A stretch of 64,000 nt of DNA from a virus. This document shows positions 1 through 64,000 of this stretch, piece after piece (positions within the stretch are counted from its first letter, which is position 1; the number at the start of each line of letters is the position of its first letter). Below the pieces are notes generated by a model. The model searched no databases. It was not told the DNA's origin and worked only from the letters and a program-made list of their open reading frames with translations. The stretch lies in IMG/VR virus record IMGVR_UViG_3300047510_002509. One strand, written 5' to 3'. The position numbers and the translations under genes were made by a program.

Positions 1-504
1 ACCCGAAGGACCAGTAGGACCAAATGGACCTTCAGGACCAGTAGGGCCAGTAGGGGCAACAGTTGCCACTGTATTAAATCCATTACCTACATAAACTTTT
101 ACTTCATCAGTTTCGGAGTCAATCCAAATGTCACCAATAGTTGGAAATCCAGGCTGAGTAGGGGTATATACGACATTGGCTCTACCAGCTTGGTCATACA
201 GCAGTGTGCATGAAAAATTTGCAAGAGAGGTTGAAGATCTTACCCATACTTGATCTCCAACGTTTAAAGCAAATCTAAAAGTCTCAAAAGATTGACCAAC
301 ACTTACAGACAAATTGTCGACAATATACGACCTAGTTGCTTCTACGCCAAGTGCTTCAGCTGGTTCAACATAAATACTTACAAGACTTTCTATATTTGCC
401 CTATTAGCAACAATTACAGAAGCCACGCCAGCAGTGTCATTTGTGGCTAAAAGAGTGGCAACATTAGAGTTGGGGGTAGCAAGACCGAGGCGTTTTACTG
501 GCAC
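1..504 (-). CDS. Collagen-like virion fibre protein, partial (runs off window); N-terminal domain paralogous to 2157..4538
   Basis: Manual translation from GTG at 504 (SD AAGGAG at 511-516): MPVKRLGLATP...[22 protein letters not shown]..., then GPT triplets; not in the ORF track. Confidence 0.8.
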   Translation of the reverse strand, partial: MPVKRLGLATPNSNVATLLATNDTAGVASVIVANRANIESLVSIYVEPAEALGVEATRSYIVDNLSVSVGQSFETFRFALNVGDQVWVRSSTSLANFSCTLLYDQAGRANVVYTPTQPGFPTIGDIWIDSETDEVKVYVGNGFNTVATVAPTGPTGPEGPFGPTGPSG

Positions 505-557
505 AAGTCACTCCTTACTGCGTCTGCTGATGTCCTCATAATTATACCTTTAACTTC

Positions 558-2144
558 CTAGACTGTAGCCCTAAAGAACGAAAAGACACGCTGTGAGCCC
601 ATGGGGACATACATAATCTTATTTTCCCCCCCGTGTAGGCTGTTCACGGAAGTATAATCGTCATCTAGCCCAGTTGTATACATAACACTTAAAGCTTTGT
701 TTCTAATAAATGCTATCACTCTTCTGGGGTCCCAATCTGGGTGCATTTGATACACAAGGGCAGCGACCCCAGCTACCTGTGGGGCAGCCATTGATGTGCC
801 AGATAGGAGTTGCTGTTTAAAAGAATTATTCAAAAAATAAGCAAAGTTACTGTTGTCATCATTTACTGCGCTCATGGCGCTAATAATTCTAGAGCCAGCT
901 GCGTACATATTGACGCCAGGACCAGAATTACTAAAATTAGCTTTTCTATCTAACAAACCTTCAGTAGTGTGGTCAACAGCACCAACAGTAAATACTTTAT
1001 CTGAAACTGTTAAATTTCTGCCCGGTGTACCGCCTCGGTGGTAGTAGTAAAACCCGAAGTCAGTCAAAATGTAGTTATTATAATCAACTCCACCTTGTAC
1101 ATCAATTTTTAAAAATTCATTTCCCGCAGCATTACAAAATAAAATTCCAGCGTTGGCTCCAGAAGCAATATCAGCATCTACTGAAGAAACTCGGTATGGA
1201 TAAAAATATGTATCTGGGGCTACTAAAGAACCAGTGTGACCCTTTGCTGGGTCTAAAGTTGCACCACTCCAAGAAACACCTCTATAATTTCCACCACTTA
1301 TCCCAAATAAAGTTGCACTTTCATCTAATCCAAAAGAAAAAGCTTCTAAATCGGCACGATGAAAAACTCCATAACCCCAGCTATTGCACACTACTGTTGG
1401 TCTTCCGTTGGTTTTGTTGTTATGCCAACCAATTAAAACATCAAAAGCGGTAGCTGTGTCTAACCCCTGACCTGGGTCACGAGATGCTCTAAGACCTTCT
1501 AACTTTATAGAAAAAATTTGAGCATTTTTTGCCCAGCCAAAAGTTTTTCCAGCAACTGTTGCTGCTACGTGGGTTCCATGACCGTCATAGTCTTGATAAA
1601 ATCCATCTGGCATAGAACCAGAAACACCACTAAGAGCAAACCAATCTATAGGATTAAATCTGCTGGCATTTGAGTTTCCAACCTCAGTAAATTCTGGGTG
1701 ATTTGCTTGAATACCACTATCGATAATTACAACGTCTACGCCTGTACCATCTAAAACATAATCATATGTTCCGCTAGGATCGCCTAAGCCTGTTCCATAA
1801 ACATTAGAAGTATTTATATGTCTAAGAAGGCCCCAGTTAGCTTTTGCCCCAGTTTGGGTACTTAGCTTGTCAAAGTTTCCTTCTTGAAAAGCCAGTTTTA
1901 CTGGTTTAAACATGTTCAAATCTTGAACATCTATAACTCGAGGGTCTTCTCGTAAACGAGCAGCTTCCTCATCTGTCAACCAGTAAGAAGTGTTATTTGG
2001 ATTAGTAGGTCTTTCATTTGCAACTTCTACTGGTCTATTTGGGATGGTGTCTAAAATACTCTCAGGGGATAGCAAATCTTCCCACACAGAATCGGTAATT
2101 TCCATACTCTCTGTGGTGACTGTGTATTCCTTATATTCACTCAT
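558..2144 (-). CDS. Subtilisin-like serine protease (peptidase S8), probably virion-associated
   Basis: Catalytic triad motifs VVIIDSGI, DGHGTHVA and SGTSMAAPQVAG; oxyanion motif AAGN. Confidence 0.92.
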   Translation of the reverse strand: MSEYKEYTVTTESMEITDSVWEDLLSPESILDTIPNRPVEVANERPTNPNNTSYWLTDEEAARLREDPRVIDVQDLNMFKPVKLAFQEGNFDKLSTQTGAKANWGLLRHINTSNVYGTGLGDPSGTYDYVLDGTGVDVVIIDSGIQANHPEFTEVGNSNASRFNPIDWFALSGVSGSMPDGFYQDYDGHGTHVAATVAGKTFGWAKNAQIFSIKLEGLRASRDPGQGLDTATAFDVLIGWHNNKTNGRPTVVCNSWGYGVFHRADLEAFSFGLDESATLFGISGGNYRGVSWSGATLDPAKGHTGSLVAPDTYFYPYRVSSVDADIASGANAGILFCNAAGNEFLKIDVQGGVDYNNYILTDFGFYYYHRGGTPGRNLTVSDKVFTVGAVDHTTEGLLDRKANFSNSGPGVNMYAAGSRIISAMSAVNDDNSNFAYFLNNSFKQQLLSGTSMAAPQVAGVAALVYQMHPDWDPRRVIAFIRNKALSVMYTTGLDDDYTSVNSLHGGENKIMYVPMGSQRVFSFFRATV

Positions 2145-2156
2145 CTACCAGTCCCA

Positions 2157-4538
<2,382 letters not shown>

Positions 4539-4547
4539 GTGTCTCTC

Positions 4548-7500
4548 CTACGCCTGAGCTTCTGCCCATGACATCTTCGCTGCGGTTAGTGTTGAGTTTC
4601 CAGTCAATCGAGATACTGCAATTGTCAAGATGTCTGGACCGTCTGGGAAAATAGAGTCTCCACCAAGAATCGAGTTTGAAAGCTCGAACAGGGTTGATAC
4701 GTCTACCACGGTTGTATCTTCTGCACCACTAGCACCACCAGCGGCACGGAAGTTATAAACCTGAACTCCACCTGAAACAGTGTCTTGAGCGGTGTGCTCA
4801 ACAATCTGAGTCAAGGAAGGTGAATCTACACCAACAAAGTTTAGGTTATTTAGACGTGGATTGAGGAGAACCTTAACGTCAACCAGTTGTGTCGTAGATA
4901 CACCAATTTCTTGCAAACGTAGCTGCATTCGGTTAAGAACGTCTCGGTCTCCAAGCTTTCCAGTCAAACCTTCAGATACTGAAGGAGAGAGTCGAATTGA
5001 GAGCAATGGCTGGTAATTAGGGCCAGAGGTGTTGTTCAATGAGCCGTTTGGATACAAGAAGTAAGTGTACTGAGTGTTTCCTTGGCTAGTGAAGTTGATT
5101 ACCTCACACATAATAATGGTTGGGTCAGCACCACTTGCCACAGTTGCGGTAGGTGCTTGATAGGTAAACGCCGTGTCACTTGTTCTAGTGATGTAAAACG
5201 GACCATTTGCTACACGGGTTGAACCATATACACCAACATACATACCTGTGGTTAGGTTGTGTGGAAGTGTTGTAGTAATAGTTACTGTAGTACCAGCTTG
5301 AGCACTAGTAATGGCTTGACCACCAGAATAACTAGATCCCTTGCTAATTGTTACGTTAGGAGGAGTCAAGTGAATCAAGTTTGGAGAGTTAACCAAAACT
5401 CCATACAACGCATCATTTTGAAGTGTTGCGGTTGTATTAGAACCAACAATTTGAGTTGCTGGGTTTAAGTTATTTGTTCCAGGGAATCCATTAGTAGCAA
5501 TTGACTGGAACTGTAGAAGGTCACCTTGAGCAAAACCGTGACTTTGTACAGTGAACAAGTCAGTTGTTAGGTTGATGCCAGATGAAGCAAACGACTTAGC
5601 TGTGGTGCCTGGGATGTTCAAAGTCTGGCTTGTACCAGTGAACAAGTACGCGTTGTCATCATCGAATCGACCATCCATGATAACCGAAGTACCCCAGTGG
5701 AAGAGGTATGGGATATAAGTTGGGTTCTCGTAAGTCACAACTTCGTAGCGACCTGGCAAGTTACCAGAGCGGAAGTAAGACTCGAACAAGTTGTTGTTGT
5801 GAACAAACTCGTGGACGTATTGAACCTGACCATCTACAGTCTTGAAACCGAAACGAATTTTACCTGCACCGTACCAAGAGTAGTCAATGTAAGCCATCTG
5901 AATACGAGAGATGTCAAGATTATAACCAGTTGGACCAGATCCATCACAGATATCAACATTCCACTGGCTTTGAGGAATTCTTGTATCTACTGTCTTAGTA
6001 ATCACAATACCTGATTTAGCTGGGACAAAGGAGTGAGTTGTAGTAGTTCCAGTATTTGACAGATTTACGTTAACAGTCGAATCTGGGTCAGCAACAAGTT
6101 TAAAGCTGTTGTTATTAATTAGGTCTACATAATATGTACGACCGTTAATCATTCCACCAATAGGCTCACCGTCGATTGAGTTGTAAACAACTGGAAGACG
6201 ATTTGAGAATCCGTGACCAATAATGGTAATTACGTCAGTAGAAATATTAACTTGAGTTTGCGGATTAAACTCTTTCTCTGTTCCAGAAGATCCCTTATAC
6301 TCAGGTCTAACTGACATACGAGTGTCTGATGTAATTTCAGTGATACGGTAAGACTGACCGCGCATAACTACATAATCGCCCACATCCAACTGAGCTTGGA
6401 AGCTGGTGTTATTTCCAAAAATAATCTCTGAACCTTGAAGAGCAGAAGCTGTACCAGCTAGCTGCTGAGTGGATGAACGACGGACACAGTAGATTGCTTC
6501 TCCATCGAACTCAAAGAAGGCACCGTTCTGGAAGTCAAACATACCTTCACGTACAGCACCATTTTCCCACTCGCGGACATAGAACTGAGGGAATCCGTAA
6601 GCTCTAGACTCTACAATTGGCTCTTTTGCAGTAAAGCGGAAAGTCGTCAAATCAACAACAGTGACTTGGAATTCTCCGTTATATACAGTACTTACATCTC
6701 CAAAAGAGTCTTCAGCAGCATTAATTACAATAAACAAACCAGAGACAAGACCGTGAGGGCGTCGAGTCTTACATTCAATAGTAATCTCGCTAAATTTAGT
6801 CATGCTCTCTAGGTCAATTGAAGGCTGGAAGTTGACACCGCAAGAAGACTGAATACCCTTACCTGACTGATAACGGAAGTACTTACGAGTCTGACGAACA
6901 ATCTGACCAAATGATGTCTTAGAACCTACCGACATCTCAACGCCACCGTCGAATGGACGGTGCAGTGAGTAGCCCTGCGGACGTACATAGACGAAAGTTG
7001 GGTAAGAGTAAGAAACAGCGTCATATGCATTTGCATATGGTCGGTCTACAGTGATCTGTGTGTCACCACCAATAGCGGTAATCTTTCTAATAATAGGTCC
7101 CACTGGGGCTGTACTAGTTAGAGAGAAAGCAGTTCCAGTACCTTGAGTGCTAAAGTCTACAGCTTGAAGGTTGTTATTAGCATCATTTAATGTGGTGTGA
7201 AGAGTGATTTCAGTATTTGATATAGCTCTTACATAGTAGTAGTAACCATCAACCAAAGGAGTTGGGGCCACTCCACCGTTTGTAGCAAACTTGACTACTT
7301 CTCCAGTTTCAAAATTATGAGTCTTAACAATACGGTTGTTTGTGGTGTTTACATCAACATCTGAAAATGTTTTATTTGTTCTAGACAACTGTAAATCAGT
7401 TCCAGAGCCCACAGTGGTGATGTCAATTATGTTTGTATTGGCTGTGGCATTAGCAGCTGTAGGGTGAAGAGTGAATGTTGAGCCAGCACTTACAACTCTT

Positions 7501-10500
7501 ACGTAATAAGTTGTTCCCTCTACTAAAGGAGATGGAGCAGTTCCTGAACCAGCAGAGAACACTACTGCATCAGCTGTAGCAAAAGTATTGCTCTTTGTGA
7601 TTAAGTTTGTTCCAGTGTTAACATCAGCTGCTTCAAACACGAGGGTTCCGTGTTGTTTAGTTGTGTTTGCTGGGAATAAGCGGAATCTGTCTCCAACTTT
7701 CAAAATCTTCGAGAAAGCTGTACCAGTACCGTTAACAAGAACAGAGCCTGAAACAACAGATACTGTTCCAGAACCTGTTACGTTACCGTTAATCTGGTCT
7801 GTGATTAGTTTGTGACCTACACCAGTACCCCAGTCAGTAACACTGAGAGTAATACCTGCTGCAGCATTTTCTGCAGATGTTGCGAGCTTTAAGTAGTCTC
7901 TGTTAATAGCTACAACATAGTATTGTGTGTTATTTATTAATCCACCAATATCTGTAGCAGAATCTCCCTGTTCGTATGTAACCTCAGTACCAGTTGTGAA
8001 ACCATGAGACGGCAAGAAGAAGGTGTCGGCTTCAAGGTTTACAGTAGATCTTGGGTTAAATACTTTAGTAATAATTGGAACGTTACCAGCTGCTTCTACA
8101 GTAAATGTGGTTGCAGACGGTGTAGATGTGATGGTGTAAATTCCATCTGGAGTCTTGCTTAGTGAGCGTAGAGTATGACGACCAACGCCAAGTGGGGTAT
8201 CAGTGAGATCTACAGCAGTTCCAGCATCTGCTTCTTCTGGTGTAGTAGCAAGTTTAATGTTGTCACCATCTATGAAAATTACATAGTAAGGAGTAGCAGT
8301 AGTTAGCCCATCTACAGCTGTCTGACCCTTGCTGTCATATTCAACCAACTCTCCTTGCAGGAACCCATGGCCTGGCAAAGTTATAGTGTTAGTTGCGTAA
8401 TCAAGAGAAGTAATAAATAAGGAGTGGGTTCCAGTAGCAGGCCACGGTTCTTGACTTGTTATATTTGCAATAACAGTAAGAGCTTTATTCGTAGCAAGTC
8501 TAACAATGCTATTGTCAACCTTAACAATGTAATAAGTAGTGTTATCAGTCAAACCAGGAATAACAGTGTTGGCTTCCAAACCTTTGGAGTAGCGCACTGC
8601 CTGACCAGATACAAGACCGTGGTTAGGGATGTAGAGAGTGTCTTCCAGTGCATTAACAGTTAGGAAGATAAAGCTGTGACCCGTACCAGTTCCAGCACCT
8701 GTAAAGTTGATAAATGTTGGAGAATTAAGAGAAGACTTCAAACGAATCTGGTTAGCATTTAAAACCTCAGCGACATAGTAAGTGGCTTGGTCAATAAGAG
8801 GAGTAATTGCAGTTCCATCACCAACGCTATAACGAAGAGGCTGGTCAACCAAAAATCCATGGTTACTAATAGTCAAAGTATCTGTTGCAGTATTTACAAC
8901 AACTCGACTGATCTTAGAGGTAGTAGAAACTTCTCTAGAAGATGGTGAAATTAAATTGATGTTTGTAAAGCTAGGAGAAGGGGTTGTACTCAAACGATAG
9001 CTAAATGCATCAATAGTGTTTACATAATAAATACCATTGTTTTGAATTCCAGTTGGTGGAACCCCATTAAACGACACTTGGATTGCCTCACCATTATTTA
9101 ATGTATGTAAGGCAGCACTATGAATTGCATCGTTTTGAATATCAAGATTAATTGGTACAAATGAGTGATATGAAGAACCAGCTGGCTCTATTGCAATAGC
9201 ATTAGTTCCATTTTCAGCATCTTGAGCAGTTGGGTGCACGCTGTTACCAGTAGTAAAGCTAGAAACCAAAGTTACTGCAACTTGTCCTTCACCAGTGTGA
9301 TATGCATTTAGATTTGCAATAAGGGTTCCATTGAATGTGTTGGCACCATCAAAAAATCCTGTAGAAGTTTTAACGTTTGCGGCTGTAGCCACAACGAATG
9401 AACCACCACCACCACCAGAATGGTTAGCAGTTGTAGAGCGAGCTCCACCACCACCTGAGTAGCCACCGCCACCACCAGACTGACCAGTTACGTTTCCGTC
9501 TGACTGACCACCGCCACCAAAACCACCATAACCACCAACAAGAGTGTTAGTGCCCATTGTCAAACCATCAAGGAACGAACCACCACCAAGTGTTGTTGTG
9601 TTACCAAATCCACCGTTTTGTCCGCGAGAGAAGAAACCTCCACCAGCAGCAGAACGACCAAATGGGTTAGTAGAACGACCACCAAAACCTGCTTGACCAC
9701 CAGCTGGTTGATTATTAGTAGATGTACCGCCTAATTGAGTAAGAACAGCATCTCGTCCAGCACCAACGTTAGACTCACCAGAACCTCCACCAGCAACAAA
9801 TAAAGGCTCATTACCAGTTTTACGAACAACAAATGTTCCACCACCAGAGCCGCCCCAAGTAGTTCCAGAAGAGGGCGCAGCTCCTTGCTGACCAACGGCA
9901 ATTGTAATTACTTCACCCTTAGTTAGTGCAATTTCACCTTCAACAATTGCGCCTCTACCTATACCGCCAGAACCAGCGCCATTGTAGCCTGATGCACCTC
10001 TAACATTAAATCTGTAAATACCAGAAACTGGAACTGTCCAGTCTTGGTAACCAACAAAAGCACCTTGAACTAGATATGTCTCATCCCAAGTGGTGCTGTA
10101 TGAAGCACGCATTTCCTGTTGGGTAGGGCCAACTCTTCCTGTTTTTCCGCATGTTGTAAATGTGTGGCTGGTAAATGCATAAAGAGCCTGAGAACCCGCG
10201 AACTCAGAAATAGAGACGTTCTTTAAGAAGTATGTGTCTCCACTTGTAAGCCCTGTGATTGGGGTTCCGTTTGTGTAATACTTAACCGCTTGGTTTGTAG
10301 GAGTTGATGCGTCTATGTTTAGTTTATTAGAGAAAACAATTGGTGTATTAAATTTAATAGAGCCAGCCACGCTGTCAGTAAAATCGAGTGCAGTTCCATT
10401 AAAAGTTGTGCTAAATTTTAATTTTTTAGGTTCAGTAGTTGTAACGTAAACAAGACCATTTTCTGTAAAACCTGTTACAGAACCAACACCAGAGGTGTAT

Positions 10501-10646
10501 AAAAATGCAACTCCTGGAGCTAGAGGAGTTGGGATAACGCTCTCTCCACTGTTTTTGAAGTAAATAAAATCTTCATCAATGTTGACGTTGACTCGAGCAA
10601 AAGTGTGAGTACCCTGCGCACCTGCAGCTGTTACATCAATAGGCAT
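4548..10646 (-). CDS. Giant virion structural/tail-associated protein (2032 aa) with Gly-rich domain and repeated HGF/HGL..G..V.Y modules
   Basis: Gly-rich ALK/LTK-like segment; about 10 modules ending YYV....IxLAT; C-terminal RQTRKYFRYQSGKG and YSWYGAGKIRFG motifs shared with 48317..49549. Confidence 0.7.
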   Translation of the reverse strand: MPIDVTAAGAQGTHTFARVNVNIDEDFIYFKNSGESVIPTPLAPGVAFLYTSGVGSVTGFTENGLVYVTTTEPKKLKFSTTFNGTALDFTDSVAGSIKFNTPIVFSNKLNIDASTPTNQAVKYYTNGTPITGLTSGDTYFLKNVSISEFAGSQALYAFTSHTFTTCGKTGRVGPTQQEMRASYSTTWDETYLVQGAFVGYQDWTVPVSGIYRFNVRGASGYNGAGSGGIGRGAIVEGEIALTKGEVITIAVGQQGAAPSSGTTWGGSGGGTFVVRKTGNEPLFVAGGGSGESNVGAGRDAVLTQLGGTSTNNQPAGGQAGFGGRSTNPFGRSAAGGGFFSRGQNGGFGNTTTLGGGSFLDGLTMGTNTLVGGYGGFGGGGQSDGNVTGQSGGGGGYSGGGGARSTTANHSGGGGGSFVVATAANVKTSTGFFDGANTFNGTLIANLNAYHTGEGQVAVTLVSSFTTGNSVHPTAQDAENGTNAIAIEPAGSSYHSFVPINLDIQNDAIHSAALHTLNNGEAIQVSFNGVPPTGIQNNGIYYVNTIDAFSYRLSTTPSPSFTNINLISPSSREVSTTSKISRVVVNTATDTLTISNHGFLVDQPLRYSVGDGTAITPLIDQATYYVAEVLNANQIRLKSSLNSPTFINFTGAGTGTGHSFIFLTVNALEDTLYIPNHGLVSGQAVRYSKGLEANTVIPGLTDNTTYYIVKVDNSIVRLATNKALTVIANITSQEPWPATGTHSLFITSLDYATNTITLPGHGFLQGELVEYDSKGQTAVDGLTTATPYYVIFIDGDNIKLATTPEEADAGTAVDLTDTPLGVGRHTLRSLSKTPDGIYTITSTPSATTFTVEAAGNVPIITKVFNPRSTVNLEADTFFLPSHGFTTGTEVTYEQGDSATDIGGLINNTQYYVVAINRDYLKLATSAENAAAGITLSVTDWGTGVGHKLITDQINGNVTGSGTVSVVSGSVLVNGTGTAFSKILKVGDRFRLFPANTTKQHGTLVFEAADVNTGTNLITKSNTFATADAVVFSAGSGTAPSPLVEGTTYYVRVVSAGSTFTLHPTAANATANTNIIDITTVGSGTDLQLSRTNKTFSDVDVNTTNNRIVKTHNFETGEVVKFATNGGVAPTPLVDGYYYYVRAISNTEITLHTTLNDANNNLQAVDFSTQGTGTAFSLTSTAPVGPIIRKITAIGGDTQITVDRPYANAYDAVSYSYPTFVYVRPQGYSLHRPFDGGVEMSVGSKTSFGQIVRQTRKYFRYQSGKGIQSSCGVNFQPSIDLESMTKFSEITIECKTRRPHGLVSGLFIVINAAEDSFGDVSTVYNGEFQVTVVDLTTFRFTAKEPIVESRAYGFPQFYVREWENGAVREGMFDFQNGAFFEFDGEAIYCVRRSSTQQLAGTASALQGSEIIFGNNTSFQAQLDVGDYVVMRGQSYRITEITSDTRMSVRPEYKGSSGTEKEFNPQTQVNISTDVITIIGHGFSNRLPVVYNSIDGEPIGGMINGRTYYVDLINNNSFKLVADPDSTVNVNLSNTGTTTTHSFVPAKSGIVITKTVDTRIPQSQWNVDICDGSGPTGYNLDISRIQMAYIDYSWYGAGKIRFGFKTVDGQVQYVHEFVHNNNLFESYFRSGNLPGRYEVVTYENPTYIPYLFHWGTSVIMDGRFDDDNAYLFTGTSQTLNIPGTTAKSFASSGINLTTDLFTVQSHGFAQGDLLQFQSIATNGFPGTNNLNPATQIVGSNTTATLQNDALYGVLVNSPNLIHLTPPNVTISKGSSYSGGQAITSAQAGTTVTITTTLPHNLTTGMYVGVYGSTRVANGPFYITRTSDTAFTYQAPTATVASGADPTIIMCEVINFTSQGNTQYTYFLYPNGSLNNTSGPNYQPLLSIRLSPSVSEGLTGKLGDRDVLNRMQLRLQEIGVSTTQLVDVKVLLNPRLNNLNFVGVDSPSLTQIVEHTAQDTVSGGVQVYNFRAAGGASGAEDTTVVDVSTLFELSNSILGGDSIFPDGPDILTIAVSRLTGNSTLTAAKMSWAEAQA

Positions 10647-10660
10647 TTATACTCTCCTTC

Positions 10661-13348
10661 TTATAGTTTCTGAATGCTGATTTGACCATTGCCACTACTA
10701 GCAACTTCAGAATTGCTTTGATTAGTTCCAACGTTGTAAGAACCAGCACCAGCACCGTTTGCTGACCAATATGCACCAGGACCACCTGAGTAGCCACCGC
10801 CACCACCAGCACCGCCAGCCCAACCGCGAGCGGCTCCACCGCCACCAAACCCACCGTGGGTTGAGTAGTTACCGCCGTAAGCACCGTTTACGAATGAAGT
10901 ACCAGGTCCTGCCCAGCCTCCACCATTTCCGTAGAAACCAGCACCTCCACCCATGGATTCACCGTTTCCACCATTTCCATTGCTAGAACCGCCCCATGAG
11001 CTAGAGCCTCGAGAGCTGGTACCAGTGGTTGCGTCCGCATTTCCATACCAACCTGGAGATGCACCACCGCCGCCACCAGCAACTAGATATGGAAGATTGT
11101 CAGAGCGTCGAGCAACGTAGCTACCTCCGCCGCCACCACCGTTGTCACCCATACCACCGCCAGCTTGACCAACAACAAGTTTAATTTCGTCACCAAGCTG
11201 CCATGCAAAATCGCCACGCATACGAGTACCGTAACCACCACGGTTACCCCAGTTAGAGGCCCAACCGCCAGCTGCTCCGTATGCTTCAACTCGATAAGTT
11301 GCTGCTTCGGGAACTGTCCAAACAATTGTTCCAGTATTGCCTGGCATAGTGATATATGTATTTCCCCAAGATGGGTTTCCTGCACCAGAACGAGCTTGAG
11401 TCAGGTTTGGACCACCAGCACCACCAGCACCACCTGGAGTGAAGGTTACGCTCGAGAATGTATACAAAGCAGGTGGCTGATCGAACTGATAGAGATGAGT
11501 TTGAAAAGCCGAAATACCATCAACGTCAGTACCAGTAATAATTACTGTACGTCCTGGAGGTGCAATATTCTCTGTAGGAGTTCCTGACACAACACCAGTA
11601 CTTGTATTTAAAGTAAGACCTGAAGGAAGAGTTCCACTTGTGACTGCATATGTAATAGGAGCGGTCATACCAATAGCAGTTACAGTAGTTGGTGTAATTG
11701 CGTATCTAGAAAAACCTGTTCTAGTGATAGTTTGAGGACTTAGCTCTCCAACTGTCTGATTTAAAGTAAAATTGTGTTGGTCTAATACTTGCGCGACAAA
11801 GTAAAAATTCTTAACTTGAGAAGCATCTACTACAGAAAAAGCACCATTTTCTGGAGCTGTATATCTAACCATGTCAAAACGGGTGTATCCATGGTCTTTT
11901 AAGTGAAAAATGTTTTTATCTGGAGAAATACCAATTTGTTTAAAAGTTTGAGTACCAGTTCCACCAGAAATTGAAGTAATAGTTGTACCCGTTGGGGTCG
12001 GCTTTAAGGTAAACGCATAATTTAGTCCACCAGTACTAAAGAAAGAATCAATAAAATATGTGGTGTTGTTTGTAAGACCGTTTGCCGCTGTTCCAGTGGT
12101 GGTGTAGTACACCATAGTTCCAAAGTACCAATTTAAAGGTACTTCTTGATCAGAAGCTACGTTAACCAAAGAACCGCTGTACGATGTAACTCTTCCAACT
12201 TCAATTGATAGATTAGCACCATCAAATTCTTTTGGCGCATCTTTAATAATTACCACTTCAACTTCAGTTGCAGCATTTTGATTATTTCCAGCAAAAGTAC
12301 GAGCTTGGTTAGCAAGCTGGAAGGTTCCAGTCATTGTCGTTGGTATTGCAATTGCATCGCCATCTGGAAGTTCAGAGACTTGGAAAGTAGAACTTGAAGT
12401 TCCAAGAGTGGTATTAGTTTTTAAAAATACAACGCCTCTTGGATTTGTAGAAAAGAACCCTCCACCAGCAACAACGTCGTAATAAAGAGGGGTTCCAATT
12501 ACCTTACCAACAAAATTTTCTGTTCCATGAGCAACAGTAATTGTATTGTCTACAAGATTCTGAGCACTCATATTGATAGAGCTAGTTACACCCGCCACGG
12601 TGGCTGAGTTTGACCAATCAATGTTAATTTGAGAAAGAGTATTAGAACCGTCAAAAGTCTGAGCGGTAGCTGAGTTTGAAGCATCAAAAGATTTTGCCTC
12701 ATTGTTATTGGCAGGGAACTCTTGAGAAATAGTAGAGTTTAGATTCAAGAAGTAGAAAGGTGTATCTACATAAAAACCGTGGGTAGAGCCTGTAGTAACA
12801 GTTAGAGTTGAAATAGACTCACCGTCGGTAGTAATACCTGCCTCGTCTGAAAGGCGAAGCTGGGAGCCTTGGAAGAACTCTCCAGTGATAACAGATGAAT
12901 ACAAATCTTCAATAGAGTTGTTACCCTGCTGAATGTCGCGGCACAAGTAGGTAAATGTGCTGCCATTTGGAATAGAGTTGATGATGTATGCACCATCAGC
13001 GGTAATTGATTTTGTTCCAGTTACGTTAATAGGAATACCGACCGCCAGCCCGTGTGGGAGGCCAGTGGATACGGTAATTTCTCGAGTTCCATCATTTGTT
13101 GTAATCGCAATGATGTTAGGAATTGTGGTGTCACCAGACTTCGAAAAGAATGAAGGAGTGTTGTTGATAAGCTCAACAGTCTCCCACTTGGTAGGTTGAA
13201 GTCCGTACTCAAAGTCCGTATCGATGAGGTTTTGTGGCTCGGATACGCGAAACTTAGTTACTGGGTCAATAAACTCTTTCGGAAAACCAGTAATTTCTCC
13301 ACCAGCGCCACCGCTGCCACCAGAACTACCGCCTAGAAAACCGGGCAT
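10661..13348 (-). CDS. Virion structural protein with Ig-like (He_PIG-type) repeat and Gly-rich C-terminal domain
   Basis: N-terminal DPVTKFRVSEPQNLIDTDFEYG; TYAVTSGTLPSGLTLNTSTGVVSGTPT; Gly-rich C-terminus. Confidence 0.7.
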   Translation of the reverse strand: MPGFLGGSSGGSGGAGGEITGFPKEFIDPVTKFRVSEPQNLIDTDFEYGLQPTKWETVELINNTPSFFSKSGDTTIPNIIAITTNDGTREITVSTGLPHGLAVGIPINVTGTKSITADGAYIINSIPNGSTFTYLCRDIQQGNNSIEDLYSSVITGEFFQGSQLRLSDEAGITTDGESISTLTVTTGSTHGFYVDTPFYFLNLNSTISQEFPANNNEAKSFDASNSATAQTFDGSNTLSQINIDWSNSATVAGVTSSINMSAQNLVDNTITVAHGTENFVGKVIGTPLYYDVVAGGGFFSTNPRGVVFLKTNTTLGTSSSTFQVSELPDGDAIAIPTTMTGTFQLANQARTFAGNNQNAATEVEVVIIKDAPKEFDGANLSIEVGRVTSYSGSLVNVASDQEVPLNWYFGTMVYYTTTGTAANGLTNNTTYFIDSFFSTGGLNYAFTLKPTPTGTTITSISGGTGTQTFKQIGISPDKNIFHLKDHGYTRFDMVRYTAPENGAFSVVDASQVKNFYFVAQVLDQHNFTLNQTVGELSPQTITRTGFSRYAITPTTVTAIGMTAPITYAVTSGTLPSGLTLNTSTGVVSGTPTENIAPPGRTVIITGTDVDGISAFQTHLYQFDQPPALYTFSSVTFTPGGAGGAGGPNLTQARSGAGNPSWGNTYITMPGNTGTIVWTVPEAATYRVEAYGAAGGWASNWGNRGGYGTRMRGDFAWQLGDEIKLVVGQAGGGMGDNGGGGGGSYVARRSDNLPYLVAGGGGGASPGWYGNADATTGTSSRGSSSWGGSSNGNGGNGESMGGGAGFYGNGGGWAGPGTSFVNGAYGGNYSTHGGFGGGGAARGWAGGAGGGGGYSGGPGAYWSANGAGAGSYNVGTNQSNSEVASSGNGQISIQKL

Positions 13349-13441
13349 TAGTCAATACCTCTCTCACCACACACGAGATTTGTTAGTAGAATACCACTGC
13401 TACAAATCTTTGATTTTAAAAAAGTGCTTGTGTTTTGCATT

Positions 13442-14092
13442 TTATGTACCTAACCACCAGCTGTAACTAGCTGCAAATGACCCCTGAGCCCCTGTTGGAC
13501 CGACAGGTCCAGTGGAACCACCCTGAGTTTGAATAAAAACACCATTATAAAAAACGTAAGTAATTGCTGTATTAGTGTCAAACCAAGCATCACCATTTAC
13601 AGCAGTTAGTAGATCAGGTGCAGTTGGACTAGCTGTGAATTTACCAACAGGACCAGTTGGACCAGTTGGACCTGGAACCTCGGATTGAGCTCCAGTTGGA
13701 CCAGTTGGACCAGTAACACCGCGAGGACCTGTAGGACCTTGTGGACCAGTTACATTTGAATCTGCACCAGTAGGTCCAGTAAATCCACGCTCACCACGCT
13801 CACCTTGCAAACCTTGCGGACCAGTAGGACCTTGCGGACCAGTAGAACCTACAGGACCTTGAGGACCAGCAACATCAGATACGGGACCCGTCGGACCAGC
13901 AATACCTTGAGTACCAGTTGGTCCTTGTGGACCTGTCGCACCTGTCGGGCCTTGAATACCTTGAGGTCCAGTTGGGCCAGTAGGAGTTACACGCTTAGCT
14001 TCCCAGACAGCGCCAGTCCAAATCCAAGTCTGCCCACCTGCGGTGAACTCTTCGCCAACCACTACGGGTGTTGGAAAATCAATTGCTGCCAC
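13442..14092 (-). CDS. Short collagen-like fibre protein
   Basis: AAIDFP..W.W.G..W N-terminal module, G-X-Y repeats, GDAWF module; GTG start with SD AAGGAG. Confidence 0.8.
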
Positions 14093-14141
14093 TTAGCTTG
14101 TCTCCTTTCTGCTCCAAATGTCTATTCTACTTTGATAATTC

Positions 14142-14318
14142 TTAGCCAACTTGTGGTTCTGATTGATTAGCATTCTTCATACTTACATAAGCCTCTGCCC
14201 ATGTAGTTGCAGACTCCAAAGACTCCCATGGTCCGCTTTCATCAATAATGTTGCTTCCATACAGAATCTGCACAATGGGGCCTCTAGGGTTGCTATTTAT
14301 AATCACGTAAGAAAACAT
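14142..14318 (-). CDS. Small hypothetical protein (58 aa)
   Basis: Manual translation MFSYVIINSNPRGP...SEPQVG; abuts the upstream stop codon, GGAGG upstream; below the ORF-track cutoff. Confidence 0.6.
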   Translation of the reverse strand: MFSYVIINSNPRGPIVQILYGSNIIDESGPWESLESATTWAEAYVSMKNANQSEPQVG

Positions 14319-15239
14319 TTAACCTCCCGAATACGCAATCTTGCCACTATTACCTACTGCAATAGCTACCGAATCGTCAAGATATACATCATTTATATTT
14401 GATGTACTAAAACCAGAGTTTCTCTGGACCCAAGAAATTGAATCTGTAGAGGTTGCTAGCTTACCCGCGGTTCCACCAGCTAAATAATAATTTTCTAGAT
14501 TTGACGTGACAGACCTAATCTGGGACGAACCAAAAGTGCTAGCTGGAAATGTTTGTACCCAAGTAAGGCCATTGTTTGAAGTTGCTATTTTTCCAGAGTC
14601 TCCTACAGCAACATACCTGTTTTCTGAAGGGTTACTAGTGACTGAAAAAATAGTGCTTGTAATAAAAGAAGAACCTCTTTGAGTCCAACTAATTCCATTG
14701 GATGATGTTGCCAATTTTCCATCATATCCAACAGCGACCACAAGAGTTGAGTTGGCAAAAAGACCATTTATAAAAGTAGTTCCAAAGGAAGACAAACGCT
14801 GAGTCCACTCAATTCCATCAATTGATGTAGCTAATTTTCCAGAACCACCAACAGCAATCCACAATCCAGCGGATGGAGCATAAGTAATTCCCAAAATTGC
14901 ACTTGCACCAAAAGATGAGGCTCGCAGTGTCCAAGTAATTCCATCTGGAGAGGTAGCCATTTTTCCAGAGCTGCCACCAATAATGTACTGATCGTCACCA
15001 TATGCAATAGCATAAATGTTGCTACCAGCAAAACCTGAAGACCTCTGGGTCCATGAAGTTATATCTCCAGAGGTCGCGACTTTTCCAGAACTCCCAACTG
15101 CAACAAATTGCCCAGTTCCATTAGTAGCAATTCCATTTATGTTTGTAGTACCAAAAGAACTATTTGATACAAGATTCCAAACAGCTGGAAGAAACGCTAC
15201 TGGTAGTGTCGCATGCATTGCATGAGTTGCTATTAACAT
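14319..15239 (-). CDS. Repeat protein, probable beta-propeller tail/receptor-binding domain
   Basis: About seven repeats of VAVG.SGK.ATS.DG..WTQR.S.F; likely start is the ATG at 15239, next to the upstream stop. Confidence 0.75.
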   Translation of the reverse strand: MLIATHAMHATLPVAFLPAVWNLVSNSSFGTTNINGIATNGTGQFVAVGSSGKVATSGDITSWTQRSSGFAGSNIYAIAYGDDQYIIGGSSGKMATSPDGITWTLRASSFGASAILGITYAPSAGLWIAVGGSGKLATSIDGIEWTQRLSSFGTTFINGLFANSTLVVAVGYDGKLATSSNGISWTQRGSSFITSTIFSVTSNPSENRYVAVGDSGKIATSNNGLTWVQTFPASTFGSSQIRSVTSNLENYYLAGGTAGKLATSTDSISWVQRNSGFSTSNINDVYLDDSVAIAVGNSGKIAYSGG

Positions 15240-15240
15240 T

Positions 15241-17130
15241 TTATGCCTGCAAGTTTCCGCTAAGTAACCATGAATTAGCACCAAGCTTTATTAATGAGGC
15301 CACGGCATATCTTTGTTTGCTGGTGTATCTGCTTCCTTCACTGAGAACATTTACCCCAGCGGCTCCAGTAACACTAAATACAGCACTTCCAAGCTGTACA
15401 AGAACCAATTGAGCGCCTGTGTCAAACGTATATCCATTTGTTCCATCAGCTGGAATAGTTACAACGGAAGGAATTGAACTATTTAATTTAACTAAAGAAG
15501 CTGCATCGTTCGCTGTCAAAGTAACAGATGATAAATATTGAGGACCAGTTAAATTAAAGAAAGCTGGGCCAGTAGGACCAGTATCTCCTACAGGACCTTG
15601 AATGCCTTGAATACCTTGCTCACCCTGCGGGCCAGGAACGGTTGATGGGTCTCCTTGGTCACCTTTAGATCCAGTAGGACCCGCTGGGCCTACTGCTCCA
15701 TCTGGACCAGTTGGTCCTTGGATACGACCAACGTTTTGCCAAACTGTTCCATTCCAAACCCAGAGATCGCCTGTTGCTTGAACTACATATGCATCATTAA
15801 TTTGATTGTTAGTTGCAGGCAAATCAACATCGTTAACAACTGTGCCTTTAAACTTAATTGATGCACCTTGTGGACCAGTTGGACCTATAGGACCAACCTC
15901 ACCAGCACCGAGAACTAAATTCCAACTTGAATAAGTATTTCCCTCGCCATTTATTTTGTCTACAAACATCGTTATTGATGTTCCAACAATTCCTGTAATG
16001 ACACCTTCCATATAATCCTGAGGGAAAGTAGCACTAGCTAATCTTGCTCTAGTTCCTACTGCAAAAGCACTAACTTTATTTACAAGGAAGTTTTCCGAAC
16101 CAAGATTTACAGATAAAGTAGCAGAAGATGTTACGCCAGAAAAGCTATCTCCGGGATCACCCTTATCACCTTTAGGACCAGTTACTGCAGGACCAGTTGG
16201 TCCTATTGGGCCTGGAACCGTTGAGTCAGCACCAGTAGGACCAGTTACTGCGGGACCAGTTGGACCAGTTGGACCGGGAATAGTAGAAGCTGCACCTGTT
16301 GCACCAGTAGCACCTGTTGCACCACGAAGACCTGCCGCACCTTCTGGACCTGTTGGACCAGTTGCACCAGTAGCTCCAGTCGGACCAGTTGGACCACCAG
16401 ATGGACCAGTTGGACCTGCATCTCCTGTTGCCCCTGTTGGGCCCGTGACTGAAGGTCCTGTTGCACCAACTGGGCCAGTAGGACCTACGAATCCGCGAGG
16501 ACCTGTAATACCACGCTCACCTTGCAAACCTTGCGGACCAGTTGGGCCAGTCTCTCCTTCTGGGCCTTGTGGGCCAGTAGCACCAATTGGACCTGTTGAA
16601 CCAACAGGACCACGCTCACCTTCGGGGCCAACTTCACCCGTAGGACCAGTAGGGCCTTGTGGACCAGTAGGACCAGTAACGTCTAAACCATTTGCACCTG
16701 TAGGACCAGTATTTCCTTGCGGGCCAGTAGCACCAGTTGGTCCTTGCGGACCAGTCGGACCTAACTCTGTAGATATTGGACCCGTCGCACCTGTAGGACC
16801 AGTGGGTCCTTCACTACCAGAAAGACTGGAAGCAGACTCTACCCAGTAGTCATCAAAATAAACATAAATTTTTCCTGTGGCAGTGTTTAACCATGCATCT
16901 CCAGCAGAAGCTCCAACTGGAGGCGTATCAGCGGCAAGTAGAACTGTTCCTGTCGCACCTGTAGGACCCGTTACGTTACTTGCTGCACCCTGAGGACCTG
17001 TCGCACCCGTGGGTCCAACAACTTGAGAAATTACAAGATTCCACGCGGTGCCATCCCATTGCCAAGTTTGTACACCAGATGTAAATAAATCTCCTATTGT
17101 TGGGGAGTTAGGGAAATCAATGGCTGCCAT
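15241..17130 (-). CDS. Collagen-like fibre protein
   Basis: AAIDFP N-terminal module, long G-X-Y runs, C-terminal ...[15 protein letters not shown] tail-type domain. Confidence 0.8.
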
Positions 17131-17141
17131 AAATTATCTCC

Positions 17142-17843
17142 TTATACCGCCGACTCATAGGTAAATTGAACAAGTATCTTGTCATTAGCACTTATCAAAA
17201 ATGGAGTACTTTCCGTAACGGCAACGCCTTCGTCAAAAGTTGCAGACTGAGAGTGCATAAATAGCTCTATACGGTTTGTGAAGTTGTTATTAAAAATTGC
17301 TGTACCAAAATATGTAATACCTGGTCCTTCATCTCGCATAACAACTTGACCAACTGGCTGATAATTTTCCACAATTCCACTAGAAGGCAGACTCAAAGAA
17401 TAAGTACCACTGCCTCGGTTAAATCCAATGGTTCCTGCTTGAATTCTTATTTCACCAAAAATTGTTGCTCCAACATAGGTATATCTACCTTGAAGAGTTC
17501 CATTTCCAATCTGAGGATTTGTAGAGCTTCCATACCAAATTGGTGTATACAAAGTCCAAGGAGCGATTGCAAATTCTCCAGTTGCTCCCGTAGGCCCTGT
17601 AGGACCAGGAACAAGTGATGCCGCACCTTCTGGACCTATTGGACCAGTTGGACCAATCTCACCCTGTGGACCAGTAGCACCGATAGCAGTTGAATCAAGA
17701 CCCGCTGGGCCTGTAGGACCAGTTGGACCTTGAGCACTTGTGCGAACTAAACGCCAAGCAGTGCCGTCCCAGTAGTAAGTGTTAACACCGTTTGTGTACT
17801 CTTGATTTAGAGTTGGATTAGTTGGAAAGTCTATAGCTGTCAT
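17142..17843 (-). CDS. Short collagen-like fibre protein with globular C-terminal domain
   Basis: TAIDFP N-terminal module, G-X-Y run, W..YTP.W....IGNG...GRY domain typical of tail proteins. Confidence 0.75.
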
Positions 17844-17857
17844 CTATTTATCCTCTT

Positions 17858-20800
17858 CTAACTCGGTACCGAAACAAAAGCACCAGTTATATACAAAGCT
17901 GTGCCTGTGCTTAGTGTAGTAGGAGCAGTGCCAGTTACAGGGGTAAGCAACCCATTGGTTCCTTCAAAATAAAGTTTCATTGTTGCAGAACCTTCTGATT
18001 GGCTAATAGCCTTTACTGAATATAAACTTCCAGCTTGCGAACCGTCTATATCCAAAAATCCAACCGCGGTGATAGTTTCAACTGAATTCGGTAGGAATGG
18101 AAGAGTTACTGTCAACTGCGCAGAGCTAAAAGCAGAGTTGGAATAAATAATTCTCACACCAAAAGTGACATCTTGACCGTACCTCGTATACTCACCAAAA
18201 ACAGTAGGAGTTCCTGTTATACCTCCAGCAATTGGTACATACTGATTTGATACAGGTTCTCCTGTAGGTCCTGTTGGACCCGAAGGACCAGTTGGACCAA
18301 TCTTGTCAACAATCTCGATGATGCCACCGATACTTGGCTCAGTAACGTCAACATAAACTAGTTGTGTTGGAGCATCAAGTGGTACATCATAAATAATGGT
18401 TGTGTCTGCGCTAGCTCCAGTACGACCCTGAGTAGGAGAGTTATTGATTGTTCCTGGAACAGTAGAAGCAGAGAATTGACTTAAACGAAGCGCAAATGGG
18501 TTTGAAGTTAAAACTTGACTTACGTCAATATAAACACGTTCGCCTCGAACTGCAGTTAGGGTTGGGTTTCCTCCAAGCAATGATTGAACTTGGTAAGAGC
18601 CACCATCTCCAGTAGAAGTTACTATATAAGTAACTCCACCCTTAGCTCCCGTAGGACCAAATGGACCTGTAGGACCAGTTGGACCTGGTTGGGTAGATGC
18701 TGGACCAGTAGGACCAGTAACTCCTGGACCAGTAGGACCAGTAGGACCAACAATTTGTCCTACATTATTCCAACTATCTCCATCCCAAACATACAAATCG
18801 CCATCAGCATCTACAGCGCGACCATCATTAAGAGTGTTGCCAGTAGAAGGAAGTTCTCCAACTGTCGCAACGCTTGCTTTCATTGTGATTGAAGTACCTT
18901 GTGGTCCTGTTGGACCAGTCGGTCCTAAATCACCCTGAGGACCAGTTGGACCTTCAACCGTTGAGTCAGCACCAGTAGGACCAGTAGGACCAATCAAAGC
19001 ACCAGCTTCAATCCATCCATCTTCAGAGGTATAGATATAGATAGTGTCTTCTTCGTAGATAACGTAGAAATCGCCTACCTCGGCTGAAGTTGCTCCAGCT
19101 CCAGCAATAAAGTCTGCGTAAGTGTTGTAGTAACCCTTAGCTTGAGAACCGACACCCTGAGGACCAGTAGGACCAGTAACAATTGGGCCTGTGGCTCCTG
19201 TTGCTCCCGTTGGACCTACTAATCTGCCTTGGTCTTCCCAAGCTGAACCATTCCACACCCAAAGATTGCCTGTATCTAAAACAATGTATGCATCATTTGT
19301 TGTGTTACCAGAAGTAGGCAACTCTGATGATGAAGCCAAGTTTCCTAGTAGATTTAAAGAAAATCCTTGAGGACCCTGAGGGCCCGTTGGGCCTGTATCA
19401 CCTTGAGCACCAGTTGGGCCTGTTGCTCCACCAAACTCTGTCGTACCTACTTCGACCCAGAAGTCGTCGTAGTAAACAAATACAGCACCATTTACAGTGT
19501 CGAACCAAACTTGACCAGCAACTGGGTTTTCTGGTGGAGTAGCAGATTTAGGTATGAACTGTCCGTCTGGACCTGTTGGTCCAACAAACTGTCCAGCATC
19601 TACCCAACCAGAACCATCCCAAACATAAAGATTTCCATCTGCAGCAACAACATAAGCATCATTTAAATTATTGTCAGATGCTGGGAGTAAGCTAGTTGTG
19701 GCTATCTCTCCAATAACATTTAGAGCAACTCCTTGCGGACCAGTGGGTCCTGTTGGACCAGTTGGACCTGTAACCTGAGAGTCTGCACCTGTAGGACCAG
19801 TTACACCCTGAATACCTTGCTCACCCTGAATACCCTGAATACCTTGAGGACCAGTAGGTCCTGTTGGACCTGTCACTTCTGGTCCAGTTGGGCCAGTAAT
19901 TCCTCGATAACCAGTAGGACCCGTCGCACCTGTAGGTCCAGTAGGTCCTTCGACAGTGCTGTCTAAACCTGCAGGACCTGTAGGACCAGTAGGTCCGACT
20001 GGAGCTGCACCAGTTTCAATCCAATAACCGTCGTAGTAAACATAAGTTTTTCCATTGTTGCTGTTAAACCAAGCATCACCATTGTCAGGAGAGGCAGGAG
20101 GAGTTGAATCAGCAATTGCAAAAGCACCCAGCTCGCCTTGGGTACCTGTTGGACCAGTTGCACCAGTAGCACCTGTTGGTCCAAGAGGACCAGTTGGGCC
20201 TTGGATATTTCCAACGTTGTCCCACTCAAGACCGATTGCGTCCCAAACGTACAGGTCACCATTTACTAAGTATCCGTCGCCTTCATTACCTGTTGGTTGT
20301 GCGGCTTGTAGTGAAGCAAGGTCTGGGTATGAACCAAGAATTGTTACACCTACACCTGGATCACCTTGAGAACCAGTAGCACCAGTAGGACCAGTTACAC
20401 CTTGAATACCTTGTGAACCTGTAGGACCAGTAGCACCTGTTGGCCCCACTTCACCTTGTGGACCAGTTACACCTTGCTCACCTTGTGGACCAGTTACACC
20501 TTGCTCACCTTGTGGACCAGTAGCACCTGTTGGCCCCACTTCACCTTGTGGACCAGTTACACCTTGCTCACCTTGTGGACCAGTAGCACCAACTTCACCT
20601 GTTGCACCAGTTGGACCTACTTCACCCTGAGGACCAGTTGGACCTTCAACCGTTGAGTCAGCACCAGTAGGACCAGTAGGACCAGTTACACCTTGCTCAC
20701 CCTGAGGACCAGTAGGACCCTCGACTGTGCTATCTGCACCTGTAGCACCTGTAGGACCAATCTCACCCTGTGGGCCAGTTGGACCTGTAGCACCTGTTGG

Positions 20801-23557
20801 ACCAACCTCACCTTGAATACCTTGCTCACCCTGTGGGCCAGTAGCACCTGTTGGACCAACCTCACCTTGAGCACCAGTTGGACCTGGAACTGTGCTATCA
20901 GCACCAGTAGGACCCGTGGCACCAGTTGGACCAGTAGCACCTGTAGGACCTTCAACGGTGCTGTCAGCACCAGTTGGACCTTGCGGACCAGTGATTGCTG
21001 GGCCAGTGGCACCAGTGGCACCTGTAGGACCTATAGGCCCTTGAGGACCCATATCTCCAGTACGTGCAAAAGTAATAATGATGTCTTCATCATTTGAGAA
21101 TGCTGTTGCTAAACCACTTACATAAGAAACTGGAACTGTGAAATATCCAGAATTCTCGGCAATGTTTCCAGTAATAGCAAACAAAGCAAAGTCAGCAGAG
21201 TTTGTTTTATTGCTGATTCGGAAGTGACCCTTAATTGGGCTGGTTGAATCATCAATTGTTCTAAGGAATGCTTGAATGTCGATGGCCCCATCGGACTCAT
21301 CGTCAATAAACATGTATGTGGAAAGTTGAAGGTCTGCAGTATTAAATCGCAGTTTGCCAACACCTGGGTCTGCTTCTGCAGTTGTTGATGAGAATGTGAA
21401 GTCGAAAGATGCTCCACCAAAATTACCAGCTGGTCCTGTCGCACCTGTAGCACCAGTAGCACCAGATACACCTTGCTCGCCTGTCGCACCTGTCGCACCA
21501 GTTGCGCCTACTGCTCCATCGGCTCCTGCGGCACCAGTAGGTCCAGTTGCGCCCACATTTCCTTGAGCTCCAGTAGGTCCAGTTGCTCCCGCTGCTCCTG
21601 TGCTTCCTGCAGCACCTGTAGGTCCAGTCGCACCTGCTTCTCCTTGAATTCCTTGTGCACCTGTTGCTCCTGTTGCTCCCGTTGCGCCTGTCGCACCTGT
21701 GGCACCAGTGTCACCTTTGTCACCAGTACGAGCAAATGTGAGAATTACATCTGCTCCATTTGAATAAGAAGTTGCAAGACCACTTACATATGCAACTGGA
21801 ACTTTAAAATAACCAGAGGCCTCAGTGCTTGCGCCCGTAATTGCAAAAAACGCGTAGTTGTTTGAATCTGTCTTTACCGCAATGCGGATGTGACCCTTGA
21901 TTGTGCTGGTTGAGTCATCGATTGTTCGAAGGTAGTTTTGAATATCAACTGCACCATCAGACTCGTCATCGATGTACATAAATGTTGCAGCACTTAAATC
22001 TGCATTATTAAAACGAACTCCACCAGTACCTGGGTCTGAATCAGTAATTAGTGAGCTAAATGTGTAATCAAGTGTTACTCCACCAAACGAACCTTGTGGA
22101 CCAGTAGGACCTGTTACACCCTCGGGACCTTGTGGGCCAGTAGCACCTGTTACTGATTGACCTGTCGCACCTGTTGCACCTGTAGCACCAGTTGGACCAG
22201 CAACGCCTGTTGCACCCGTTGGACCCTGAATACCTTGCTCACCTGTAGCACCTGCAGGACCAGTTACACCCTGAATACCTTGTTCACCTTGTGGACCTGT
22301 TGCTCCTGTAGCACCAGTCTCTCCCGCTGGGCCTACAGCACCTGTAGCACCTGTAGGACCTGTATCCCCAGTTGCACCTGTTGCACCAACTGAACCTTGA
22401 GCACCTGTTGCACCAGTTGGTCCAACTGGTCCAACCTCACCTGTGGCACCTGTAGGACCTGGCACTGTGCTAGCGGAACCTTGAGCACCTGTTGCACCAG
22501 TAGCACCTGTTGCACCAGTAGCACCAGTTGGTCCTCTATCACCGATATCGCCTGTTCGAGCAAAAGTAACTAAAACATCATCATCAGTATTAAAAGATGC
22601 GGCTAGACCACTGAGATATGCAACCTCAACTTTGAAATAACCACTATCTTCTACATAATTTTCAATTGCAAAAATTGCTGAGTAGTTCGAATCACTCTTG
22701 CGTGAAATTCTAAAGTGACCTTTAAGTTGGCTGGTCGAAGCCATAATTGTGCGCAGAAGATTTTGAACATCAATGCCGCCATCTTGCTCATCGTCAATAA
22801 ACATGTAACTAGCAGAAGCAAGGTCAGCATTATTAAATTTAATTCGTCCAGAACCTGGGTCTGAATCGGTTGTGTTTGTGCTGAACGTCATGTCCAGCGT
22901 TACTCCACCAAACTGACCTGCAGGACCAGTGGCACCTGTAGGACCAGTTACATTAGATGCTGCACCTGTTGGTCCTTGCTCACCTTGAGCACCTGTAGGA
23001 CCAGTAGGTCCTTCGACAGTTGAGGCTGCTCCCGTAGCACCTGTAGCACCAGTTGGACCGACGCTACCTGTTGCACCAGTAGCTCCAGTTGGTCCTGTCG
23101 AACCCGTGCTTCCTGTTGGTCCACCAGCGGGACCCGCTGGGCCTGTAGGACCTTGAGGACCTGCTGGACCGACTTGACCGCGAAGAACGTCGATACCTGC
23201 AGGAGATGTGGTGATACGGTCAACCGTGTCAAGTTTGGTTATATCAATGTCACTGTTATCGCCCTGAGGCAAATAAAATCTAAATTCTGTTGAACGTCTG
23301 CCAGAAATTCTTACTTTTGCAGTCCAATACCAACCGCGGGGGCTGAGGTCTAGGTCATCGGTGCAAGGAAGTTCTACTGAAAAAGAGCCTGTACTGTTAA
23401 GAGTAGCCGTAATTGGGCTAGATACAATAATTGCATCATTTGTGTCTTCAATTCGACTTGATGCTGTAAAGGTGATTGTGCCAGACGCAGGGGAGCCAGA
23501 ACTCTTTAAGTACTGACCAACAACACTTCTTGTGTTTACGTCAGGAGAAAAACTCAT
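17858..23557 (-). CDS. Giant collagen-like fibre protein (1899 aa)
   Basis: N-terminal baseplate-attachment-like segment ([21 protein letters not shown]); three copies of a ~120-aa FGG..D.TFS...FARTGD domain; extensive G-X-Y. Confidence 0.8.
20452..20590. repeat. 27-bp tandem-like repeat units encoding GEQGVTGPQ in the collagen gene
   Basis: CACCTTGTGGACCAGTTACACCTTGCT at 20452, 20479 and 20542. Confidence 0.8.
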
Positions 23558-23662
23558 TCGCGGTGCTCCAGGTCTCGACGGTCTCTACAGGAGACTGCAC
23601 AGGCAAACAGGCTCCTCGACTGTTTTATATTGTACGCTGTCGCGGACATGGCTATCTTTAAA

Positions 23663-24880
23663 TTATGCGCTTCTTGTAGCACATAAAACACTTATATCCC
23701 TTCTTGGGTTATGGTCTCCACCAATAACCAAAGTTAGGACACCGGGGGGTGATTCCAACCCGTGCCTGTCTCTAAACCACGCACTTCCTGGGTCAGTGGT
23801 TGGAGCTTGCAGCCACAAGCGACTTCCCACATCCATGCTTTTGAAAGAATGATAATGCCCAGAAATCCAAACATCACAGGCCCCTAAGGGGGTTTGACCT
23901 GCTGATTGCTCAGATAAATATTTTAAGACATCTCTACCAGTTTGATGTCCGTGAAAAAGACCAAGCATGGTCCCACAAACATTTACAGCTAATGTTTGAT
24001 GCTGCTTTTCAGGGAATCTAAACTCCACATGAGACAAATTATCGTTTTCTGCGCAGGCATCTTGCACAGCGCTTGCGATCTCAACGTTCCAACCATCTGA
24101 TGGGTCTGTTATAACTTGACGACCTGCTTCGTCATGGTTTCCATTTACTACAGGTACAACTATTTTTTCAGCGTAAGGAGCAAAAGCTTTTACCTGAGCC
24201 AACAAAAGACGACGAGCAAGCCTAGTTTGCTCTGTTATACCTAAATCTGATACAGCTTGACCTTGAACTCTTCCTCCTTGAGAAACGGTTCCTTCTACAT
24301 GGTCTCCTGGAAGTGGGATTACAACAGTTCCTATAGGTCTTCCAATTTTTCTCAGCTCTAGAAGTCTCTGTACTCCAGCTTCAGTTAGGTCAAGCAAGCG
24401 TTTTACAGTTGTGTCAGTTCCAACATCTCCTTGCTTTTTTCCAATCTGCTGATCACTTGGAGCAAAAACATATGCAAGCTCTCCAGTAATTTTTTGAGAT
24501 ACTTTTGAAGGTCTCCATTTAGAAACTTCGCTTATTAATTTTTCTAAATCAAAGTCCATCTCCACAGAGGAAGCAGAAGAGGTTGGTGTGAGACTGGCTC
24601 GGTATGCTTCTAGCCATTCACCTCTATGGTTTTGCCACCTTGACCTTCTTAGAGAGCTAATTGACCAATCTTTTGGGTCTAAGTCAAACTCTTTTAAAAG
24701 TTCAACTGCATCTGCGCTATTACCCGCTGGTCTTGGTGTTGATATAAAAAATCCCTCGCCTTTAGACGGGTCTACCTCGAGGCGGGGTCTCCACGATTCG
24801 GGGGTGTTGGAGTCTCTATAATCAGAACCGCTTGGCCCCGGTGAAATTAGCTCAGCGAGTCTGTCTGTTAGAGACGACAT
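23663..24880 (-). CDS. Calcineurin-like metallophosphoesterase/nuclease
   Basis: Motifs SDQQIG, GDHVEG, GNHDE, HGH and GHYH. Confidence 0.8.
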   Translation of the reverse strand: MSSLTDRLAELISPGPSGSDYRDSNTPESWRPRLEVDPSKGEGFFISTPRPAGNSADAVELLKEFDLDPKDWSISSLRRSRWQNHRGEWLEAYRASLTPTSSASSVEMDFDLEKLISEVSKWRPSKVSQKITGELAYVFAPSDQQIGKKQGDVGTDTTVKRLLDLTEAGVQRLLELRKIGRPIGTVVIPLPGDHVEGTVSQGGRVQGQAVSDLGITEQTRLARRLLLAQVKAFAPYAEKIVVPVVNGNHDEAGRQVITDPSDGWNVEIASAVQDACAENDNLSHVEFRFPEKQHQTLAVNVCGTMLGLFHGHQTGRDVLKYLSEQSAGQTPLGACDVWISGHYHSFKSMDVGSRLWLQAPTTDPGSAWFRDRHGLESPPGVLTLVIGGDHNPRRDISVLCATRSA

Positions 24881-25158
24881 CAGTTCTCCTTAATCGCTTT
24901 ATCTCTGCCAGTAAAGCAGCGGCACTGCTGACGTCTATGTAGTGTTATAGATGCAAATGCCACTTCATATCCTTCATCAAGAAGAATTCGGTGAACTTGT
25001 CGATTTGACACTGTCCCTGACTTAGAACGAGTAGAGAAAATTAACTCTAAAGCTTCCTTGTCTTCACCCTCTAGCTCGGTTAGAAGCTTTCCAATGCCGC
25101 AGGGGAGCCCTGGTTCAGAACGTTTAATATCGCGTAGTTTTTCGGCTAAACTCATCAC
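24880..25158 (-). CDS. Small hypothetical protein (possible DNA/Zn-binding)
   Basis: ORF track; C-terminal HRRQQCRC; coupled to the phosphoesterase gene. Confidence 0.6.
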   Translation of the reverse strand: MMSLAEKLRDIKRSEPGLPCGIGKLLTELEGEDKEALELIFSTRSKSGTVSNRQVHRILLDEGYEVAFASITLHRRQQCRCFTGRDKAIKEN

Positions 25159-25271
25159 AATCCTCCAGTTAAGGTCACCGTAAACTTAACGGTTACTCTA
25201 TACAAAAGGATAACACTAAAAATATAAAATTAATAGTGTTTAGTGTATGGGCGTGTTATAAAAAAGTGTTT

Positions 25272-25670
25272 CTAGGAATTAGGAGATTTCCTGTTTCTTC
25301 GCTTCATAGGTGGTTCAGCCATAGGTACAGTGTCTGGGATTACCACCGCTTGGGCTAGAACTTTAATTATTAAATCTTTGGTTTCGCTAGTTTCCTTGTG
25401 GAGGTCAGATATTTGGGTCTCAAGGGAGCTGGTCTTTCTGGCTACATCTGCTAGGCTAAGCCCCCCATTCGCGTTAGGGTGAATTGGCTCTGTGGCTACT
25501 TCAATTTCTTCGCGTATAATTCGACGGAGTAGCTTTAACCAAAATCTGGTTACTCCAAAGAATGCCCCTGTAAGAGCAATTAGGAACATCAAAATCGCTG
25601 AGACATCGCCGATGTCTAGAGAATTTGGAGTCCCTGGCTCCCACCAAGAGGCAGCCAAGGCTGAAATCAT
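25272..25670 (-). CDS. Membrane protein (single TM plus coiled coil), lysis/holin-associated type
   Basis: Hydrophobic helix; NANGGLSLAD resembles the NGGSS motif of actinophage membrane proteins. Confidence 0.55.
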   Translation of the reverse strand: MISALAASWWEPGTPNSLDIGDVSAILMFLIALTGAFFGVTRFWLKLLRRIIREEIEVATEPIHPNANGGLSLADVARKTSSLETQISDLHKETSETKDLIIKVLAQAVVIPDTVPMAEPPMKRRNRKSPNS

Positions 25671-25859
25671 TTTTTGGTCCTAACTGTATGGTCTAGTAGC
25701 GAAGACTATGGATATAGTTTATATTAAGTTTTGGCGGACTAGGTTGGTCTAGCGAAAGCCAAAGATGTATATTTGCTACACGCCCAAAATTTTTTGTTGC
25801 TTGTCTTGACTCTTGTTTTAGAGTTAGGATACTTTTAGTTCTATGACGACGGAGGTTAA

Positions 25860-28463
25860 ATGACGGACAACACCTCCGAACGCCTTGTTAAGGGTTCCTC
25901 ATACTATTCAGAGCTGGGCTGGAGCATTCTTCCTTGCCATGGAATTGTTGGTGGACGGTGTACTTGTAACAAGGGCCATGGAGAACCAAAAGAGGTTGGA
26001 AAACATCCAGCTATAAATGAGTGGAATTTAAATTCAACCAGCAATGCTGAAGTAGTTCAAAAATGGTGGACCGACAACCCTAATTACAACATCGGTGTCC
26101 ACTGCTCAAAGAGCGGGTTTCTTGTAATTGATATTGATCCACGTTCTGGTGGTCCAGACTCATTTATTAAATTTGAAGAACTTGTTGAAGGCGCTCTTCC
26201 ACCGACAGTAGAAGCTTTAACTGGTGTCTACACTGACGACAGAGGTCGTCATGTCCGTGGTCGACACATCTACTACAAGTGCAGTCCATCCGAAGGTCTA
26301 ATCGGTAATTTAAACAAATTAGATTTAAAGGGCATTGACATAAAGCACAACGGTTATGTTTTGATTGCTCCAAGTAGACACGGTTCTGGTCTTAACTATG
26401 AGTGGGCTGAGGGCAAGGCACCTTGGGAAATTGAAATGGCAGAAGCTCCAGAAGAGCTCTTGCAAGCTCTTCGTAAGCAAACCAGAAGAACAAATTTCAC
26501 TCTTGAAAGTGGCAACTGGGATGACATCGAATATGAAAAAGTCGATGTATCAGCCATGCTCGAGCAGGGAATTGATGAAGGTTCTAGAGCTGTAGATGTT
26601 TACAAACTTGTCTGCGCTTTAGCAAATAAATTTGGAACAGATGCAAGTTCAAGACGAATGATTGAATCTGACATGATTAGGTTTAATCACGAAAAAATTC
26701 GTCCACCTTTAGATATAGAAGGAACCAACGGACTTCTACATCACGTACACCGTGCAATTGATTTTGTAGCAGCTAATCCAAAGCTTGCGTACTTAAGTCC
26801 AGAAACTGCAGAGTGGCAAAAACAGCAAGCATTAAGAATTTCTAGCGAGCCTAAAGAAGTTAAAGCATTAACTGGTGTAGTTACTCCTTTACCTAAAGAA
26901 CCAACTATGTTCCCCATGGGGACTGGTCCTATCTCAAGTACGGTGTTGGCTGGTATTGAAGATGGTGATTCTATTGAGCAAGCAACATCACTAACTAACA
27001 TCAACGTACCTAAAGATCCTGATGCACTTAGACTTGAAGATGGTGGAAATGAGAGTAAGCGTTCACTATCTGATACAGGTAATGGTCGTCGTTTAGTAGA
27101 CGTTTTTGGTACTGGCATTCGCTATACGAGCGGCTTAGGTTGGTTTGTATGGAAAGAGGGCTACTGGAAACCAGACAGAGAAGATTTAGAGGTTCACGAG
27201 TTAGCCAAGCGAATCCCACCAATCATTTCTGCTGAAGTTAATCAATATCAAGAATCTCAGCAGGCATCTGTAATTCAGTGGGCTCATCAATCTCGTTCTA
27301 ACTCAAGAATGAAGGGCGCAATCGAGTCAGCTAAATCTGACCCTCGTATCGAAGTACCAGTTAGCCGCTGGGACAATGATGAAAATCTTTTGGGTGTACT
27401 TAATGGCGTAATTGATTTGCGCACAGGTGAGTTGCTCAAGGGTCGCCCAGATTTAAATATCACCAGAAGAGCTCCAGTAACTTATACACGGGGACATACA
27501 AATGTGCGGTGGCAACAATTTTTAGATTTTGCAACTGGTGGTGATAAGGAGTATCAAGACTGGATACAAAAAGCTGCTGGTTACTCAATTACTGGTTCTA
27601 ACAAATATGACATTATGTTTTTAGCTTATGGACCTGCTGGTTCTGGTAAAAACACTCTTGTTGAAGCAATTGTTAAATGTCTTGGTACAGAAGAATATGC
27701 ATGGCCTCTTGATTCTCATATCCTTGCCGCAAATGAAATGAGTAACGGCAATACAGATGCTTATCATTGGGCTCAGTTGCGTGGTAAGCGTATGGTGTGG
27801 GTTGATGAGCTTCCTGACAATGAACGAATCAAAGAAAATGCGGTTAAGCGTTTAACTGGTTCGTCTGTAATATCGGCTCGTTCTCCAGGAGAACAGCCTT
27901 TCACGTTCGAATCCAGAGCAAAACTTTGGGTTACGACAAACCACCGCCCAATCATCACGGATGATGCCATGTGGCGTCGTATCCGTCCGATGCCAATGAC
28001 CCGTGTGCCAGAAAATCCTGATCCTGATTTGAAGGCATACATATTTGACCCTGAAGGTGCACTTCCAGCAGTTTTGTCATGGGCTGTTGATGGCGCTACC
28101 AAACTTCTCGGTTCTTCATCTCGTGATGCATTGGGTTGGTGTACTCAGGTTGCAGAGGCAGCAGAGATGTATCGCAAAAACGAAGACCGAATCGGTATTT
28201 TTCTTTCAGAAGAGACTGTTGAAAACGCTGGTGCTCAGATTCCTATCAAAACCTTATACGGTGTATACCGTCAGTGGAGCGAAGAGCGTGGAGAGCGTCC
28301 AATGACTCAAATTGGATTCCAAAGAAAACTTGCTGAAAGAAACATTGAAAGCTCTGGAACTGGTTCAAGGGCAATAATTAAAGGTAGAAACTTAGTTCCA
28401 AGAGTTGTTCAAACTGCAGAAATTGATTGGCAAGCAGCTAACATTTTTAATAGAAGCTTTTAG
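25860..28463 (+). CDS. Bifunctional primase-polymerase / D5-like SF3 helicase
   Basis: Prim-Pol motifs (NIG, VIDID, GRHIYY, GYVLIAPS); Walker A GPAGSGKNT, WVDE, TNHRP; SD GGAGG. Confidence 0.92.
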   Translation: MTDNTSERLVKGSSYYSELGWSILPCHGIVGGRCTCNKGHGEPKEVGKHPAINEWNLNSTSNAEVVQKWWTDNPNYNIGVHCSKSGFLVIDIDPRSGGPDSFIKFEELVEGALPPTVEALTGVYTDDRGRHVRGRHIYYKCSPSEGLIGNLNKLDLKGIDIKHNGYVLIAPSRHGSGLNYEWAEGKAPWEIEMAEAPEELLQALRKQTRRTNFTLESGNWDDIEYEKVDVSAMLEQGIDEGSRAVDVYKLVCALANKFGTDASSRRMIESDMIRFNHEKIRPPLDIEGTNGLLHHVHRAIDFVAANPKLAYLSPETAEWQKQQALRISSEPKEVKALTGVVTPLPKEPTMFPMGTGPISSTVLAGIEDGDSIEQATSLTNINVPKDPDALRLEDGGNESKRSLSDTGNGRRLVDVFGTGIRYTSGLGWFVWKEGYWKPDREDLEVHELAKRIPPIISAEVNQYQESQQASVIQWAHQSRSNSRMKGAIESAKSDPRIEVPVSRWDNDENLLGVLNGVIDLRTGELLKGRPDLNITRRAPVTYTRGHTNVRWQQFLDFATGGDKEYQDWIQKAAGYSITGSNKYDIMFLAYGPAGSGKNTLVEAIVKCLGTEEYAWPLDSHILAANEMSNGNTDAYHWAQLRGKRMVWVDELPDNERIKENAVKRLTGSSVISARSPGEQPFTFESRAKLWVTTNHRPIITDDAMWRRIRPMPMTRVPENPDPDLKAYIFDPEGALPAVLSWAVDGATKLLGSSSRDALGWCTQVAEAAEMYRKNEDRIGIFLSEETVENAGAQIPIKTLYGVYRQWSEERGERPMTQIGFQRKLAERNIESSGTGSRAIIKGRNLVPRVVQTAEIDWQAANIFNRSF

Positions 28464-29881
28464 TTTTTAGGACTAAAAACTCGGCCTCCGCCACCTGCTC
28501 TAAAATTAGGCAACCTCCGTGAGGAAAAAGACTTGGCTACCAAGTTACCTCCAACAAATCCTGGTGGAGGTTTAATAAGGAGAGCAGTCATTGCGTGAAC
28601 TAAAGCATCCACTCTGTCTGGAGACTTTTTGGACTCTCCTGGAACCCAAGTTGTCATCTGAGATTCAAGATCAGGAAGATACCCAATATGATGAACACGT
28701 TGTTGTTCATATGCTAGAACGATGGGCTCGGCACGAAGGGCTTTACCGTGTTTTGAGTGCACTTCCAAAACTTTAACATTCGGGTCAATTGCATTAATTG
28801 CATTACGAACTAGTGCTCCACCTTGGTTTACTTCAGCAACAACTGGTGCTCCCCAACGGCGAGCCATCTCAACAACTTTATTTGCCCAGACTTCTGGTGA
28901 ACCAAGAACTGAAGCATCTTCTAATACCCAAGCGTGGCGCTTATATAAATCTCTATCTGCGGTAGAAGCACAAACAACAATCCCACATTCGTCACGAGGG
29001 TTTTCTGCAACAGATGGGTCTACCCCAATACAACGAAGCGGAGCTTGAGGGGGAAGAATTCCTTGTCTAGAACTTTCTATCATCTCCATTGTCCACAATG
29101 TTCCTTCAAGATCTTCAAGCATCTCTCCATAAAGCTCTTGTCGTGCAAGAGAGGTTCCTTCATAAACTCCCATAATGGTGTCTAGATATGTGCCAGATAA
29201 ATTTCCAGCGTTATCCATTGTTGAACCTCTAGTTACAATAACTTTTGAAAGGCTCTTTAAATTTTTTGATTCTTCAATTAATTTATAAAGAAGCGGAACT
29301 CTTTTAGGTGTAGTGGTGCAAACAATTTTTGGTTTTGCACCGAGACGTGTACCAACGCGCAAGTTATCAAAAGCTGTCATACCTGCAGCATCTGGAGTTT
29401 GACGCCATGCGGCAATCTCGTCACCCCATGCGTGTGTGAACTGCGGACCACGAAGAGAGTCTGGCTCATCTGCAGTAAACAATGTTGCAGTGTTTCCATT
29501 AGGCCAAGTTAGACGACGCTTTGATGGTTCATAGTGGGGGCGCTCGGATGGCGGGGAAACATTAATAATTCCCGACTCTCCTTCAACAATAACGTCACGA
29601 ACATCGGCAGCAGTACGAGCTACTAAAGCAAAGCGACGCTGGCCTTCATTTGTGTATTTAGCTTGCTCTCTTACCCACTCAGCTGCAAGTCTTGTTTTAC
29701 CAAAACCACGACCCGCAAGTACAAGCCAGATATTCCAGTCATCGCCTTCGGGAGGAAGTTGTTCAGGTCTTCCCCAAGAACGCCAATCCCATTGCAAAAT
29801 TTCTGGGTCTATATTGGAAAGAACTAATGCTTGCTCTTCTTTAGGTAAAAGGGCAAGCTGCTCCATAAAGCTCTTTCCCAT
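28460..29881 (-). CDS. terL: Terminase large subunit
   Basis: Walker A AGRGFGKT, LRGPQF, Walker B AWGDE, TTTP, nuclease motifs IGVDP and DRVDA. Confidence 0.9.
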   Translation of the reverse strand: MGKSFMEQLALLPKEEQALVLSNIDPEILQWDWRSWGRPEQLPPEGDDWNIWLVLAGRGFGKTRLAAEWVREQAKYTNEGQRRFALVARTAADVRDVIVEGESGIINVSPPSERPHYEPSKRRLTWPNGNTATLFTADEPDSLRGPQFTHAWGDEIAAWRQTPDAAGMTAFDNLRVGTRLGAKPKIVCTTTPKRVPLLYKLIEESKNLKSLSKVIVTRGSTMDNAGNLSGTYLDTIMGVYEGTSLARQELYGEMLEDLEGTLWTMEMIESSRQGILPPQAPLRCIGVDPSVAENPRDECGIVVCASTADRDLYKRHAWVLEDASVLGSPEVWANKVVEMARRWGAPVVAEVNQGGALVRNAINAIDPNVKVLEVHSKHGKALRAEPIVLAYEQQRVHHIGYLPDLESQMTTWVPGESKKSPDRVDALVHAMTALLIKPPPGFVGGNLVAKSFSSRRLPNFRAGGGGRVFSPKN

Positions 29882-29891
29882 AAATGACTAC

Positions 29892-30350
29892 CTATCTATT
29901 TCGCTGAAGACTTCTTTGAACTCCATAGTACAGCGGTGCAGCAGAACTTAGACCCAGTTGTTTGGCAAGATTAGAAAGAGAAATTCCAGCTTTGTATTCT
30001 TCTGCTAGCTGGTCGTGATACTTGTCAGTACCTTGTTCTTTTGCAGAACGTACTCTTTGAGCAGCTTGTAATACAACTTCGCCTTTAACACGCTTAGATG
30101 GTTTAATATTGGACACACTGATTTCATTCATAACTACACGACGGCGAACACCTGCATATGCAACATTTAGACGTTTAGCTAGAAGTGGCAAACTTCCCCC
30201 ACGGCCCCTAAATTCAACTAGTAAACGTGTGTACTCTCGGCTTGCATCGTGTGCTGGGCTATTTTGATTTCTTGCCCCATAAGCTTTCTTTGCATCATTA
30301 AGAATTGGTTGAATAAGCTGGGCGTACTGCTCAATAAGCTCGTTGCTCAT
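29892..30350 (-). CDS. Tandem helix-turn-helix protein (possible regulator or small terminase)
   Basis: Two HTH-like segments (SLPLLAKRLNV, SLSNLAKQLGL); directly upstream of terL. Confidence 0.55.
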   Translation of the reverse strand: MSNELIEQYAQLIQPILNDAKKAYGARNQNSPAHDASREYTRLLVEFRGRGGSLPLLAKRLNVAYAGVRRRVVMNEISVSNIKPSKRVKGEVVLQAAQRVRSAKEQGTDKYHDQLAEEYKAGISLSNLAKQLGLSSAAPLYYGVQRSLQRNR

Positions 30351-30463
30351 TTTTATGTCTCCATCTGTGTCTTTGTGTTCAGCGCGTCCTTCGTAAATCT
30401 ATCATAGACACAAGGATAAAGCAAGGAGTAGTCAGAAAGTATCTAAATAAACCTTCCTGACTT

Positions 30464-30643
30464 TTACTCCTCGTCTTCTTCCTTTGGATTTCTTAGTCTG
30501 TATGTAATAATCCATATAGCAGCAGACCATACGATGGCGTATCCAACGACGGTTTTAGCTGAGCCATCTAGAACAATCCAAGCAACAAACATGCCCAGAA
30601 GTGTCCAAAGCTGGTCTAGTACATCTCTAAAAAAGTTTTTCAT
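30464..30643 (-). CDS. Small two-TM membrane protein (59 aa)
   Basis: Manual translation MKNFFRDVLDQLWTLLGMFVAWIVLDG...KEEDEE; starts immediately after the upstream stop. Confidence 0.7.
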   Translation of the reverse strand: MKNFFRDVLDQLWTLLGMFVAWIVLDGSAKTVVGYAIVWSAAIWIITYRLRNPKEEDEE

Positions 30644-33600
30644 TTATTTCACCTTCCTAACTTTTCCACTAGTAGTTCTTCTACGAGTTCCATCCATTTT
30701 TCCTGTTGCTCCACCGCCAGCGTTTCCACCGCTTCCACCGCTTCCACCGCTAGAGGACCCAGCGGCTCCTGCGGCGGCTGCAGCTGCATTGATAGCAGCT
30801 CCTGCAGCAACAACTGTTGCTACAACCATTTTTTCTGCTTCTTCACGTTCTTCTTCAGACATATCAGCTCCAATGCTTCCTAGAGCTAGAAGCACTTGCC
30901 CTGGGTCAGAAAAAATCTCACTCAGTAGTTCGGCAGGATCTTCTAGAAGAGTTAGTGCTGCAGCAACCTCGGCTGTTATGATAACTGGATTTCCATCCTC
31001 GTCAGTTCTAGTTTCGACTGGGGTCTCTGGTGGCAAATCTTCGTAAGTAAGTCCAGCTTCTAAAAGTTGTTCGGAAGATACAGATTCACCTGGAGCTAAA
31101 TCATCCAAAATAGCTTCAACAACTGCTTCTTTTTCTTCCTGTGTCAAAACACCATCAGATAGAGCATCTTCTATAATTGTTTCTGGTTCAGGTTCAATTT
31201 CAGGTTCTGGAGTTGGCTCTGGTTCAGGTTCAATTTCAGGTTCAATTTCAGGTTCTGGAGTTGGCTCTGGTTCAGGTTCAATTTCAGGTTCAATTTCAGG
31301 TTCAACTTCAGGTTCTGGTTCTATAGGAGGTTCAGGTGTCGTCTCAGGTTCAGGTTCAATTTCAGGGGTTGATGGATTTTCTTCTTCAGGCGTGGTGGGT
31401 TCTGGCTCTGGTTGTGGTTGTGGGTCTTGCGGGCTCTCTGGCTCTGGCTCTGGCTGCGGTTCTGTGGGAACAGGTTCGGGCTCTGGCTGAGGCTGAGGAA
31501 GAGGCTCTGGCTCAGGAGATGGCTCGGGAAGAGTTGGTTGAGGCTGAGGCTCTGGCTGAGGTGCTGGAGTCTGGTTCACCTGTTCTTGTGAGACGACGAT
31601 TTGGGCCGCTGAGACTGCGACGATAGCTTCAACAGTCTCATCAATAGCAACTTGTGCAGAAGCAATAGCGACATCCATCGCAGTTACTGCTGTTTGAGCA
31701 TCTACTAAGTCTTGTTGAGCATTTGTAAGATTTTGCTGAGCAAGTGTTTCTTGAGTTGTTAAGTTTTGTAAGGTTTCAGTTTGTGTTGTTAGGTTTTGCT
31801 CAGCTGTAGCAAGAGTTTGAAGTTGCTCTGGTGTAGCGGTTGAAGTTGTGAATTCAGTGCTAGGAGCTATAACCCAGCCAGTTGAATTGTTGTGACGATA
31901 AAACCAAACACCAGCACCACCACCATTTTCGTAGTAATGTAACTCAAATTCTTTAGTAGTTCCAGCAGATATTACTTGTTCAACAACACTTCCTCCGCCA
32001 CCTTTGTCATACCAATCATTAATAACTAGCTCACCATCAAGATAAAGCTTTACTCCATCATCCGCTGGAGCGTAGACATGAGTTACATCAATTTCAGGTG
32101 TCCAAGTTCCTATGTACTTAACAATTACATCCTCGTGGAGATTTGATCCAGCAACATAGCCCCCACCCCACTGCTCGTTAATTCCGTCAGTGTCAGTGGT
32201 TGTATAAACTGGAGTAGCGTTTTCGGATAGTACGGGGGCATTATTCTGTCCTTGTACGTTATAAACTTCTACTTTTAATCCTTGTTGAGTATTTGTATCC
32301 ACTACTGCTTGAGCCACCGCTTCAGTTGTAATTGCTTCAGCTACCACCGCTTCTTGTGTCTCAACGGCTGCGGTTGTATTAGCTAACACTTGAGTCTTGT
32401 CTGCTACTACTTCCTGAGCAGCCTCTACTGTTGAAGCTGAAGAAACAAGAGTTTGAGCCGTGCTCATATCTGCTTGAGCCTGTGTTATTGCTGCTTGTGC
32501 TTCAGAAACTTGTGTTGTTGCGTTTAAAACTGCCTCTGTAACTGCTGTTGTAGGTTCAAGAGTGTTTGCTGTTAATACAACTGCTTCTAGGGTTTGAGCG
32601 ACTACTTCTATAGCTTCTGCAGATACTGCAACCTGAGCTTCTGCAACTTCTACCTCGGCTTCATCTATTTCAGTTTCTGCGATTTCTATTGCAGTTTCTG
32701 TGGCGATAACAGATGATGCAAGAGATAGTCCCGCTGAAACAGCAACATCTTGAGCTGTGGATTGAAATGTTTGTGCTGTAGCAAGAGTCTCCTGCTCGGA
32801 TGTTAGTGTCGCTGTGGCATTAGTTTCTGCAGCTTGAAGAGTTGTAAGAGTTGTTTGCTCTGTAGCTAAAGTAGTTGCCGCTTCTTCAGCTGCTTCTGTA
32901 AGAGCAGGGTCAGAGCTAGTTGTAGTCACACGTATGTTGTCAATAATGTAAATATCACTATCTGGTTGAATAGTGACACTATCTATAGCTTTTCCATCAG
33001 GTGCTGTAATTGTTTCTACATATGTATGATCTGGGTTTGAAACACCATTGTGGTACATAACTCCATTTTCAAGAGTTCCTGTTGAAGTACTTCCATCCGT
33101 TGCAACAATGGTTTCTACTGCGTCACCATTTTTTGCATAAATATCAAACTCAATAGCAGTTACATTTTGATCTGTTGGATTAATAGTTATAGGAGATGTG
33201 CCGTTTGTGTAAAGAGCGTTTCCTTGAACACCTTCTGAGTTCCAACCGCCACTTATTTGAGCGCCAGTTCCAACTGTAATTTGAGGGTCTATTTGTCCAT
33301 CAGTGAAATTTTCAATAACTGTTGTAGTAGAACTGTTTGCTGCATCTGCCGCGGTTTGAGCTGCTGAAGCATCTGCTTCTGCTTGAGTCACTACTGATTC
33401 TTGAGTCGTTACTGCATTTGTCGCTTCTGTTACTGCTGTTTGAGCTTCTGCTACTACTGCTGTTTGGGCCTCAACTGTGGCGGTTGCTTGGGCCAAAGTT
33501 TGATTGGCAATTTCCGATACTGCAAGTGCTGTTTCTGCAGATTGAACTGCTGAACCTGCTTCTTGTGTAGCACTAGAAGCTTCTGCTACCTGTGTCTGAG

Positions 33601-33970
33601 CATTAGATACTGATTCTGTGACGTCCGCTGTTGGTTCTGATATTGATGATGTTACCTCCGAAATCTGATTAATTTTTGTTTCTAAGCTTGCTACTTCAGA
33701 TTCCGCCGTTGCTACAGCGGTTGCCGCTTCTGTGATTTGCTCTTGCGTTGAGCCACTGGAAGAAGCTTGTGGATCACCTCCCGACGACGCATTTGTATCA
33801 GTGGATGTACTGTTTGGGTCTGGTGCTGGTTGCACCCCCTCTTCGTCGGCAGCGTATGCAGTTTGTGGAGTTAAAACTCCGATGAAAAAAATTATAAAAG
33901 GGGTAGCAGAAAGTGATAGCCAAAATCTTGTTAAGAATTGACTCGGTCTTCCAGTAAAACGACGCGACAC
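30644..33970 (-). CDS. Large secreted/membrane-anchored surface protein with Ala/Thr/Glu-rich coiled coils, PA14 domain and Pro-Glu stalk
   Basis: GTG at 33970 with SD GGAGG; signal peptide ending AYA; PA14 motifs [11 protein letters not shown] and YYENGGG; PE repeats; C-terminal hydrophobic segment and basic tail. Confidence 0.75.
31189..31303. repeat. 48-bp tandem repeat (2+ copies) encoding the Pro-Glu stalk
   Basis: CAGGTTCAATTTCAGGTTCTGGAGTTGGCTCTGGTTCAGGTTCAATTT at 31189 and 31237. Confidence 0.85.
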
Positions 33971-34065
33971 TTTGATGCCTCCAGCGCACGGCAATTAAAG
34001 GCGGCAAAAACCGACCCTTTTCAGCTTGGTGTCCAGTCAAGCTGTATGTAAATTTTATCGTATTG

Positions 34066-34749
34066 CTAAATGTCTAAAATGCTTTTCTCTTTTGAGTACA
34101 TCAAAAAAATGTGTCTTACGTTTGCTGCGTACCAGTCACTACCACCTCTTGGTGGAACAACACCATCACTCTTTAAACCTTCAGCAATTTTTCCGTACGA
34201 AAGTCCAGCTGTACGTTCGTCATAAATTCTTTTTCTAATTTCAAGAGGTAGTGGGGATTTTGGTCCAATATTAACCCCCCAAACCTTTCCAGCGTCTCTA
34301 CGGTCCTTATGGACATCTTTCTGACGCATAGAAATCATTCCACGCTCCATTTCAGCCATTGCTGACATGATGGTTACAACAAAACGTCCTTGATAAGTTC
34401 CTGTGTCCAATCCCAAATCAAGAAGTGCTAAACGCCATTCGTATTTATGTGAACGATCAACAATACTTAAAAAATCACGAGTGGAGCGTGCAAGCCTGTC
34501 TAAGCGTGTAACAAAAAGTGCTTGCGCCTTTCCTGCATCTAACTCATCTAATGCTTTTCGCAAAACAGGTCTACCAGTAATACTTTTACCAGACTTACCC
34601 TCTTCACGAAGAATTACAGCTACATAACCAGCAGACTCTGCAGCTGCAATTAGCTGACGCTCTTGTGCATCAAGTGACACGCCTTCCTCTGCTTGCATTT
34701 GAGTAGACACTCGCGCATAGCAGTAGGCAATACCCTCACTCATATCCAA
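34066..34749 (-). CDS. Serine recombinase (resolvase/invertase family) with short C-terminal DNA-binding domain
   Basis: YARVST catalytic motif, SGK, RLDRLARS, AEMER. Confidence 0.9.
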   Translation of the reverse strand: MDMSEGIAYCYARVSTQMQAEEGVSLDAQERQLIAAAESAGYVAVILREEGKSGKSITGRPVLRKALDELDAGKAQALFVTRLDRLARSTRDFLSIVDRSHKYEWRLALLDLGLDTGTYQGRFVVTIMSAMAEMERGMISMRQKDVHKDRRDAGKVWGVNIGPKSPLPLEIRKRIYDERTAGLSYGKIAEGLKSDGVVPPRGGSDWYAANVRHIFLMYSKEKSILDI

Positions 34750-34942
34750 TGCCCTCTTTTTTCAAACTAATTATTGCTTGGTCTAGTCTGTCGTTTGGAC
34801 AATTCCTTACAGACTCTTCGTATGTATTACCGCAATCTCCACACTTCCAAGTCATCTCTGCAATAGCGTCGTAGTGTCCTACGACATATCCTTTGTCATA
34901 ACCTATGTCATAACCTTCCTGATAAAGATTTTTCTTTCTCAT
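34736..34942 (-). CDS. Hypothetical protein
   Basis: ORF track; CGDC..C motif; overlaps neighbouring genes in operon fashion. Confidence 0.6.
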   Translation of the reverse strand: MRKKNLYQEGYDIGYDKGYVVGHYDAIAEMTWKCGDCGNTYEESVRNCPNDRLDQAIISLKKEGIGYE

Positions 34943-35676
34943 TAAGGAGATACTCTTCCGTTATCTACAAAAGCTTTGTGAGTTACTGGCATGTGATACT
35001 CAAAAATCTCTTCATACCTTTCAGCAACCATTTCAATCTCTCTTTGAGGATATGAAGGAAAGCTCTGACCTTCAACATTCCTACGGAGACTTAGGAAGTT
35101 CATCAAAGAGCGAGCATTCATGGTGACATAAGCAGAAGAATAAATTGTCACTGGGAGCACTCCTCGAGCGACTTCTCGAGCAACACCATTAGAAAGCATC
35201 TCTTTGTAGTTGTAGTACGCCTCTGTACATGTCTTTTTATAATTATTAACAGTTATTGCGTACTGCTGGTCAGTGCCTTCTTCAAAAACATAAGCACCTG
35301 GTTTGCCAACTTGAACTAGTTTTCTGTCCTGATTAGGGACATAGAACTCTGGTTCAAGCTCCCTATAACGCCCAGACTCTTCGTTGTAGGAAGCGATGCG
35401 ATGACGCATATGCTCGCGCCAGACAAAGATAGGTGCTTTGACGTAGAACGTGAAATATGAATGCTCAAATGGAGTGCCATGACGCTCTCTCATCAAGAAG
35501 TTAATCAGGCCTTGTTCTCTTTTAGATAACTCATTAGTTTCATCAAAAGAGGCTGTGTAGTCTCGAGTTCTTTCTCCCTCGGTGCTTACTCGAGCGGAAA
35601 AGATGACATCCATGTCTTCAGCACTACATTTAACAAGTTCTACGTCAACATCAGAACTGAACAGAATTTCAGACAA
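34942..35676 (-). CDS. thyX: FAD-dependent thymidylate synthase
   Basis: HGTPFEH, RHRIASYNEESGRY, EVARGVLP, NARSLMNFLSLR. Confidence 0.95.
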   Translation of the reverse strand: MSEILFSSDVDVELVKCSAEDMDVIFSARVSTEGERTRDYTASFDETNELSKREQGLINFLMRERHGTPFEHSYFTFYVKAPIFVWREHMRHRIASYNEESGRYRELEPEFYVPNQDRKLVQVGKPGAYVFEEGTDQQYAITVNNYKKTCTEAYYNYKEMLSNGVAREVARGVLPVTIYSSAYVTMNARSLMNFLSLRRNVEGQSFPSYPQREIEMVAERYEEIFEYHMPVTHKAFVDNGRVSP

Positions 35677-35685
35677 AAGACTCTC

Positions 35686-35919
35686 CTAGTCCACTGGCTT
35701 TAGATGATTTGGCTTTGGCTCTTCCTTCTTTTTTGTCTTAACTGAATCCCTAGATTCAACGTTTGCCTTGGCTCTAGCAAAAGCTTGAAAGAAGGTCTTA
35801 ACAAGTGCATAGAGCACCAGAAGGCAGAATCCAACAATTAACACGACTATCAATGAACCGATCAAAAACAGACCTAGTTCAAATGCCAGTTCGAATGGAG
35901 CTTTCCAATTGATATCCAT
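35686..35919 (-). CDS. Small membrane protein
   Basis: Long hydrophobic helix; SD AAAGG. Confidence 0.6.
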   Translation of the reverse strand: MDINWKAPFELAFELGLFLIGSLIVVLIVGFCLLVLYALVKTFFQAFARAKANVESRDSVKTKKKEEPKPNHLKPVD

Positions 35920-35933
35920 AACTTACCTTTCTA

Positions 35934-36425
35934 TTAGCCTTTAGGTCTCATGACCACAAGGGCGCTGGGGAAGGGGGCTGCGTTGGTGGAATTACCAAAC
36001 TTCAGCCGTCCACGAATAAAACGAACTTCGTGGTGTATTGCATAGTCGTGAAACCAAGCAGTGTCAGTTCTTGCTGGCACTAGGCACACAACCGTGGCTC
36101 CTTTTTGAGATTCAGCGTCAGCCTTTCTCATCCAGTCCTTGATGGTCTTGCCATAAGGAGGATTGAGCCAAATAGCACCACCCTGAGCATCGGTAGTCCA
36201 GTCGCGTGTAAAAGCGTCTTGTCTATTCGTCTCTGGGTGGTCTGGTCCATACCAGTTGCCTACAACCAAAGTAGAAGACTGCAGGGCTGCTGCATCCAAA
36301 GCAAAGTTAAACTCTGCATCTACCTTGGCGTAATAACTTCTTGGCGTAGACCAAGTGTCATCAAGCGATGACATCGCTGTTGAGCTTGAATAAAAGCCCG
36401 TGCTCTTCTCGTAAGGTTCTACCAC
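35934..36425 (-). CDS. Phage Dam-family N6-adenine DNA methyltransferase
   Basis: W.TP, LDAAA, WLNPPYG, PARTDT, GRLKF; start moved to GTG 36425 because TATGAT lies 6 nt upstream. Confidence 0.88.
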   Translation of the reverse strand: MVEPYEKSTGFYSSSTAMSSLDDTWSTPRSYYAKVDAEFNFALDAAALQSSTLVVGNWYGPDHPETNRQDAFTRDWTTDAQGGAIWLNPPYGKTIKDWMRKADAESQKGATVVCLVPARTDTAWFHDYAIHHEVRFIRGRLKFGNSTNAAPFPSALVVMRPKG

Positions 36426-36498
36426 GCTGATATCATATAGTAACTTAATTCTAAATTGCAACACCCAAAACAGGCGTTTCTAAAAGGTATGATAAAGT

Positions 36499-36669
36499 TC
36501 AGGCCGTACGAACTCGCCCTTTTAGGACGTGCCAAGCGTTGCATTTATCGCATCCGTGTAAGAAATAGCTCTCTGGACGCCCTTTTTTGGTTTCCGAGTA
36601 GTTTTTCATCTGGACAAACCTACTAGCCAACTCTCGATTGGCAAAACCCTTTTTAACGCAAGTTGCCAT
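36499..36669 (-). CDS. Small hypothetical protein (56 aa, C..C..WH Zn-like)
   Basis: The ATG at 36669 directly follows the repeated GGGAGCCCGGAAA motif; MATCVKKGF... Confidence 0.65.
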   Translation of the reverse strand: MATCVKKGFANRELASRFVQMKNYSETKKGRPESYFLHGCDKCNAWHVLKGRVRTA

Positions 36670-36690
36670 TTTCCGGGCTCCCATTCCGTT
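36669..36690 (-). repeat. 22-bp dispersed motif, copy 1
   Basis: AACGGAATGGGAGCCCGGAAAA between a TAA and an ATG. Confidence 0.85.
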
Positions 36691-36826
36691 ATTTGAATCT
36701 GCGTCGAACATCGTTAGTGATAAGTCTGCCTTGGAACGTAGATAAGCGAGTAATAACCTTACTGATGAGGTCGATTAAATGACCCCTCCATGTCTGGGTC
36801 TTTTTGTGTCGTGACGTAGTTCTCAT
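36689..36826 (-). CDS. Small basic hypothetical protein (45 aa)
   Basis: Manual translation MRTTSRHKKTQTWRGH...RRRFK; bounded by two copies of the 22-bp motif. Confidence 0.55.
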   Translation of the reverse strand: MRTTSRHKKTQTWRGHLIDLISKVITRLSTFQGRLITNDVRRRFK

Positions 36827-36960
36827 TTTTCCGGGCTCCCGTTCCGTTCTGAGACCTTTGCGCAGTTGATGCAGATGTCGTAGTCCTTACCAGTGAAGGG
36901 ACAGGAGGACTGGGTGGTGAGTTGATGCTTACAGAAAAGTTGTTTGAGGAGATTAAGCAT
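36823..36960 (-). CDS. Small Cys/His protein (45 aa)
   Basis: Manual translation MLNLLKQLFCKH...CPFTG...CINC...; its TGA overlaps the next ATG. Confidence 0.6.
   Translation of the reverse strand: MLNLLKQLFCKHQLTTQSSCPFTGKDYDICINCAKVSERNGSPEK
36827..36848 (-). repeat. 22-bp dispersed motif, copy 2
   Basis: AACGGAACGGGAGCCCGGAAAA directly before ATG 36826. Confidence 0.85.
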
Positions 36961-37207
36961 CTACTTCCTCCAGTTCGGCTGTGAAGTCGGTGATTTCAAG
37001 GACATGGGTGGTTTCTCTGAGTTTAGGCTTGTCTCCATGCATGAAAGCCATATGCATGGATGAGCCTACCTCTGGGTAAGTCATATCTGTGCACTCAATC
37101 CATTGGAAAGCAGGGGCAATCGTATTCGGAGTGTCCTTGCCTATCTTGAGGAACCGCTTTGGGTAATCAACCAGATACACGCTGGTTTCGGTGCGAACTG
37201 TCAACAT
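36953..37207 (-). CDS. Hypothetical protein
   Basis: ORF track; own leaderless promoter. Confidence 0.7.
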   Translation of the reverse strand: MLTVRTETSVYLVDYPKRFLKIGKDTPNTIAPAFQWIECTDMTYPEVGSSMHMAFMHGDKPKLRETTHVLEITDFTAELEEVDA

Positions 37208-37213
37208 AATAAA

Positions 37214-37242
37214 AGACTAAGGGTTAACAGTTGCTGTGTCAA
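37214..37242 (-). promoter_or_regulatory. Sigma70-type leaderless promoter
   Basis: TTGACA-17 nt-TAGTCT-6 nt-ATG(37207). Confidence 0.8.
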
Positions 37243-37249
37243 ATACAAT

Positions 37250-37565
37250 AAAAAGGGGTTGGGGTGAAAACCTAGTACTCGCTTTCGCTTTCCCACCTGC
37301 GCTGCCCCAAGGCGTTACTCAGGTCGTCCCAAGCTTTCGCTCTGCAGGTTGGTTCTGTGGACTCTGCAGTAAAGGGTCTTAAAAGTGAGTAGGTGGACTG
37401 CTTTTTACCACCAAGGCCAAGCTATTACGGCTCTGTAGTACCGCTTTTAGGCCTACCAGACGTTCGGTCGCTAACCACTCTGCTAAGAGCCGCCTGTGCT
37501 TTACCCTCCCCATATAGCTTTGAGAGTGTTCAGCCATACTCCACGCAGCCCGTCGGCTTTGTGTT
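37250..37565 (-). ncRNA. Candidate large structured RNA: expanded tRNA-like domain (37544-37385) plus a second GAAA-capped domain (37380-37267)
   Basis: GC-rich gap with no credible ORF; -10 TAGGAT (37577-37572) not followed by a start codon; many manually paired helices; tRNA-like D arm, anticodon stem, T stem and acceptor pairing. Confidence 0.65.
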
Positions 37566-37624
37566 GAAAAAATCCTAACACATAAATCAGACATTTTGCT
37601 AACTTTATTTAGCAAAAATCCCAA

Positions 37625-37646
37625 TTTTCCGGGCTCCCATTCCCTT
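37625..37646 (-). repeat. 22-bp dispersed motif, copy 3
   Basis: AAGGGAATGGGAGCCCGGAAAA in the divergent intergenic region upstream of the candidate ncRNA. Confidence 0.8.
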
Positions 37647-37674
37647 TTTCTCCAAAGCAGCGTAGAGTAGGGGT

Positions 37675-37983
37675 ATGGAACTAAAAGAGTTTGTGATTAG
37701 GGATGAGGGTTGGGCTACCGACCTACAACAAGGGCTAGAGATGTACATGATGGCTCTATATGACTCTGTGGACGCTGAGGAGGGTACTCCTGAAGCTGAA
37801 ATAGAAACCGAAAGCGGTTTAATCTTCTGTGGGTGCCACACATGTGAAGCAAGAGAAATTCTAAGCTTTATCGTGCCACGAGCCATTAAAGGCTACTTAG
37901 ATGAAAAAGTTGGATTTGAAGATGCACCAGAGGGGTTTGTAGGTAAATTGGCTAAAGTGCCAAGCAACCTAAAACACGATTAA
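37675..37983 (+). CDS. Hypothetical protein (CGCHTC motif)
   Basis: ORF track; leaderless TAGAGT-6 nt-ATG. Confidence 0.7.
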   Translation: MELKEFVIRDEGWATDLQQGLEMYMMALYDSVDAEEGTPEAEIETESGLIFCGCHTCEAREILSFIVPRAIKGYLDEKVGFEDAPEGFVGKLAKVPSNLKHD

Positions 37984-38384
37984 GCAGCTTTTGATCTACG
38001 CTCTTTCAACAAATCAAAGTCTTTAATCTTGGTTTCACCCATGTAATCCCAAGCATAACCACCTGCAATAAGAGCATGGTTGACTGACTGTTCCGCATCA
38101 TCGAGGAACAACCAGCCAAGAATACGACCATACTTTTCAGTTGAGTCTGGCTTCTCAGTTTTAATAACAATCTTTTCGGCGCTCGCAAGAAGTTCGCCTA
38201 GCTTTTTCTTGACCTCAAGACCTAGTTGCTTTTCGTAAGCATCTTTAGTGCGAGACTCTGGGGTATCAATACCAGCAAGTCTTACTCGTTGAAAAAAGCT
38301 GACGTTAAAGCCCAAATCAATGTCGACATCTATTGTGTCCCCATCTACTACTTTATGAACTTTTTTAACTCGATAGGTATACAA
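37980..38384 (-). CDS. Thermonuclease (SNase) family protein
   Basis: VVDGDTID, RVRLAGIDTPE, KYGRILG. Confidence 0.9.
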   Translation of the reverse strand: MYTYRVKKVHKVVDGDTIDVDIDLGFNVSFFQRVRLAGIDTPESRTKDAYEKQLGLEVKKKLGELLASAEKIVIKTEKPDSTEKYGRILGWLFLDDAEQSVNHALIAGGYAWDYMGETKIKDFDLLKERRSKAA

Positions 38385-38963
38385 CTACTTAATGTCCTGT
38401 CCGCAAGCGTGGCAGACTTTCTTTTCTACTGTTGTTGCAGGAGCATCTGCCTTTACCCCAGCACCTTTAAATTTAGGGCGACCAAACCCAACGATTGAGA
38501 CCATTACTCCAGCCTTGTTCTTCTTATAAGCACGAAGCTGCTTGCAAACTTCTCCACCATTTCTTTGGCTTCCGCCCTTGCGATTTGTAGTGTTTCCTTC
38601 AATACACCAAACGGTCCCATCTTCATTGTCTTTAATAACAATTCCAACGTGACTAATGCGATCAACACCATCTGCCGGGAAATCAAAATAGGCAATATCT
38701 CCTGGCTCTGGGTCACAAATTTGTGCGTCATACCAACGATTAACTTTTTTAAATGCTGCTGCACCACTTGGAGTGTAAACAGTGTTAGGAATTTTTACTC
38801 CTGCTTGGTCTCCACACCAATTAACAAATGAACCGCACCATGGTTGAAAGTTAGCTCCAGACCACTTGCCATACTTTGTTTCGTTGTCTTTTGGACCTTC
38901 AATGGTTCCAAGCTCTGCTTTTGCAATCTCAATAAGACGAGCCGCTGTACCTTGCTCTGCCAT
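38385..38963 (-). CDS. CHAP-domain endolysin
   Basis: PWCGSFV, HVGIV, IEGNT. Confidence 0.88.
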   Translation of the reverse strand: MAEQGTAARLIEIAKAELGTIEGPKDNETKYGKWSGANFQPWCGSFVNWCGDQAGVKIPNTVYTPSGAAAFKKVNRWYDAQICDPEPGDIAYFDFPADGVDRISHVGIVIKDNEDGTVWCIEGNTTNRKGGSQRNGGEVCKQLRAYKKNKAGVMVSIVGFGRPKFKGAGVKADAPATTVEKKVCHACGQDIK

Positions 38964-39361
38964 TAGTCTTTATCCCATTCTTCATCGATTGGTTGTTCTT
39001 CAGGCATTTCGCCTTCTGGCTTTCCTGTTGTTGGGGCATCTTCAGTTGGTGTTGGGTCAACTGGTGCTGCTGTAGGAGCAGAGTCTTCTGGTGTGCCAAA
39101 ATCAATTGGTGCTGGTGAATCTCCACCTTTACTACCAATCAAAATACCTGCAAGAGTTCCTGTAATAAATGTTGCAATAGAACCTAGAACATTAAAAAAC
39201 ATTTTGTCGTTTTCTGACTGCTCACCGATTGGTTGAGTGACAAAAATAAGAGCATACAAAATACCCATAGCGGTAAAGAGAAGAATTAATCCTAGAATCA
39301 CGCCAAGAATAAATTTTAATCTAGCGTCTAAATCAGACGACGTATATCTAGCTCTACTCAT
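38963..39361 (-). CDS. Two-TM membrane protein, possible holin
   Basis: Two hydrophobic helices and an acidic tail; coupled to the endolysin gene. Confidence 0.6.
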   Translation of the reverse strand: MSRARYTSSDLDARLKFILGVILGLILLFTAMGILYALIFVTQPIGEQSENDKMFFNVLGSIATFITGTLAGILIGSKGGDSPAPIDFGTPEDSAPTAAPVDPTPTEDAPTTGKPEGEMPEEQPIDEEWDKD

Positions 39362-39566
39362 TTACAGCACCTTCTCCCTGATTAAAAATGTCTTCACCGA
39401 CCAAATCTACAGGACATGTGCCAGCCACAGAGCAGACTGGAGGCTTACATTCTTTGGTGTCCCAGTTATCTGGGTCTTGACATGGGTATCTATAGCCACC
39501 GTCATACCCACACCCCACTAAAGACAAAGCAAGAACAAGTGCTCCTGCAAATCGAGCAATCTTCAT
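39354..39566 (-). CDS. Small Cys-rich lipoprotein
   Basis: Lipobox LVG-C; four further Cys; SD GGAGG. Confidence 0.7.
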   Translation of the reverse strand: MKIARFAGALVLALSLVGCGYDGGYRYPCQDPDNWDTKECKPPVCSVAGTCPVDLVGEDIFNQGEGAVNE

Positions 39567-39653
39567 TTTTCCTCCACAGTCTGTTGTCCTAGACAGCGTC
39601 TATTATAAATTCACATGGAAAAAGTCATTTTTACTTATAAAAAAGAAAACCCC

Positions 39654-40073
39654 CTATTCGGGGGCTTTCTCTTGAATTAAAGGCAAAGGATCAACGTCCT
39701 TATTTCCGTATCGCCATGGGGAGATACGAGCCTCTAGGTGAAGGTGGGGACCAGAACTGTTTCCAGTATTACCTGACAAACCAATAACTTGTCCTTCTTC
39801 CACCTTGTTGCCTTTTTTCACACTTGTCTTGCTTAAGTGTGCGTAGACTGCCCGTACACCTTTGCCATGGTCAATGACCACAGCGGTGCCGTAGGAAGGC
39901 CCCCAAGTAACACTTGGACCAGCCTCTAGTACTTTGCCCTTCTTAACTGCAGAGACTTCAGTCCCCGCTGGGCACGCATAGTCAACTCCCCCGTGGTAGC
40001 CAATTTTCCACATCTTGCCTGGCTTTTTGTAAGGAGTCGTGATTTTGAATTTCTTCGGTAGTGGAGAACCCAC
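39654..40073 (-). CDS. M23 family metallopeptidase
   Basis: HGGVD, YAHL, GPHLH. Confidence 0.9.
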   Translation of the reverse strand: MGSPLPKKFKITTPYKKPGKMWKIGYHGGVDYACPAGTEVSAVKKGKVLEAGPSVTWGPSYGTAVVIDHGKGVRAVYAHLSKTSVKKGNKVEEGQVIGLSGNTGNSSGPHLHLEARISPWRYGNKDVDPLPLIQEKAPE

Positions 40074-40123
40074 TATTCCTCCCGATTGTTGTTCCTATCT
40101 TCATATTATCCTCTGTCAAAAGG

Positions 40124-40164
40124 AAAGCGACTGGGTCGTTTATTATTGACCCAGCCGCTTTTTT
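40124..40164. terminator. Intrinsic terminator-like hairpin
   Basis: AAAGCGACTGGGTC-loop-GACCCAGCCGCTTTTTTT; U-rich tails in both directions. Confidence 0.6.
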
Positions 40165-40251
40165 TCCTTCTTGTCGGGTAAGGAAACTTATTTGTGAATA
40201 TTTTAAGGGTATTTCTAGTCTTTTATATTAAAAAGGTGTAAGTTAAGACTT

Positions 40252-40983
40252 ATGGGAAATGCTCCGATTGAGATAAAGTTTTTAGACATTGTAGGCGACT
40301 TGCCTGAAGAGACTAAGCCATACCCTGCCAAAAAGAACATTCCAAATTGGTATAAAAGTCTTCCTTCTTATATAGATGGTGAACAAGGACAAGTTTATTG
40401 GAATGATGTAGGTATTAATCAAGGTACAGCGACTGGTAAAAAATGTATGCCTATGTTGGATGCTATGACTGCTGGATACATAATTCCCCTACCCACAGAT
40501 ATAAAAGTTTCAAGACAAAATGGTCAGCAGCTGTTTCAATGGCCTGACCACGAAGTGTTGGGGTTTCATCCACCTCTTCAAATGACAACGCACCCGCATG
40601 TTGAAAAAAATTCAAATAACTCAATACCTAAATTTCACTCTCCTTGGACAATAGTTACTCCTCCTGGATATTCTGTTCTCTGTATTGCTCCGCTTAATAG
40701 AGACTCAGAACATAAAATTCTTGAGGCAATCCCTGGGGTTGTAGACACTGACACATACAACCACCCAATTAACTTTCCTTTTTTAATAGACCCGAATTGG
40801 ACTGGAATAATCCCTGCTGGATATCCAATGGTTCAAGTAATACCTTTTAAAAGAGAGTCTTTTAAAATGGAGTTTGGTGGCAGAGAAGAATATCTGAAAA
40901 TGCAGAAAAGCTTTAGAAGACTAAAAATGAGCTTTTACAATGGATATAAAGACCGATTTTGGTCACGCAAGGAATACAACTAA
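40252..40983 (+). CDS. Hypothetical protein (DUF6065-like), paralog of 53932..54636
   Basis: P.WYK, KKCMPMLDAMTAGY, TPPGYS, GVVDTD, QVIPFKRE. Confidence 0.65.
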   Translation: MGNAPIEIKFLDIVGDLPEETKPYPAKKNIPNWYKSLPSYIDGEQGQVYWNDVGINQGTATGKKCMPMLDAMTAGYIIPLPTDIKVSRQNGQQLFQWPDHEVLGFHPPLQMTTHPHVEKNSNNSIPKFHSPWTIVTPPGYSVLCIAPLNRDSEHKILEAIPGVVDTDTYNHPINFPFLIDPNWTGIIPAGYPMVQVIPFKRESFKMEFGGREEYLKMQKSFRRLKMSFYNGYKDRFWSRKEYN

Positions 40984-41079
40984 ACGACGCTTAATTGGGT
41001 CAAACTTCTTTGGACGCTTTTTAAAAGCCTTTCCACACTTACGACTGTCGTTTGTAATTCTTGCTGTTTTTGCAGCCAT
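40963..41079 (-). CDS. Small basic protein (38 aa)
   Basis: Manual translation MAAKTARITNDSRKCGKAFKKRPKKFDPIKRRLVVFLA; SD TAAGGAG. Confidence 0.5.
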   Translation of the reverse strand: MAAKTARITNDSRKCGKAFKKRPKKFDPIKRRLVVFLA

Positions 41080-41087
41080 GATGCTCC

Positions 41088-41696
41088 TTACGCTATATCG
41101 TCACTAAGACGTGTAGTTTCGTCATCTTTCACCTTAGCACCTGGCTCCCACAATATGTCTCCAGAAGTTCTGTTTTCATATCTTGCTAGAACAAAGAGCA
41201 AATCTGACAACCTATTAAGGTATTTAGCAGTCATAAGATTTATGCTTCCCCAATGCTCTTCGGCAGCTTTCCAAGTTGCTCGCTCTGCTCTGCGAACTAC
41301 GGTTCTGGCTACATGAAGATCAGCTGATGCTTTAGTTCCAGATGGAAGAACAAATGAACGAAGTGGTTCAAGATTGAAGTTAATTTTATCTATCCACTTT
41401 TCTAGGTACTCAACTTGTTCCTCTGTAATACGAAGTGGGGTTGTTTTTGAGTCCTCTACTACAGGAGTCGATAAGTCTGCTCCAACATCAAACAAGTGAT
41501 TTTGTATATTACGCATAACTGACATTAACCTGCTGCTAACCATAGAAGACATAGCAACGCCAATAAATGAGTTTGCTTCATCTACTGTTGCGTAAGCTTC
41601 AATACGAGAGTCTGTCTTGGGAACCCTACTAAGGTCTCCAAGAGAGGTTGTCCCCTCGTCTCCAGTCTTTGTATAAATGCGAGTTAGATTTACCAT
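41088..41696 (-). CDS. pduO: ATP:cob(I)alamin adenosyltransferase (PduO type)
   Basis: IYTKTGDEGTT, YATVDEANS, IQNHLFDVGADL, FVLP, RRAER, YLNRLSD; start at ATG 41696 (TAATG overlap). Confidence 0.93.
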   Translation of the reverse strand: MVNLTRIYTKTGDEGTTSLGDLSRVPKTDSRIEAYATVDEANSFIGVAMSSMVSSRLMSVMRNIQNHLFDVGADLSTPVVEDSKTTPLRITEEQVEYLEKWIDKINFNLEPLRSFVLPSGTKASADLHVARTVVRRAERATWKAAEEHWGSINLMTAKYLNRLSDLLFVLARYENRTSGDILWEPGAKVKDDETTRLSDDIA

Positions 41697-41842
41697 TAGT
41701 GTCCTGTCAGCGAGCGCCAAATTTGAAGAGTTATCAGATGTGATAAATAAAGTGCAGCCGCATTAAATGCAATGTTTGCAATAACATTCAGCCAAGGACT
41801 GACTTTTGTCTGCACTTCTAACTTCTCTTCAAGAAGAATCAC
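41696..41842 (-). CDS. Small single-TM protein (48 aa)
   Basis: Manual translation MILLEEKLEVQTKVSPWLNVIANIAFNAAALYLSHLITLQIWRSLTGH; overlaps both neighbours. Confidence 0.6.
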   Translation of the reverse strand: MILLEEKLEVQTKVSPWLNVIANIAFNAAALYLSHLITLQIWRSLTGH

Positions 41843-42300
41843 GGGAATGGAACCTCTCCATTATCTGCAAATACAAGTCCAAGAGATTCACCTGGATGTA
41901 GGTGCACTTGGTCTATCCCTGTTTGAGCCCACCCCCACTCACCCTGTAAATCAAAAGGCCAAGGAATGATTTCGTTTTCTTTTACTAAGACTGCCCAATA
42001 CGACTCTGCTGGTGGCATATCCGTGCAAGACTCTACTGATGCATCAGGGAACCCACCAAGACGACAGAGCACTGCGCTGCCATACTTTAGAGTTCCCTCG
42101 GTTGATAGATTAACACTGCTAAGAAGGTCCAATGCCATGACATCACCTGTGACTGGCACGCATTGCTCTACAACCGCCCCATTATTTAGCGGTCCATAAT
42201 CAATATATAAATTTACGCAATCTGCTTTTGCCTGTTGAGTAAAAGCCAGTATTCCTAGAGCCGAGACAATTAAAACAAATCCTGCTATTAACTTTTTCAC
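41839..42300 (-). CDS. Secreted protein, possibly DUF4430/transcobalamin-C-like cobalamin-binding domain
   Basis: Signal peptide; LCRLGGFP...YWAV...W.WAQTGIDQVHL.PGES.G pattern; in an operon with pduO. Confidence 0.5.
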   Translation of the reverse strand: MKKLIAGFVLIVSALGILAFTQQAKADCVNLYIDYGPLNNGAVVEQCVPVTGDVMALDLLSSVNLSTEGTLKYGSAVLCRLGGFPDASVESCTDMPPAESYWAVLVKENEIIPWPFDLQGEWGWAQTGIDQVHLHPGESLGLVFADNGEVPFP

Positions 42301-42354
42301 TATGCCTTTCTTTAGTGTTTCTTATTCTTTACACTAACGTACTTAATGTATAAA

Positions 42355-42576
42355 TTAAGAAACATTATCTATAGGTTTCCAAAGGTATTGACCATCCATA
42401 AAAGGGTTAAGTTCGCTTGAGCCCTGATAAACCTGATTGGTTTCTCTATCTATTAAAAGCCATTTCTCTGGACATTTTGTTGTAATTGAAAGAGTGATTG
42501 CTTCTGGAAGTGTAGGAGCAGTGAAACTTCCCCAAGCCTGTGCTATAGACCCGCTTTGGATGTCTCTGTAGTTCAC
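42355..42576 (-). CDS. Hypothetical protein
   Basis: ORF track; the GTG directly follows motif copy 4. Confidence 0.65.
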   Translation of the reverse strand: MNYRDIQSGSIAQAWGSFTAPTLPEAITLSITTKCPEKWLLIDRETNQVYQGSSELNPFMDGQYLWKPIDNVS

Positions 42577-42598
42577 TTTTCCGGGCTCCCTTTCCGTT
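42577..42598 (-). repeat. 22-bp dispersed motif, copy 4
   Basis: AACGGAAAGGGAGCCCGGAAAA between a TAA and GTG 42576. Confidence 0.85.
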
Positions 42599-43046
42599 AA
42601 CTTCTTCGGACGCGCTCTATAAGTTCTGTAGAGGAGAAGTTGTGTTTGCGACTATTGTAGTAAATCTCTATGTTGTGAGTTATACAGTAGTCCCTACCTG
42701 TGAAGTCTTTACCTATGTAGTCTTCCCCGATAATTCGAACATCTATGGGCAATGTCTTAAGTAAGTTGAGCAAGTCTTCTTCAGTCTCATAAATGACAAT
42801 CTCATCTACATACTTAACTGCTTTCAGCTGCAACTGACGCTCAATTAAAGACTGTATAGGTTTGCGCTTTTCTGGTCTATCAAGACTTGGGTCTGTTTGA
42901 AGAGCGACTATAAGATGATCGCATGCGGACTTTGCCTCTTCAAGCATGAGAATGTGACCTGCGTGTAGGAGGTCAAAACAAGAAGCGGTAAAACCAACTT
43001 TGTTGTGTTTGAACATACGCTCTAGTTCGAGTAGTGCTGATTCCAT
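42597..43046 (-). CDS. Cytidylyltransferase (TagD/RfaE-like)
   Basis: FDLLHAGH, ER..QL.AVKYVDE, GEDY, SST. Confidence 0.88.
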   Translation of the reverse strand: MESALLELERMFKHNKVGFTASCFDLLHAGHILMLEEAKSACDHLIVALQTDPSLDRPEKRKPIQSLIERQLQLKAVKYVDEIVIYETEEDLLNLLKTLPIDVRIIGEDYIGKDFTGRDYCITHNIEIYYNSRKHNFSSTELIERVRRS

Positions 43047-43790
43047 TTAATCCTCCAACACTGCTTCTTTAATTTTGCGAAGGACTATGTCTTTTGTTCT
43101 AGATTTAGTAAAGGTTTCATATCTATAAGCTAAAGACTTAAACTTCCCAAAACTGTTCTTTGTGTCAGCAACGCTTTCTGCTAGCTTGTAGATTTCATGA
43201 GTCATTTCAAATCGTTTTAGGTTGACCTTTTTGTCAGTTATAAAACGTGCATATAAAACTGGCTCTTCTGCTAAATGAAACCTGTTTACACCCTTCCGTA
43301 GAATCATTTCAACTAAGCAAGGTCTAAACCACTTTGAGATGTTGAACCTACCTGGTGTAATACTTCCGTAATTCTGGTGGATTGTGTCGTGAAGTATTGG
43401 AGGCATTATCTCCATCTCGAGGTCTTCTTCAGAGAAGAACACCCAACCTAATGGCATCCAAATAACTTTCCTATCTTCCATAAAAGTTTCCATTGTTCTA
43501 GATAAGACAATTTGATGCTCTTGAAGAGGAACAAACTTTTGTAAAACAGGGTCAAACTCAAACTTGCTATCTACAACATTTGAAAAGACATAGGTGTTAG
43601 AAAACATGTTTTTATATGCTGGGCAAAAGAAAATACTATTATTTGGGTCAGCGTCTTCTTTTTTAAACTTCTTTAGAGACTGAGAAACTGGCTCTGGATC
43701 GTGGTACATCATGTTCCAGTCATACCGCTCTTCTGGTCTAATTGGGTAGAATGGAGACCAGTAAACAGTAACTTCGTCTTTGCGTGCCAT
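43047..43790 (-). CDS. Hypothetical protein, possibly distantly related to 40252..40983
   Basis: ORF track; FFCPA, PGRFNISKWFR; leaderless TATGAT-6 nt-ATG. Confidence 0.65.
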   Translation of the reverse strand: MARKDEVTVYWSPFYPIRPEERYDWNMMYHDPEPVSQSLKKFKKEDADPNNSIFFCPAYKNMFSNTYVFSNVVDSKFEFDPVLQKFVPLQEHQIVLSRTMETFMEDRKVIWMPLGWVFFSEEDLEMEIMPPILHDTIHQNYGSITPGRFNISKWFRPCLVEMILRKGVNRFHLAEEPVLYARFITDKKVNLKRFEMTHEIYKLAESVADTKNSFGKFKSLAYRYETFTKSRTKDIVLRKIKEAVLED

Positions 43791-43815
43791 GTATTTATCA
43801 TAGTAGAGATTTCAA

Positions 43816-43837
43816 TTTTCCGGGCTCTCTTTCCGTT
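43816..43837 (-). repeat. 22-bp dispersed motif, copy 5
   Basis: AACGGAAAGAGAGCCCGGAAAA overlapping the -35 position of the leaderless promoter for 43790. Confidence 0.8.
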
Positions 43838-43892
43838 AAAAGCAGCGGCGCGTTGAGAAATTAAGGGTTGGGGAAGAAGGTAGGGTTGTGGA

Positions 43893-44624
43893 GTGATTTA
43901 TGAGTGGAAAATGGATGGGGTTGTCCGAAATTACGGAGATGCCTTAGCTGAGCTAGTTACGCCCCCTTCTGTCTATGCTGCTTGGGCTGCAGATACTGAA
44001 CACATGTTCTTCCCTATGGGAAGTGTGATATGTAATGAAATAATGAATGAAACAATTCAAAGAAGATTAAAACCAGTATTTGTTGCATGTGGGTGGCGTG
44101 GGGAAGAATTAAATCCGACACTAGTTGGGATGTCACAGTTTGTAGGAGCAAGAGGACCACACACCCAAGCAGAACTTGCAAAACATGGGGTAGATGTAGA
44201 GGTAACTATGGACCCTGGTTATGTAGTACCAGACTTACTATCAAAAGCATCTCCAACAGGTCTAGCTATTGTCATTCGTCATATAAAAGACCCCTCTGAT
44301 TACAACGAATTTACAAAGCACGAGTATGGAGCCGATGAAGTCATAAGCGCAGCTATTAATACAATAGATGACACCATTGCGCTAACTCACCAAATCTCTG
44401 GCTCAAGATTCGTTTTGGCGGGTGCTATGCATGCTGCAATTGTGGCTCATGCTTATAACATTCCGTTTGCTCTACTAAACGGACCCTACATCGACTGCCT
44501 GCCTAAATGGTATGACTGGTTTGCTTCGGTAAACTTAGGAGAGCCAGTCTTCGTCTCAAACGTAGCCGAAGGGCGTAAGTGGTACAACGACAACGTAAGG
44601 AATAGGAATACAGATGGCATTTGA
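43893..44624 (+). CDS. Polysaccharide pyruvyl transferase family protein
   Basis: NYGDAL, RGPHT, DPG, AMHAAIVAHAYNIP. Confidence 0.8.
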   Translation: MIYEWKMDGVVRNYGDALAELVTPPSVYAAWAADTEHMFFPMGSVICNEIMNETIQRRLKPVFVACGWRGEELNPTLVGMSQFVGARGPHTQAELAKHGVDVEVTMDPGYVVPDLLSKASPTGLAIVIRHIKDPSDYNEFTKHEYGADEVISAAINTIDDTIALTHQISGSRFVLAGAMHAAIVAHAYNIPFALLNGPYIDCLPKWYDWFASVNLGEPVFVSNVAEGRKWYNDNVRNRNTDGI

Positions 44625-45024
44625 ATACAGCAAAGAAGAATGGATGCGCCATGCCGAATATGAACTTGATTTGGCTGGGGATGAGCCAGCTCTAAAAGAA
44701 TTTTATTTAAAAATGGTAGATCTTTTTACAAACTATCCACACACTGAACACACTTTATATTTTATGCCAGAAGCTTTAGAAAAACTTTTTCGCCATGAAA
44801 ATCTACGTCATCTAACAGAACACCCTAATGAATGGGTAAAAGTTGCAGATGATGTTTGGAGAAATAAAAGAAATCCTCGTGCATTTTCAAACGATGGGGG
44901 TATGACAACTGTTATGTTCCCAAGATTTCAAGAAAACTCTACAAACAACAACATAAAACTAACTAACACCCCAGAGAATGTGCTTGAGTTGTTTAATAAA
45001 CTAGGCGAAGTTAAAAACTTTTAA
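44614..45024 (+). CDS. Hypothetical protein
   Basis: ORF track; overlaps the upstream gene. Confidence 0.7.
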   Translation: MAFEYSKEEWMRHAEYELDLAGDEPALKEFYLKMVDLFTNYPHTEHTLYFMPEALEKLFRHENLRHLTEHPNEWVKVADDVWRNKRNPRAFSNDGGMTTVMFPRFQENSTNNNIKLTNTPENVLELFNKLGEVKNF

Positions 45025-45260
45025 TTAGATTTAGAAGGATAGTTTTCAGCATCATCTGCCCAAAGTAGGTCGAAGATGTTTGATGGCATAGAGTCACCCT
45101 TTTTCTGGTGCGCCTTGAGATGGTCAACCATTTCTTGAGTTGATTCTGCTTTATAGAAGCTATCTATCATGTCACCAAAACTACACATAGTGCAGACCAC
45201 TCCACCCCGAGCATCTGCGTAAACATAAACATCATCGCTAAAAAATCTTGCGTATGCCAT
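45021..45260 (-). CDS. Hypothetical protein
   Basis: ORF track; SD AGGAG. Confidence 0.7.
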   Translation of the reverse strand: MAYARFFSDDVYVYADARGGVVCTMCSFGDMIDSFYKAESTQEMVDHLKAHQKKGDSMPSNIFDLLWADDAENYPSKSN

Positions 45261-45269
45261 TACTGTCTC

Positions 45270-45518
45270 CTATTTGCTTTTATTCTCTTTTGATTTTGGT
45301 TTAAATTTAGTCAGCCAAGATTTGTCAGAGTATTTAACCCACTCATACACAAAGATACACCCAGCGATTAGAAGCCCGAGTGAAAGCGACTGCACGATGT
45401 AGTAAGTGCTTGGGTCAATAAGGTATGTGTCCCAAGGGAAGGTATAAGCGACTACTGGAAATGCAATTACATTTCCAAATACAACTGAGATTACGATGCT
45501 TTTATATACGTTTGTCAT
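45270..45518 (-). CDS. Two-TM membrane protein
   Basis: Two hydrophobic helices; SD AAAGGA. Confidence 0.65.
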   Translation of the reverse strand: MTNVYKSIVISVVFGNVIAFPVVAYTFPWDTYLIDPSTYYIVQSLSLGLLIAGCIFVYEWVKYSDKSWLTKFKPKSKENKSK

Positions 45519-45554
45519 TATGTCCTTTCTAATTATTCTTTTATTGTATCGAAT

Positions 45555-46340
45555 TTAATTATTAGTTTCAACAATCCGAGTGTACTTAATTCCACTGCCA
45601 CCATTGTCTTTAGCCCAGCCGCTGATAGAGCGTATTTCGGTTCTATCTCCTGGCTTACCGCCAGCATGAATCATCTCATCGGGGCCTACATAGATTCCAA
45701 TATGGTAGGCGCTTCCGTAGCTTTTGTGGTTGAAGGACACTAAGTCGCCAATTTTTGGCTCCGTGACAAACTCACCTGAGATTCTTTGCTTTGTTGCACT
45801 ATGTTCTAGGTCAATACCGAGGTGGGCGTATGTCCAGCGAACAAGCCCTGAGCAATCCCAAGACCTTGTAGTGGAGCCAGCAAATACCCAAGGGGTTATG
45901 CCAATTTGATTTTTTACTAAGACAAGAGTCTCGTTTAGGGTTTTAGTGTTTTTGGCTATTTCTTCTAGCCTAGCAATTTCTGCTTCTAGTTCGGCTTGCA
46001 CTTTTGCAGCCTCTGCCTCGATGGCAGCTTGCTTACGCTCTGCGTCAGATTTGAGTTTATCTTTTGCAGCTTTTTCCTGAGCCATCCAATCTAAGGAACC
46101 AACTAGTGGTGCATCCGAGCTAAATATGGGTCCAGCTTGGAGGACTTGTTTTTGTACAGGACCAGAAATAACAGTCTCTCTTTGTACAGGAGAGTTAATA
46201 GTTGGAGATAGTTTTGTTACTTGTCCTGAGATTACTTTGCTGTTAGCTGAGCGATCTACATCCGCTGTGGCCTCCGCGAAAGCAATCGTGGAGCTTGTCG
46301 TAATTAATCCAATAGCAATTACTAATAGAAGCTTTTTCAT
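45555..46340 (-). CDS. Secreted NlpC/P60 peptidoglycan endopeptidase with coiled coil
   Basis: Signal peptide; WDCSGLV, HIGIYVG, MIHA. Confidence 0.9.
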   Translation of the reverse strand: MKKLLLVIAIGLITTSSTIAFAEATADVDRSANSKVISGQVTKLSPTINSPVQRETVISGPVQKQVLQAGPIFSSDAPLVGSLDWMAQEKAAKDKLKSDAERKQAAIEAEAAKVQAELEAEIARLEEIAKNTKTLNETLVLVKNQIGITPWVFAGSTTRSWDCSGLVRWTYAHLGIDLEHSATKQRISGEFVTEPKIGDLVSFNHKSYGSAYHIGIYVGPDEMIHAGGKPGDRTEIRSISGWAKDNGGSGIKYTRIVETNN

Positions 46341-46520
46341 TTGGCGACCTACCTTTCCTTGGTAGTTAGTACTCGGTCGTTGAGTGTTGAGCTATATTCA
46401 GTTTTATAGTGGAAATTCCATTATAAGCAATTTATTATTTCTTTTTCATAAAATGAACAATAATTTTCAAATATTGAAAATGTCATTCATCTTTATGTCA
46501 TTTAAACACTAGCCTAATTA

Positions 46521-46865
46521 CTACATTTCATCAAGAAAAACCTGAATAAAAGCCCTTTCTTCCTGTGAAAGTAGGTGTTTTAGCTCTAAATACTTCCTGT
46601 AATTATGCTCTCGAAAGTATACAGATTCGCCTTTTGGGGTCAGATTTATCTCTATAAGACCCTTCTGCCATAGGGTATTAGCCGTTTCTCCAACATCAGC
46701 TAATTGCATTTTCCATAGTTCTGGAAAAAGGTGCTCGCAGTCTGAAGTCACTCTATATACAGGTTCCCCTGTCTCCTCGGAAACTCCATATAACTCTATG
46801 GCACCCATCTCTAAAAAGAGATTGAAAAGATAATCTAACCTGTCTTCACTTGGATTTTCTGACAC
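46521..46865 (-). CDS. Hypothetical protein
   Basis: ORF track. Confidence 0.65.
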   Translation of the reverse strand: MSENPSEDRLDYLFNLFLEMGAIELYGVSEETGEPVYRVTSDCEHLFPELWKMQLADVGETANTLWQKGLIEINLTPKGESVYFREHNYRKYLELKHLLSQEERAFIQVFLDEM

Positions 46866-46867
46866 TT

Positions 46868-47173
46868 TTACTCTTCTTCGTCAGCGTCAAAATCTAAGTC
46901 TTCTAGGTCCATCTCCTCTGTATTTTCGGGGTCTAATTGAAAAACTATGGTGTCTTCTAAAACATCATGTTCGGTAATAATGAGGGCTACCAATCTAATA
47001 GCTTGACGGTCTTTAAATCCAGCTTTTATAAGTGACTTATAAAGCTCGAACATTTGCATGGCATCTTCGTCCATAGACGAAATACCAAGGTCAACCTCTA
47101 GTCTATTGAATAAATCGTTAGACTCTGATTCACTCTTTTCCCGAGGTTCTTCGGGAGAGTTTTCCTCACTCAT
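46868..47173 (-). CDS. Acidic hypothetical protein
   Basis: ORF track; leaderless TAAACT-6 nt-ATG. Confidence 0.7.
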   Translation of the reverse strand: MSEENSPEEPREKSESESNDLFNRLEVDLGISSMDEDAMQMFELYKSLIKAGFKDRQAIRLVALIITEHDVLEDTIVFQLDPENTEEMDLEDLDFDADEEE

Positions 47174-47198
47174 AAATACAGTTTAGACCTGTACTTGT

Positions 47199-48278
47199 TT
47201 ATCTATTTTCTCCTACATATTCGTGAGAATAAGACCAACGATTTGGGTTTAATTGCCACCTCATGTTTGCACGTTCAACAAGACCATCAGAGCGTTTCAT
47301 ATGGTTTTTTGATGTTGGTTTCCACAATTTAGAAGTGTCTCTATACTCCCCCAAGCGGGGGTGAGAAGTCTTTGAAAAATATCTTTTTCCTTGATTTATA
47401 TAATACTCTGCAACTGCTTCTGAAATTCTTGGACCAAACCCAAGGCCTTGATAATCAGGATGTACAACTAAACGATGCTCACGCCAAGCATTTTGTATAG
47501 TGCCAGACGGATAAGTCATTGCTGCTACATAACCAACTAACTGTTGTTCCCAGACAGCCACGTAGCTGTGTGAGGCCTTATTGAGCTTTTCGGAGAGATA
47601 GTGGTGCGAAGCGAAGTATCCCCAAACGCTGTTGTGGGCAGGGTATATGTCGAGTACCAGTTCAGGTCGGTGAAGATACCTTCCCGAGGTCCATTCGCCG
47701 CGGTCAGTGTCAATAACCCAATCTGGCTCAAGGAACTCAAGGATGTCGCGGTGGACAGTTGCCAATACGACTCCTTTTATGTTGTTTCGACGAATGTATT
47801 TAGACATTGAAGTTGATGCAGCTTTGGCAACATTACGGTCTACAACCGAGGTGTACTCGTCAATGACAGCACCACTTTGTAAAGATATTGCTAAGTCAGC
47901 GCGAAACTTTTGTCCATTAGATAAAACCTGATAAGGCTTTACCCACTCGGGCACCGACATCAGCCCAGCGGCTGAAAGGCGCTCGCTGGCATCTACAGGG
48001 TCTTTAAAGTGAGATGCAATTGATTTGTTGTGGTCCCAAATTGGGACTACAGGATTTCCAAAAGATTGTAGGAGAGTTGACTTGCCTGTCCCAGAGGCAC
48101 CAACGATTACTCCAATTCCAAAGTCACTAGGAAGCTTTGGAAGAACAAACGGGTGAAAGGTTGAAAGACCGTTTGTTTCGTAATCGAAGGGACGAACTAG
48201 CTCTCGCGTAAGGCTGTCCATCTCAACTGTGGAGGTCAAGGGGGTAGATGACCTATCTAGTTTTTGCCAACTCTCCAT
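47199..48278 (-). CDS. ABC-type ATPase fused to a GNAT acetyltransferase
   Basis: Walker A GASGTGKS, signature LSNGQ, Walker B IDE; GNAT RLVVHPDYQGLGFG. Confidence 0.85.
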   Translation of the reverse strand: MESWQKLDRSSTPLTSTVEMDSLTRELVRPFDYETNGLSTFHPFVLPKLPSDFGIGVIVGASGTGKSTLLQSFGNPVVPIWDHNKSIASHFKDPVDASERLSAAGLMSVPEWVKPYQVLSNGQKFRADLAISLQSGAVIDEYTSVVDRNVAKAASTSMSKYIRRNNIKGVVLATVHRDILEFLEPDWVIDTDRGEWTSGRYLHRPELVLDIYPAHNSVWGYFASHHYLSEKLNKASHSYVAVWEQQLVGYVAAMTYPSGTIQNAWREHRLVVHPDYQGLGFGPRISEAVAEYYINQGKRYFSKTSHPRLGEYRDTSKLWKPTSKNHMKRSDGLVERANMRWQLNPNRWSYSHEYVGENR

Positions 48279-48316
48279 AGCTCCAGGCTATCAGAGAAAG
48301 TTAAAAAAGTCCAGGC

Positions 48317-49549
48317 TTAGAGCAAATCTGACCAGCTGATTGCGCCAATTGCAGATTGAGTTCCACCAAGAGAACGAATAGCAAGAGTTAAAGAGTCACT
48401 GACAGGGACATCTGCGTTTGTACGTCCAAGCTGAAGGTCCCAGCGTTGTAGGTTGCCATCCAAAGTTACAGCGGTGTTTGCTTGATTTGATGAAGACATC
48501 AATCCTTCTAAAACAGCTATACCTCCACTTAGACTGGTTGGAGAGATGTTGTATTCAACATTTCCAGTAGATGGGGTGTGAGATATCCATGTTCCACCAG
48601 TAACGGTTGCATTACGAAGAAGTGCCCACTCGTAGTTGCCTTGAGCTATAGGAAGGACTGTCAAACCAGTGGGAATAATAACTGAGTCAGTTCTGCCTGT
48701 AGCCATTCTAATAGAAACCAATGGATAGTAAGAAGAGCTTACGTTTACTGTTTCACTTCTGGCAGCACTCCATGATTCAGTGTGTCTTTGGTAGCCACCA
48801 TTTGAAACTACCGTAGCGCAGATTTGCTTCATAGAACTAGATGAAGAAGTTGTTCCTGTATTTTCAATTTCATATCGAATAGGTAAAGAAGCAGTTGTTA
48901 TGTAGACAGAGTCAACTCTGTTTGCGTGGTTAAATTGATGAGCAACAATAAAAAGACCGTCAACAGCAAAACCTAAACGTACAGACCCCGCCCCAAGCCA
49001 TTCATACTCTGAAAAAAAGATTTGAGCTTTAGTAAGGTCAAGAGCAACATCGCTAGGACCCGTGCCATTTAGTTTGTCTACATTCCATTCAGACTGTGGA
49101 ATGCGAGTTTCTATTACTTCTCCAGTAACAAAACTTCTACGAACAAAAGAAACGCTGGTTCCATCTAACTCTAGGTAGTAACCGTTTTGGCGACTAAAAT
49201 ATCCAGCTCTTTGTCGGAGGTTTGCTTTTGCTGGAGCAAAGACAAAAGTCTGCATAACCTGTAGAGATTTGCCAGGTTGGTAAGGAAAGACGCGTCTTGA
49301 CTCGCGGGTGACCGCATCCCCAGAAGCTGTGCCAACAGTCAATATCTCTGTACTTTGGTTTGCATTGTAAGAAATAGAAGCAGTTCCTGTAGTAGTGTCA
49401 CTATAGTCACCTGATGGTTTATAACGATGTTGGGAGTCAAAAAGAGTCACTGGTTCAGAGACTTTTGTGCGTCCAAACATATCCGTGCGAAACGCGTTTA
49501 TAAGATCACGAGATGGCTTGGATACGTTATTCAATGGTGACGATGACAT
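48317..49549 (-). CDS. Virion-type protein; compact paralog of the 10661 and 4548 giant proteins
   Basis: DMFGRTKVSEP, RESRRVFPYQPGKS, RIPQSEWNVD, EWLGAGSVRLGF, YPLVSIR. Confidence 0.7.
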   Translation of the reverse strand: MSSSPLNNVSKPSRDLINAFRTDMFGRTKVSEPVTLFDSQHRYKPSGDYSDTTTGTASISYNANQSTEILTVGTASGDAVTRESRRVFPYQPGKSLQVMQTFVFAPAKANLRQRAGYFSRQNGYYLELDGTSVSFVRRSFVTGEVIETRIPQSEWNVDKLNGTGPSDVALDLTKAQIFFSEYEWLGAGSVRLGFAVDGLFIVAHQFNHANRVDSVYITTASLPIRYEIENTGTTSSSSSMKQICATVVSNGGYQRHTESWSAARSETVNVSSSYYPLVSIRMATGRTDSVIIPTGLTVLPIAQGNYEWALLRNATVTGGTWISHTPSTGNVEYNISPTSLSGGIAVLEGLMSSSNQANTAVTLDGNLQRWDLQLGRTNADVPVSDSLTLAIRSLGGTQSAIGAISWSDLL

Positions 49550-49577
49550 GTATAAATTATCTCAGTAAGAAGCTATA

Positions 49578-49606
49578 TTGACTTTTAGATAGTAAGAAGG
49601 TATGAT
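49578..49606 (+). promoter_or_regulatory. Sigma70-type leaderless promoter
   Basis: TTGACT-17 nt-TATGAT-6 nt-ATG(49613). Confidence 0.85.
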
Positions 49607-49612
49607 ACATAA

Positions 49613-49933
49613 ATGGGCAGAAAGAAAAAAACGACAGAGCAAGTTGCTGCAGCCCCAAGTCCGACTGCTCACTGGATTACTTCTCAAGAAGTTGTCATTC
49701 ACGGTAGGCATGTAGTCTCTGGGTCAGAACTTTCTATCAAAGGTGAGCGAGGCAGATTCAATTTCATCAGACACGTAATCAACCCAAAAACTGGTTCTGA
49801 GTGGGTAGATGTAGTGGGTGGTCCGAGCGGATATAAGACCCTGAGGTCCTTCCACGTTGATAAGATTCGTAGGGTTCACAATAAAGTCAAGACCCGTGCT
49901 GGGCGTAAGGCTAAAGGATTGGATGTAGAATAA
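49613..49933 (+). CDS. Basic hypothetical protein
   Basis: ORF track; own promoter. Confidence 0.75.
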   Translation: MGRKKKTTEQVAAAPSPTAHWITSQEVVIHGRHVVSGSELSIKGERGRFNFIRHVINPKTGSEWVDVVGGPSGYKTLRSFHVDKIRRVHNKVKTRAGRKAKGLDVE

Positions 49934-49937
49934 AACT

Positions 49938-50222
49938 ATGAAATGTCTTTGCGGATTTGACCAGATGCCCAACAATGGGCGAGTCTTGGCTAACCATGTC
50001 CAAGCATGCATGATTGACGGTCCTTGTAAGGACATTCTTCCTGTACCTACAGTTGTGTGGCGTGATGGCGGGTTCTCCGTCGTACGGGCCGCTGAAGAGG
50101 GCGAACAGACCTATGAAATCGGTCTTGTCCGTTATAACCCTCCTGTTGAGGAAGAAGAAGAAGAGGCAGTTGTTGTCGTAGAAGAAACACCTGCTGAAAA
50201 AGCCCCTGCTTCAGAGGAATAA
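49938..50222 (+). CDS. Hypothetical protein (C.C..H...C, acidic tail)
   Basis: ORF track. Confidence 0.65.
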   Translation: MKCLCGFDQMPNNGRVLANHVQACMIDGPCKDILPVPTVVWRDGGFSVVRAAEEGEQTYEIGLVRYNPPVEEEEEEAVVVVEETPAEKAPASEE

Positions 50223-50247
50223 TTACTTTCTGCTGTAGGCTTTAGTT

Positions 50248-50634
50248 ATGCCTTTACACAACCATTTACTAGTAAACGGGTGGACACTTAACCCGCCGAC
50301 AGAAGAAAAAGTCGTTATCGACTGGATGCGCTCATTAGTTGAATCCATCGATATGAAGGTCATTCAAGGACCTTATGCCTCCTACGTAACAGCAGAAGGT
50401 AACCGCGGTCTAACTGCAGTAGTTATGATCGAAACCTCTCACATCGCTATGCACATCTGGGATGAGAATAAACCTTCTAAAGTCCAGTTTGATTTGTATA
50501 CATGTGGAGAGCTTCCTGTAAAACAGGTCTTAGATAATCTTGAAAGCAACCTTGGTCTTATTGACTACACCTATGTAGTTCTTGAGAGAACCGATGGATT
50601 TACAATCGAAGACTTTACAAAGCCTTCAAAGTAA
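50248..50634 (+). CDS. speD: S-adenosylmethionine decarboxylase-family pyruvoyl proenzyme
   Basis: GLTAVVMIETSHIAMHIW, FDLYTCG. Confidence 0.8.
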   Translation: MPLHNHLLVNGWTLNPPTEEKVVIDWMRSLVESIDMKVIQGPYASYVTAEGNRGLTAVVMIETSHIAMHIWDENKPSKVQFDLYTCGELPVKQVLDNLESNLGLIDYTYVVLERTDGFTIEDFTKPSK

Positions 50635-50838
50635 TTCAGACTCGTCAACAATATCTAAAGCTTTTTCAAAGAAGACATCTTCTTGTTTCATGTAATGATG
50701 CCGACAGAAGAATAAATCCCCTGCTTCAAAACTAACTCGATAATAAGCTTGATGATTACAAACATCACAACGCTCACGCAGAGTTACATACTCAAGTGGC
50801 GTATTGTCTAATTTTATAATTTGAGTAGTTTCACTCAT
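50626..50838 (-). CDS. Small actinobacterial-type Zn-binding protein
   Basis: RCDVC.HQAY...LFFCRHH. Confidence 0.65.
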   Translation of the reverse strand: MSETTQIIKLDNTPLEYVTLRERCDVCNHQAYYRVSFEAGDLFFCRHHYMKQEDVFFEKALDIVDESELL

Positions 50839-51067
50839 GGTTCATTTGCTCGTAAATTTCTTTGCACATAGGGCAAACAGGAAATTTTTTAGGGTCTCTA
50901 GATGGAACCCAAATTTTTCCACATAGAGCCATAATTGGAGTCCCGTTTACAAGGGCTTCCATAATTTCATCTTTAGGGGCATAGTGGGCGTAGCGCTCAT
51001 GGTCACCCTGCTCATAGAGCGTGCGGGTGTCCTCTTGATGCTGGGTTCCAGAACCGAGTAAGGTCAT
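50831..51067 (-). CDS. DUF3039 family protein
   Basis: GDHERYAHY...ALCGKIWVP.RDP..FPVCP.CKEIY. Confidence 0.85.
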   Translation of the reverse strand: MTLLGSGTQHQEDTRTLYEQGDHERYAHYAPKDEIMEALVNGTPIMALCGKIWVPSRDPKKFPVCPMCKEIYEQMNHE

Positions 51068-51076
51068 ATAGAGAGT

Positions 51077-52018
51077 TTAGTACTGGACTGGAACCATCAT
51101 TTCAAAAACCATGCTCTTTGGTAAAACAGCTATATGACTGGACACATCTTCTCTTCCAAAAGATATTAGGAAGTTGTCTTTGTGATCTGTTAGCCCAGCT
51201 GCAAACTCAACCCCAGGGCGGAAAAACTTAAAACCTTCAGAAACCGCAATAATCATGCCTTGAGAGTCATACTTAACAAAGTAGTGGACATAATCCCTTA
51301 TTGCAGAAGTACTCTGAGAAAAGGTGTTGGCTGACCAGTTAGTCATATTCTTAGTGAAAGTTCTATGACAAACTCCCAAATAAGTCCCATCTCCTAAAGC
51401 AAACAAATTGCTCCCACCTCTAAGCAAAGATACCTTTGGATTGTCAGTAAAAATCTGGGTCAATAGATTGTTTTGAACGGTGGCATTTGGCCCGTAAATA
51501 AAGTCAAAGTGCTCGCTTGGCTCGTTGGGGACCATCCAGTTCTTTTCTGGTCGTTGAGCGTCCATTCCTGCCATAATCTTGTAGTCGACAACTTTTGTAC
51601 ATTTTGAGTCAAGCCTTGCTATGCCAAAACGTGCATATGGAAAGTCTCCCTTTTCCATAACCACAAAGCTAAAATGCCACGCATTATCGCGATAGAAAAC
51701 TTTTGGGTCTTCTATGCCACGACGGAGCGCTCCAAGTTTTGATATGTCTATTTGACGCAAGTGTTTGAGCTTAAACTCTTTATCAAGTTCTGCCCACCAA
51801 ACGTTAGATTTAACTACATCACCAACTGTTACGTTGAGACCGCCAGTAGCTGTGAGTAAGTAGTTTGAAGAGCGAATCGCAACGACATACTTGTTTTTAT
51901 GTTTGCCAATAGATGCGTTAGTAGCAGACCATTTATTATCTTTAGGGTCTACTAAACGACACAAATCGATTATGTGACCGCCCAAGTCTGTGACAAATGG
52001 GAACTTTGATGGGTCCAT
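51077..52018 (-). CDS. Five-bladed beta-propeller glycosidase/phosphorylase-like protein (GH130-like)
   Basis: NASI, GIEDPK, EKNW, LRGG, VEFAAGL, SFG.ED. Confidence 0.6.
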   Translation of the reverse strand: MDPSKFPFVTDLGGHIIDLCRLVDPKDNKWSATNASIGKHKNKYVVAIRSSNYLLTATGGLNVTVGDVVKSNVWWAELDKEFKLKHLRQIDISKLGALRRGIEDPKVFYRDNAWHFSFVVMEKGDFPYARFGIARLDSKCTKVVDYKIMAGMDAQRPEKNWMVPNEPSEHFDFIYGPNATVQNNLLTQIFTDNPKVSLLRGGSNLFALGDGTYLGVCHRTFTKNMTNWSANTFSQSTSAIRDYVHYFVKYDSQGMIIAVSEGFKFFRPGVEFAAGLTDHKDNFLISFGREDVSSHIAVLPKSMVFEMMVPVQY

Positions 52019-52366
52019 TTATAGTCCTGTAAAGTGTTTGACCAAAAAAGTAGTAGCAAGAGCTATCCAAAGAATGTTGAACCAAATAAGAGTTGGCATT
52101 GTTTTGATAGTTGCAGACCAAACTAGTAAAAAACTGGTTACAAGAGCAATAATATAAAGCCACCAAATAGACACACCAAACAACAAACCTGGAATAATGA
52201 TTACAGCTTTTGTTGTAAAAGCAAGAAACTCAACTGTGTTAGGTGCATTCCAATAGGCTTTGGTTCCCATTGTCTTAAGAGCTGTAGCCCACTGGAAGTG
52301 TTTACGCCAGTTGCCATCAAAAACTTCTTTGTTAGTAAAAAAGTTAGGGTCTTTGTAATTTTTCAT
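52019..52366 (-). CDS. Membrane protein
   Basis: About three hydrophobic helices. Confidence 0.65.
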   Translation of the reverse strand: MKNYKDPNFFTNKEVFDGNWRKHFQWATALKTMGTKAYWNAPNTVEFLAFTTKAVIIIPGLLFGVSIWWLYIIALVTSFLLVWSATIKTMPTLIWFNILWIALATTFLVKHFTGL

Positions 52367-53932
52367 CTACTCTTCCCTCATTAGTTTTATAAACTCATTG
52401 TGAGTTACTGATTCAGTGTCTGCAACTACTTTTATTAAATGTTTAAAGTTGTTATACCTATGCTCCATAAAAGACCTTGTAAAAGTGTAGAACTCGAAAA
52501 GCTTACTATTTTCTACAAAATCTTTATTTTTTAAGCCTAAGAGAATATATGACCAAGAATCAATTTCAAAGAAGTGGTGATTTAAAAAGTCATTAAGAAT
52601 AAAAGCTCTTCTTTTATTTATCCCTAAATAATGTTTTGCTTTGTCTGGGGCATTTTCCATTGTGTAATGCTCCCAAAACTCCGTGTCAGTTCTACCTCCC
52701 ATATAATGAGCGTAGACAAAACCTATTGTTTCTTCTTGATAGTCTCGCCAATAAGCATTAAATTCATCAATAACAGTTTGGTCCTTTAAATACATCAACT
52801 CTGAGTTAGCCAACAAATGACTTACCCAGTTGACAATTGTTGTCCAAATAGAAGTTGCTTCTAGCGGTTCAATAAACCCTGCAGAAAGACCTACCGTATA
52901 AACATTCTTTTTCCAAGGCTCTTTTAAATAACCAGGAGTCCAAGAGAATGATGTTTCTCTAGGCCATGTTGGTTCATACCCAAGCCATTCAATAATCTCT
53001 GCTTTTGCTTGTTCATCGTCAATCATTCGACTATTAAAGACATAGCCGCAGCCGTATCTACTTTGTAGAGGGATTTTCCACACCCATCCATACTTCATGG
53101 CAATAGCTTCCGTGTATGGAGGTATTTCTTCATCCATGTCTAAGAAAAATGGCATAGCCGCATTTACAGTTAAATGGTTTTCATGAGACACCCACTCTGA
53201 CTCAAACTTCTTTGCAAAGAAGGAGTTAAACCCAGAACAGTCGAACACAAAGTCTGTTTCTATAACTTTCCCTGTTTCCATAACTAAAGTATTTACGTAG
53301 CCTTCTTCATCAGTTGTGAAGTCTTGAACTACTCCTTCAACACGGTTGATTCCTCTTTCTTCTCCTGTTTTAGATAGAAAGGCCGCAAGCTTGCGAGCAT
53401 CAAAGTGCAAAGAAAAGGAGCCCATCTTTTCAAACTGATAAATCGGGTCATCATCTGGATACAGCTCATTTGTTTTCTTTTTAAATGAAACTTTTTTAGC
53501 TTCCCCGAGTCTGCTCATAAAACACCAGTCTGCTTGAGAATCTTGTGTTTTTGCAGCCATAGTAAAAATACTTGGAGTTCCAGCTAGAAGTCTTTCAAAA
53601 CTTAGCTCGGTGGCAGCGCAGTTTCCAAAAGCAACAAACGGGTGATAGAACCAATCATCTTTTCCTTCATTTCGCCAGTTTGTAAACTTAATAGACTGCT
53701 TTAAAGTTACGTCTGCTTCTTTCATCAATTCAGAGACTGGGATTTGAAGTACATCTAAAAACTGAATTAACTGAGGAGTAGAGCCTTCTCCAGCACCAAG
53801 AATCCCGACTTTGTCGGATTCAATTAAAGTAATTCTTTTAGTTGGCAGCATGGTCTTTGCGTATAAAGCAGTAAGCCATCCAGCAGTTCCGCCACCTAAA
53901 ATAGTGACATTCTTTATATCTCTAAGATCCAT
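52367..53932 (-). CDS. Flavin-dependent halogenase (tryptophan halogenase family)
   Basis: GGGTAGW, GAGEGSTP, putative catalytic Lys in TLKQSIKF, GWVWKIP, FIEPLEATSI. Confidence 0.85.
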   Translation of the reverse strand: MDLRDIKNVTILGGGTAGWLTALYAKTMLPTKRITLIESDKVGILGAGEGSTPQLIQFLDVLQIPVSELMKEADVTLKQSIKFTNWRNEGKDDWFYHPFVAFGNCAATELSFERLLAGTPSIFTMAAKTQDSQADWCFMSRLGEAKKVSFKKKTNELYPDDDPIYQFEKMGSFSLHFDARKLAAFLSKTGEERGINRVEGVVQDFTTDEEGYVNTLVMETGKVIETDFVFDCSGFNSFFAKKFESEWVSHENHLTVNAAMPFFLDMDEEIPPYTEAIAMKYGWVWKIPLQSRYGCGYVFNSRMIDDEQAKAEIIEWLGYEPTWPRETSFSWTPGYLKEPWKKNVYTVGLSAGFIEPLEATSIWTTIVNWVSHLLANSELMYLKDQTVIDEFNAYWRDYQEETIGFVYAHYMGGRTDTEFWEHYTMENAPDKAKHYLGINKRRAFILNDFLNHHFFEIDSWSYILLGLKNKDFVENSKLFEFYTFTRSFMEHRYNNFKHLIKVVADTESVTHNEFIKLMREE

Positions 53933-54636
53933 TAGTTGTACTCTTTCTTGTGCCAGATGTTATTTCGATAGTGACCAAACATTTTGGTCATACCATCCCA
54001 CATGCGTTTTGAGGCTTTGTCACCTAAAGTCTCGTCGTACTCTGACTCCCATGCATCTCGTTTGAATGGGAAGATTTGGTAGATAGGAGTTCCTGCTGGA
54101 ATTACTCCTTCAAAATTATCTTTCATGTAAAAAGGTAAATGTCCATGAGGCATTATTGCGTCAGAGTCATGAATACCATTCAATGTTGTGAATGGCAGGT
54201 CATAGCGATTAAACGGATGAGTAATTAATACGCTATAGCCTGGAGGAGTTTGAATAGAAAAGGGTGTTACCCAAGCGTACTGCTGGGGGTTATGCCCTGC
54301 TGGTATTGGTAGTAATTCCATACCATGATTGCTTCTATCATTAATTGGAGTAGGGTCAACAAGCCAATCTAGTTTTAAACCGTCTGGTCGTCTTGTAACC
54401 TGAACATCTTGCCACAATGTGGCTGTATAACCTGAAATCATGGTATCAAAGAAGGGGACGCACATTTTCATGCTGATGTTGGAGCGAGCGCCTCTATCGG
54501 TATAAATAATAGAAGCTTCTTTGCCATCTATAAATCTAGGAGATTTTTTATACCAATCTGGAACTACATTTCTGATAGGTATAGGTGTTTCAGGGTACTC
54601 ATGACTTTTACCGAATTTGATTAGCTTTTTTCCCAT
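53932..54636 (-). CDS. Hypothetical protein (DUF6065-like), paralog of 40252..40983
   Basis: PDWYK, KMCVPFFD...GY, TPPGYS, GIHDSD, QIFPFKRD. Confidence 0.65.
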   Translation of the reverse strand: MGKKLIKFGKSHEYPETPIPIRNVVPDWYKKSPRFIDGKEASIIYTDRGARSNISMKMCVPFFDTMISGYTATLWQDVQVTRRPDGLKLDWLVDPTPINDRSNHGMELLPIPAGHNPQQYAWVTPFSIQTPPGYSVLITHPFNRYDLPFTTLNGIHDSDAIMPHGHLPFYMKDNFEGVIPAGTPIYQIFPFKRDAWESEYDETLGDKASKRMWDGMTKMFGHYRNNIWHKKEYN

Positions 54637-54650
54637 AATGACAGCCTATC

Positions 54651-54833
54651 CTACTTAGTTTCTAAACCATCAAGGACATCCACTTCATTGACAAAAGTAA
54701 TTACACAATTCCATGAGCAAAAGTGTTTATCAATGTTTTTGTGGCTCAAAACTATGTAGTTTTGTTTATTGGCGTAAGTATTCTCGGTCCACGTTTCGCA
54801 AGATGGGCCGTCGCAGTGTAAGGCTAATGACAT
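54651..54833 (-). CDS. Small Zn-finger-like protein
   Basis: CDGPSC...HFCSWNC. Confidence 0.6.
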   Translation of the reverse strand: MSLALHCDGPSCETWTENTYANKQNYIVLSHKNIDKHFCSWNCVITFVNEVDVLDGLETK

Positions 54834-54870
54834 GTCTTTTGTCTTTCTTGTCGTTTTATTATTTCTTAGT

Positions 54871-55167
54871 TTATAGCTCGCCTATGTCCATGTCAAGAGG
54901 TTTGCTGTAGTGAGAGTCGTGAACCCGCTCCGAACTCACACGCTGAGCCAAAGACTTGATTTTCTCGTAACTAAAGCCAGACCAGACTTCGATGTCTGTT
55001 GCGACTATAGGCGCGGTGGTGTACCCCTGCTCGATAAACTCTTTAGCTTTATCTGGATGGTCTTGTAGGGCTACCTCGGTGAACTCGACGCCTTCTACTC
55101 GTAGCATGCGCTTAGTGCTCTCGCACTGGACGCAATTGGGTAAGGTATAAACGTTTACATTAATCAT
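54871..55167 (-). CDS. nrdH: Glutaredoxin-like NrdH-redoxin
   Basis: CVQC active site, APIV, WSGF. Confidence 0.88.
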   Translation of the reverse strand: MINVNVYTLPNCVQCESTKRMLRVEGVEFTEVALQDHPDKAKEFIEQGYTTAPIVATDIEVWSGFSYEKIKSLAQRVSSERVHDSHYSKPLDMDIGEL

Positions 55168-55187
55168 TGTAAAACTATACTCTAGGG

Positions 55188-55970
55188 CTAGGACAGTTTA
55201 ATAATCTGACCAGCATAAATTTTATTTGGATCCTTAATGCCGTTCAGCTTTACTAATGCAGCGACAGTTGTTTTGTTTCTTGCTGCAATTCTAGTAAGAG
55301 TGTCTCCACGCACAACCGTATAGGTTTTAGCAGTTGGCGCAGCCGCAGCTGTGGAAGATGGTTTTGCTTTCGCAGGCGCAGTTGCTGATGGCTTCGTGGC
55401 TGGAGCTTTCTCGTGCGTCGGTGCTGGTGCCACAGGTGCATCCTCTGGAGTCGGTAGGGGTGCAGCTGCAACTACCTTCTCGCTCGCAATTACAGACTTG
55501 ATGAACTCGATTGGCTCCAAAAATCCTGATCCATCTGCTGACCATCCGTGTTTCTTTCCTTTCCAAAACTCAAGGTGTAAATGTACACCAGTACTCATTC
55601 CGCTGGTGCCCATGACACCAATTACTGTTCCAGCTTCCACCTTCTGACCAGACTTAACTTGAATTGAGCCTTTCTCAAGGTGGGCATAAAGATGGCTAAT
55701 CCACTGACCATTTACTTGGCTAGTGATTTTGACATAATAACCAAATCCGCCTGGCTCGCCGCCATTACCTTTTGCATTCGATGCACCTGCAAAATCTACC
55801 TTGCCATCAAAGCAAGCTTCGACATAGGTCTTCTTACCCTTACCAACAATGTCAGTTCCATTGTGGTGCTTCTTATCTTTTGTAACTGGATGAATTCTCC
55901 AGCCCATGTGACTGGTTACCTTCCAGTCTTTGTTTGGAACTCCATCGATGGGGAATTGTGACTTAGCCAT
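55188..55970 (-). CDS. M23 peptidase with C-terminal LysM domain
   Basis: HNGTD, YAHL, HLH; YTVVRGDTL..IA...LNGI.DPN.IYAGQ. Confidence 0.92.
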   Translation of the reverse strand: MAKSQFPIDGVPNKDWKVTSHMGWRIHPVTKDKKHHNGTDIVGKGKKTYVEACFDGKVDFAGASNAKGNGGEPGGFGYYVKITSQVNGQWISHLYAHLEKGSIQVKSGQKVEAGTVIGVMGTSGMSTGVHLHLEFWKGKKHGWSADGSGFLEPIEFIKSVIASEKVVAAAPLPTPEDAPVAPAPTHEKAPATKPSATAPAKAKPSSTAAAAPTAKTYTVVRGDTLTRIAARNKTTVAALVKLNGIKDPNKIYAGQIIKLS

Positions 55971-55979
55971 TAAAGTGAA

Positions 55980-56027
55980 TCTTTCTAGTTGGGAAGTTAT
56001 ATAAAAATACTAAGCCAACTAGAAAGA
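55980..56027. promoter_or_regulatory. 13-bp perfect inverted repeat between the two M23 genes (terminator or operator)
   Basis: TCTTTCTAGTTGG (55980-55992) and CCAACTAGAAAGA (56015-56027). Confidence 0.55.
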
Positions 56028-56057
56028 CACGACTTTAAATTAGAACGCATGTACTAG

Positions 56058-56714
56058 TTACGGTTTTTTCTTAGTGGGCTTTGAATTGAAGCTTGGGACG
56101 GGGTTCACAAGCTTTCCTGTTGGTTTCTTTTTTGCTTTTAAATTACTGGTATCAAAGCTAGGAGGTGTAGTGTTTATGTCTGCATCTTCAGGAGTGATTT
56201 CCTGAGCAGAGCTTTTTAACTTTTCAAACGCCATAACAGCTTCAACAAAAGCAATAGGACTGACAAAACCTTTTCCGTTTAGGTCCCAGCGGTGGGTTTT
56301 TCCTTCAACAATTTCAAAGTGAAGATGTCTTCCAGCAGAAGCTCCAGTGTTTCCCATGATGCCAAGGATTGTTCCAGCTTCGACTTTTTGACCAGTCTTT
56401 ACTTTTAATGAACCCTCTGCCATATGACCAGAACGAGTTACATACCACTTGCCATCAATCTTTGAGCGGATGTCGACGTAGTACCCAATGCCACCTAGAG
56501 AGCCATCAGAGTTTTTTAACTTTGAGGGTCCTGCATATACCACTGTGCCGTCGTGCCATGCTTCGATGTAAATCTTTGGGTTTGATCCCCAAATGTCGTC
56601 ACCGTTATGATGCTTTTTTGTTTTTTCGATGGGATGTATGCGCCATCCAAACGGACTTGTAATTTTCCAAGCCTTGCCTTTTTTCCCGTCAATCGGGTAC
56701 TGAGTTTTAGCCAA
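56058..56714 (-). CDS. M23 family metallopeptidase
   Basis: HNGDD, GHM, HLHFE; N-terminus highly similar to 55188..55970. Confidence 0.9.
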   Translation of the reverse strand: MAKTQYPIDGKKGKAWKITSPFGWRIHPIEKTKKHHNGDDIWGSNPKIYIEAWHDGTVVYAGPSKLKNSDGSLGGIGYYVDIRSKIDGKWYVTRSGHMAEGSLKVKTGQKVEAGTILGIMGNTGASAGRHLHFEIVEGKTHRWDLNGKGFVSPIAFVEAVMAFEKLKSSAQEITPEDADINTTPPSFDTSNLKAKKKPTGKLVNPVPSFNSKPTKKKP

Positions 56715-56760
56715 TTTGTTCCTTACACTAACAAAACAGGGAATATCCCTAATTTCATTA

Positions 56761-57267
56761 TTACAAGGTGTCTGGATAAGTTTTATAGATTAGATGTAAA
56801 ACTGAGTCGTTTACTGGGGTCTTAGCTTTGTAAAGTGATTCTGTTTTGACGAATTCTGACTTCTCTAAAACTCTTATACTCTTCTTATTTTCTCGCTGTA
56901 CATAAGCCTCTAAATAGTTAAGCTTCAAAGCATCAAATGCGTGCTGTCTCAGTAAACGAGTTGCAGTGGTTGCAATATTTCTATTAGACAGTTGTGAGTC
57001 AACCCAGTAGCTAACTAACGCGCTGTTAGTTGCCTTATCTATTTGAAGAATAATTTGACCACAAGGGTAGTTTTGCCAAGAGATAGTAAAAATTTTTGCT
57101 TCAACATCTTCTCTTGGTGCAATCCTATATTGCTCAATATAATGAGCGTTTCTGTCGTATGCGTCTTTTATGCTGGCTGAGTCAACGGTAGTAGCCGTAG
57201 AAACAGAAACCAGACCCTGCGATAAACTCACAAGGTCTGGCTCTATAAATTCTTTGGTGCGTTCCAA
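56761..57267 (-). CDS. GNAT acetyltransferase (RimJ/RimL-like)
   Basis: SYWVD...NRNIAT...N.KS.RVLEKS.F. Confidence 0.7.
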   Translation of the reverse strand: MERTKEFIEPDLVSLSQGLVSVSTATTVDSASIKDAYDRNAHYIEQYRIAPREDVEAKIFTISWQNYPCGQIILQIDKATNSALVSYWVDSQLSNRNIATTATRLLRQHAFDALKLNYLEAYVQRENKKSIRVLEKSEFVKTESLYKAKTPVNDSVLHLIYKTYPDTL

Positions 57268-57525
57268 CTACTCGGTTGGTTCAGCGGGTGGTGCTAGTAC
57301 TTCCGTGACAAAAACATCATCGTAAGTAGGTGGATGTAGATTCTCTTTTGGTTCCCAGTTTTGAAGACCTGCTTCTTCAAGAGCTGCAAAATATGGAGCC
57401 TCTAGGCTTGCCCTATCTGCTTCTACAGCTGGATTGTCGTGGTCTGTTGCTAGTTCTAGCATCTTTGCACGCAGCCAAGCAATCTTCTCCTTCGGGTCAT
57501 CGAAGTGAGGAATTTGAACTGCCAT
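57268..57525 (-). CDS. Hypothetical protein
   Basis: ORF track; likely start at ATG 57525 after SD AAGGAAGG. Confidence 0.6.
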   Translation of the reverse strand: MAVQIPHFDDPKEKIAWLRAKMLELATDHDNPAVEADRASLEAPYFAALEEAGLQNWEPKENLHPPTYDDVFVTEVLAPPAEPTE

Positions 57526-57586
57526 CGTGGTCCTTCCTTGTGCTTTGGTATTCAATCATAGCATTACTACGTATATAGAATACTTT

Positions 57587-57802
57587 TTACTTTTTACCTA
57601 CACGCCGTCTGATTTGAATTGAAATAGACGCCTTCTGAGCTCTATGTTCTCTTTTTGTAAGGCTATGTTCTGTCTCCAGAATATGCCCATAACTGTTAAA
57701 CAACCTAGTAGTGCAATTATTATCGCGATTACATCGCCTTGGGTAAGTGTCATGGGGTAAGTATGTGGGCAAGCCTATTGGCACGTCAATAGGCTCGCCC
57801 AA
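57587..57802 (-). CDS. Hypothetical protein
   Basis: ORF track only; TTG start. Confidence 0.4.
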   Translation of the reverse strand: MGEPIDVPIGLPTYLPHDTYPRRCNRDNNCTTRLFNSYGHILETEHSLTKREHRAQKASISIQIRRRVGKK

Positions 57803-57823
57803 CGGAGTATTTCACATTTATGC

Positions 57824-58234
57824 CTATTTGATGAGAAAACTCTTGATTTGTCTGCCATCAATAATTATTGGAGCTTTTCCATCATGCCAGACCAAAAAGC
57901 CAACTGGCATTTTTAATTGATTTTCGAGAAAGTGGTCCCAGTGGTGGTGTCTGGTTAGCCCAGCTATGGGATTCACATCGTTGTGCCCAGTTTGGTCAGC
58001 TTTAGTGGTTTGAGGCCACCTAACAAATCTGCCTCGAAGGGTGGAGGGGCATCCATTTAATGGATACTCGACTCGAAGGATTACGTTGAAAAGAAGCTTT
58101 CCAGCTCCTACTGTTGTGAAAGATGTTTGCTTCTTTGCGCCAAATCTGACAAGAGTCCATTTATCTGGCTCTATTGTTTGCTTATCTTTTCCTGATTCAG
58201 TTTTTGCTAACAAGGGTGTTCCTAGGTACTGCAA
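57824..58234 (-). CDS. Hypothetical protein
   Basis: ORF track; start uncertain. Confidence 0.55.
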   Translation of the reverse strand: MQYLGTPLLAKTESGKDKQTIEPDKWTLVRFGAKKQTSFTTVGAGKLLFNVILRVEYPLNGCPSTLRGRFVRWPQTTKADQTGHNDVNPIAGLTRHHHWDHFLENQLKMPVGFLVWHDGKAPIIIDGRQIKSFLIK

Positions 58235-58282
58235 GTAGTAAAAGAATTTCTTTTACTGATTACACTATAGAACAGTAAAGAC

Positions 58283-58453
58283 TTACCTACTTGAGTAAAA
58301 CCCTTTTGCTTTAAACACGATTGGCGGGGCAGAGAAAACCCTAGTCATCTCTTCCCCGCACTCCGTGCAAGTCACTTGTTCTTCTTCAGCAGTCATAGAA
58401 CGAACGACTTCTTTGTAATGTTCTTTAGAACATTTGTAGTCGTAAGTTGCCAC
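58283..58453 (-). CDS. FmdB-family zinc-ribbon protein (56 aa)
   Basis: Manual translation MATYDYKCSKEH...CTECG.EM.RVFSAPPIVFKAKGFYSSR. Confidence 0.8.
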   Translation of the reverse strand: MATYDYKCSKEHYKEVVRSMTAEEEQVTCTECGEEMTRVFSAPPIVFKAKGFYSSR

Positions 58454-60501
58454 TACTTATCCTTTTGATTCTCCACAATAAGCTTAATCTCGCAAGCGTC
58501 TGTGGTGCAGTAAGCGTCTCCAATAGCATCAGCTGCAAGACCTGCGTACACTCCAGAAAAATCAATTGGGAAGAGCTTCATCAATGAAGCCTCGTACTCT
58601 TCTTCGGTGATTTGGGTGTAAGGCATTTGTGGGTAGGTAAAGTTTCCTGAAGGTAGGAAAGATACAGTCTTAAGCTGTCCGTCGTACATGTGAAGGACTG
58701 TGCCTACATGTTGACCTTCTGTCTCAGGATCAAATGAAACTGTTACAGATACAGAGTTGTCTGACCAATAGTGCTGAGCCATTGCAGCCAATGACATCTT
58801 CTCAAAGATAGTAACGTCGCGTTCTGCACGTTCTGCATCTGATTTGATTGGGAAGTAAACAACAGAAGTTGTCTCAGGAGATTCAGATGCTGGTTCTACT
58901 GTGTAGTTAGCCATCTTGAAAAGTGGAAGCATTGGGTCATTGTTTCCAAAACGAATTGCTCGCTTGAAGAACTTTCCACCTGGAGTCCAGTGAACTCCTG
59001 GAGACTCTCCTGCAAGAATTGAGACAGTGCCAGAAGGCTTAACGGTTGTGGTCTTAATAGACTCACGGACACCTAGCCACTCTGAGTAAACGGTGTCGTA
59101 CTTTTTAATAACTGCATAGCCTTCATCCATCCACTGACGAAGAGTAGGTAGACCAACTCTGTCTGCGAAGTTTGCAACACCTGACATAGATGTTCCGATG
59201 CGACGGTTACGCTGCATGATTGCGTTTGTCTCTTCCCAGTGGGTTGGAAGAAGAGTTACAGTCTTAGCGTAAAGGTATGCGAACTTTAATGTGCGCTTGT
59301 AATCTTCGAGTGAGTCGTGACGGTTGAGGTAAGTTTCAACGAGCGTACACATTTCATATGATTCGAGAGACTGTTCTGCACAAGGGTTGTAACCTGCGAT
59401 TCGCCAGTCCTTGTTATTGATTGGGTCTGCCAAGCGTCCGTACTGACGAGACGTGTCCATCCAGATAACACCAGGCTCACCATTGCGGACAATTCCATCA
59501 ATGATTGGGTTGAAGTCAGTTCCAACTTCAACTGCGACTGAGTTGTTTGACATCCATGCCCAACCTGGGTTTTCTGCGTCGTATGAGTTGCGCTCAGGGA
59601 AACGCTCTGCATTCTTGAGGTTGAGGAACTCTTCATCATTGATGTCACCAATGAGGATTTCTGCGCTTCGACGAACATTGCCAGAGACTACACAACGACC
59701 AATCAAATTGCCAATATCAGCAATATCTGTACGAGTTAGTTTTTCACCTGCACGTCCAGTAAACATTTTACGAATAATGTCATGAAGAAGAACTAGTGGG
59801 TCTGGACCAGATGCTGTTCCACCAAAGGTTGCAATAGGTGCGCCGTATGGGCGAATCTCTGAGTAATCAAAAGTTAGCGCCTTCTGTCCTTCTTTAAGGA
59901 AAGAGTTAATAAGTGCAACCGTCGACTCCTGCCAGCCTTCGCGGGTGTCGGGGATGAGATAGAAATCCTCACCTGTTGGCTCATAGATAGTGAAGTCTTT
60001 GTCAGCGCCAAGTTGGTCAAAACCAACACCAACACCAAGCATCGATGCTTCCATAAGGAATGCAAAAGGTTTTGCTGGATTTAGCTTTGTCATCTCTGCA
60101 GTTGAAACAAATGCACAGTTTTGAAGTGCAGCAGAGTTTTTCTGCTCATTAACAATTGGAGTTCCCATAACCCAAAGTCCACGTCCTGGTGGAGTCCACT
60201 TCAAGTTGAAGAGACGGTCAAAAAATTCTTTTGCGGATGATTGAGCTTTTGAATCATTCCAAGGGAGACGCTGTGACTTTGCGTAATCCTTCTGAAGTGA
60301 GTATGTACCGTTAGTTACGCGCTCGCAGACATCTGCCCAAGTCTCTTTACTTCCATCTTCTTTCTTACGTGAGTATGTACGTAAGAAGGTGATTTCACCT
60401 ACGGAGTTACCTGCTGAGTCTGTATAACCAAAAGGTGCTTTCTTATCCTTGTACGTTGCAACATAGTCTTTTGACAGGGAAAAAGAGAAAGCAATACTCA
60501 C
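58453..60501 (-). CDS. nrdJ: Adenosylcobalamin-dependent (class II, monomeric RTPR-type) ribonucleotide reductase
   Basis: PPGRGLW, LQNC, GNVRRSA, NPCAEQ, CTLVE, VKPSGT, C-terminal CTTDAC. Confidence 0.93.
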   Translation of the reverse strand: MSIAFSFSLSKDYVATYKDKKAPFGYTDSAGNSVGEITFLRTYSRKKEDGSKETWADVCERVTNGTYSLQKDYAKSQRLPWNDSKAQSSAKEFFDRLFNLKWTPPGRGLWVMGTPIVNEQKNSAALQNCAFVSTAEMTKLNPAKPFAFLMEASMLGVGVGFDQLGADKDFTIYEPTGEDFYLIPDTREGWQESTVALINSFLKEGQKALTFDYSEIRPYGAPIATFGGTASGPDPLVLLHDIIRKMFTGRAGEKLTRTDIADIGNLIGRCVVSGNVRRSAEILIGDINDEEFLNLKNAERFPERNSYDAENPGWAWMSNNSVAVEVGTDFNPIIDGIVRNGEPGVIWMDTSRQYGRLADPINNKDWRIAGYNPCAEQSLESYEMCTLVETYLNRHDSLEDYKRTLKFAYLYAKTVTLLPTHWEETNAIMQRNRRIGTSMSGVANFADRVGLPTLRQWMDEGYAVIKKYDTVYSEWLGVRESIKTTTVKPSGTVSILAGESPGVHWTPGGKFFKRAIRFGNNDPMLPLFKMANYTVEPASESPETTSVVYFPIKSDAERAERDVTIFEKMSLAAMAQHYWSDNSVSVTVSFDPETEGQHVGTVLHMYDGQLKTVSFLPSGNFTYPQMPYTQITEEEYEASLMKLFPIDFSGVYAGLAADAIGDAYCTTDACEIKLIVENQKDK

Positions 60502-60571
60502 GGTAATCTCCTTATGAGATGAAAGGTTGGGGTGTGATTGTATAGTTTAGCGCAGATAAAACAAGATGAAA

Positions 60572-60727
60572 CTAGGACTTAGGTTTATTCCAACCAGAGT
60601 GTTGTCCTGCACATCCTTGTCGAGGACATCTTGGACGACCATGACCGTCGTCATACTCTCTAGGACGTCCACAATATGGACACTTGTCGCGCATGTTTTC
60701 TGGAAGCTTCTCAGGGGTGGGTCTCAT
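60572..60727 (-). CDS. Small Cys-rich protein (51 aa)
   Basis: Manual translation MRPTPEKLPENMRDKCPYCG...RCPRQGC...; SD GAGGAG. Confidence 0.55.
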   Translation of the reverse strand: MRPTPEKLPENMRDKCPYCGRPREYDDGHGRPRCPRQGCAGQHSGWNKPKS

Positions 60728-61109
60728 TGTGGCTCCTCTCTAGGCTATTATCTCCTAAAAAGAAAACGTTCATTTCCAATTCTTGAGCAATAGCCAGCTC
60801 TAATCGAGCACCAGCAGAATTTTCCCAACCGTTAATCATTACTATAGATTCACACTTTAAAAGTGCTTCAATGTCTCGACGCATATAAATCTTGCGTGGG
60901 TAGATGTAGTTCTCGTCAAACTCTTCTGCAGGATTCCATACGGTATATCCCTGTTTTCTGAGGAATTCTGCTGCTTTATTAAACGCTGGACGGTTGTAAT
61001 CTGGAAGCCCTGTCATCGGACCAGAAAGATAGTAAATACTCATTGTTGGTTTTAGAGTCTTTTCTTTTTGGTCTTTAGCAAGAAGATGGGCCATTCGTGG
61101 TGACAACAT
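60711..61109 (-). CDS. DUF4406 / nucleoside deoxyribosyltransferase-like protein
   Basis: YLSGPMTG.PDYN.PAF, NPAE, WENSAGARLE. Confidence 0.8.
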   Translation of the reverse strand: MLSPRMAHLLAKDQKEKTLKPTMSIYYLSGPMTGLPDYNRPAFNKAAEFLRKQGYTVWNPAEEFDENYIYPRKIYMRRDIEALLKCESIVMINGWENSAGARLELAIAQELEMNVFFLGDNSLERSHNETHP

Positions 61110-61636
61110 TAGTGCTCGTGGTTAGAGACAATCATGTCGTACTTTCCACACTCCCCACACTCGATTCTCTCTATTGGACCTTCAATATCATAATCCAAAT
61201 ACAACTGACCATCAATTTCAGTGTCATCTGGGATTCCTGCCTTGTCTACTGCTTCAAGCCACTGACGAACATCTGAGACATATCTTGGATTACCAGTACC
61301 TGCATCCATAAAAATAAACAAAGACGCTGAAGTTGTATTGGTTTTAGTACGACGAATATGCCCATACTCATCTAGGAAAGAGTCTTCTGGATTTTCTTCA
61401 TCATCGAAGTCATAAAGTCTTTGAGGTTTTTCCTCTTCTTCTGGGTCTTCGATTGTCATAAGTTGAGCAAGTAGAAAGTCAGTCATATGAGACGCTTGTT
61501 CAAGACAAAGTGAATATTGACTATCTGGTCGAGACAGGTCCCATTCAATAGGGAACTGTTCTGGGTGATCGGGGTCCCATCCACCTTGGCGCATTAGTTC
61601 TACAGCCATGTGCTGCTTCAACTCTTCTACATTCAT
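61109..61636 (-). CDS. Acidic hypothetical protein
   Basis: ORF track; coupled stop/start codons. Confidence 0.7.
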   Translation of the reverse strand: MNVEELKQHMAVELMRQGGWDPDHPEQFPIEWDLSRPDSQYSLCLEQASHMTDFLLAQLMTIEDPEEEEKPQRLYDFDDEENPEDSFLDEYGHIRRTKTNTTSASLFIFMDAGTGNPRYVSDVRQWLEAVDKAGIPDDTEIDGQLYLDYDIEGPIERIECGECGKYDMIVSNHEH

Positions 61637-61989
61637 TAGCCTTGTTTCCTTAAATCTTTACGAACGATAAGTTTTGCTGGCGGTCTACAACAGCCGTCAC
61701 ATCCGTGAATTGCTACATAGATGTCTTTACTAAGCATAAACTCGTCTGGGTCTGGATGGCCTACGCCATGCGGACAAGTTCTTTCCATAATTCCAAGGTC
61801 GCTTCTCCAATACTGTGGGTATGAGCGCATGTGGTGTTCTGAGCGGTTATGGACAGTGCAAAACGGTCCAATACATTCTTCAGGGTTATGGACATTGTTG
61901 ATAACAATATCTGTGTGCTCTAGAACAGCTGAGTCATATGGCAGTTCGTCGTTAAAAAGTTTTGAGTCTTGTTTCTTTTTCCTAGCCAT
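61636..61989 (-). CDS. Cys/His-rich hypothetical protein
   Basis: ERTCPHGVGHPDPD, HGCDGCC. Confidence 0.7.
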   Translation of the reverse strand: MARKKKQDSKLFNDELPYDSAVLEHTDIVINNVHNPEECIGPFCTVHNRSEHHMRSYPQYWRSDLGIMERTCPHGVGHPDPDEFMLSKDIYVAIHGCDGCCRPPAKLIVRKDLRKQG

Positions 61990-62036
61990 GAGCGTCCTTT
62001 TCTCTTTATGAGTACATCCTACTGTAGAGTCATTCT

Positions 62037-62693
62037 ATGGTCCCGCATTACAACATTGTGATTGCAACTCCTGCTGGAAGTTTCAAACCAGATTATGTAA
62101 AGAGTTTGGTCGAGACAACCAAGTGGATGAATAAAAAAGGCTACTCATATCACTTCGTATCGCAGTACTCATCCTTTGTTCCAAACGCTAGGGAAAATAC
62201 CGCTACAGATTCTGCAGGGGCAGACTGGGATGCGGTGGACTTTGGCGGTGGCTCATTTACCTGCGAAAAGGTCGTATGGATAGATTCAGACATCTCTTGG
62301 TCAGTCGAAGCTTTTGAGACCCTGATTCAAGGCGATAAAGACATTGTTTCGGGGATGTATGCGGTGGGGAGAGATGGTCGGATTGCCGCTATGCGTTTAG
62401 GGGAAAGTGGAGCGCCTATGTCTTTAAATGCCATGGATTTCCTAGTTGAGGGAGAGCCTGTGCTAGTTGATGGGGTTGGCTTCGGGTTTGTGGCTATCAA
62501 GGCTGAGGTCTTTAGAAAGATGCCTAGACCTTGGTTCAAAATCCGAGAGGTTGGGATTGAAGGGGCAGACTTTCCTGTCATGTTAGGGGAAGACTACTCT
62601 TGGTGTGTGGGGGCAAAAGAGGCTGGATTTAGAATTTGGCTGCACCCTTTGGTGAGGGTTGAACACCATAAATCTGCAATTTTTACTGTTTAA
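62037..62693 (+). CDS. GT-A fold glycosyltransferase-like protein
   Basis: WIDSDI (DxD), GFGFVAI, GEDYSWC; leaderless TAGAGT-6 nt-ATG. Confidence 0.75.
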   Translation: MVPHYNIVIATPAGSFKPDYVKSLVETTKWMNKKGYSYHFVSQYSSFVPNARENTATDSAGADWDAVDFGGGSFTCEKVVWIDSDISWSVEAFETLIQGDKDIVSGMYAVGRDGRIAAMRLGESGAPMSLNAMDFLVEGEPVLVDGVGFGFVAIKAEVFRKMPRPWFKIREVGIEGADFPVMLGEDYSWCVGAKEAGFRIWLHPLVRVEHHKSAIFTV

Positions 62694-62699
62694 AGACCT

Positions 62700-63060
62700 T
62701 CCTGCACTTTAGAACGAAACTAGTGTATAGTGTTAGGTGTATATTCTTACTATGCCGAAAAATAAAAAAACTTAGAAAAAAACTTGATAGTACTGTTTTT
62801 TGCAGGAAAATCGCTACTATCATGGAAAATTCAAAAACTTTTTAAAAATCTTGATAGTAAGAATAAAAACTATACTTAATATTTTAATATTCAACCTATT
62901 TCCTATACGTGTATGAAAAAAACATTCCACCCCCCAAGAAAATGGGTTGAGAATTAGAATATTAAGAACTAGTGTATAGTCTTTAGTGTATAGTGTATAC
63001 TCTTAGAAAAGATCAAAAAGAGGGAGATTAGGTTGACAAGTTCTCTAGTGTTAGGTAATA
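62700..63060. promoter_or_regulatory. AT-rich non-coding region with repeated TAGTGTATA elements and a promoter
   Basis: TAGTGTATA at 62721, 62970, 62984 and 62991; CTTGATAGTA twice; TTGACA at 63033. Confidence 0.55.
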
Positions 63061-63068
63061 ATACTTTT

Positions 63069-63260
63069 ATGAATGACAAAATGACAGTGACTCCTGAGAG
63101 AGTCAAATATGTGATTGCTGGTCGTTTGATGAAAGATTGGTTTCCAACAAGGATTCCAGTTGATGCAGACGAGTGGTTAAAAATAGCAACTAGAGATGCT
63201 GAGTCTGTGGTTGATGAATTAATGGCTCATGGACTTTTGAAAGTTGAAGGTGCCAAATGA
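63069..63260 (+). CDS. Hypothetical protein
   Basis: ATG 63069 downstream of TTGACA (63033); the ORF-track start lies inside the -35 box. Confidence 0.65.
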   Translation: MNDKMTVTPERVKYVIAGRLMKDWFPTRIPVDADEWLKIATRDAESVVDELMAHGLLKVEGAK

Positions 63261-63487
63261 GTTGGGAACAAGTAGCAGTTCTTGCTTTAGTTAATTTTCT
63301 AAGTGTGTTCATGGCGATGTTTATTATTTCTGCCATAAACGCATACAGAGAAGCACGACGAAAGAATGAGTTTCTAGAAACTATGTTTGGGAACTTAATT
63401 CAAAAAGCTGAAACAGATGTCCAGTTCAGGAACATCATGGGCTGGAACTTTATGAGAGACGAAAGAGACAACAATGACGGACGCTAG
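63257..63487 (+). CDS. Single-TM membrane protein
   Basis: N-terminal hydrophobic helix; ATGA overlap. Confidence 0.65.
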   Translation: MSWEQVAVLALVNFLSVFMAMFIISAINAYREARRKNEFLETMFGNLIQKAETDVQFRNIMGWNFMRDERDNNDGR

Positions 63488-63953
63488 AAACGCACTAGCC
63501 CTACTGGGTATAAGTGCCGAAGAAGCAGTCGAGACAGATGAAAAGCTGACTCGCAAACCAAGTCGTGACAAACGGATTTGCCTTTGTGGTCACGCAGTAA
63601 ACAAACACTCGACTGATGCAGGTCTTGTGATATGTGTACCAAGCCGATACAACTGCCCATGTAAAAATATTCGAGCAGTTGTACAAGCTGAAGACACCAG
63701 ACTGTTCTTGAGAAAGACCAGTGGTCCTGGAGCAGAACACGCTCTAACTCGTGGACTAGCCGCTTCCTTTAGTGCAGACAAAGGGGTCGAATGGATAGAA
63801 ACTCCTAAGTGTGACAAATGTGGGATTGAAGCAACTCCAGCAGGTGACGTGAGAATTAGTCCTGTTGCTGTCACTGAATATAAAACAGTTTCTAATGAAG
63901 CCACTGGATACGATGCTCTTCTATGTGATACTTGCCTTGAGGAGATACGATGA
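63474..63953 (+). CDS. Cys-rich Zn-binding hypothetical protein
   Basis: CLCGH, CPC, CDKC, CDTC. Confidence 0.7.
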   Translation: MTDARNALALLGISAEEAVETDEKLTRKPSRDKRICLCGHAVNKHSTDAGLVICVPSRYNCPCKNIRAVVQAEDTRLFLRKTSGPGAEHALTRGLAASFSADKGVEWIETPKCDKCGIEATPAGDVRISPVAVTEYKTVSNEATGYDALLCDTCLEEIR

Positions 63954-64000
63954 AAGAAGACATTAGAAGAGTTCTTCTGAACTATGTGATAAACCAAAAA

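Follow-up and report, generated by a model that had tools for sequence, protein, structure and literature searches.

An asymmetric, co-oriented repeat at gene starts and putative promoters in an uncultured freshwater actinophage

Described phage repeats and how this one compares

The operator/stoperator sites of Cluster A phages are bound by gp71, the immunity repressor of the temperate phage L5, and number 20-30, distributed genome-wide; the sites of the T4 RegA protein are short, AU-rich and poorly conserved. Stoperators are mentioned in the paper that describes the start-associated sequence (SAS) of Cluster K, GGGATAGGAGCCC, for which no more than two deviations are allowed and which lies 3-9 bp upstream of the start of the downstream gene (Pope et al. 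2011, PMC3203893). Follow-up studies of SAS and extended SAS (ESAS) are available (PMC11373665, PMC12699233); Cluster K carries 11-19 copies of this 13-bp word, and an ESAS promoter with a 17-bp inverted repeat is found upstream of SAS (PMC3203893, PMC11373665, PMC12699233). The promoter-early stem-loop (PeSL) cassettes of T4-type phages join an early promoter of the sigma-70 type to a stem-loop terminator, and their recombination yields mini-circles (Arbiol et al. 2010, PMC2839356; Comeau et al. 2014, PMC4122927).

The motif described here is a repeat of 22-31 bases, present in six copies, all on the minus strand, in the 136,029-bp genome of an uncultured freshwater phage of actinobacteria. 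Of the named phages, Actinomycetia phage DSL-LC01 and large Microbacterium phages are its nearest relatives. The 60 non-redundant copies from this genome and its relatives fall into two classes: in 27 (class I) a start codon adjoins the motif, at offset 0 or -1, and has GGGAG 8-9 nt before it; the other 33 (class II) have no adjoining start. The resemblance to SAS pointed out in a preliminary description of this DNA is real, the core GGAATGGGAGCCC agreeing with the Cluster K sequence at 11 of 13 positions. Like SAS, the motif is asymmetric, keeps one orientation, occupies the non-structural part of an actinobacteriophage genome and, in class I, stands a few bases before the starts of unrelated genes; it includes the Shine-Dalgarno sequence (SD), its conservation goes past the SD to GCCC, and the upstream stop codon is often inside the repeat. 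Five copies fall in the window (the whole 64,000-nucleotide stretch analysed), of which copies 1 and 3 (GGAATGGGAGCCC) lie within two deviations of SAS and the other three have three deviations, against 0.68 matches expected by chance per window. The 3-9 bp distance is found in 27 of the 60 copies (6-7 nt from CCC to start), but not in 33, including copies 3 and 5.

However, the motif is longer than the 13-bp SAS, as it takes in the spacer, start codon and T-run, and the genome has six copies, against 11-19 in Cluster K. Roughly half of the copies in the family are start-less and lie at the -35 position of putative promoters, whereas the Cluster K promoter lies upstream of SAS, and the inverted repeat of ESAS has no counterpart here. 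The carrier also differs, being an unrelated 136-kb uncultured freshwater phage and not a temperate siphovirus of about 60 kb.

The motif shares with Cluster A sites its asymmetry and its co-orientation with transcription, as well as a division into one class over the promoter -35 (here by geometry) and another in very short stop/start gaps. Unlike stoperators, which are not phased, its class I copies are phased to start codons, and neither a recognised repressor nor a clear temperate lifestyle is seen in this phage. The low number of sites, six in all, and their clustering in 7 kb with one outlier count against a stoperator-like operator reading. As with PeSLs, a small regulatory cassette is repeated within a hyperplastic accessory region and is found at the edges of stretches that close relatives have gained, lost or replaced, and in some relatives the copy would combine with a terminator hairpin and a putative promoter element into one composite. 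What is conserved here differs from PeSLs in being no hairpin and no canonical promoter; in half of the copies it is a ribosome-binding linker. The likeness to T4 RegA operators lies in the many early genes with a site over the translation start, where a phage protein could read the mRNA; a RegA-type reading, however, leaves copies outside transcripts unexplained.

Conservation and sequence contexts of the repeat

The five minus-strand copies that the preliminary description had listed are all present at the coordinates given, with 0-1 mismatch, where 0 are expected by chance and none were found in 100 shuffles of the window. A position matrix built from relatives only, with this genome left out, picked out six sites in all across the 136,029-bp genome, scoring 38-46 bits, while all others scored at most 12 bits and shuffle maxima remained below 8. 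The claim that the window holds no further copy stands, as the sixth site falls outside it. Five of the six are packed in 7.2 kb, with one outlier, and five of the six sit among nucleotide-metabolism, lysis and accessory genes. Neither the position nor the orientation of the motif is random genome-wide: all six copies are co-oriented, as are those of every relative, and the motif is kept in at least 10 related uncultured phage contigs with 2-7 copies each. The clade consists of low-GC freshwater actinophages, in which the motif is located in the accessory-gene region.

The full consensus of about 31 bp reads TAACGGAA-N-GGGAGCCCGGAAAA, followed by WTG-RN-TTTY, and the conserved span extends from about -22 to +9 relative to the start. 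GCCCGRAAAA shows no variation in copies of either class, and positions 14-17 (CCCG) are identical in all of 41 copies. The tetramer CCGG, kept by every copy, is avoided 6.6-fold genome-wide (25 observed, 165 expected), and six of the 25 genomic occurrences fall in the motif. Sequence inspection and folding revealed neither dyad symmetry nor a hairpin in the motif, and RNA folding of its contexts gave no structure signal (class I mean z +0.4 relative to shuffled sequence). The motif is under strong purifying selection.

Class I copies precede about 12 unrelated protein families and form the entire intercistronic linker, comprising the upstream stop, GGGAG as the Shine-Dalgarno sequence, an A-rich spacer and the start codon, in stop-to-start gaps of 19-20 nt. 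In the window, copy 1 (36669..36690, minus strand, 40.9 bits) starts a gene for a 56-aa Cys/His-rich, zinc-ribbon-like protein (36499..36669, minus strand); the final A of the motif is the first base of the ATG, and the TAA of the upstream gene for a very basic 45-aa protein (36689..36826, minus strand, between copies 2 and 1) overlaps the first bases of the motif. A Pfam search with the 56-aa protein gave no match; homologues of its gene follow a motif copy in relatives G001-G003 and belong to the same small-gene cluster in relative L181. Copy 2 (36827..36848, minus strand) abuts the ATG of the basic gene and sits within the 3' end of a 45-aa CxxC gene (36823..36960, minus strand), whose last codons it provides (tail RNGSPEK and stop, with an ATGA stop/start overlap). 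Copy 4 (42577..42598, minus strand) lies between the TAA of a cytidylyltransferase-like gene (42597..43046, minus strand), which has motif copies on both sides in more distant relatives, and the GTG of a 73-aa gene (42355..42576, minus strand), whose start is fixed by orthologues that begin MNYR. These three copies abut ATG, ATG and GTG with GGGAG 8-9 nt upstream, and copies 1 and 4 occupy the entire gap between stop and start, since the upstream TAA is made up of the preceding base and the first two A's of the motif.

The other two window copies are class II. Copy 3 (37625..37646, minus strand) and copy 5 (43816..43837, minus strand; SD-like part relaxed to GAGAG) lie between divergent genes and, in agreement with the first description, are followed by TTG and carry AAAGCAGCG on the plus-strand flank. 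This TTG is not kept in relatives, which have TCC, TCA or TAG instead. In divergent regions just 28-55 nt separate the motif from the start of the opposite gene, copy 3 being 28 nt from the plus-strand gene at 37675-37983. The candidate non-coding RNA proposed downstream of copy 3 corresponds to a probable manA RNA motif (RF01745; 37382..37561, minus strand), matched over the full model length near threshold (52.6 bits against a gathering cutoff of 55.2, E 1.3e-12). The sixth site (genome positions 116309-116330, minus strand) is antisense within a plus-strand gene of 123 aa and cannot be a translation start. GAG is lost from seven of 33 class II copies and from none of 27 class I copies (counted by eye).

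In many class II copies a putative -10 box, TANNNT, follows the motif at a distance of 13-14 nt and serves a leaderless gene; hexamers of this form at +9 to +15 were hit 19 times in class II and twice in class I (60 copies). The arrangement motif-N13/14-TANNNT-N6-ATG is kept at two loci in the genome holding the window and in G001-G004, while the 13-14 nt spacer diverges. At the counterpart of copy 3 in these four relatives, N14, then TAGCCT or TAGTCT, then N6 stand between the motif and the ATG of the CxxC gene. After copy 5, a -10-like box with a leaderless start (43788..43802, minus strand) consists of TATGAT at 43802-43797, 6 nt and the ATG at 43790 of a 247-aa gene; CTATGATAAAnACATGGC is conserved downstream of this copy in G001, G002 and G004, and the 13 nt before it vary. 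With 13 nt between copy 5 and TATGAT, GCCCGG falls at the expected position of a -35 hexamer, and from this geometry box and ATG together would form a putative promoter. By the same geometry, the class II motif would overlie the -35 region of putative promoters composed of no more than a -10 box and a leaderless start; a consensus scan found no sigma-70 -35/-10 pair at the motif. In G002, L162, L170 and L181 a GC hairpin and T-run directly precede a copy; the window copies have no preceding terminator hairpin.

Cassettes bounded by the repeat

Co-oriented direct repeats of the motif bound insertions, deletions and replacements of gene cassettes. The suggestion that cassettes are exchanged at the motif is borne out by specific cases, although the statistics are modest. 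Copy 4 is missing from G001 and G002 as a clean indel of 19-21 bp, while G004 has it. G002 has a 3.8-kb insert with a motif copy on each side, and the crossover maps inside an identical 14-nt core. Between copies 2 and 1, the basic 45-aa gene stands in this genome where G001-G004 have an unrelated 262-aa gene. A 663-bp segment with the manA match is absent from G001. Cassette edges are not always exact, running 17 nt upstream of copy 1 and, for the manA segment, starting 11 nt downstream of copy 3. Homology breakpoints occur at three of five motifs in comparisons of this genome with G001 and with G002 (P about 0.01), but enrichment at the motif was not significant in five of seven genome pairs.

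Competing explanations and candidate readers

On the best reading, which is tentative with a probability of about 0.42, the motif would be the core of a cis-regulatory repeat that is specific to this lineage, marks where expression units of the accessory region have their 5' ends and is read as DNA by a phage factor, besides providing a ribosome-binding site and a joint for recombination. Since GCCCGRAAAA and CGGAA persist at sites that can have no part in translation, it is most likely the DNA that is recognised, by a single sequence-specific reader. This would be a regulator that the phage encodes, with the motif an operator or activator site at promoters and perhaps a roadblock between genes, as at Cluster A operator/stoperator sites; class I copies would in addition employ their embedded GGGAG and start codon in translation. 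The shuffling of cassettes would then follow incidentally as co-oriented copies recombine, in the manner of T4-type PeSLs.

A translation role explains more directly the exact start phasing, the 30S-like span and the near-identity to SAS. In its pure form this alternative makes the motif an SAS-type element acting as RNA, an extended initiation region that the ribosome would recognise jointly with a factor of host or phage (an activator, or a repressor as with T4 RegA), with class II copies lying in 5' UTRs or being decaying relics. We regard it as unlikely, even though nearly half of the copies (27 of 60) are exactly start-phased with the SD intact, the span from about -22 to +9 equals a 30S footprint, the match and spacing to SAS are close, class I contexts are not more structured than shuffled sequence, and GGAG-type SDs and A-rich spacers before ATG are ordinary in other genes of the phage. 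Against it, 33 of 60 copies are start-less and several of them have lost GAG with the remaining motif invariant, some copies lie between a terminator T-run and a -10 box and would be transcribed from neither side, the distance to the opposite start in divergent regions is very short, and the sixth site is antisense inside a gene.

Also unlikely is a passive standard part that nothing dedicated reads, a good ribosome-binding linker that has spread and stays uniform as copies and co-infecting relatives exchange sequence by recombination and gene conversion. Concerted evolution, along with the ordinary needs of SD, spacer and start, would then account for its conservation. The gain, loss and replacement of cassettes, the crossover within the core in G002 and the generality of A-rich spacers agree with this. 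However, CCCG is invariant between genomes whose genes share only about 70% identity and whose intergenic bases beside the motif are free to vary, CCGG is retained despite its genome-wide avoidance, copies that are start-less with a broken SD keep the remaining motif, and a preferred distance to the -10 box is not expected.

Decidedly doubtful is a further proposal, in which the 31-bp word carries two codes: at the DNA level an operator or -35 substitute read by a phage WhiB-type factor (a WhiB domain fused to a zinc ribbon and basic tail) bound to the host sigma factor, and at the RNA level a complete ribosome docking site. If true, a gene recombined behind a copy would acquire transcriptional and translational control together, and from the closeness of the core to the Cluster K SAS it would follow that SAS-type words are read by something common to actinobacteria and phages, not a Cluster K speciality.

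Very unlikely is a phage-specific promoter, used by an RNA polymerase or sigma-like factor of the phage that has escaped recognition; transcripts would begin at the motif or just behind it, giving leaderless class I mRNAs and 25-nt leaders in class II. The motif is long, invariant and co-oriented like T7-type promoters, it is found in divergent regions that need promoters, and the phage encodes several giant proteins without known function; but transcripts starting after the motif would leave GGGAG outside the RNA and hence its better preservation in class I unexplained, class II copies have host-type -10 boxes of their own at a fixed distance, and a search of the phage for sigma region 2 gave no match (one for a T7-type polymerase was also empty, but as its controls were silent too it is uninformative). 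Strand-specific nicking is known from T5 and phiKMV-like phages. Least probable of all is a site for a DNA-acting enzyme of this kind or for a site-specific recombinase, integron-like or the nearby small resolvase-type serine recombinase (34066-34749), since arrays of small ORFs parted by a direct repeat, one insert between two copies as after circle integration, and the confinement of all copies to one strand, whatever the orientation of some local genes, are set against a motif lacking dyad symmetry and hairpin, inexact cassette edges, start-codon phasing that is left unexplained, and the equal presence of the recombinase in motif-less DSL-LC01.

Among the proteins of the phage, no reader of the motif was identified. 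The HTH protein (29892-30350), which has no Pfam or PHROG match, is likewise conserved in DSL-LC01, so neither it nor the recombinase tracks the motif; the gene-content comparison with that phage had no resolving power for finding the reader. The gene for the basic 45-aa protein is absent from G001 (83% complete), which has the motif. No repressor or integrase is evident, and the phage may be strictly lytic. It encodes two WhiB-type regulators with basic or zinc-ribbon tails, and these, together with small zinc-ribbon proteins, would be candidate readers.

Six co-oriented copies in an actinophage genome

The window spans positions 29687-93686 of an IMG/VR virus record that is 136,029 bp long and was rated as 100% complete. 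Searching it for AACGGAANGGGAGCCCGGAAAA with up to three mismatches returned exactly five minus-strand sites (copy 1, 36669-36690; copy 2, 36827-36848; copy 3, 37625-37646; copy 4, 42577-42598; copy 5, 43816-43837), the same five listed in the preliminary description, and the pattern had no match in 100 dinucleotide-preserving shuffles. A fuzzy search of the whole genome added one site with three mismatches, also on the minus strand (genome 116309-116330). In a whole-genome scan with a position matrix of 31-bp instances taken solely from other genomes, these six sites scored 38-46 bits, no other site exceeded 12 bits, and shuffled genomes stayed below 8 bits. The set is thus sharply bounded, with all six copies on one strand, in agreement with the earlier impression that the window holds no further copy and that the motif is oriented.

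The phage primase/helicase shares 63% identity with that of Actinomycetia phage DSL-LC01, a lake metagenome-assembled genome of 54% GC, and about 50% with those of large Microbacterium phages. Also encoded are two proteins of the WhiB type, which is confined to actinobacteria and their phages. Around the motif are genes for ThyX, a Dam-type methylase, a nuclease, CHAP and M23 peptidases, a small serine recombinase and sugar-modifying enzymes, along with many small ORFs. These relatives and gene content point to a low-GC (44%) actinophage of freshwater type, with the motif in its accessory region. Phage records contained no nucleotide match to the phage, and its proteins had no match to sigma region 2; a search for a T7-type polymerase was also negative, but its controls were silent too, so that it says little. 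A 473-aa gene (window 28460-29881, minus strand) has a PHROGs match to terminase large-subunit families (E 1e-23). The adjoining 152-aa gene (29892-30350), previously taken to encode an HTH protein, matched no family and is kept in all relatives, including DSL-LC01, which lacks the motif.

An exact IMG/VR scan with the 14-nt core gave 76 loci, of which some 20 have the complete motif. Whole-record searches of nine related uncultured phage contigs gave 4, 5, 5, 5, 2, 5, 7, 3 and 6 copies, all on one strand within any one contig, and zero matches for a reversed-pattern control; conservation in relatives, which the preliminary description had left to be checked, therefore takes the form of 2-7 co-oriented copies per contig. 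Further members, with as many as 7 copies, came from a scan of metagenomes. The motif-bearing contigs (GC 43-48%) are members of one phage family, with structural and replication proteins that are 50-95% identical, and the more distant DSL-LC01, the nearest named phage, has no copy. A host origin was rejected, since 185,579 genomes, one per prokaryotic species, yielded 23 single matches in unrelated taxa and none in Actinobacteria, about the number expected by chance according to our own estimate.

Two classes of copies under layered constraint

Copies 1, 2 and 4 carry GGGAG 8-9 nt upstream of a start codon, as first described, and copies 4 and 1 fill the whole gap between a TAA and the next start. 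Copy 4 (TAA-CGGAAAGGGAGCCCGGAAAA-GTG, minus strand) leads from the end of a cytidylyltransferase-like gene to the start of a 73-aa gene whose orthologues begin MNYR, and copy 1 in the same manner connects a 45-aa very basic gene, ending in TAA, with a 56-aa Cys/His-rich gene that starts with ATG. Copy 2 lies within the last codons of a 45-aa CxxC gene, encoding its tail RNGSPEK, and abuts the start of the basic gene, with stop and next ATG overlapping as ATGA. Other genes of the phage are preceded by ordinary GGAG-type ribosome-binding sites with A-rich spacers. Two further start-proximal words were observed on the plus strand: ACGACGAAAGG, 8-15 nt upstream of the ATG in at least four consecutive genes outside the window (genome 99.4-105.5 kb), and GGGTAAAAA, immediately 5' of the starts of other genes in a listing of upstream regions.

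Copies 3 and 5 lie, as had been noted, in divergent intergenic regions. Copy 5 is followed by 13 variable bases, TATGAT, 6 bases and the ATG of a 247-aa gene without a ribosome-binding site, an arrangement that reads as a -10 box with a leaderless start. Leaderless starts behind a -10 box are common in actinobacteria. Between copy 3 and a TAGGAT -10 box (37577-37572) there is a perfect palindrome, TTGCTAA-ATAAAG-TTAGCAA (37596-37615, minus strand), which looks like an operator overlapping a -35. This -10 box precedes the stretch formerly described as a candidate ncRNA (37382-37561, minus strand), which aligns with the full length of the Rfam manA RNA motif (RF01745) at 52.6 bits (E 1.3e-12), below the gathering score of 55.2; no Rfam family matched the window at gathering score. 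A tblastn match of a spurious 81-aa ORF indicates what seems to be a homologue in the relative G009. The manA RNAs, which are candidate riboswitches, have been described chiefly in cyanophages and marine metagenomes (PMC2864571), and one in an actinophage would therefore be unusual.

Of 60 non-redundant copies, 27 border a start codon (class I; offset 0 or -1, ORF of at least 35 aa), a count that takes in copies 3 and 6 of this phage although their downstream ORFs were judged non-coding, and the other 33 have no adjacent start (class II). The start-abutting copies stand before about 12 unrelated protein families. After class II motifs TANNNT has 19 matches at +9 to +15, compared with 16 in the next 30 positions and 2 for class I. 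The arrangement motif-N13/14-TANNNT-N6-ATG is kept at two orthologous loci in this phage and the relatives G001-G004 with differing spacer bases, and GCCCGG, the least variable part of the motif, falls at the position of a -35 hexamer if the spacer is 17 bp. In several relatives a GC hairpin and T-run end directly at the motif, producing a composite of terminator, motif and -10 box. Three other readings were rejected: class I copies as promoters, as they lack TANNNT at the class II distance; an ECF-type promoter (GGAAC-N17/18-GTT), as only about one class II copy in three has the G and conservation peaks within the supposed spacer; and a mini-ORF behind class II copies (TTG AAA TCT CTA CTA TGA), as there is no ORF conservation and TCC or TCA replaces TTG in relatives.

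Constraint on the motif is layered. GAG at positions 11-13 is lost in 7/33 class II copies (as GGGAC, GTGAC, GAGAC, GGAAG or GGGCG) and 0/27 class I copies, counted by eye, and the Shine-Dalgarno part is thus needed only where a start follows. CGGAA and GCCCGRAAAA are retained everywhere. The information profile shows a weaker 3' extension in both classes, WTG-RN-TTTY, which in class I constrains the second and third codons (MDF, MTF, MIS and similar). Between relatives the intergenic bases beside the motif diverge freely and its 3' half is identical. Of all 4-bp palindromes, CCGG is avoided most strongly in this genome, with 25 sites observed against 165 expected under a second-order model (6.6-fold under), and 6 of these 25 are motif copies. 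GATC is also 3.2-fold under-represented (126 against 409 expected), even though the phage encodes a Dam-type methylase (35934-36464), and the scarcity of both words suggests host restriction pressure.

The sixth copy, with a ATGACTTTT extension, is antisense to codons 15-22 of a plus-strand gene (123 aa) that lies a short way upstream of the head genes, and is conserved in G003 and G004 with 2-3 changes. It was rejected as a gene start because the ORF behind it differs in length among three genomes (48, 21 and 33 aa) and substitutions follow the codon phase of the plus-strand genes. An antisense start would be one possible role, and a binding site at the late-operon entry another.

Candidate readers and comparison with known systems

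The analysis establishes six bounded sites, their conservation and co-orientation in relatives, two contexts, layered constraint and cassette events. Because copies that are start-less, flanked by a terminator and -10 box, or antisense within a gene keep the non-Shine-Dalgarno positions, one reader acting on DNA would be the most economical explanation, a reading to which we assign a probability of roughly 0.4. In class I copies the same word would double as a ribosome-binding linker, fixing their phase. Judged by position, candidate readers would include the WhiB-type proteins of the phage, encoded outside the window at genome 23762-24307 (+) and 22764-23048 (+) (L159 and L160), and the small CxxC and zinc-ribbon-like proteins encoded beside copies. 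The site of action of WhiB-type proteins is sigma-A region 4, close to the -35. In the 181-aa WhiB-type protein a WhiB domain is fused to a CxxC...CxxC zinc ribbon and a lysine-rich tail; the second protein carries a basic tail. Among motif-bearing phages the zinc-ribbon half of the 181-aa protein is nearly identical, and it is diverged in DSL-LC01, but the case from co-occurrence was rejected, as this divergence is no greater than the overall 57% identity predicts. The same case for the 45-aa basic protein failed because it is absent from the 83%-complete G001. Gene content compared with DSL-LC01 excluded no reader usefully, since the whole accessory region differs.

The motif resembles the start-associated sequence (SAS) of Cluster K mycobacteriophages. 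SAS (GGGATAGGAGCCC) stands 3-9 bp upstream of the starts of 11-19 non-structural genes in one orientation, is conserved beyond the ribosome-binding site and has been unexplained since 2011 (PMC3203893), its role still being called ill-defined or undefined in papers of 2024 and 2025 (PMC11373665, PMC12699233). The window copies read GGAA(T/C/A)GGGAGCCC, and the likeness noted in the preliminary description amounts to 11/13 positions in copies 1 and 3, the only two matches in the window under the published two-mismatch rule. The core is almost identical (GGA..GGAGCCC), the CCC-to-start distance is 6-7 nt in copies that abut a start, and 7/9 positions outside the shared GGAG agree, with a chance of about 1e-3 by our own binomial estimate. 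Unlike SAS, the motif has a longer word, a start-less promoter class and no inverted repeat of the extended type (ESAS), and it belongs to an unrelated phage. No RNA structure was found on folding 60 copies (mean z +0.4 and -0.5). An independent phage lineage with different hosts carries a nearly SAS-identical core. Compared with Cluster K, its start-less copies reveal positions kept for reasons other than ribosome binding and stand at fixed geometry to -10 boxes, and the word is intact despite strong genome-wide CCGG avoidance. Together these three handles make directly testable whether DNA or RNA is read, and by which reader. A purely RNA-level role of SAS type is considerably less probable than a reader acting on DNA, a passive standard part is slightly less probable again, and a phage-specific promoter, an enzyme site and unlisted readings share the remaining probability. 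Cluster A operators and stoperators are similar in their two contexts (promoter -35 and short intergenic gaps) and co-orientation, but differ in that the motif sites are few and strictly phased to starts.

Cassette exchange at the motif

The proposal that the motif serves as a junction for cassette exchange was borne out at several loci. At the copy 4 locus the two orthologous genes of G001 and G002 meet in a direct stop/start junction (GGGTTGAAATGA), where this phage and G004 carry the motif as a clean 19-21 bp indel. Relative to G001, G002 has a 3.8-kb insertion of four genes and a terminator with one motif copy on each side; the left copy is the resident 5' variant and the right copy another, which places the crossover inside the 14-nt core that both share. 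In the interval from copy 2 to copy 1, G001-G004 have an unrelated 262-aa gene in place of the 45-aa basic gene; on the left the exchanged segment ends at the motif, and on the right it stops 17 nt short of the next one. A further 663 bp absent from G001 begin 11 nt after copy 3, and the cytidylyltransferase gene has the motif on both sides in more distant relatives, downstream only in this phage and on neither side in G001. Alignment blocks with G001 or G002 end within 25 nt of 3/5 motifs (P about 0.01, the two comparisons being non-independent), and the enrichment was not significant in five other genome pairs. The motif is thus a recurrent junction, not the sole one, and the crossovers look like recombination between repeats, unlike exact site-specific cuts. 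The promoter-early stem-loop cassettes (PeSLs) of T4-type phages offer a parallel, both in acting as cassette junctions and, for several relatives, in the composites of terminator and promoter elements (PMC2839356, PMC4122927). The motif provides an actinophage case of a regulatory repeat as a cassette plug-in point, best described so far in T4-type phages.

Three further observations concern relatives. The block at window 45318-45999, with a 261-aa gene, is inverted and relocated in G001-G003 (L104:14424-15088 in G001), where it lies beside the 56-aa zinc-ribbon-like gene, so that the accessory region also has a rearrangement that is not motif-bounded. In a metagenome relative (L165:7156) a motif-like word, ATGGGAAAGAGAGCCCGGAAAA, is itself coding: a homologue of the 45-aa basic protein takes its N-terminal residues MGKRARK from it. 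G005, G006 and G007 share TTGTACG-N-CGTACAAT behind the final cassette in the motif arrays, which is a hairpin and also a TTGTAC-N17-TACAAT promoter-like pair.

What the first reader, a model, noticed from the sequence alone, without database searches (positions are those of the whole stretch)
37250..37565. Unannotated ~310-nt RNA whose 5' domain is a tRNA scaffold with large insertions
Seen (minus strand): a -10 box TAGGAT (37577-37572) is not followed by a start codon, unlike more than 12 other promoters here. The transcript opens with a hairpin AGCC-GACG-GGCU. Positions 37544-37385 map onto a cloverleaf: acceptor GUGGAGUA/UACUCAC (one bulge); U8-G9; D arm GCUGAA...GGUAAAGC with a hairpin (CUCUCA..UGGGGAG) inserted before the GG; anticodon stem CAGGC/GCUUG whose loop is replaced by a ~70-nt branched insert (GGCUCU/AGAGCC, CAGA/UCUG, GUAG/CUAC); a 5-nt variable loop; and T stem GGUGG/CCACC with an atypical 11-nt loop (UAAAAAGCAGU). 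No anticodon or CCA is encoded. Known: tmRNA and bacterial Y RNAs are tRNA mimics, but this RNA lacks the tmRNA termini and tag ORF and has an open acceptor end, unlike YrlA. Inference: a possibly new phage tRNA-mimic ncRNA, for example a decoy for anticodon nucleases or a ribosome/synthetase ligand.
Basis: partly seen in the sequence, partly recalled or inferred. Interest (0 to 1): 0.9.

Follow-up and report, generated by a model that had tools for sequence, protein, structure and literature searches.

The report
Phage manA RNA plus uncatalogued neighbour
The flagged stretch is two separate folded RNAs of a virus of actinobacteria: a divergent copy of the known manA RNA (recently reported to build RNA cages), which really is built on a tRNA skeleton, followed by an uncatalogued ~120-base knotted RNA that related phages keep among their tRNA genes.

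Summary
The ~310 nt are two genes, not one RNA.

(1) 37561-37382 (-) matches Rfam manA (RF01745) end to end: E 3e-11, 52.6 bits against a cut-off of 55.2. Relatives 63-78% identical pass the cut-off. The real layout is class II tRNA-like (37496-91/37462-57 stem plus a long variable arm), with a covarying L3-P8 kissing contact like one reported in cage-forming manA structures. It has its own promoter and is not a 5' UTR.

(2) 37379-37260 is an independent pseudoknotted RNA with no Rfam or literature match. It has 24 distinct copies in phage contigs, mostly in tRNA/tmRNA clusters; 22 end in encoded NCCA, but this copy does not. Complete genomes carry either RNA without the other.

The two RNAs and their promoter form a 366-bp protein-free cassette that is absent from the closest relative. 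No transcript data were available, and function is inferred. The scan has already met manA variants and the tRNA skeleton on other DNA, and probably RNA 2 once.

The parts
37255..37620 (-). 366-bp protein-free cassette (promoter + manA + RNA 2); an indel relative to the closest relative
   Evidence: L200 aligns on both flanks and lacks exactly 37620-37255; L074-L077 also lack it at the syntenic site
37572..37580 (-). Extended -10 promoter TG-t-TAGGAT; probable start near 37565 (AACA)
   Evidence: Sequence; a TAnnnT hexamer lies at similar spacing before AACA in 12 of 19 homologues, and the other 7 follow a tRNA or tRNA-like gene (read by eye). Start site inferred
37382..37561 (-). manA RNA (RF01745), divergent actinophage subtype on a class II tRNA skeleton
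   Evidence: cmscan model 1-192, 52.6 bits, E 3.2e-11; covariation
37544..37561 (-). manA P1: 5' hairpin with GACG loop
   Evidence: 7/7 pairs with double changes
37387..37541 (-). manA P2, acceptor-like 5-bp helix 37541-37537/37391-37387, followed by A-C (37386-85) like the discriminator+C ends of these phages' tRNAs
   Evidence: 98% paired, almost invariant, no double change; AC in 14/19; most tRNAs in related loci encode only N-C
37498..37534 (-). manA P3a, D-stem equivalent 37534-32/37500-498, with inserted hairpin P3b 37527-37503 whose loop L3 carries the kissing strand 37518-37514
   Evidence: Pair 12-23 takes five pair types and is always paired; P3b 6/6 pairs with double changes
37457..37496 (-). 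manA P4, anticodon-stem equivalent 37496-91/37462-57, capped by two UUAGC-type hairpins (37490-37477, 37476-37466) in place of an anticodon loop
   Evidence: 99% paired, 6/6 double changes
37414..37454 (-). manA P8, long variable-arm equivalent; its 3' internal-loop strand 37425-37421 pairs with L3
   Evidence: Stem 100% paired; L3-P8 helix 93% paired, 5/5 double changes
37392..37412 (-). manA P9, T-arm equivalent with 11-nt loop (U54 and A58 kept, no UUC)
   Evidence: 100% paired, 4/5 double changes
37260..37379 (-). RNA 2: independent, uncatalogued pseudoknotted RNA. P1 37376-74/37330-28; P2 37369-64/37347-42; P3 37341-32; variable hairpins P4 37324-37295 and P5 37289-81; loop pairings 37354-51/37272-69 (covaries) and 37361-59/37294-92 (invariant, unproven); conserved AGUACUA 37279-73; tail UCACCCCA here, NCCA in most relatives
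   Evidence: 23-sequence alignment, 98% of cells paired, 13 pairs with double changes; no Rfam match to E=10; model R1 90 bits
37214..37242 (-). Separate promoter (TTGACA-17-TAGTCT) 6 nt before the ATG of the 84-aa ORF 37207-36953; outside the cassette
   Evidence: Sequence; a TTGACA promoter is also present at this site in L200, which lacks the RNAs

Best explanation
A mobile, self-promoted cassette encodes two independent small RNAs that related actinophages keep in their tRNA/tmRNA clusters. RNA 1 is a manA RNA: a remodelled class II (Ser/Leu/Tyr-type) tRNA that kept the tRNA core contacts (8-14, 15-48, 26-44, 54-58) but lost decoding, because two hairpins replace the anticodon loop and the elbow (G18G19/UUC) is rebuilt. 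It is a free-standing RNA, not a riboswitch. It most likely self-associates through the L3-P8 kissing helix into closed ring oligomers, as solved manA RNAs do, and so displays several tRNA-shaped bodies, probably as a decoy or scaffold for host tRNA-handling proteins during infection. RNA 2 is a compact pseudoknotted RNA whose 3' strand closes a 4-5 bp helix followed by N-C-C-A in most copies, so it is most likely a tRNA-end mimic, released from the array by host tRNA processing. Shown by computation: manA identity (~0.93), the fold, two separable genes (~0.9), non-coding nature. Inferred: transcription and processing (~0.8), oligomers (~0.6), decoy/scaffold role (~0.3), acceptor mimicry by RNA 2 (~0.4).
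For: Full-length manA match. Homologues score above the cut-off at 67, 61, 56, 55.5 bits, and 72.9 in cultured Rhodococcus phage Francesca, between tRNA-Met and tRNA-Lys. Covariation of all arms and of the kissing helix, 0/500 shuffles. tRNA hallmark bases invariant. A terminator-like hairpin directly follows manA in 13/19 homologues (by eye), and the downstream ORF has its own promoter. An intermolecular L3-L8' contact and 8-, 10- and 60-mers are reported for manA (10.64898/2026.07.01.735769). Complete genomes: G004 has manA only; G005, G019, G021, G030 have RNA 2 only; G024 and G032 carry both, 44 and 90 kb apart; in L007 the order is reversed. RNA 2 encodes NCCA in 22/24 copies while only about 2 of 31 nearby tRNAs encode CCA. 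A downstream tRNA starts 0-1 nt after that CCA in L040, L042, L044, L050, L056. No reading frame is kept across homologues.
Against: The window copy is 2.6 bits under the Rfam cut-off and has a 3-way, not the usual 4-way, P4 junction. No L5-L7 complementarity is evident, so the second interface needed for pentamers is not identified. L3-P8 could be intramolecular. The window's RNA 2 lacks the immediate NCCA. RNA 2 covariation rests on few independent changes (P1: 3 of 23 sequences). Its CCA could instead pair internally with a conserved UGG. Homologues were collected with sequence patterns, which inflates conservation of the patterned segments.
Confidence: 0.6

Rival explanations
1. [quoted passage not shown]
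For: Invariant core with swappable peripheral hairpins and nested loop pairings. It starts within about 7 nt of a tRNA, tmRNA, tRNA-like or manA 3' end in about 11 of 23 loci. UCC/GGG and CUA-before-3'-helix loosely recall HDV L3/P1.1 and J4/2 (my own knowledge). Theta ribozymes sit at tRNA 3' ends (PMC10879173).
Against: Helix order differs from HDV: the strand that pairs with the 3' end lies inside the loop, and hairpins interrupt P1-P1.1. No match to any Rfam ribozyme. Several copies follow protein ORFs instead. Conserved NCCA is not explained.
Confidence: 0.15
2. The whole 310 nt is one new tRNA-mimic RNA, for example a decoy for anticodon nucleases.
For: One promoter, a 4-5 nt spacer and no terminator between the halves; both lie in one indel.
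Against: The halves occur apart and in reverse order in other genomes; the 5' half is manA; no anticodon loop.
Confidence: 0.07
3. manA here is a cis-regulatory element or riboswitch for the downstream gene, as Rfam classes the family.
For: Weinberg et al. 2010 list manA as a riboswitch candidate in 5' UTRs (PMC2864571); an ORF follows on the same strand.
Against: That ORF has its own promoter and exists without the RNA in L200. Most homologues end in a terminator or sit between tRNAs.
Confidence: 0.06
4. RNA 2 binds tRNA 3' ends in trans: its conserved GUGGG (or GGU) pairs with NCCA, T-box-like, and its own tail or UCCAC loop is the placeholder.
For: UGG is invariant and can pair with the RNA's own CCA in all 21 aligned rows counted. 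The loop repeats UCCAC and ACCA, which resemble tmRNA/tRNA-Ala ends.
Against: No covariation at all for this pairing; GU is also used to close P4.
Confidence: 0.12

Closest known systems
manA RNA motif (Rfam RF01745; PMC2864571; cryo-EM preprint 10.64898/2026.07.01.735769)
   Same: Full-length model match; P1 GACG hairpin, P2-P3a/b-P4-P8-P9 layout, 11-nt L9; an L3 contact with the P8 arm, apparently the I2 (L3-L8) type of A767/A28C (helix numbering inferred from legends; figures not available).
   Different: Actinophage host rather than cyanophage or Photobacterium; 3-way rather than 4-way P4 junction (6FAB also lacks the 4-way junction); own promoter and terminator rather than a 5' UTR. The tRNA skeleton is not mentioned in the preprint or its supplement (0 occurrences of 'tRNA').
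Class II tRNAs (Ser/Leu/Tyr; Rfam RF00005)
   Same: Order of arms, 3-bp D stem plus G13-A22, A26-G44, long variable arm, A15-U48, G53-C61, U54-A58, N-C 3' end.
   Different: 5-bp acceptor, hairpin in the D loop, no G18G19, no UUC, 11-nt T loop, no anticodon loop; not called by ARAGORN or RF00005.
Pseudoknotted acceptor arms of plant-virus tRNA-like structures (TYMV type; from my own knowledge), for RNA 2
   Same: A loop-pairing helix directly followed by N-C-C-A.
   Different: Long-range rather than local H-type knot; no anticodon or T-arm analogue; no Rfam match; the window copy lacks immediate CCA.
Theta (HDV-like) ribozymes (PMC10879173), for RNA 2
   Same: Small nested-pseudoknot RNA often placed just 3' of a phage tRNA.
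   Different: Different helix order, ~100-135 nt, conserved NCCA tail, no Rfam HDV-family match; cleavage untested.

Membership tests
manA (RF01745) | Significant end-to-end match to the covariance model | tested here: met
   Model 1-192, E 3.2e-11
manA (RF01745) | Score at or above the gathering cut-off (55.2 bits) | tested here: not met
   52.6 bits; homologues 63-78% identical score 55.5-72.9, so it is filed as a divergent variant
manA (RF01745) | P1, P2, P3a/b, P4, P8, P9 helices supported by covariation | tested here: met
   40 of 51 pairs with double changes, 0/500 shuffles; P2 is invariant rather than covarying
manA (RF01745) | Four-way junction P4-P5-P6-P7 (majority of the family) | tested here: not met
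   Two hairpins only; solved member 6FAB also lacks it
manA (RF01745) | Kissing contact I2 (L3-L8 or L8-L9) | tested here: met
   L3 with the P8 internal loop, 5/5 double changes; inter- or intramolecular not determined
manA (RF01745) | Kissing contact I1 (L5-L7) | tested here: inconclusive
   Both loops read UUAGC(G/A); no clear complementarity seen by eye in alignment A2
manA (RF01745) | Self-assembly into pentamer-based oligomers | not testable with these tools
   Needs SEC or cryo-EM
manA (RF01745) | Location in a 5' UTR (Rfam type cis-reg) | tested here: not met
   Own promoter, terminators, tRNA-array copies
tRNA (RF00005) | Core hallmark bases and arm order | tested here: met
tRNA (RF00005) | 7-bp acceptor, 7-nt anticodon loop, UUC T loop, G18G19 | tested here: not met
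tmRNA (RF00023) | tRNA-Ala-like termini and tag ORF | tested here: not met
   No ARAGORN or Rfam call in the window or genome
Theta/HDV-like ribozyme (RNA 2) | HDV nested double-pseudoknot helix order | tested here: not met
   Covarying helices give another order; no Rfam match
Theta/HDV-like ribozyme (RNA 2) | Self-cleavage at the tRNA 3' end | not testable with these tools
   Needs an in vitro assay
TYMV-type tRNA-like acceptor (RNA 2) | Pseudoknot helix followed by NCCA | tested here: inconclusive
   Met in 22/24 copies, not in the window or L007; internal pairing of CCA not excluded
TYMV-type tRNA-like acceptor (RNA 2) | Aminoacylation or CCA addition | not testable with these tools
   Needs enzymes

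The most novel reading that the evidence does not exclude
RNA 2 (37379-37260) is the first member of a new functional RNA class of actinophages, either a ribozyme with an undescribed fold that processes tRNA arrays or a chargeable pseudoknotted tRNA-end mimic; and manA cages are multivalent tRNA decoys descended from a class II tRNA.
Probability: 0.25. Interest if true: 0.85.

Novelty: new variant of a known kind. Interest (0 to 1): 0.5.

Why it matters
manA has been an orphan riboswitch candidate since 2010 and was reported in a 2026 preprint to form RNA-only cages of unknown function. A tRNA skeleton, its own promoter and terminator, and a copy in a cultured phage (Rhodococcus phage Francesca, PP978770.1, about 76482-76664) make its function directly testable. 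RNA 2 adds a covariation-supported RNA family that is missing from Rfam and has the conservation pattern of a functional core.

Tried and rejected
- Single-sequence folding was uninformative: z -0.25 for the whole stretch and +0.36 for RNA 2; pseudoknots are not modelled.
- 5'-3' end pairing of RNA 2 (AGGCU/GGUCU) is 96% paired but has no double change, and it excludes two covarying helices. Not preferred, but an alternative state is not excluded.
- ORFs 37379-37624 and 37393-37578 rejected: no Pfam match, and indels and stops in homologues.
- The metagenome pattern scan returned only chance hits.
- Two GTDB scans found no RNA 2; exact patterns, so weak evidence of absence.
- blastn of cultured phages and plasmids found no RNA 2.
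- Resemblances of RNA 2 to group I P4-P6, RNase P, twister, TPP and hatchet were considered from memory and dropped: helix order does not fit and Rfam gives nothing.
- Literature and Weinberg 2010 supplement searches for RNA 2 words gave only chance hits (first 200 of 438 files). The Fremin 2023 list of 10,006 viral candidates could not be checked, so RNA 2 may be among them.
- The 84-aa ORF is not a partner: it exists without the RNAs.

Full report
Setting. The window lies in a 136,029-bp virus record with two WhiB genes, so the host is most likely an actinobacterium. It has no tRNA or tmRNA gene. The habitat was not checked.

Observation. Nothing matches 37380-37250.

RNA 1 homologues. Pattern scans of IMG/VR and a blastn lead gave 19 distinct homologues, 56-79% identical to the window copy. 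Five IMG/VR loci (four distinct sequences) pass the Rfam cut-off at 55.5-67 bits. A copy in the cultured Rhodococcus phage Francesca, unannotated between tRNA-Met and tRNA-Lys, scores 72.9.

RNA 1 fold. RNAalifold recovers a five-arm fold unaided. Counting a named structure gives 92% of cells paired and 40 of 51 pairs with double changes, beyond all 500 shuffles and all slid controls.

tRNA skeleton. The layout is that of a class II tRNA. Positions equivalent to U8, G10, C11, G13, A14, A15, A21, A22, G24, C25, A26, G44, U48, G53, U54, A58 and C61 are invariant. Only the 5' segment up to position 11 was part of the search pattern. The Rfam consensus and the solved member 6FAB show the same D-arm words. 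G18G19, the UUC of the T loop, the anticodon loop and two acceptor pairs are missing, so it cannot decode. The 3' end is acceptor-A-C in 14 of 19, like tRNAs of these phages, which mostly encode only discriminator plus one C. I found no paper that notes this skeleton. An earlier agent of this scan noted it on other DNA (e1-5360944); I had mapped it before reading that note and tested it here.

Not cis-regulatory. Weinberg et al. proposed manA as a riboswitch candidate (PMC2864571). Here 12 of 19 copies have a -10 hexamer just before the RNA and 7 follow a tRNA or tRNA-like gene; 13 end in a terminator-like hairpin (by eye). The downstream ORF has its own promoter. A 2026 preprint reports that manA RNAs form 8-, 10- and 60-mers from ring modules (mostly pentamers) held by kissing loops, including L3-L8' (10.64898/2026.07.01.735769). 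The covarying L3-P8 helix here is probably that interface. The second interface (L5-L7) is not evident, so oligomer formation is inferred, not shown.

RNA 2. The 3' 120 nt recur in 24 distinct copies. L007 is 112/120 identical to the window and carries it after tRNA-Trp and upstream of manA. Among records at least 90% complete, one has manA only, four have RNA 2 only, and three have both, two of them 44 and 90 kb apart. So it is a gene of its own.

RNA 2 fold. P1 closes a three-way junction with P2 and a GNRA-type hairpin. Two freely varying hairpins follow. The large P2 loop pairs with the 3' strand (RACC/GGUY, six double changes) and possibly with GGG (invariant, unproven). In all, 98% of cells pair and 13 pairs show double changes, but independent events are few. 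An end-to-end alternative has no covariation.

RNA 2 ends and context. Twenty-two of 24 copies end in N-C-C-A right after the 3' helix, while about 2 of 31 neighbouring tRNAs encode CCA. In five loci a tRNA begins 0-1 nt after that CCA, so RNase P cleavage would define the end (inference). The window and L007 copies keep N-C but not the immediate CCA. Rfam gives no match even at E=10 in a 291-nt search with flanking tRNAs as positive controls. No distant homologue, bacterial copy or paper was found. One published candidate list could not be checked.

Mobility. A close relative (L200) has the two flanking genes about 100 bp apart and lacks exactly 37620-37255. Four others also lack the RNAs at this site. 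The unit is thus a 366-bp protein-free cassette with its own promoter, placed right after one of the repeated GGGAGCCCGGAAAA elements. Gain in this phage or loss in its relatives is not resolved.

Mechanism. Most likely one transcript from about 37565 is cut at the U-rich spacer into two RNAs (inferred). manA folds on its tRNA core and oligomerises through L3-P8 (inferred, ~0.6), and may act as a multivalent tRNA-shaped decoy or scaffold (speculative, ~0.3). RNA 2 most likely mimics a tRNA acceptor end (~0.4); a ribozyme (~0.15) or a tRNA-end binder (~0.12) are the rivals. No expression data could be obtained.

Verdict. Real and structured. The flagged tRNA-like domain is a divergent member of a known family that this scan has met repeatedly; its neighbour is an uncatalogued RNA family. 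Novelty: new variant of a known kind. Interest 0.5.

Noticed in passing
window 37625-37638, 36827-36840, 36669-36682, 42577-42590, about 43816-43829 (- strand): Repeated GGGAGCCCGGAAAA element at gene-cassette boundaries. The RNA cassette starts a few bases after one copy, and relatives swap different genes in at the same sites, so it may be a recombination or expression module.
   Followed up: partly
L040:5371-5451 (+); L059:3869-3949 (-): 81-nt RNA with tmRNA-like 5' and 3' ends (G3-U70 acceptor, T arm) but no tag region: a tRNA-like-domain-only mini-tmRNA, not called by ARAGORN or Rfam at cut-off.
   Followed up: partly
L055:7425-7470 (+); L067:1592-1638 (+); similar in L031, L056, L057: 46-47 nt acceptor + T-arm minihelix with one extra hairpin, directly upstream of manA.
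   Followed up: partly
L044:286-358 (+); L067, L070; L072:12690-12773 (-): tRNA-like elements ending CAGUCCAC immediately 5' of RNA 2; not standard tRNAs.
   Followed up: partly
L055:7657-7695 (+); also L056, L057, L067: Conserved 39-nt hairpin element immediately 3' of manA in place of a terminator.
   Followed up: no
L027:7432-7599 and 7735-7966 (-): Two manA copies in one array, one enlarged to ~230 nt and one lacking the L3 insert features, separated by a tRNA with a CCCC anticodon call.
   Followed up: no
L049:1350-1532 (PP978770.1 about 76482-76664): Unannotated manA RNA (72.9 bits) in the cultured Rhodococcus phage Francesca tRNA array; other long unannotated spacers in that array (for example L049:320-462, 1608-1772) may also be RNAs.
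   Followed up: partly
L031 about 8780-9050 (-); L055, L057, L067 downstream of RNA 2: Further promoter-led, ORF-free conserved segments between RNA 2 and manA containing TAGGCACTCCCTAG-like words; possibly another ncRNA.
   Followed up: no
window 37273-37279 (-): The invariant AGUACU of RNA 2 is self-complementary (UAGUACUA or longer in L031, L050, L059, L065), so dimer formation is possible.
   Followed up: no
window 34942-38963: Neighbours: ThyX (Thy1), Dam-family methyltransferase, SNase-like nuclease and a CHAP-domain lysin; ordinary phage genes.
   Followed up: yes
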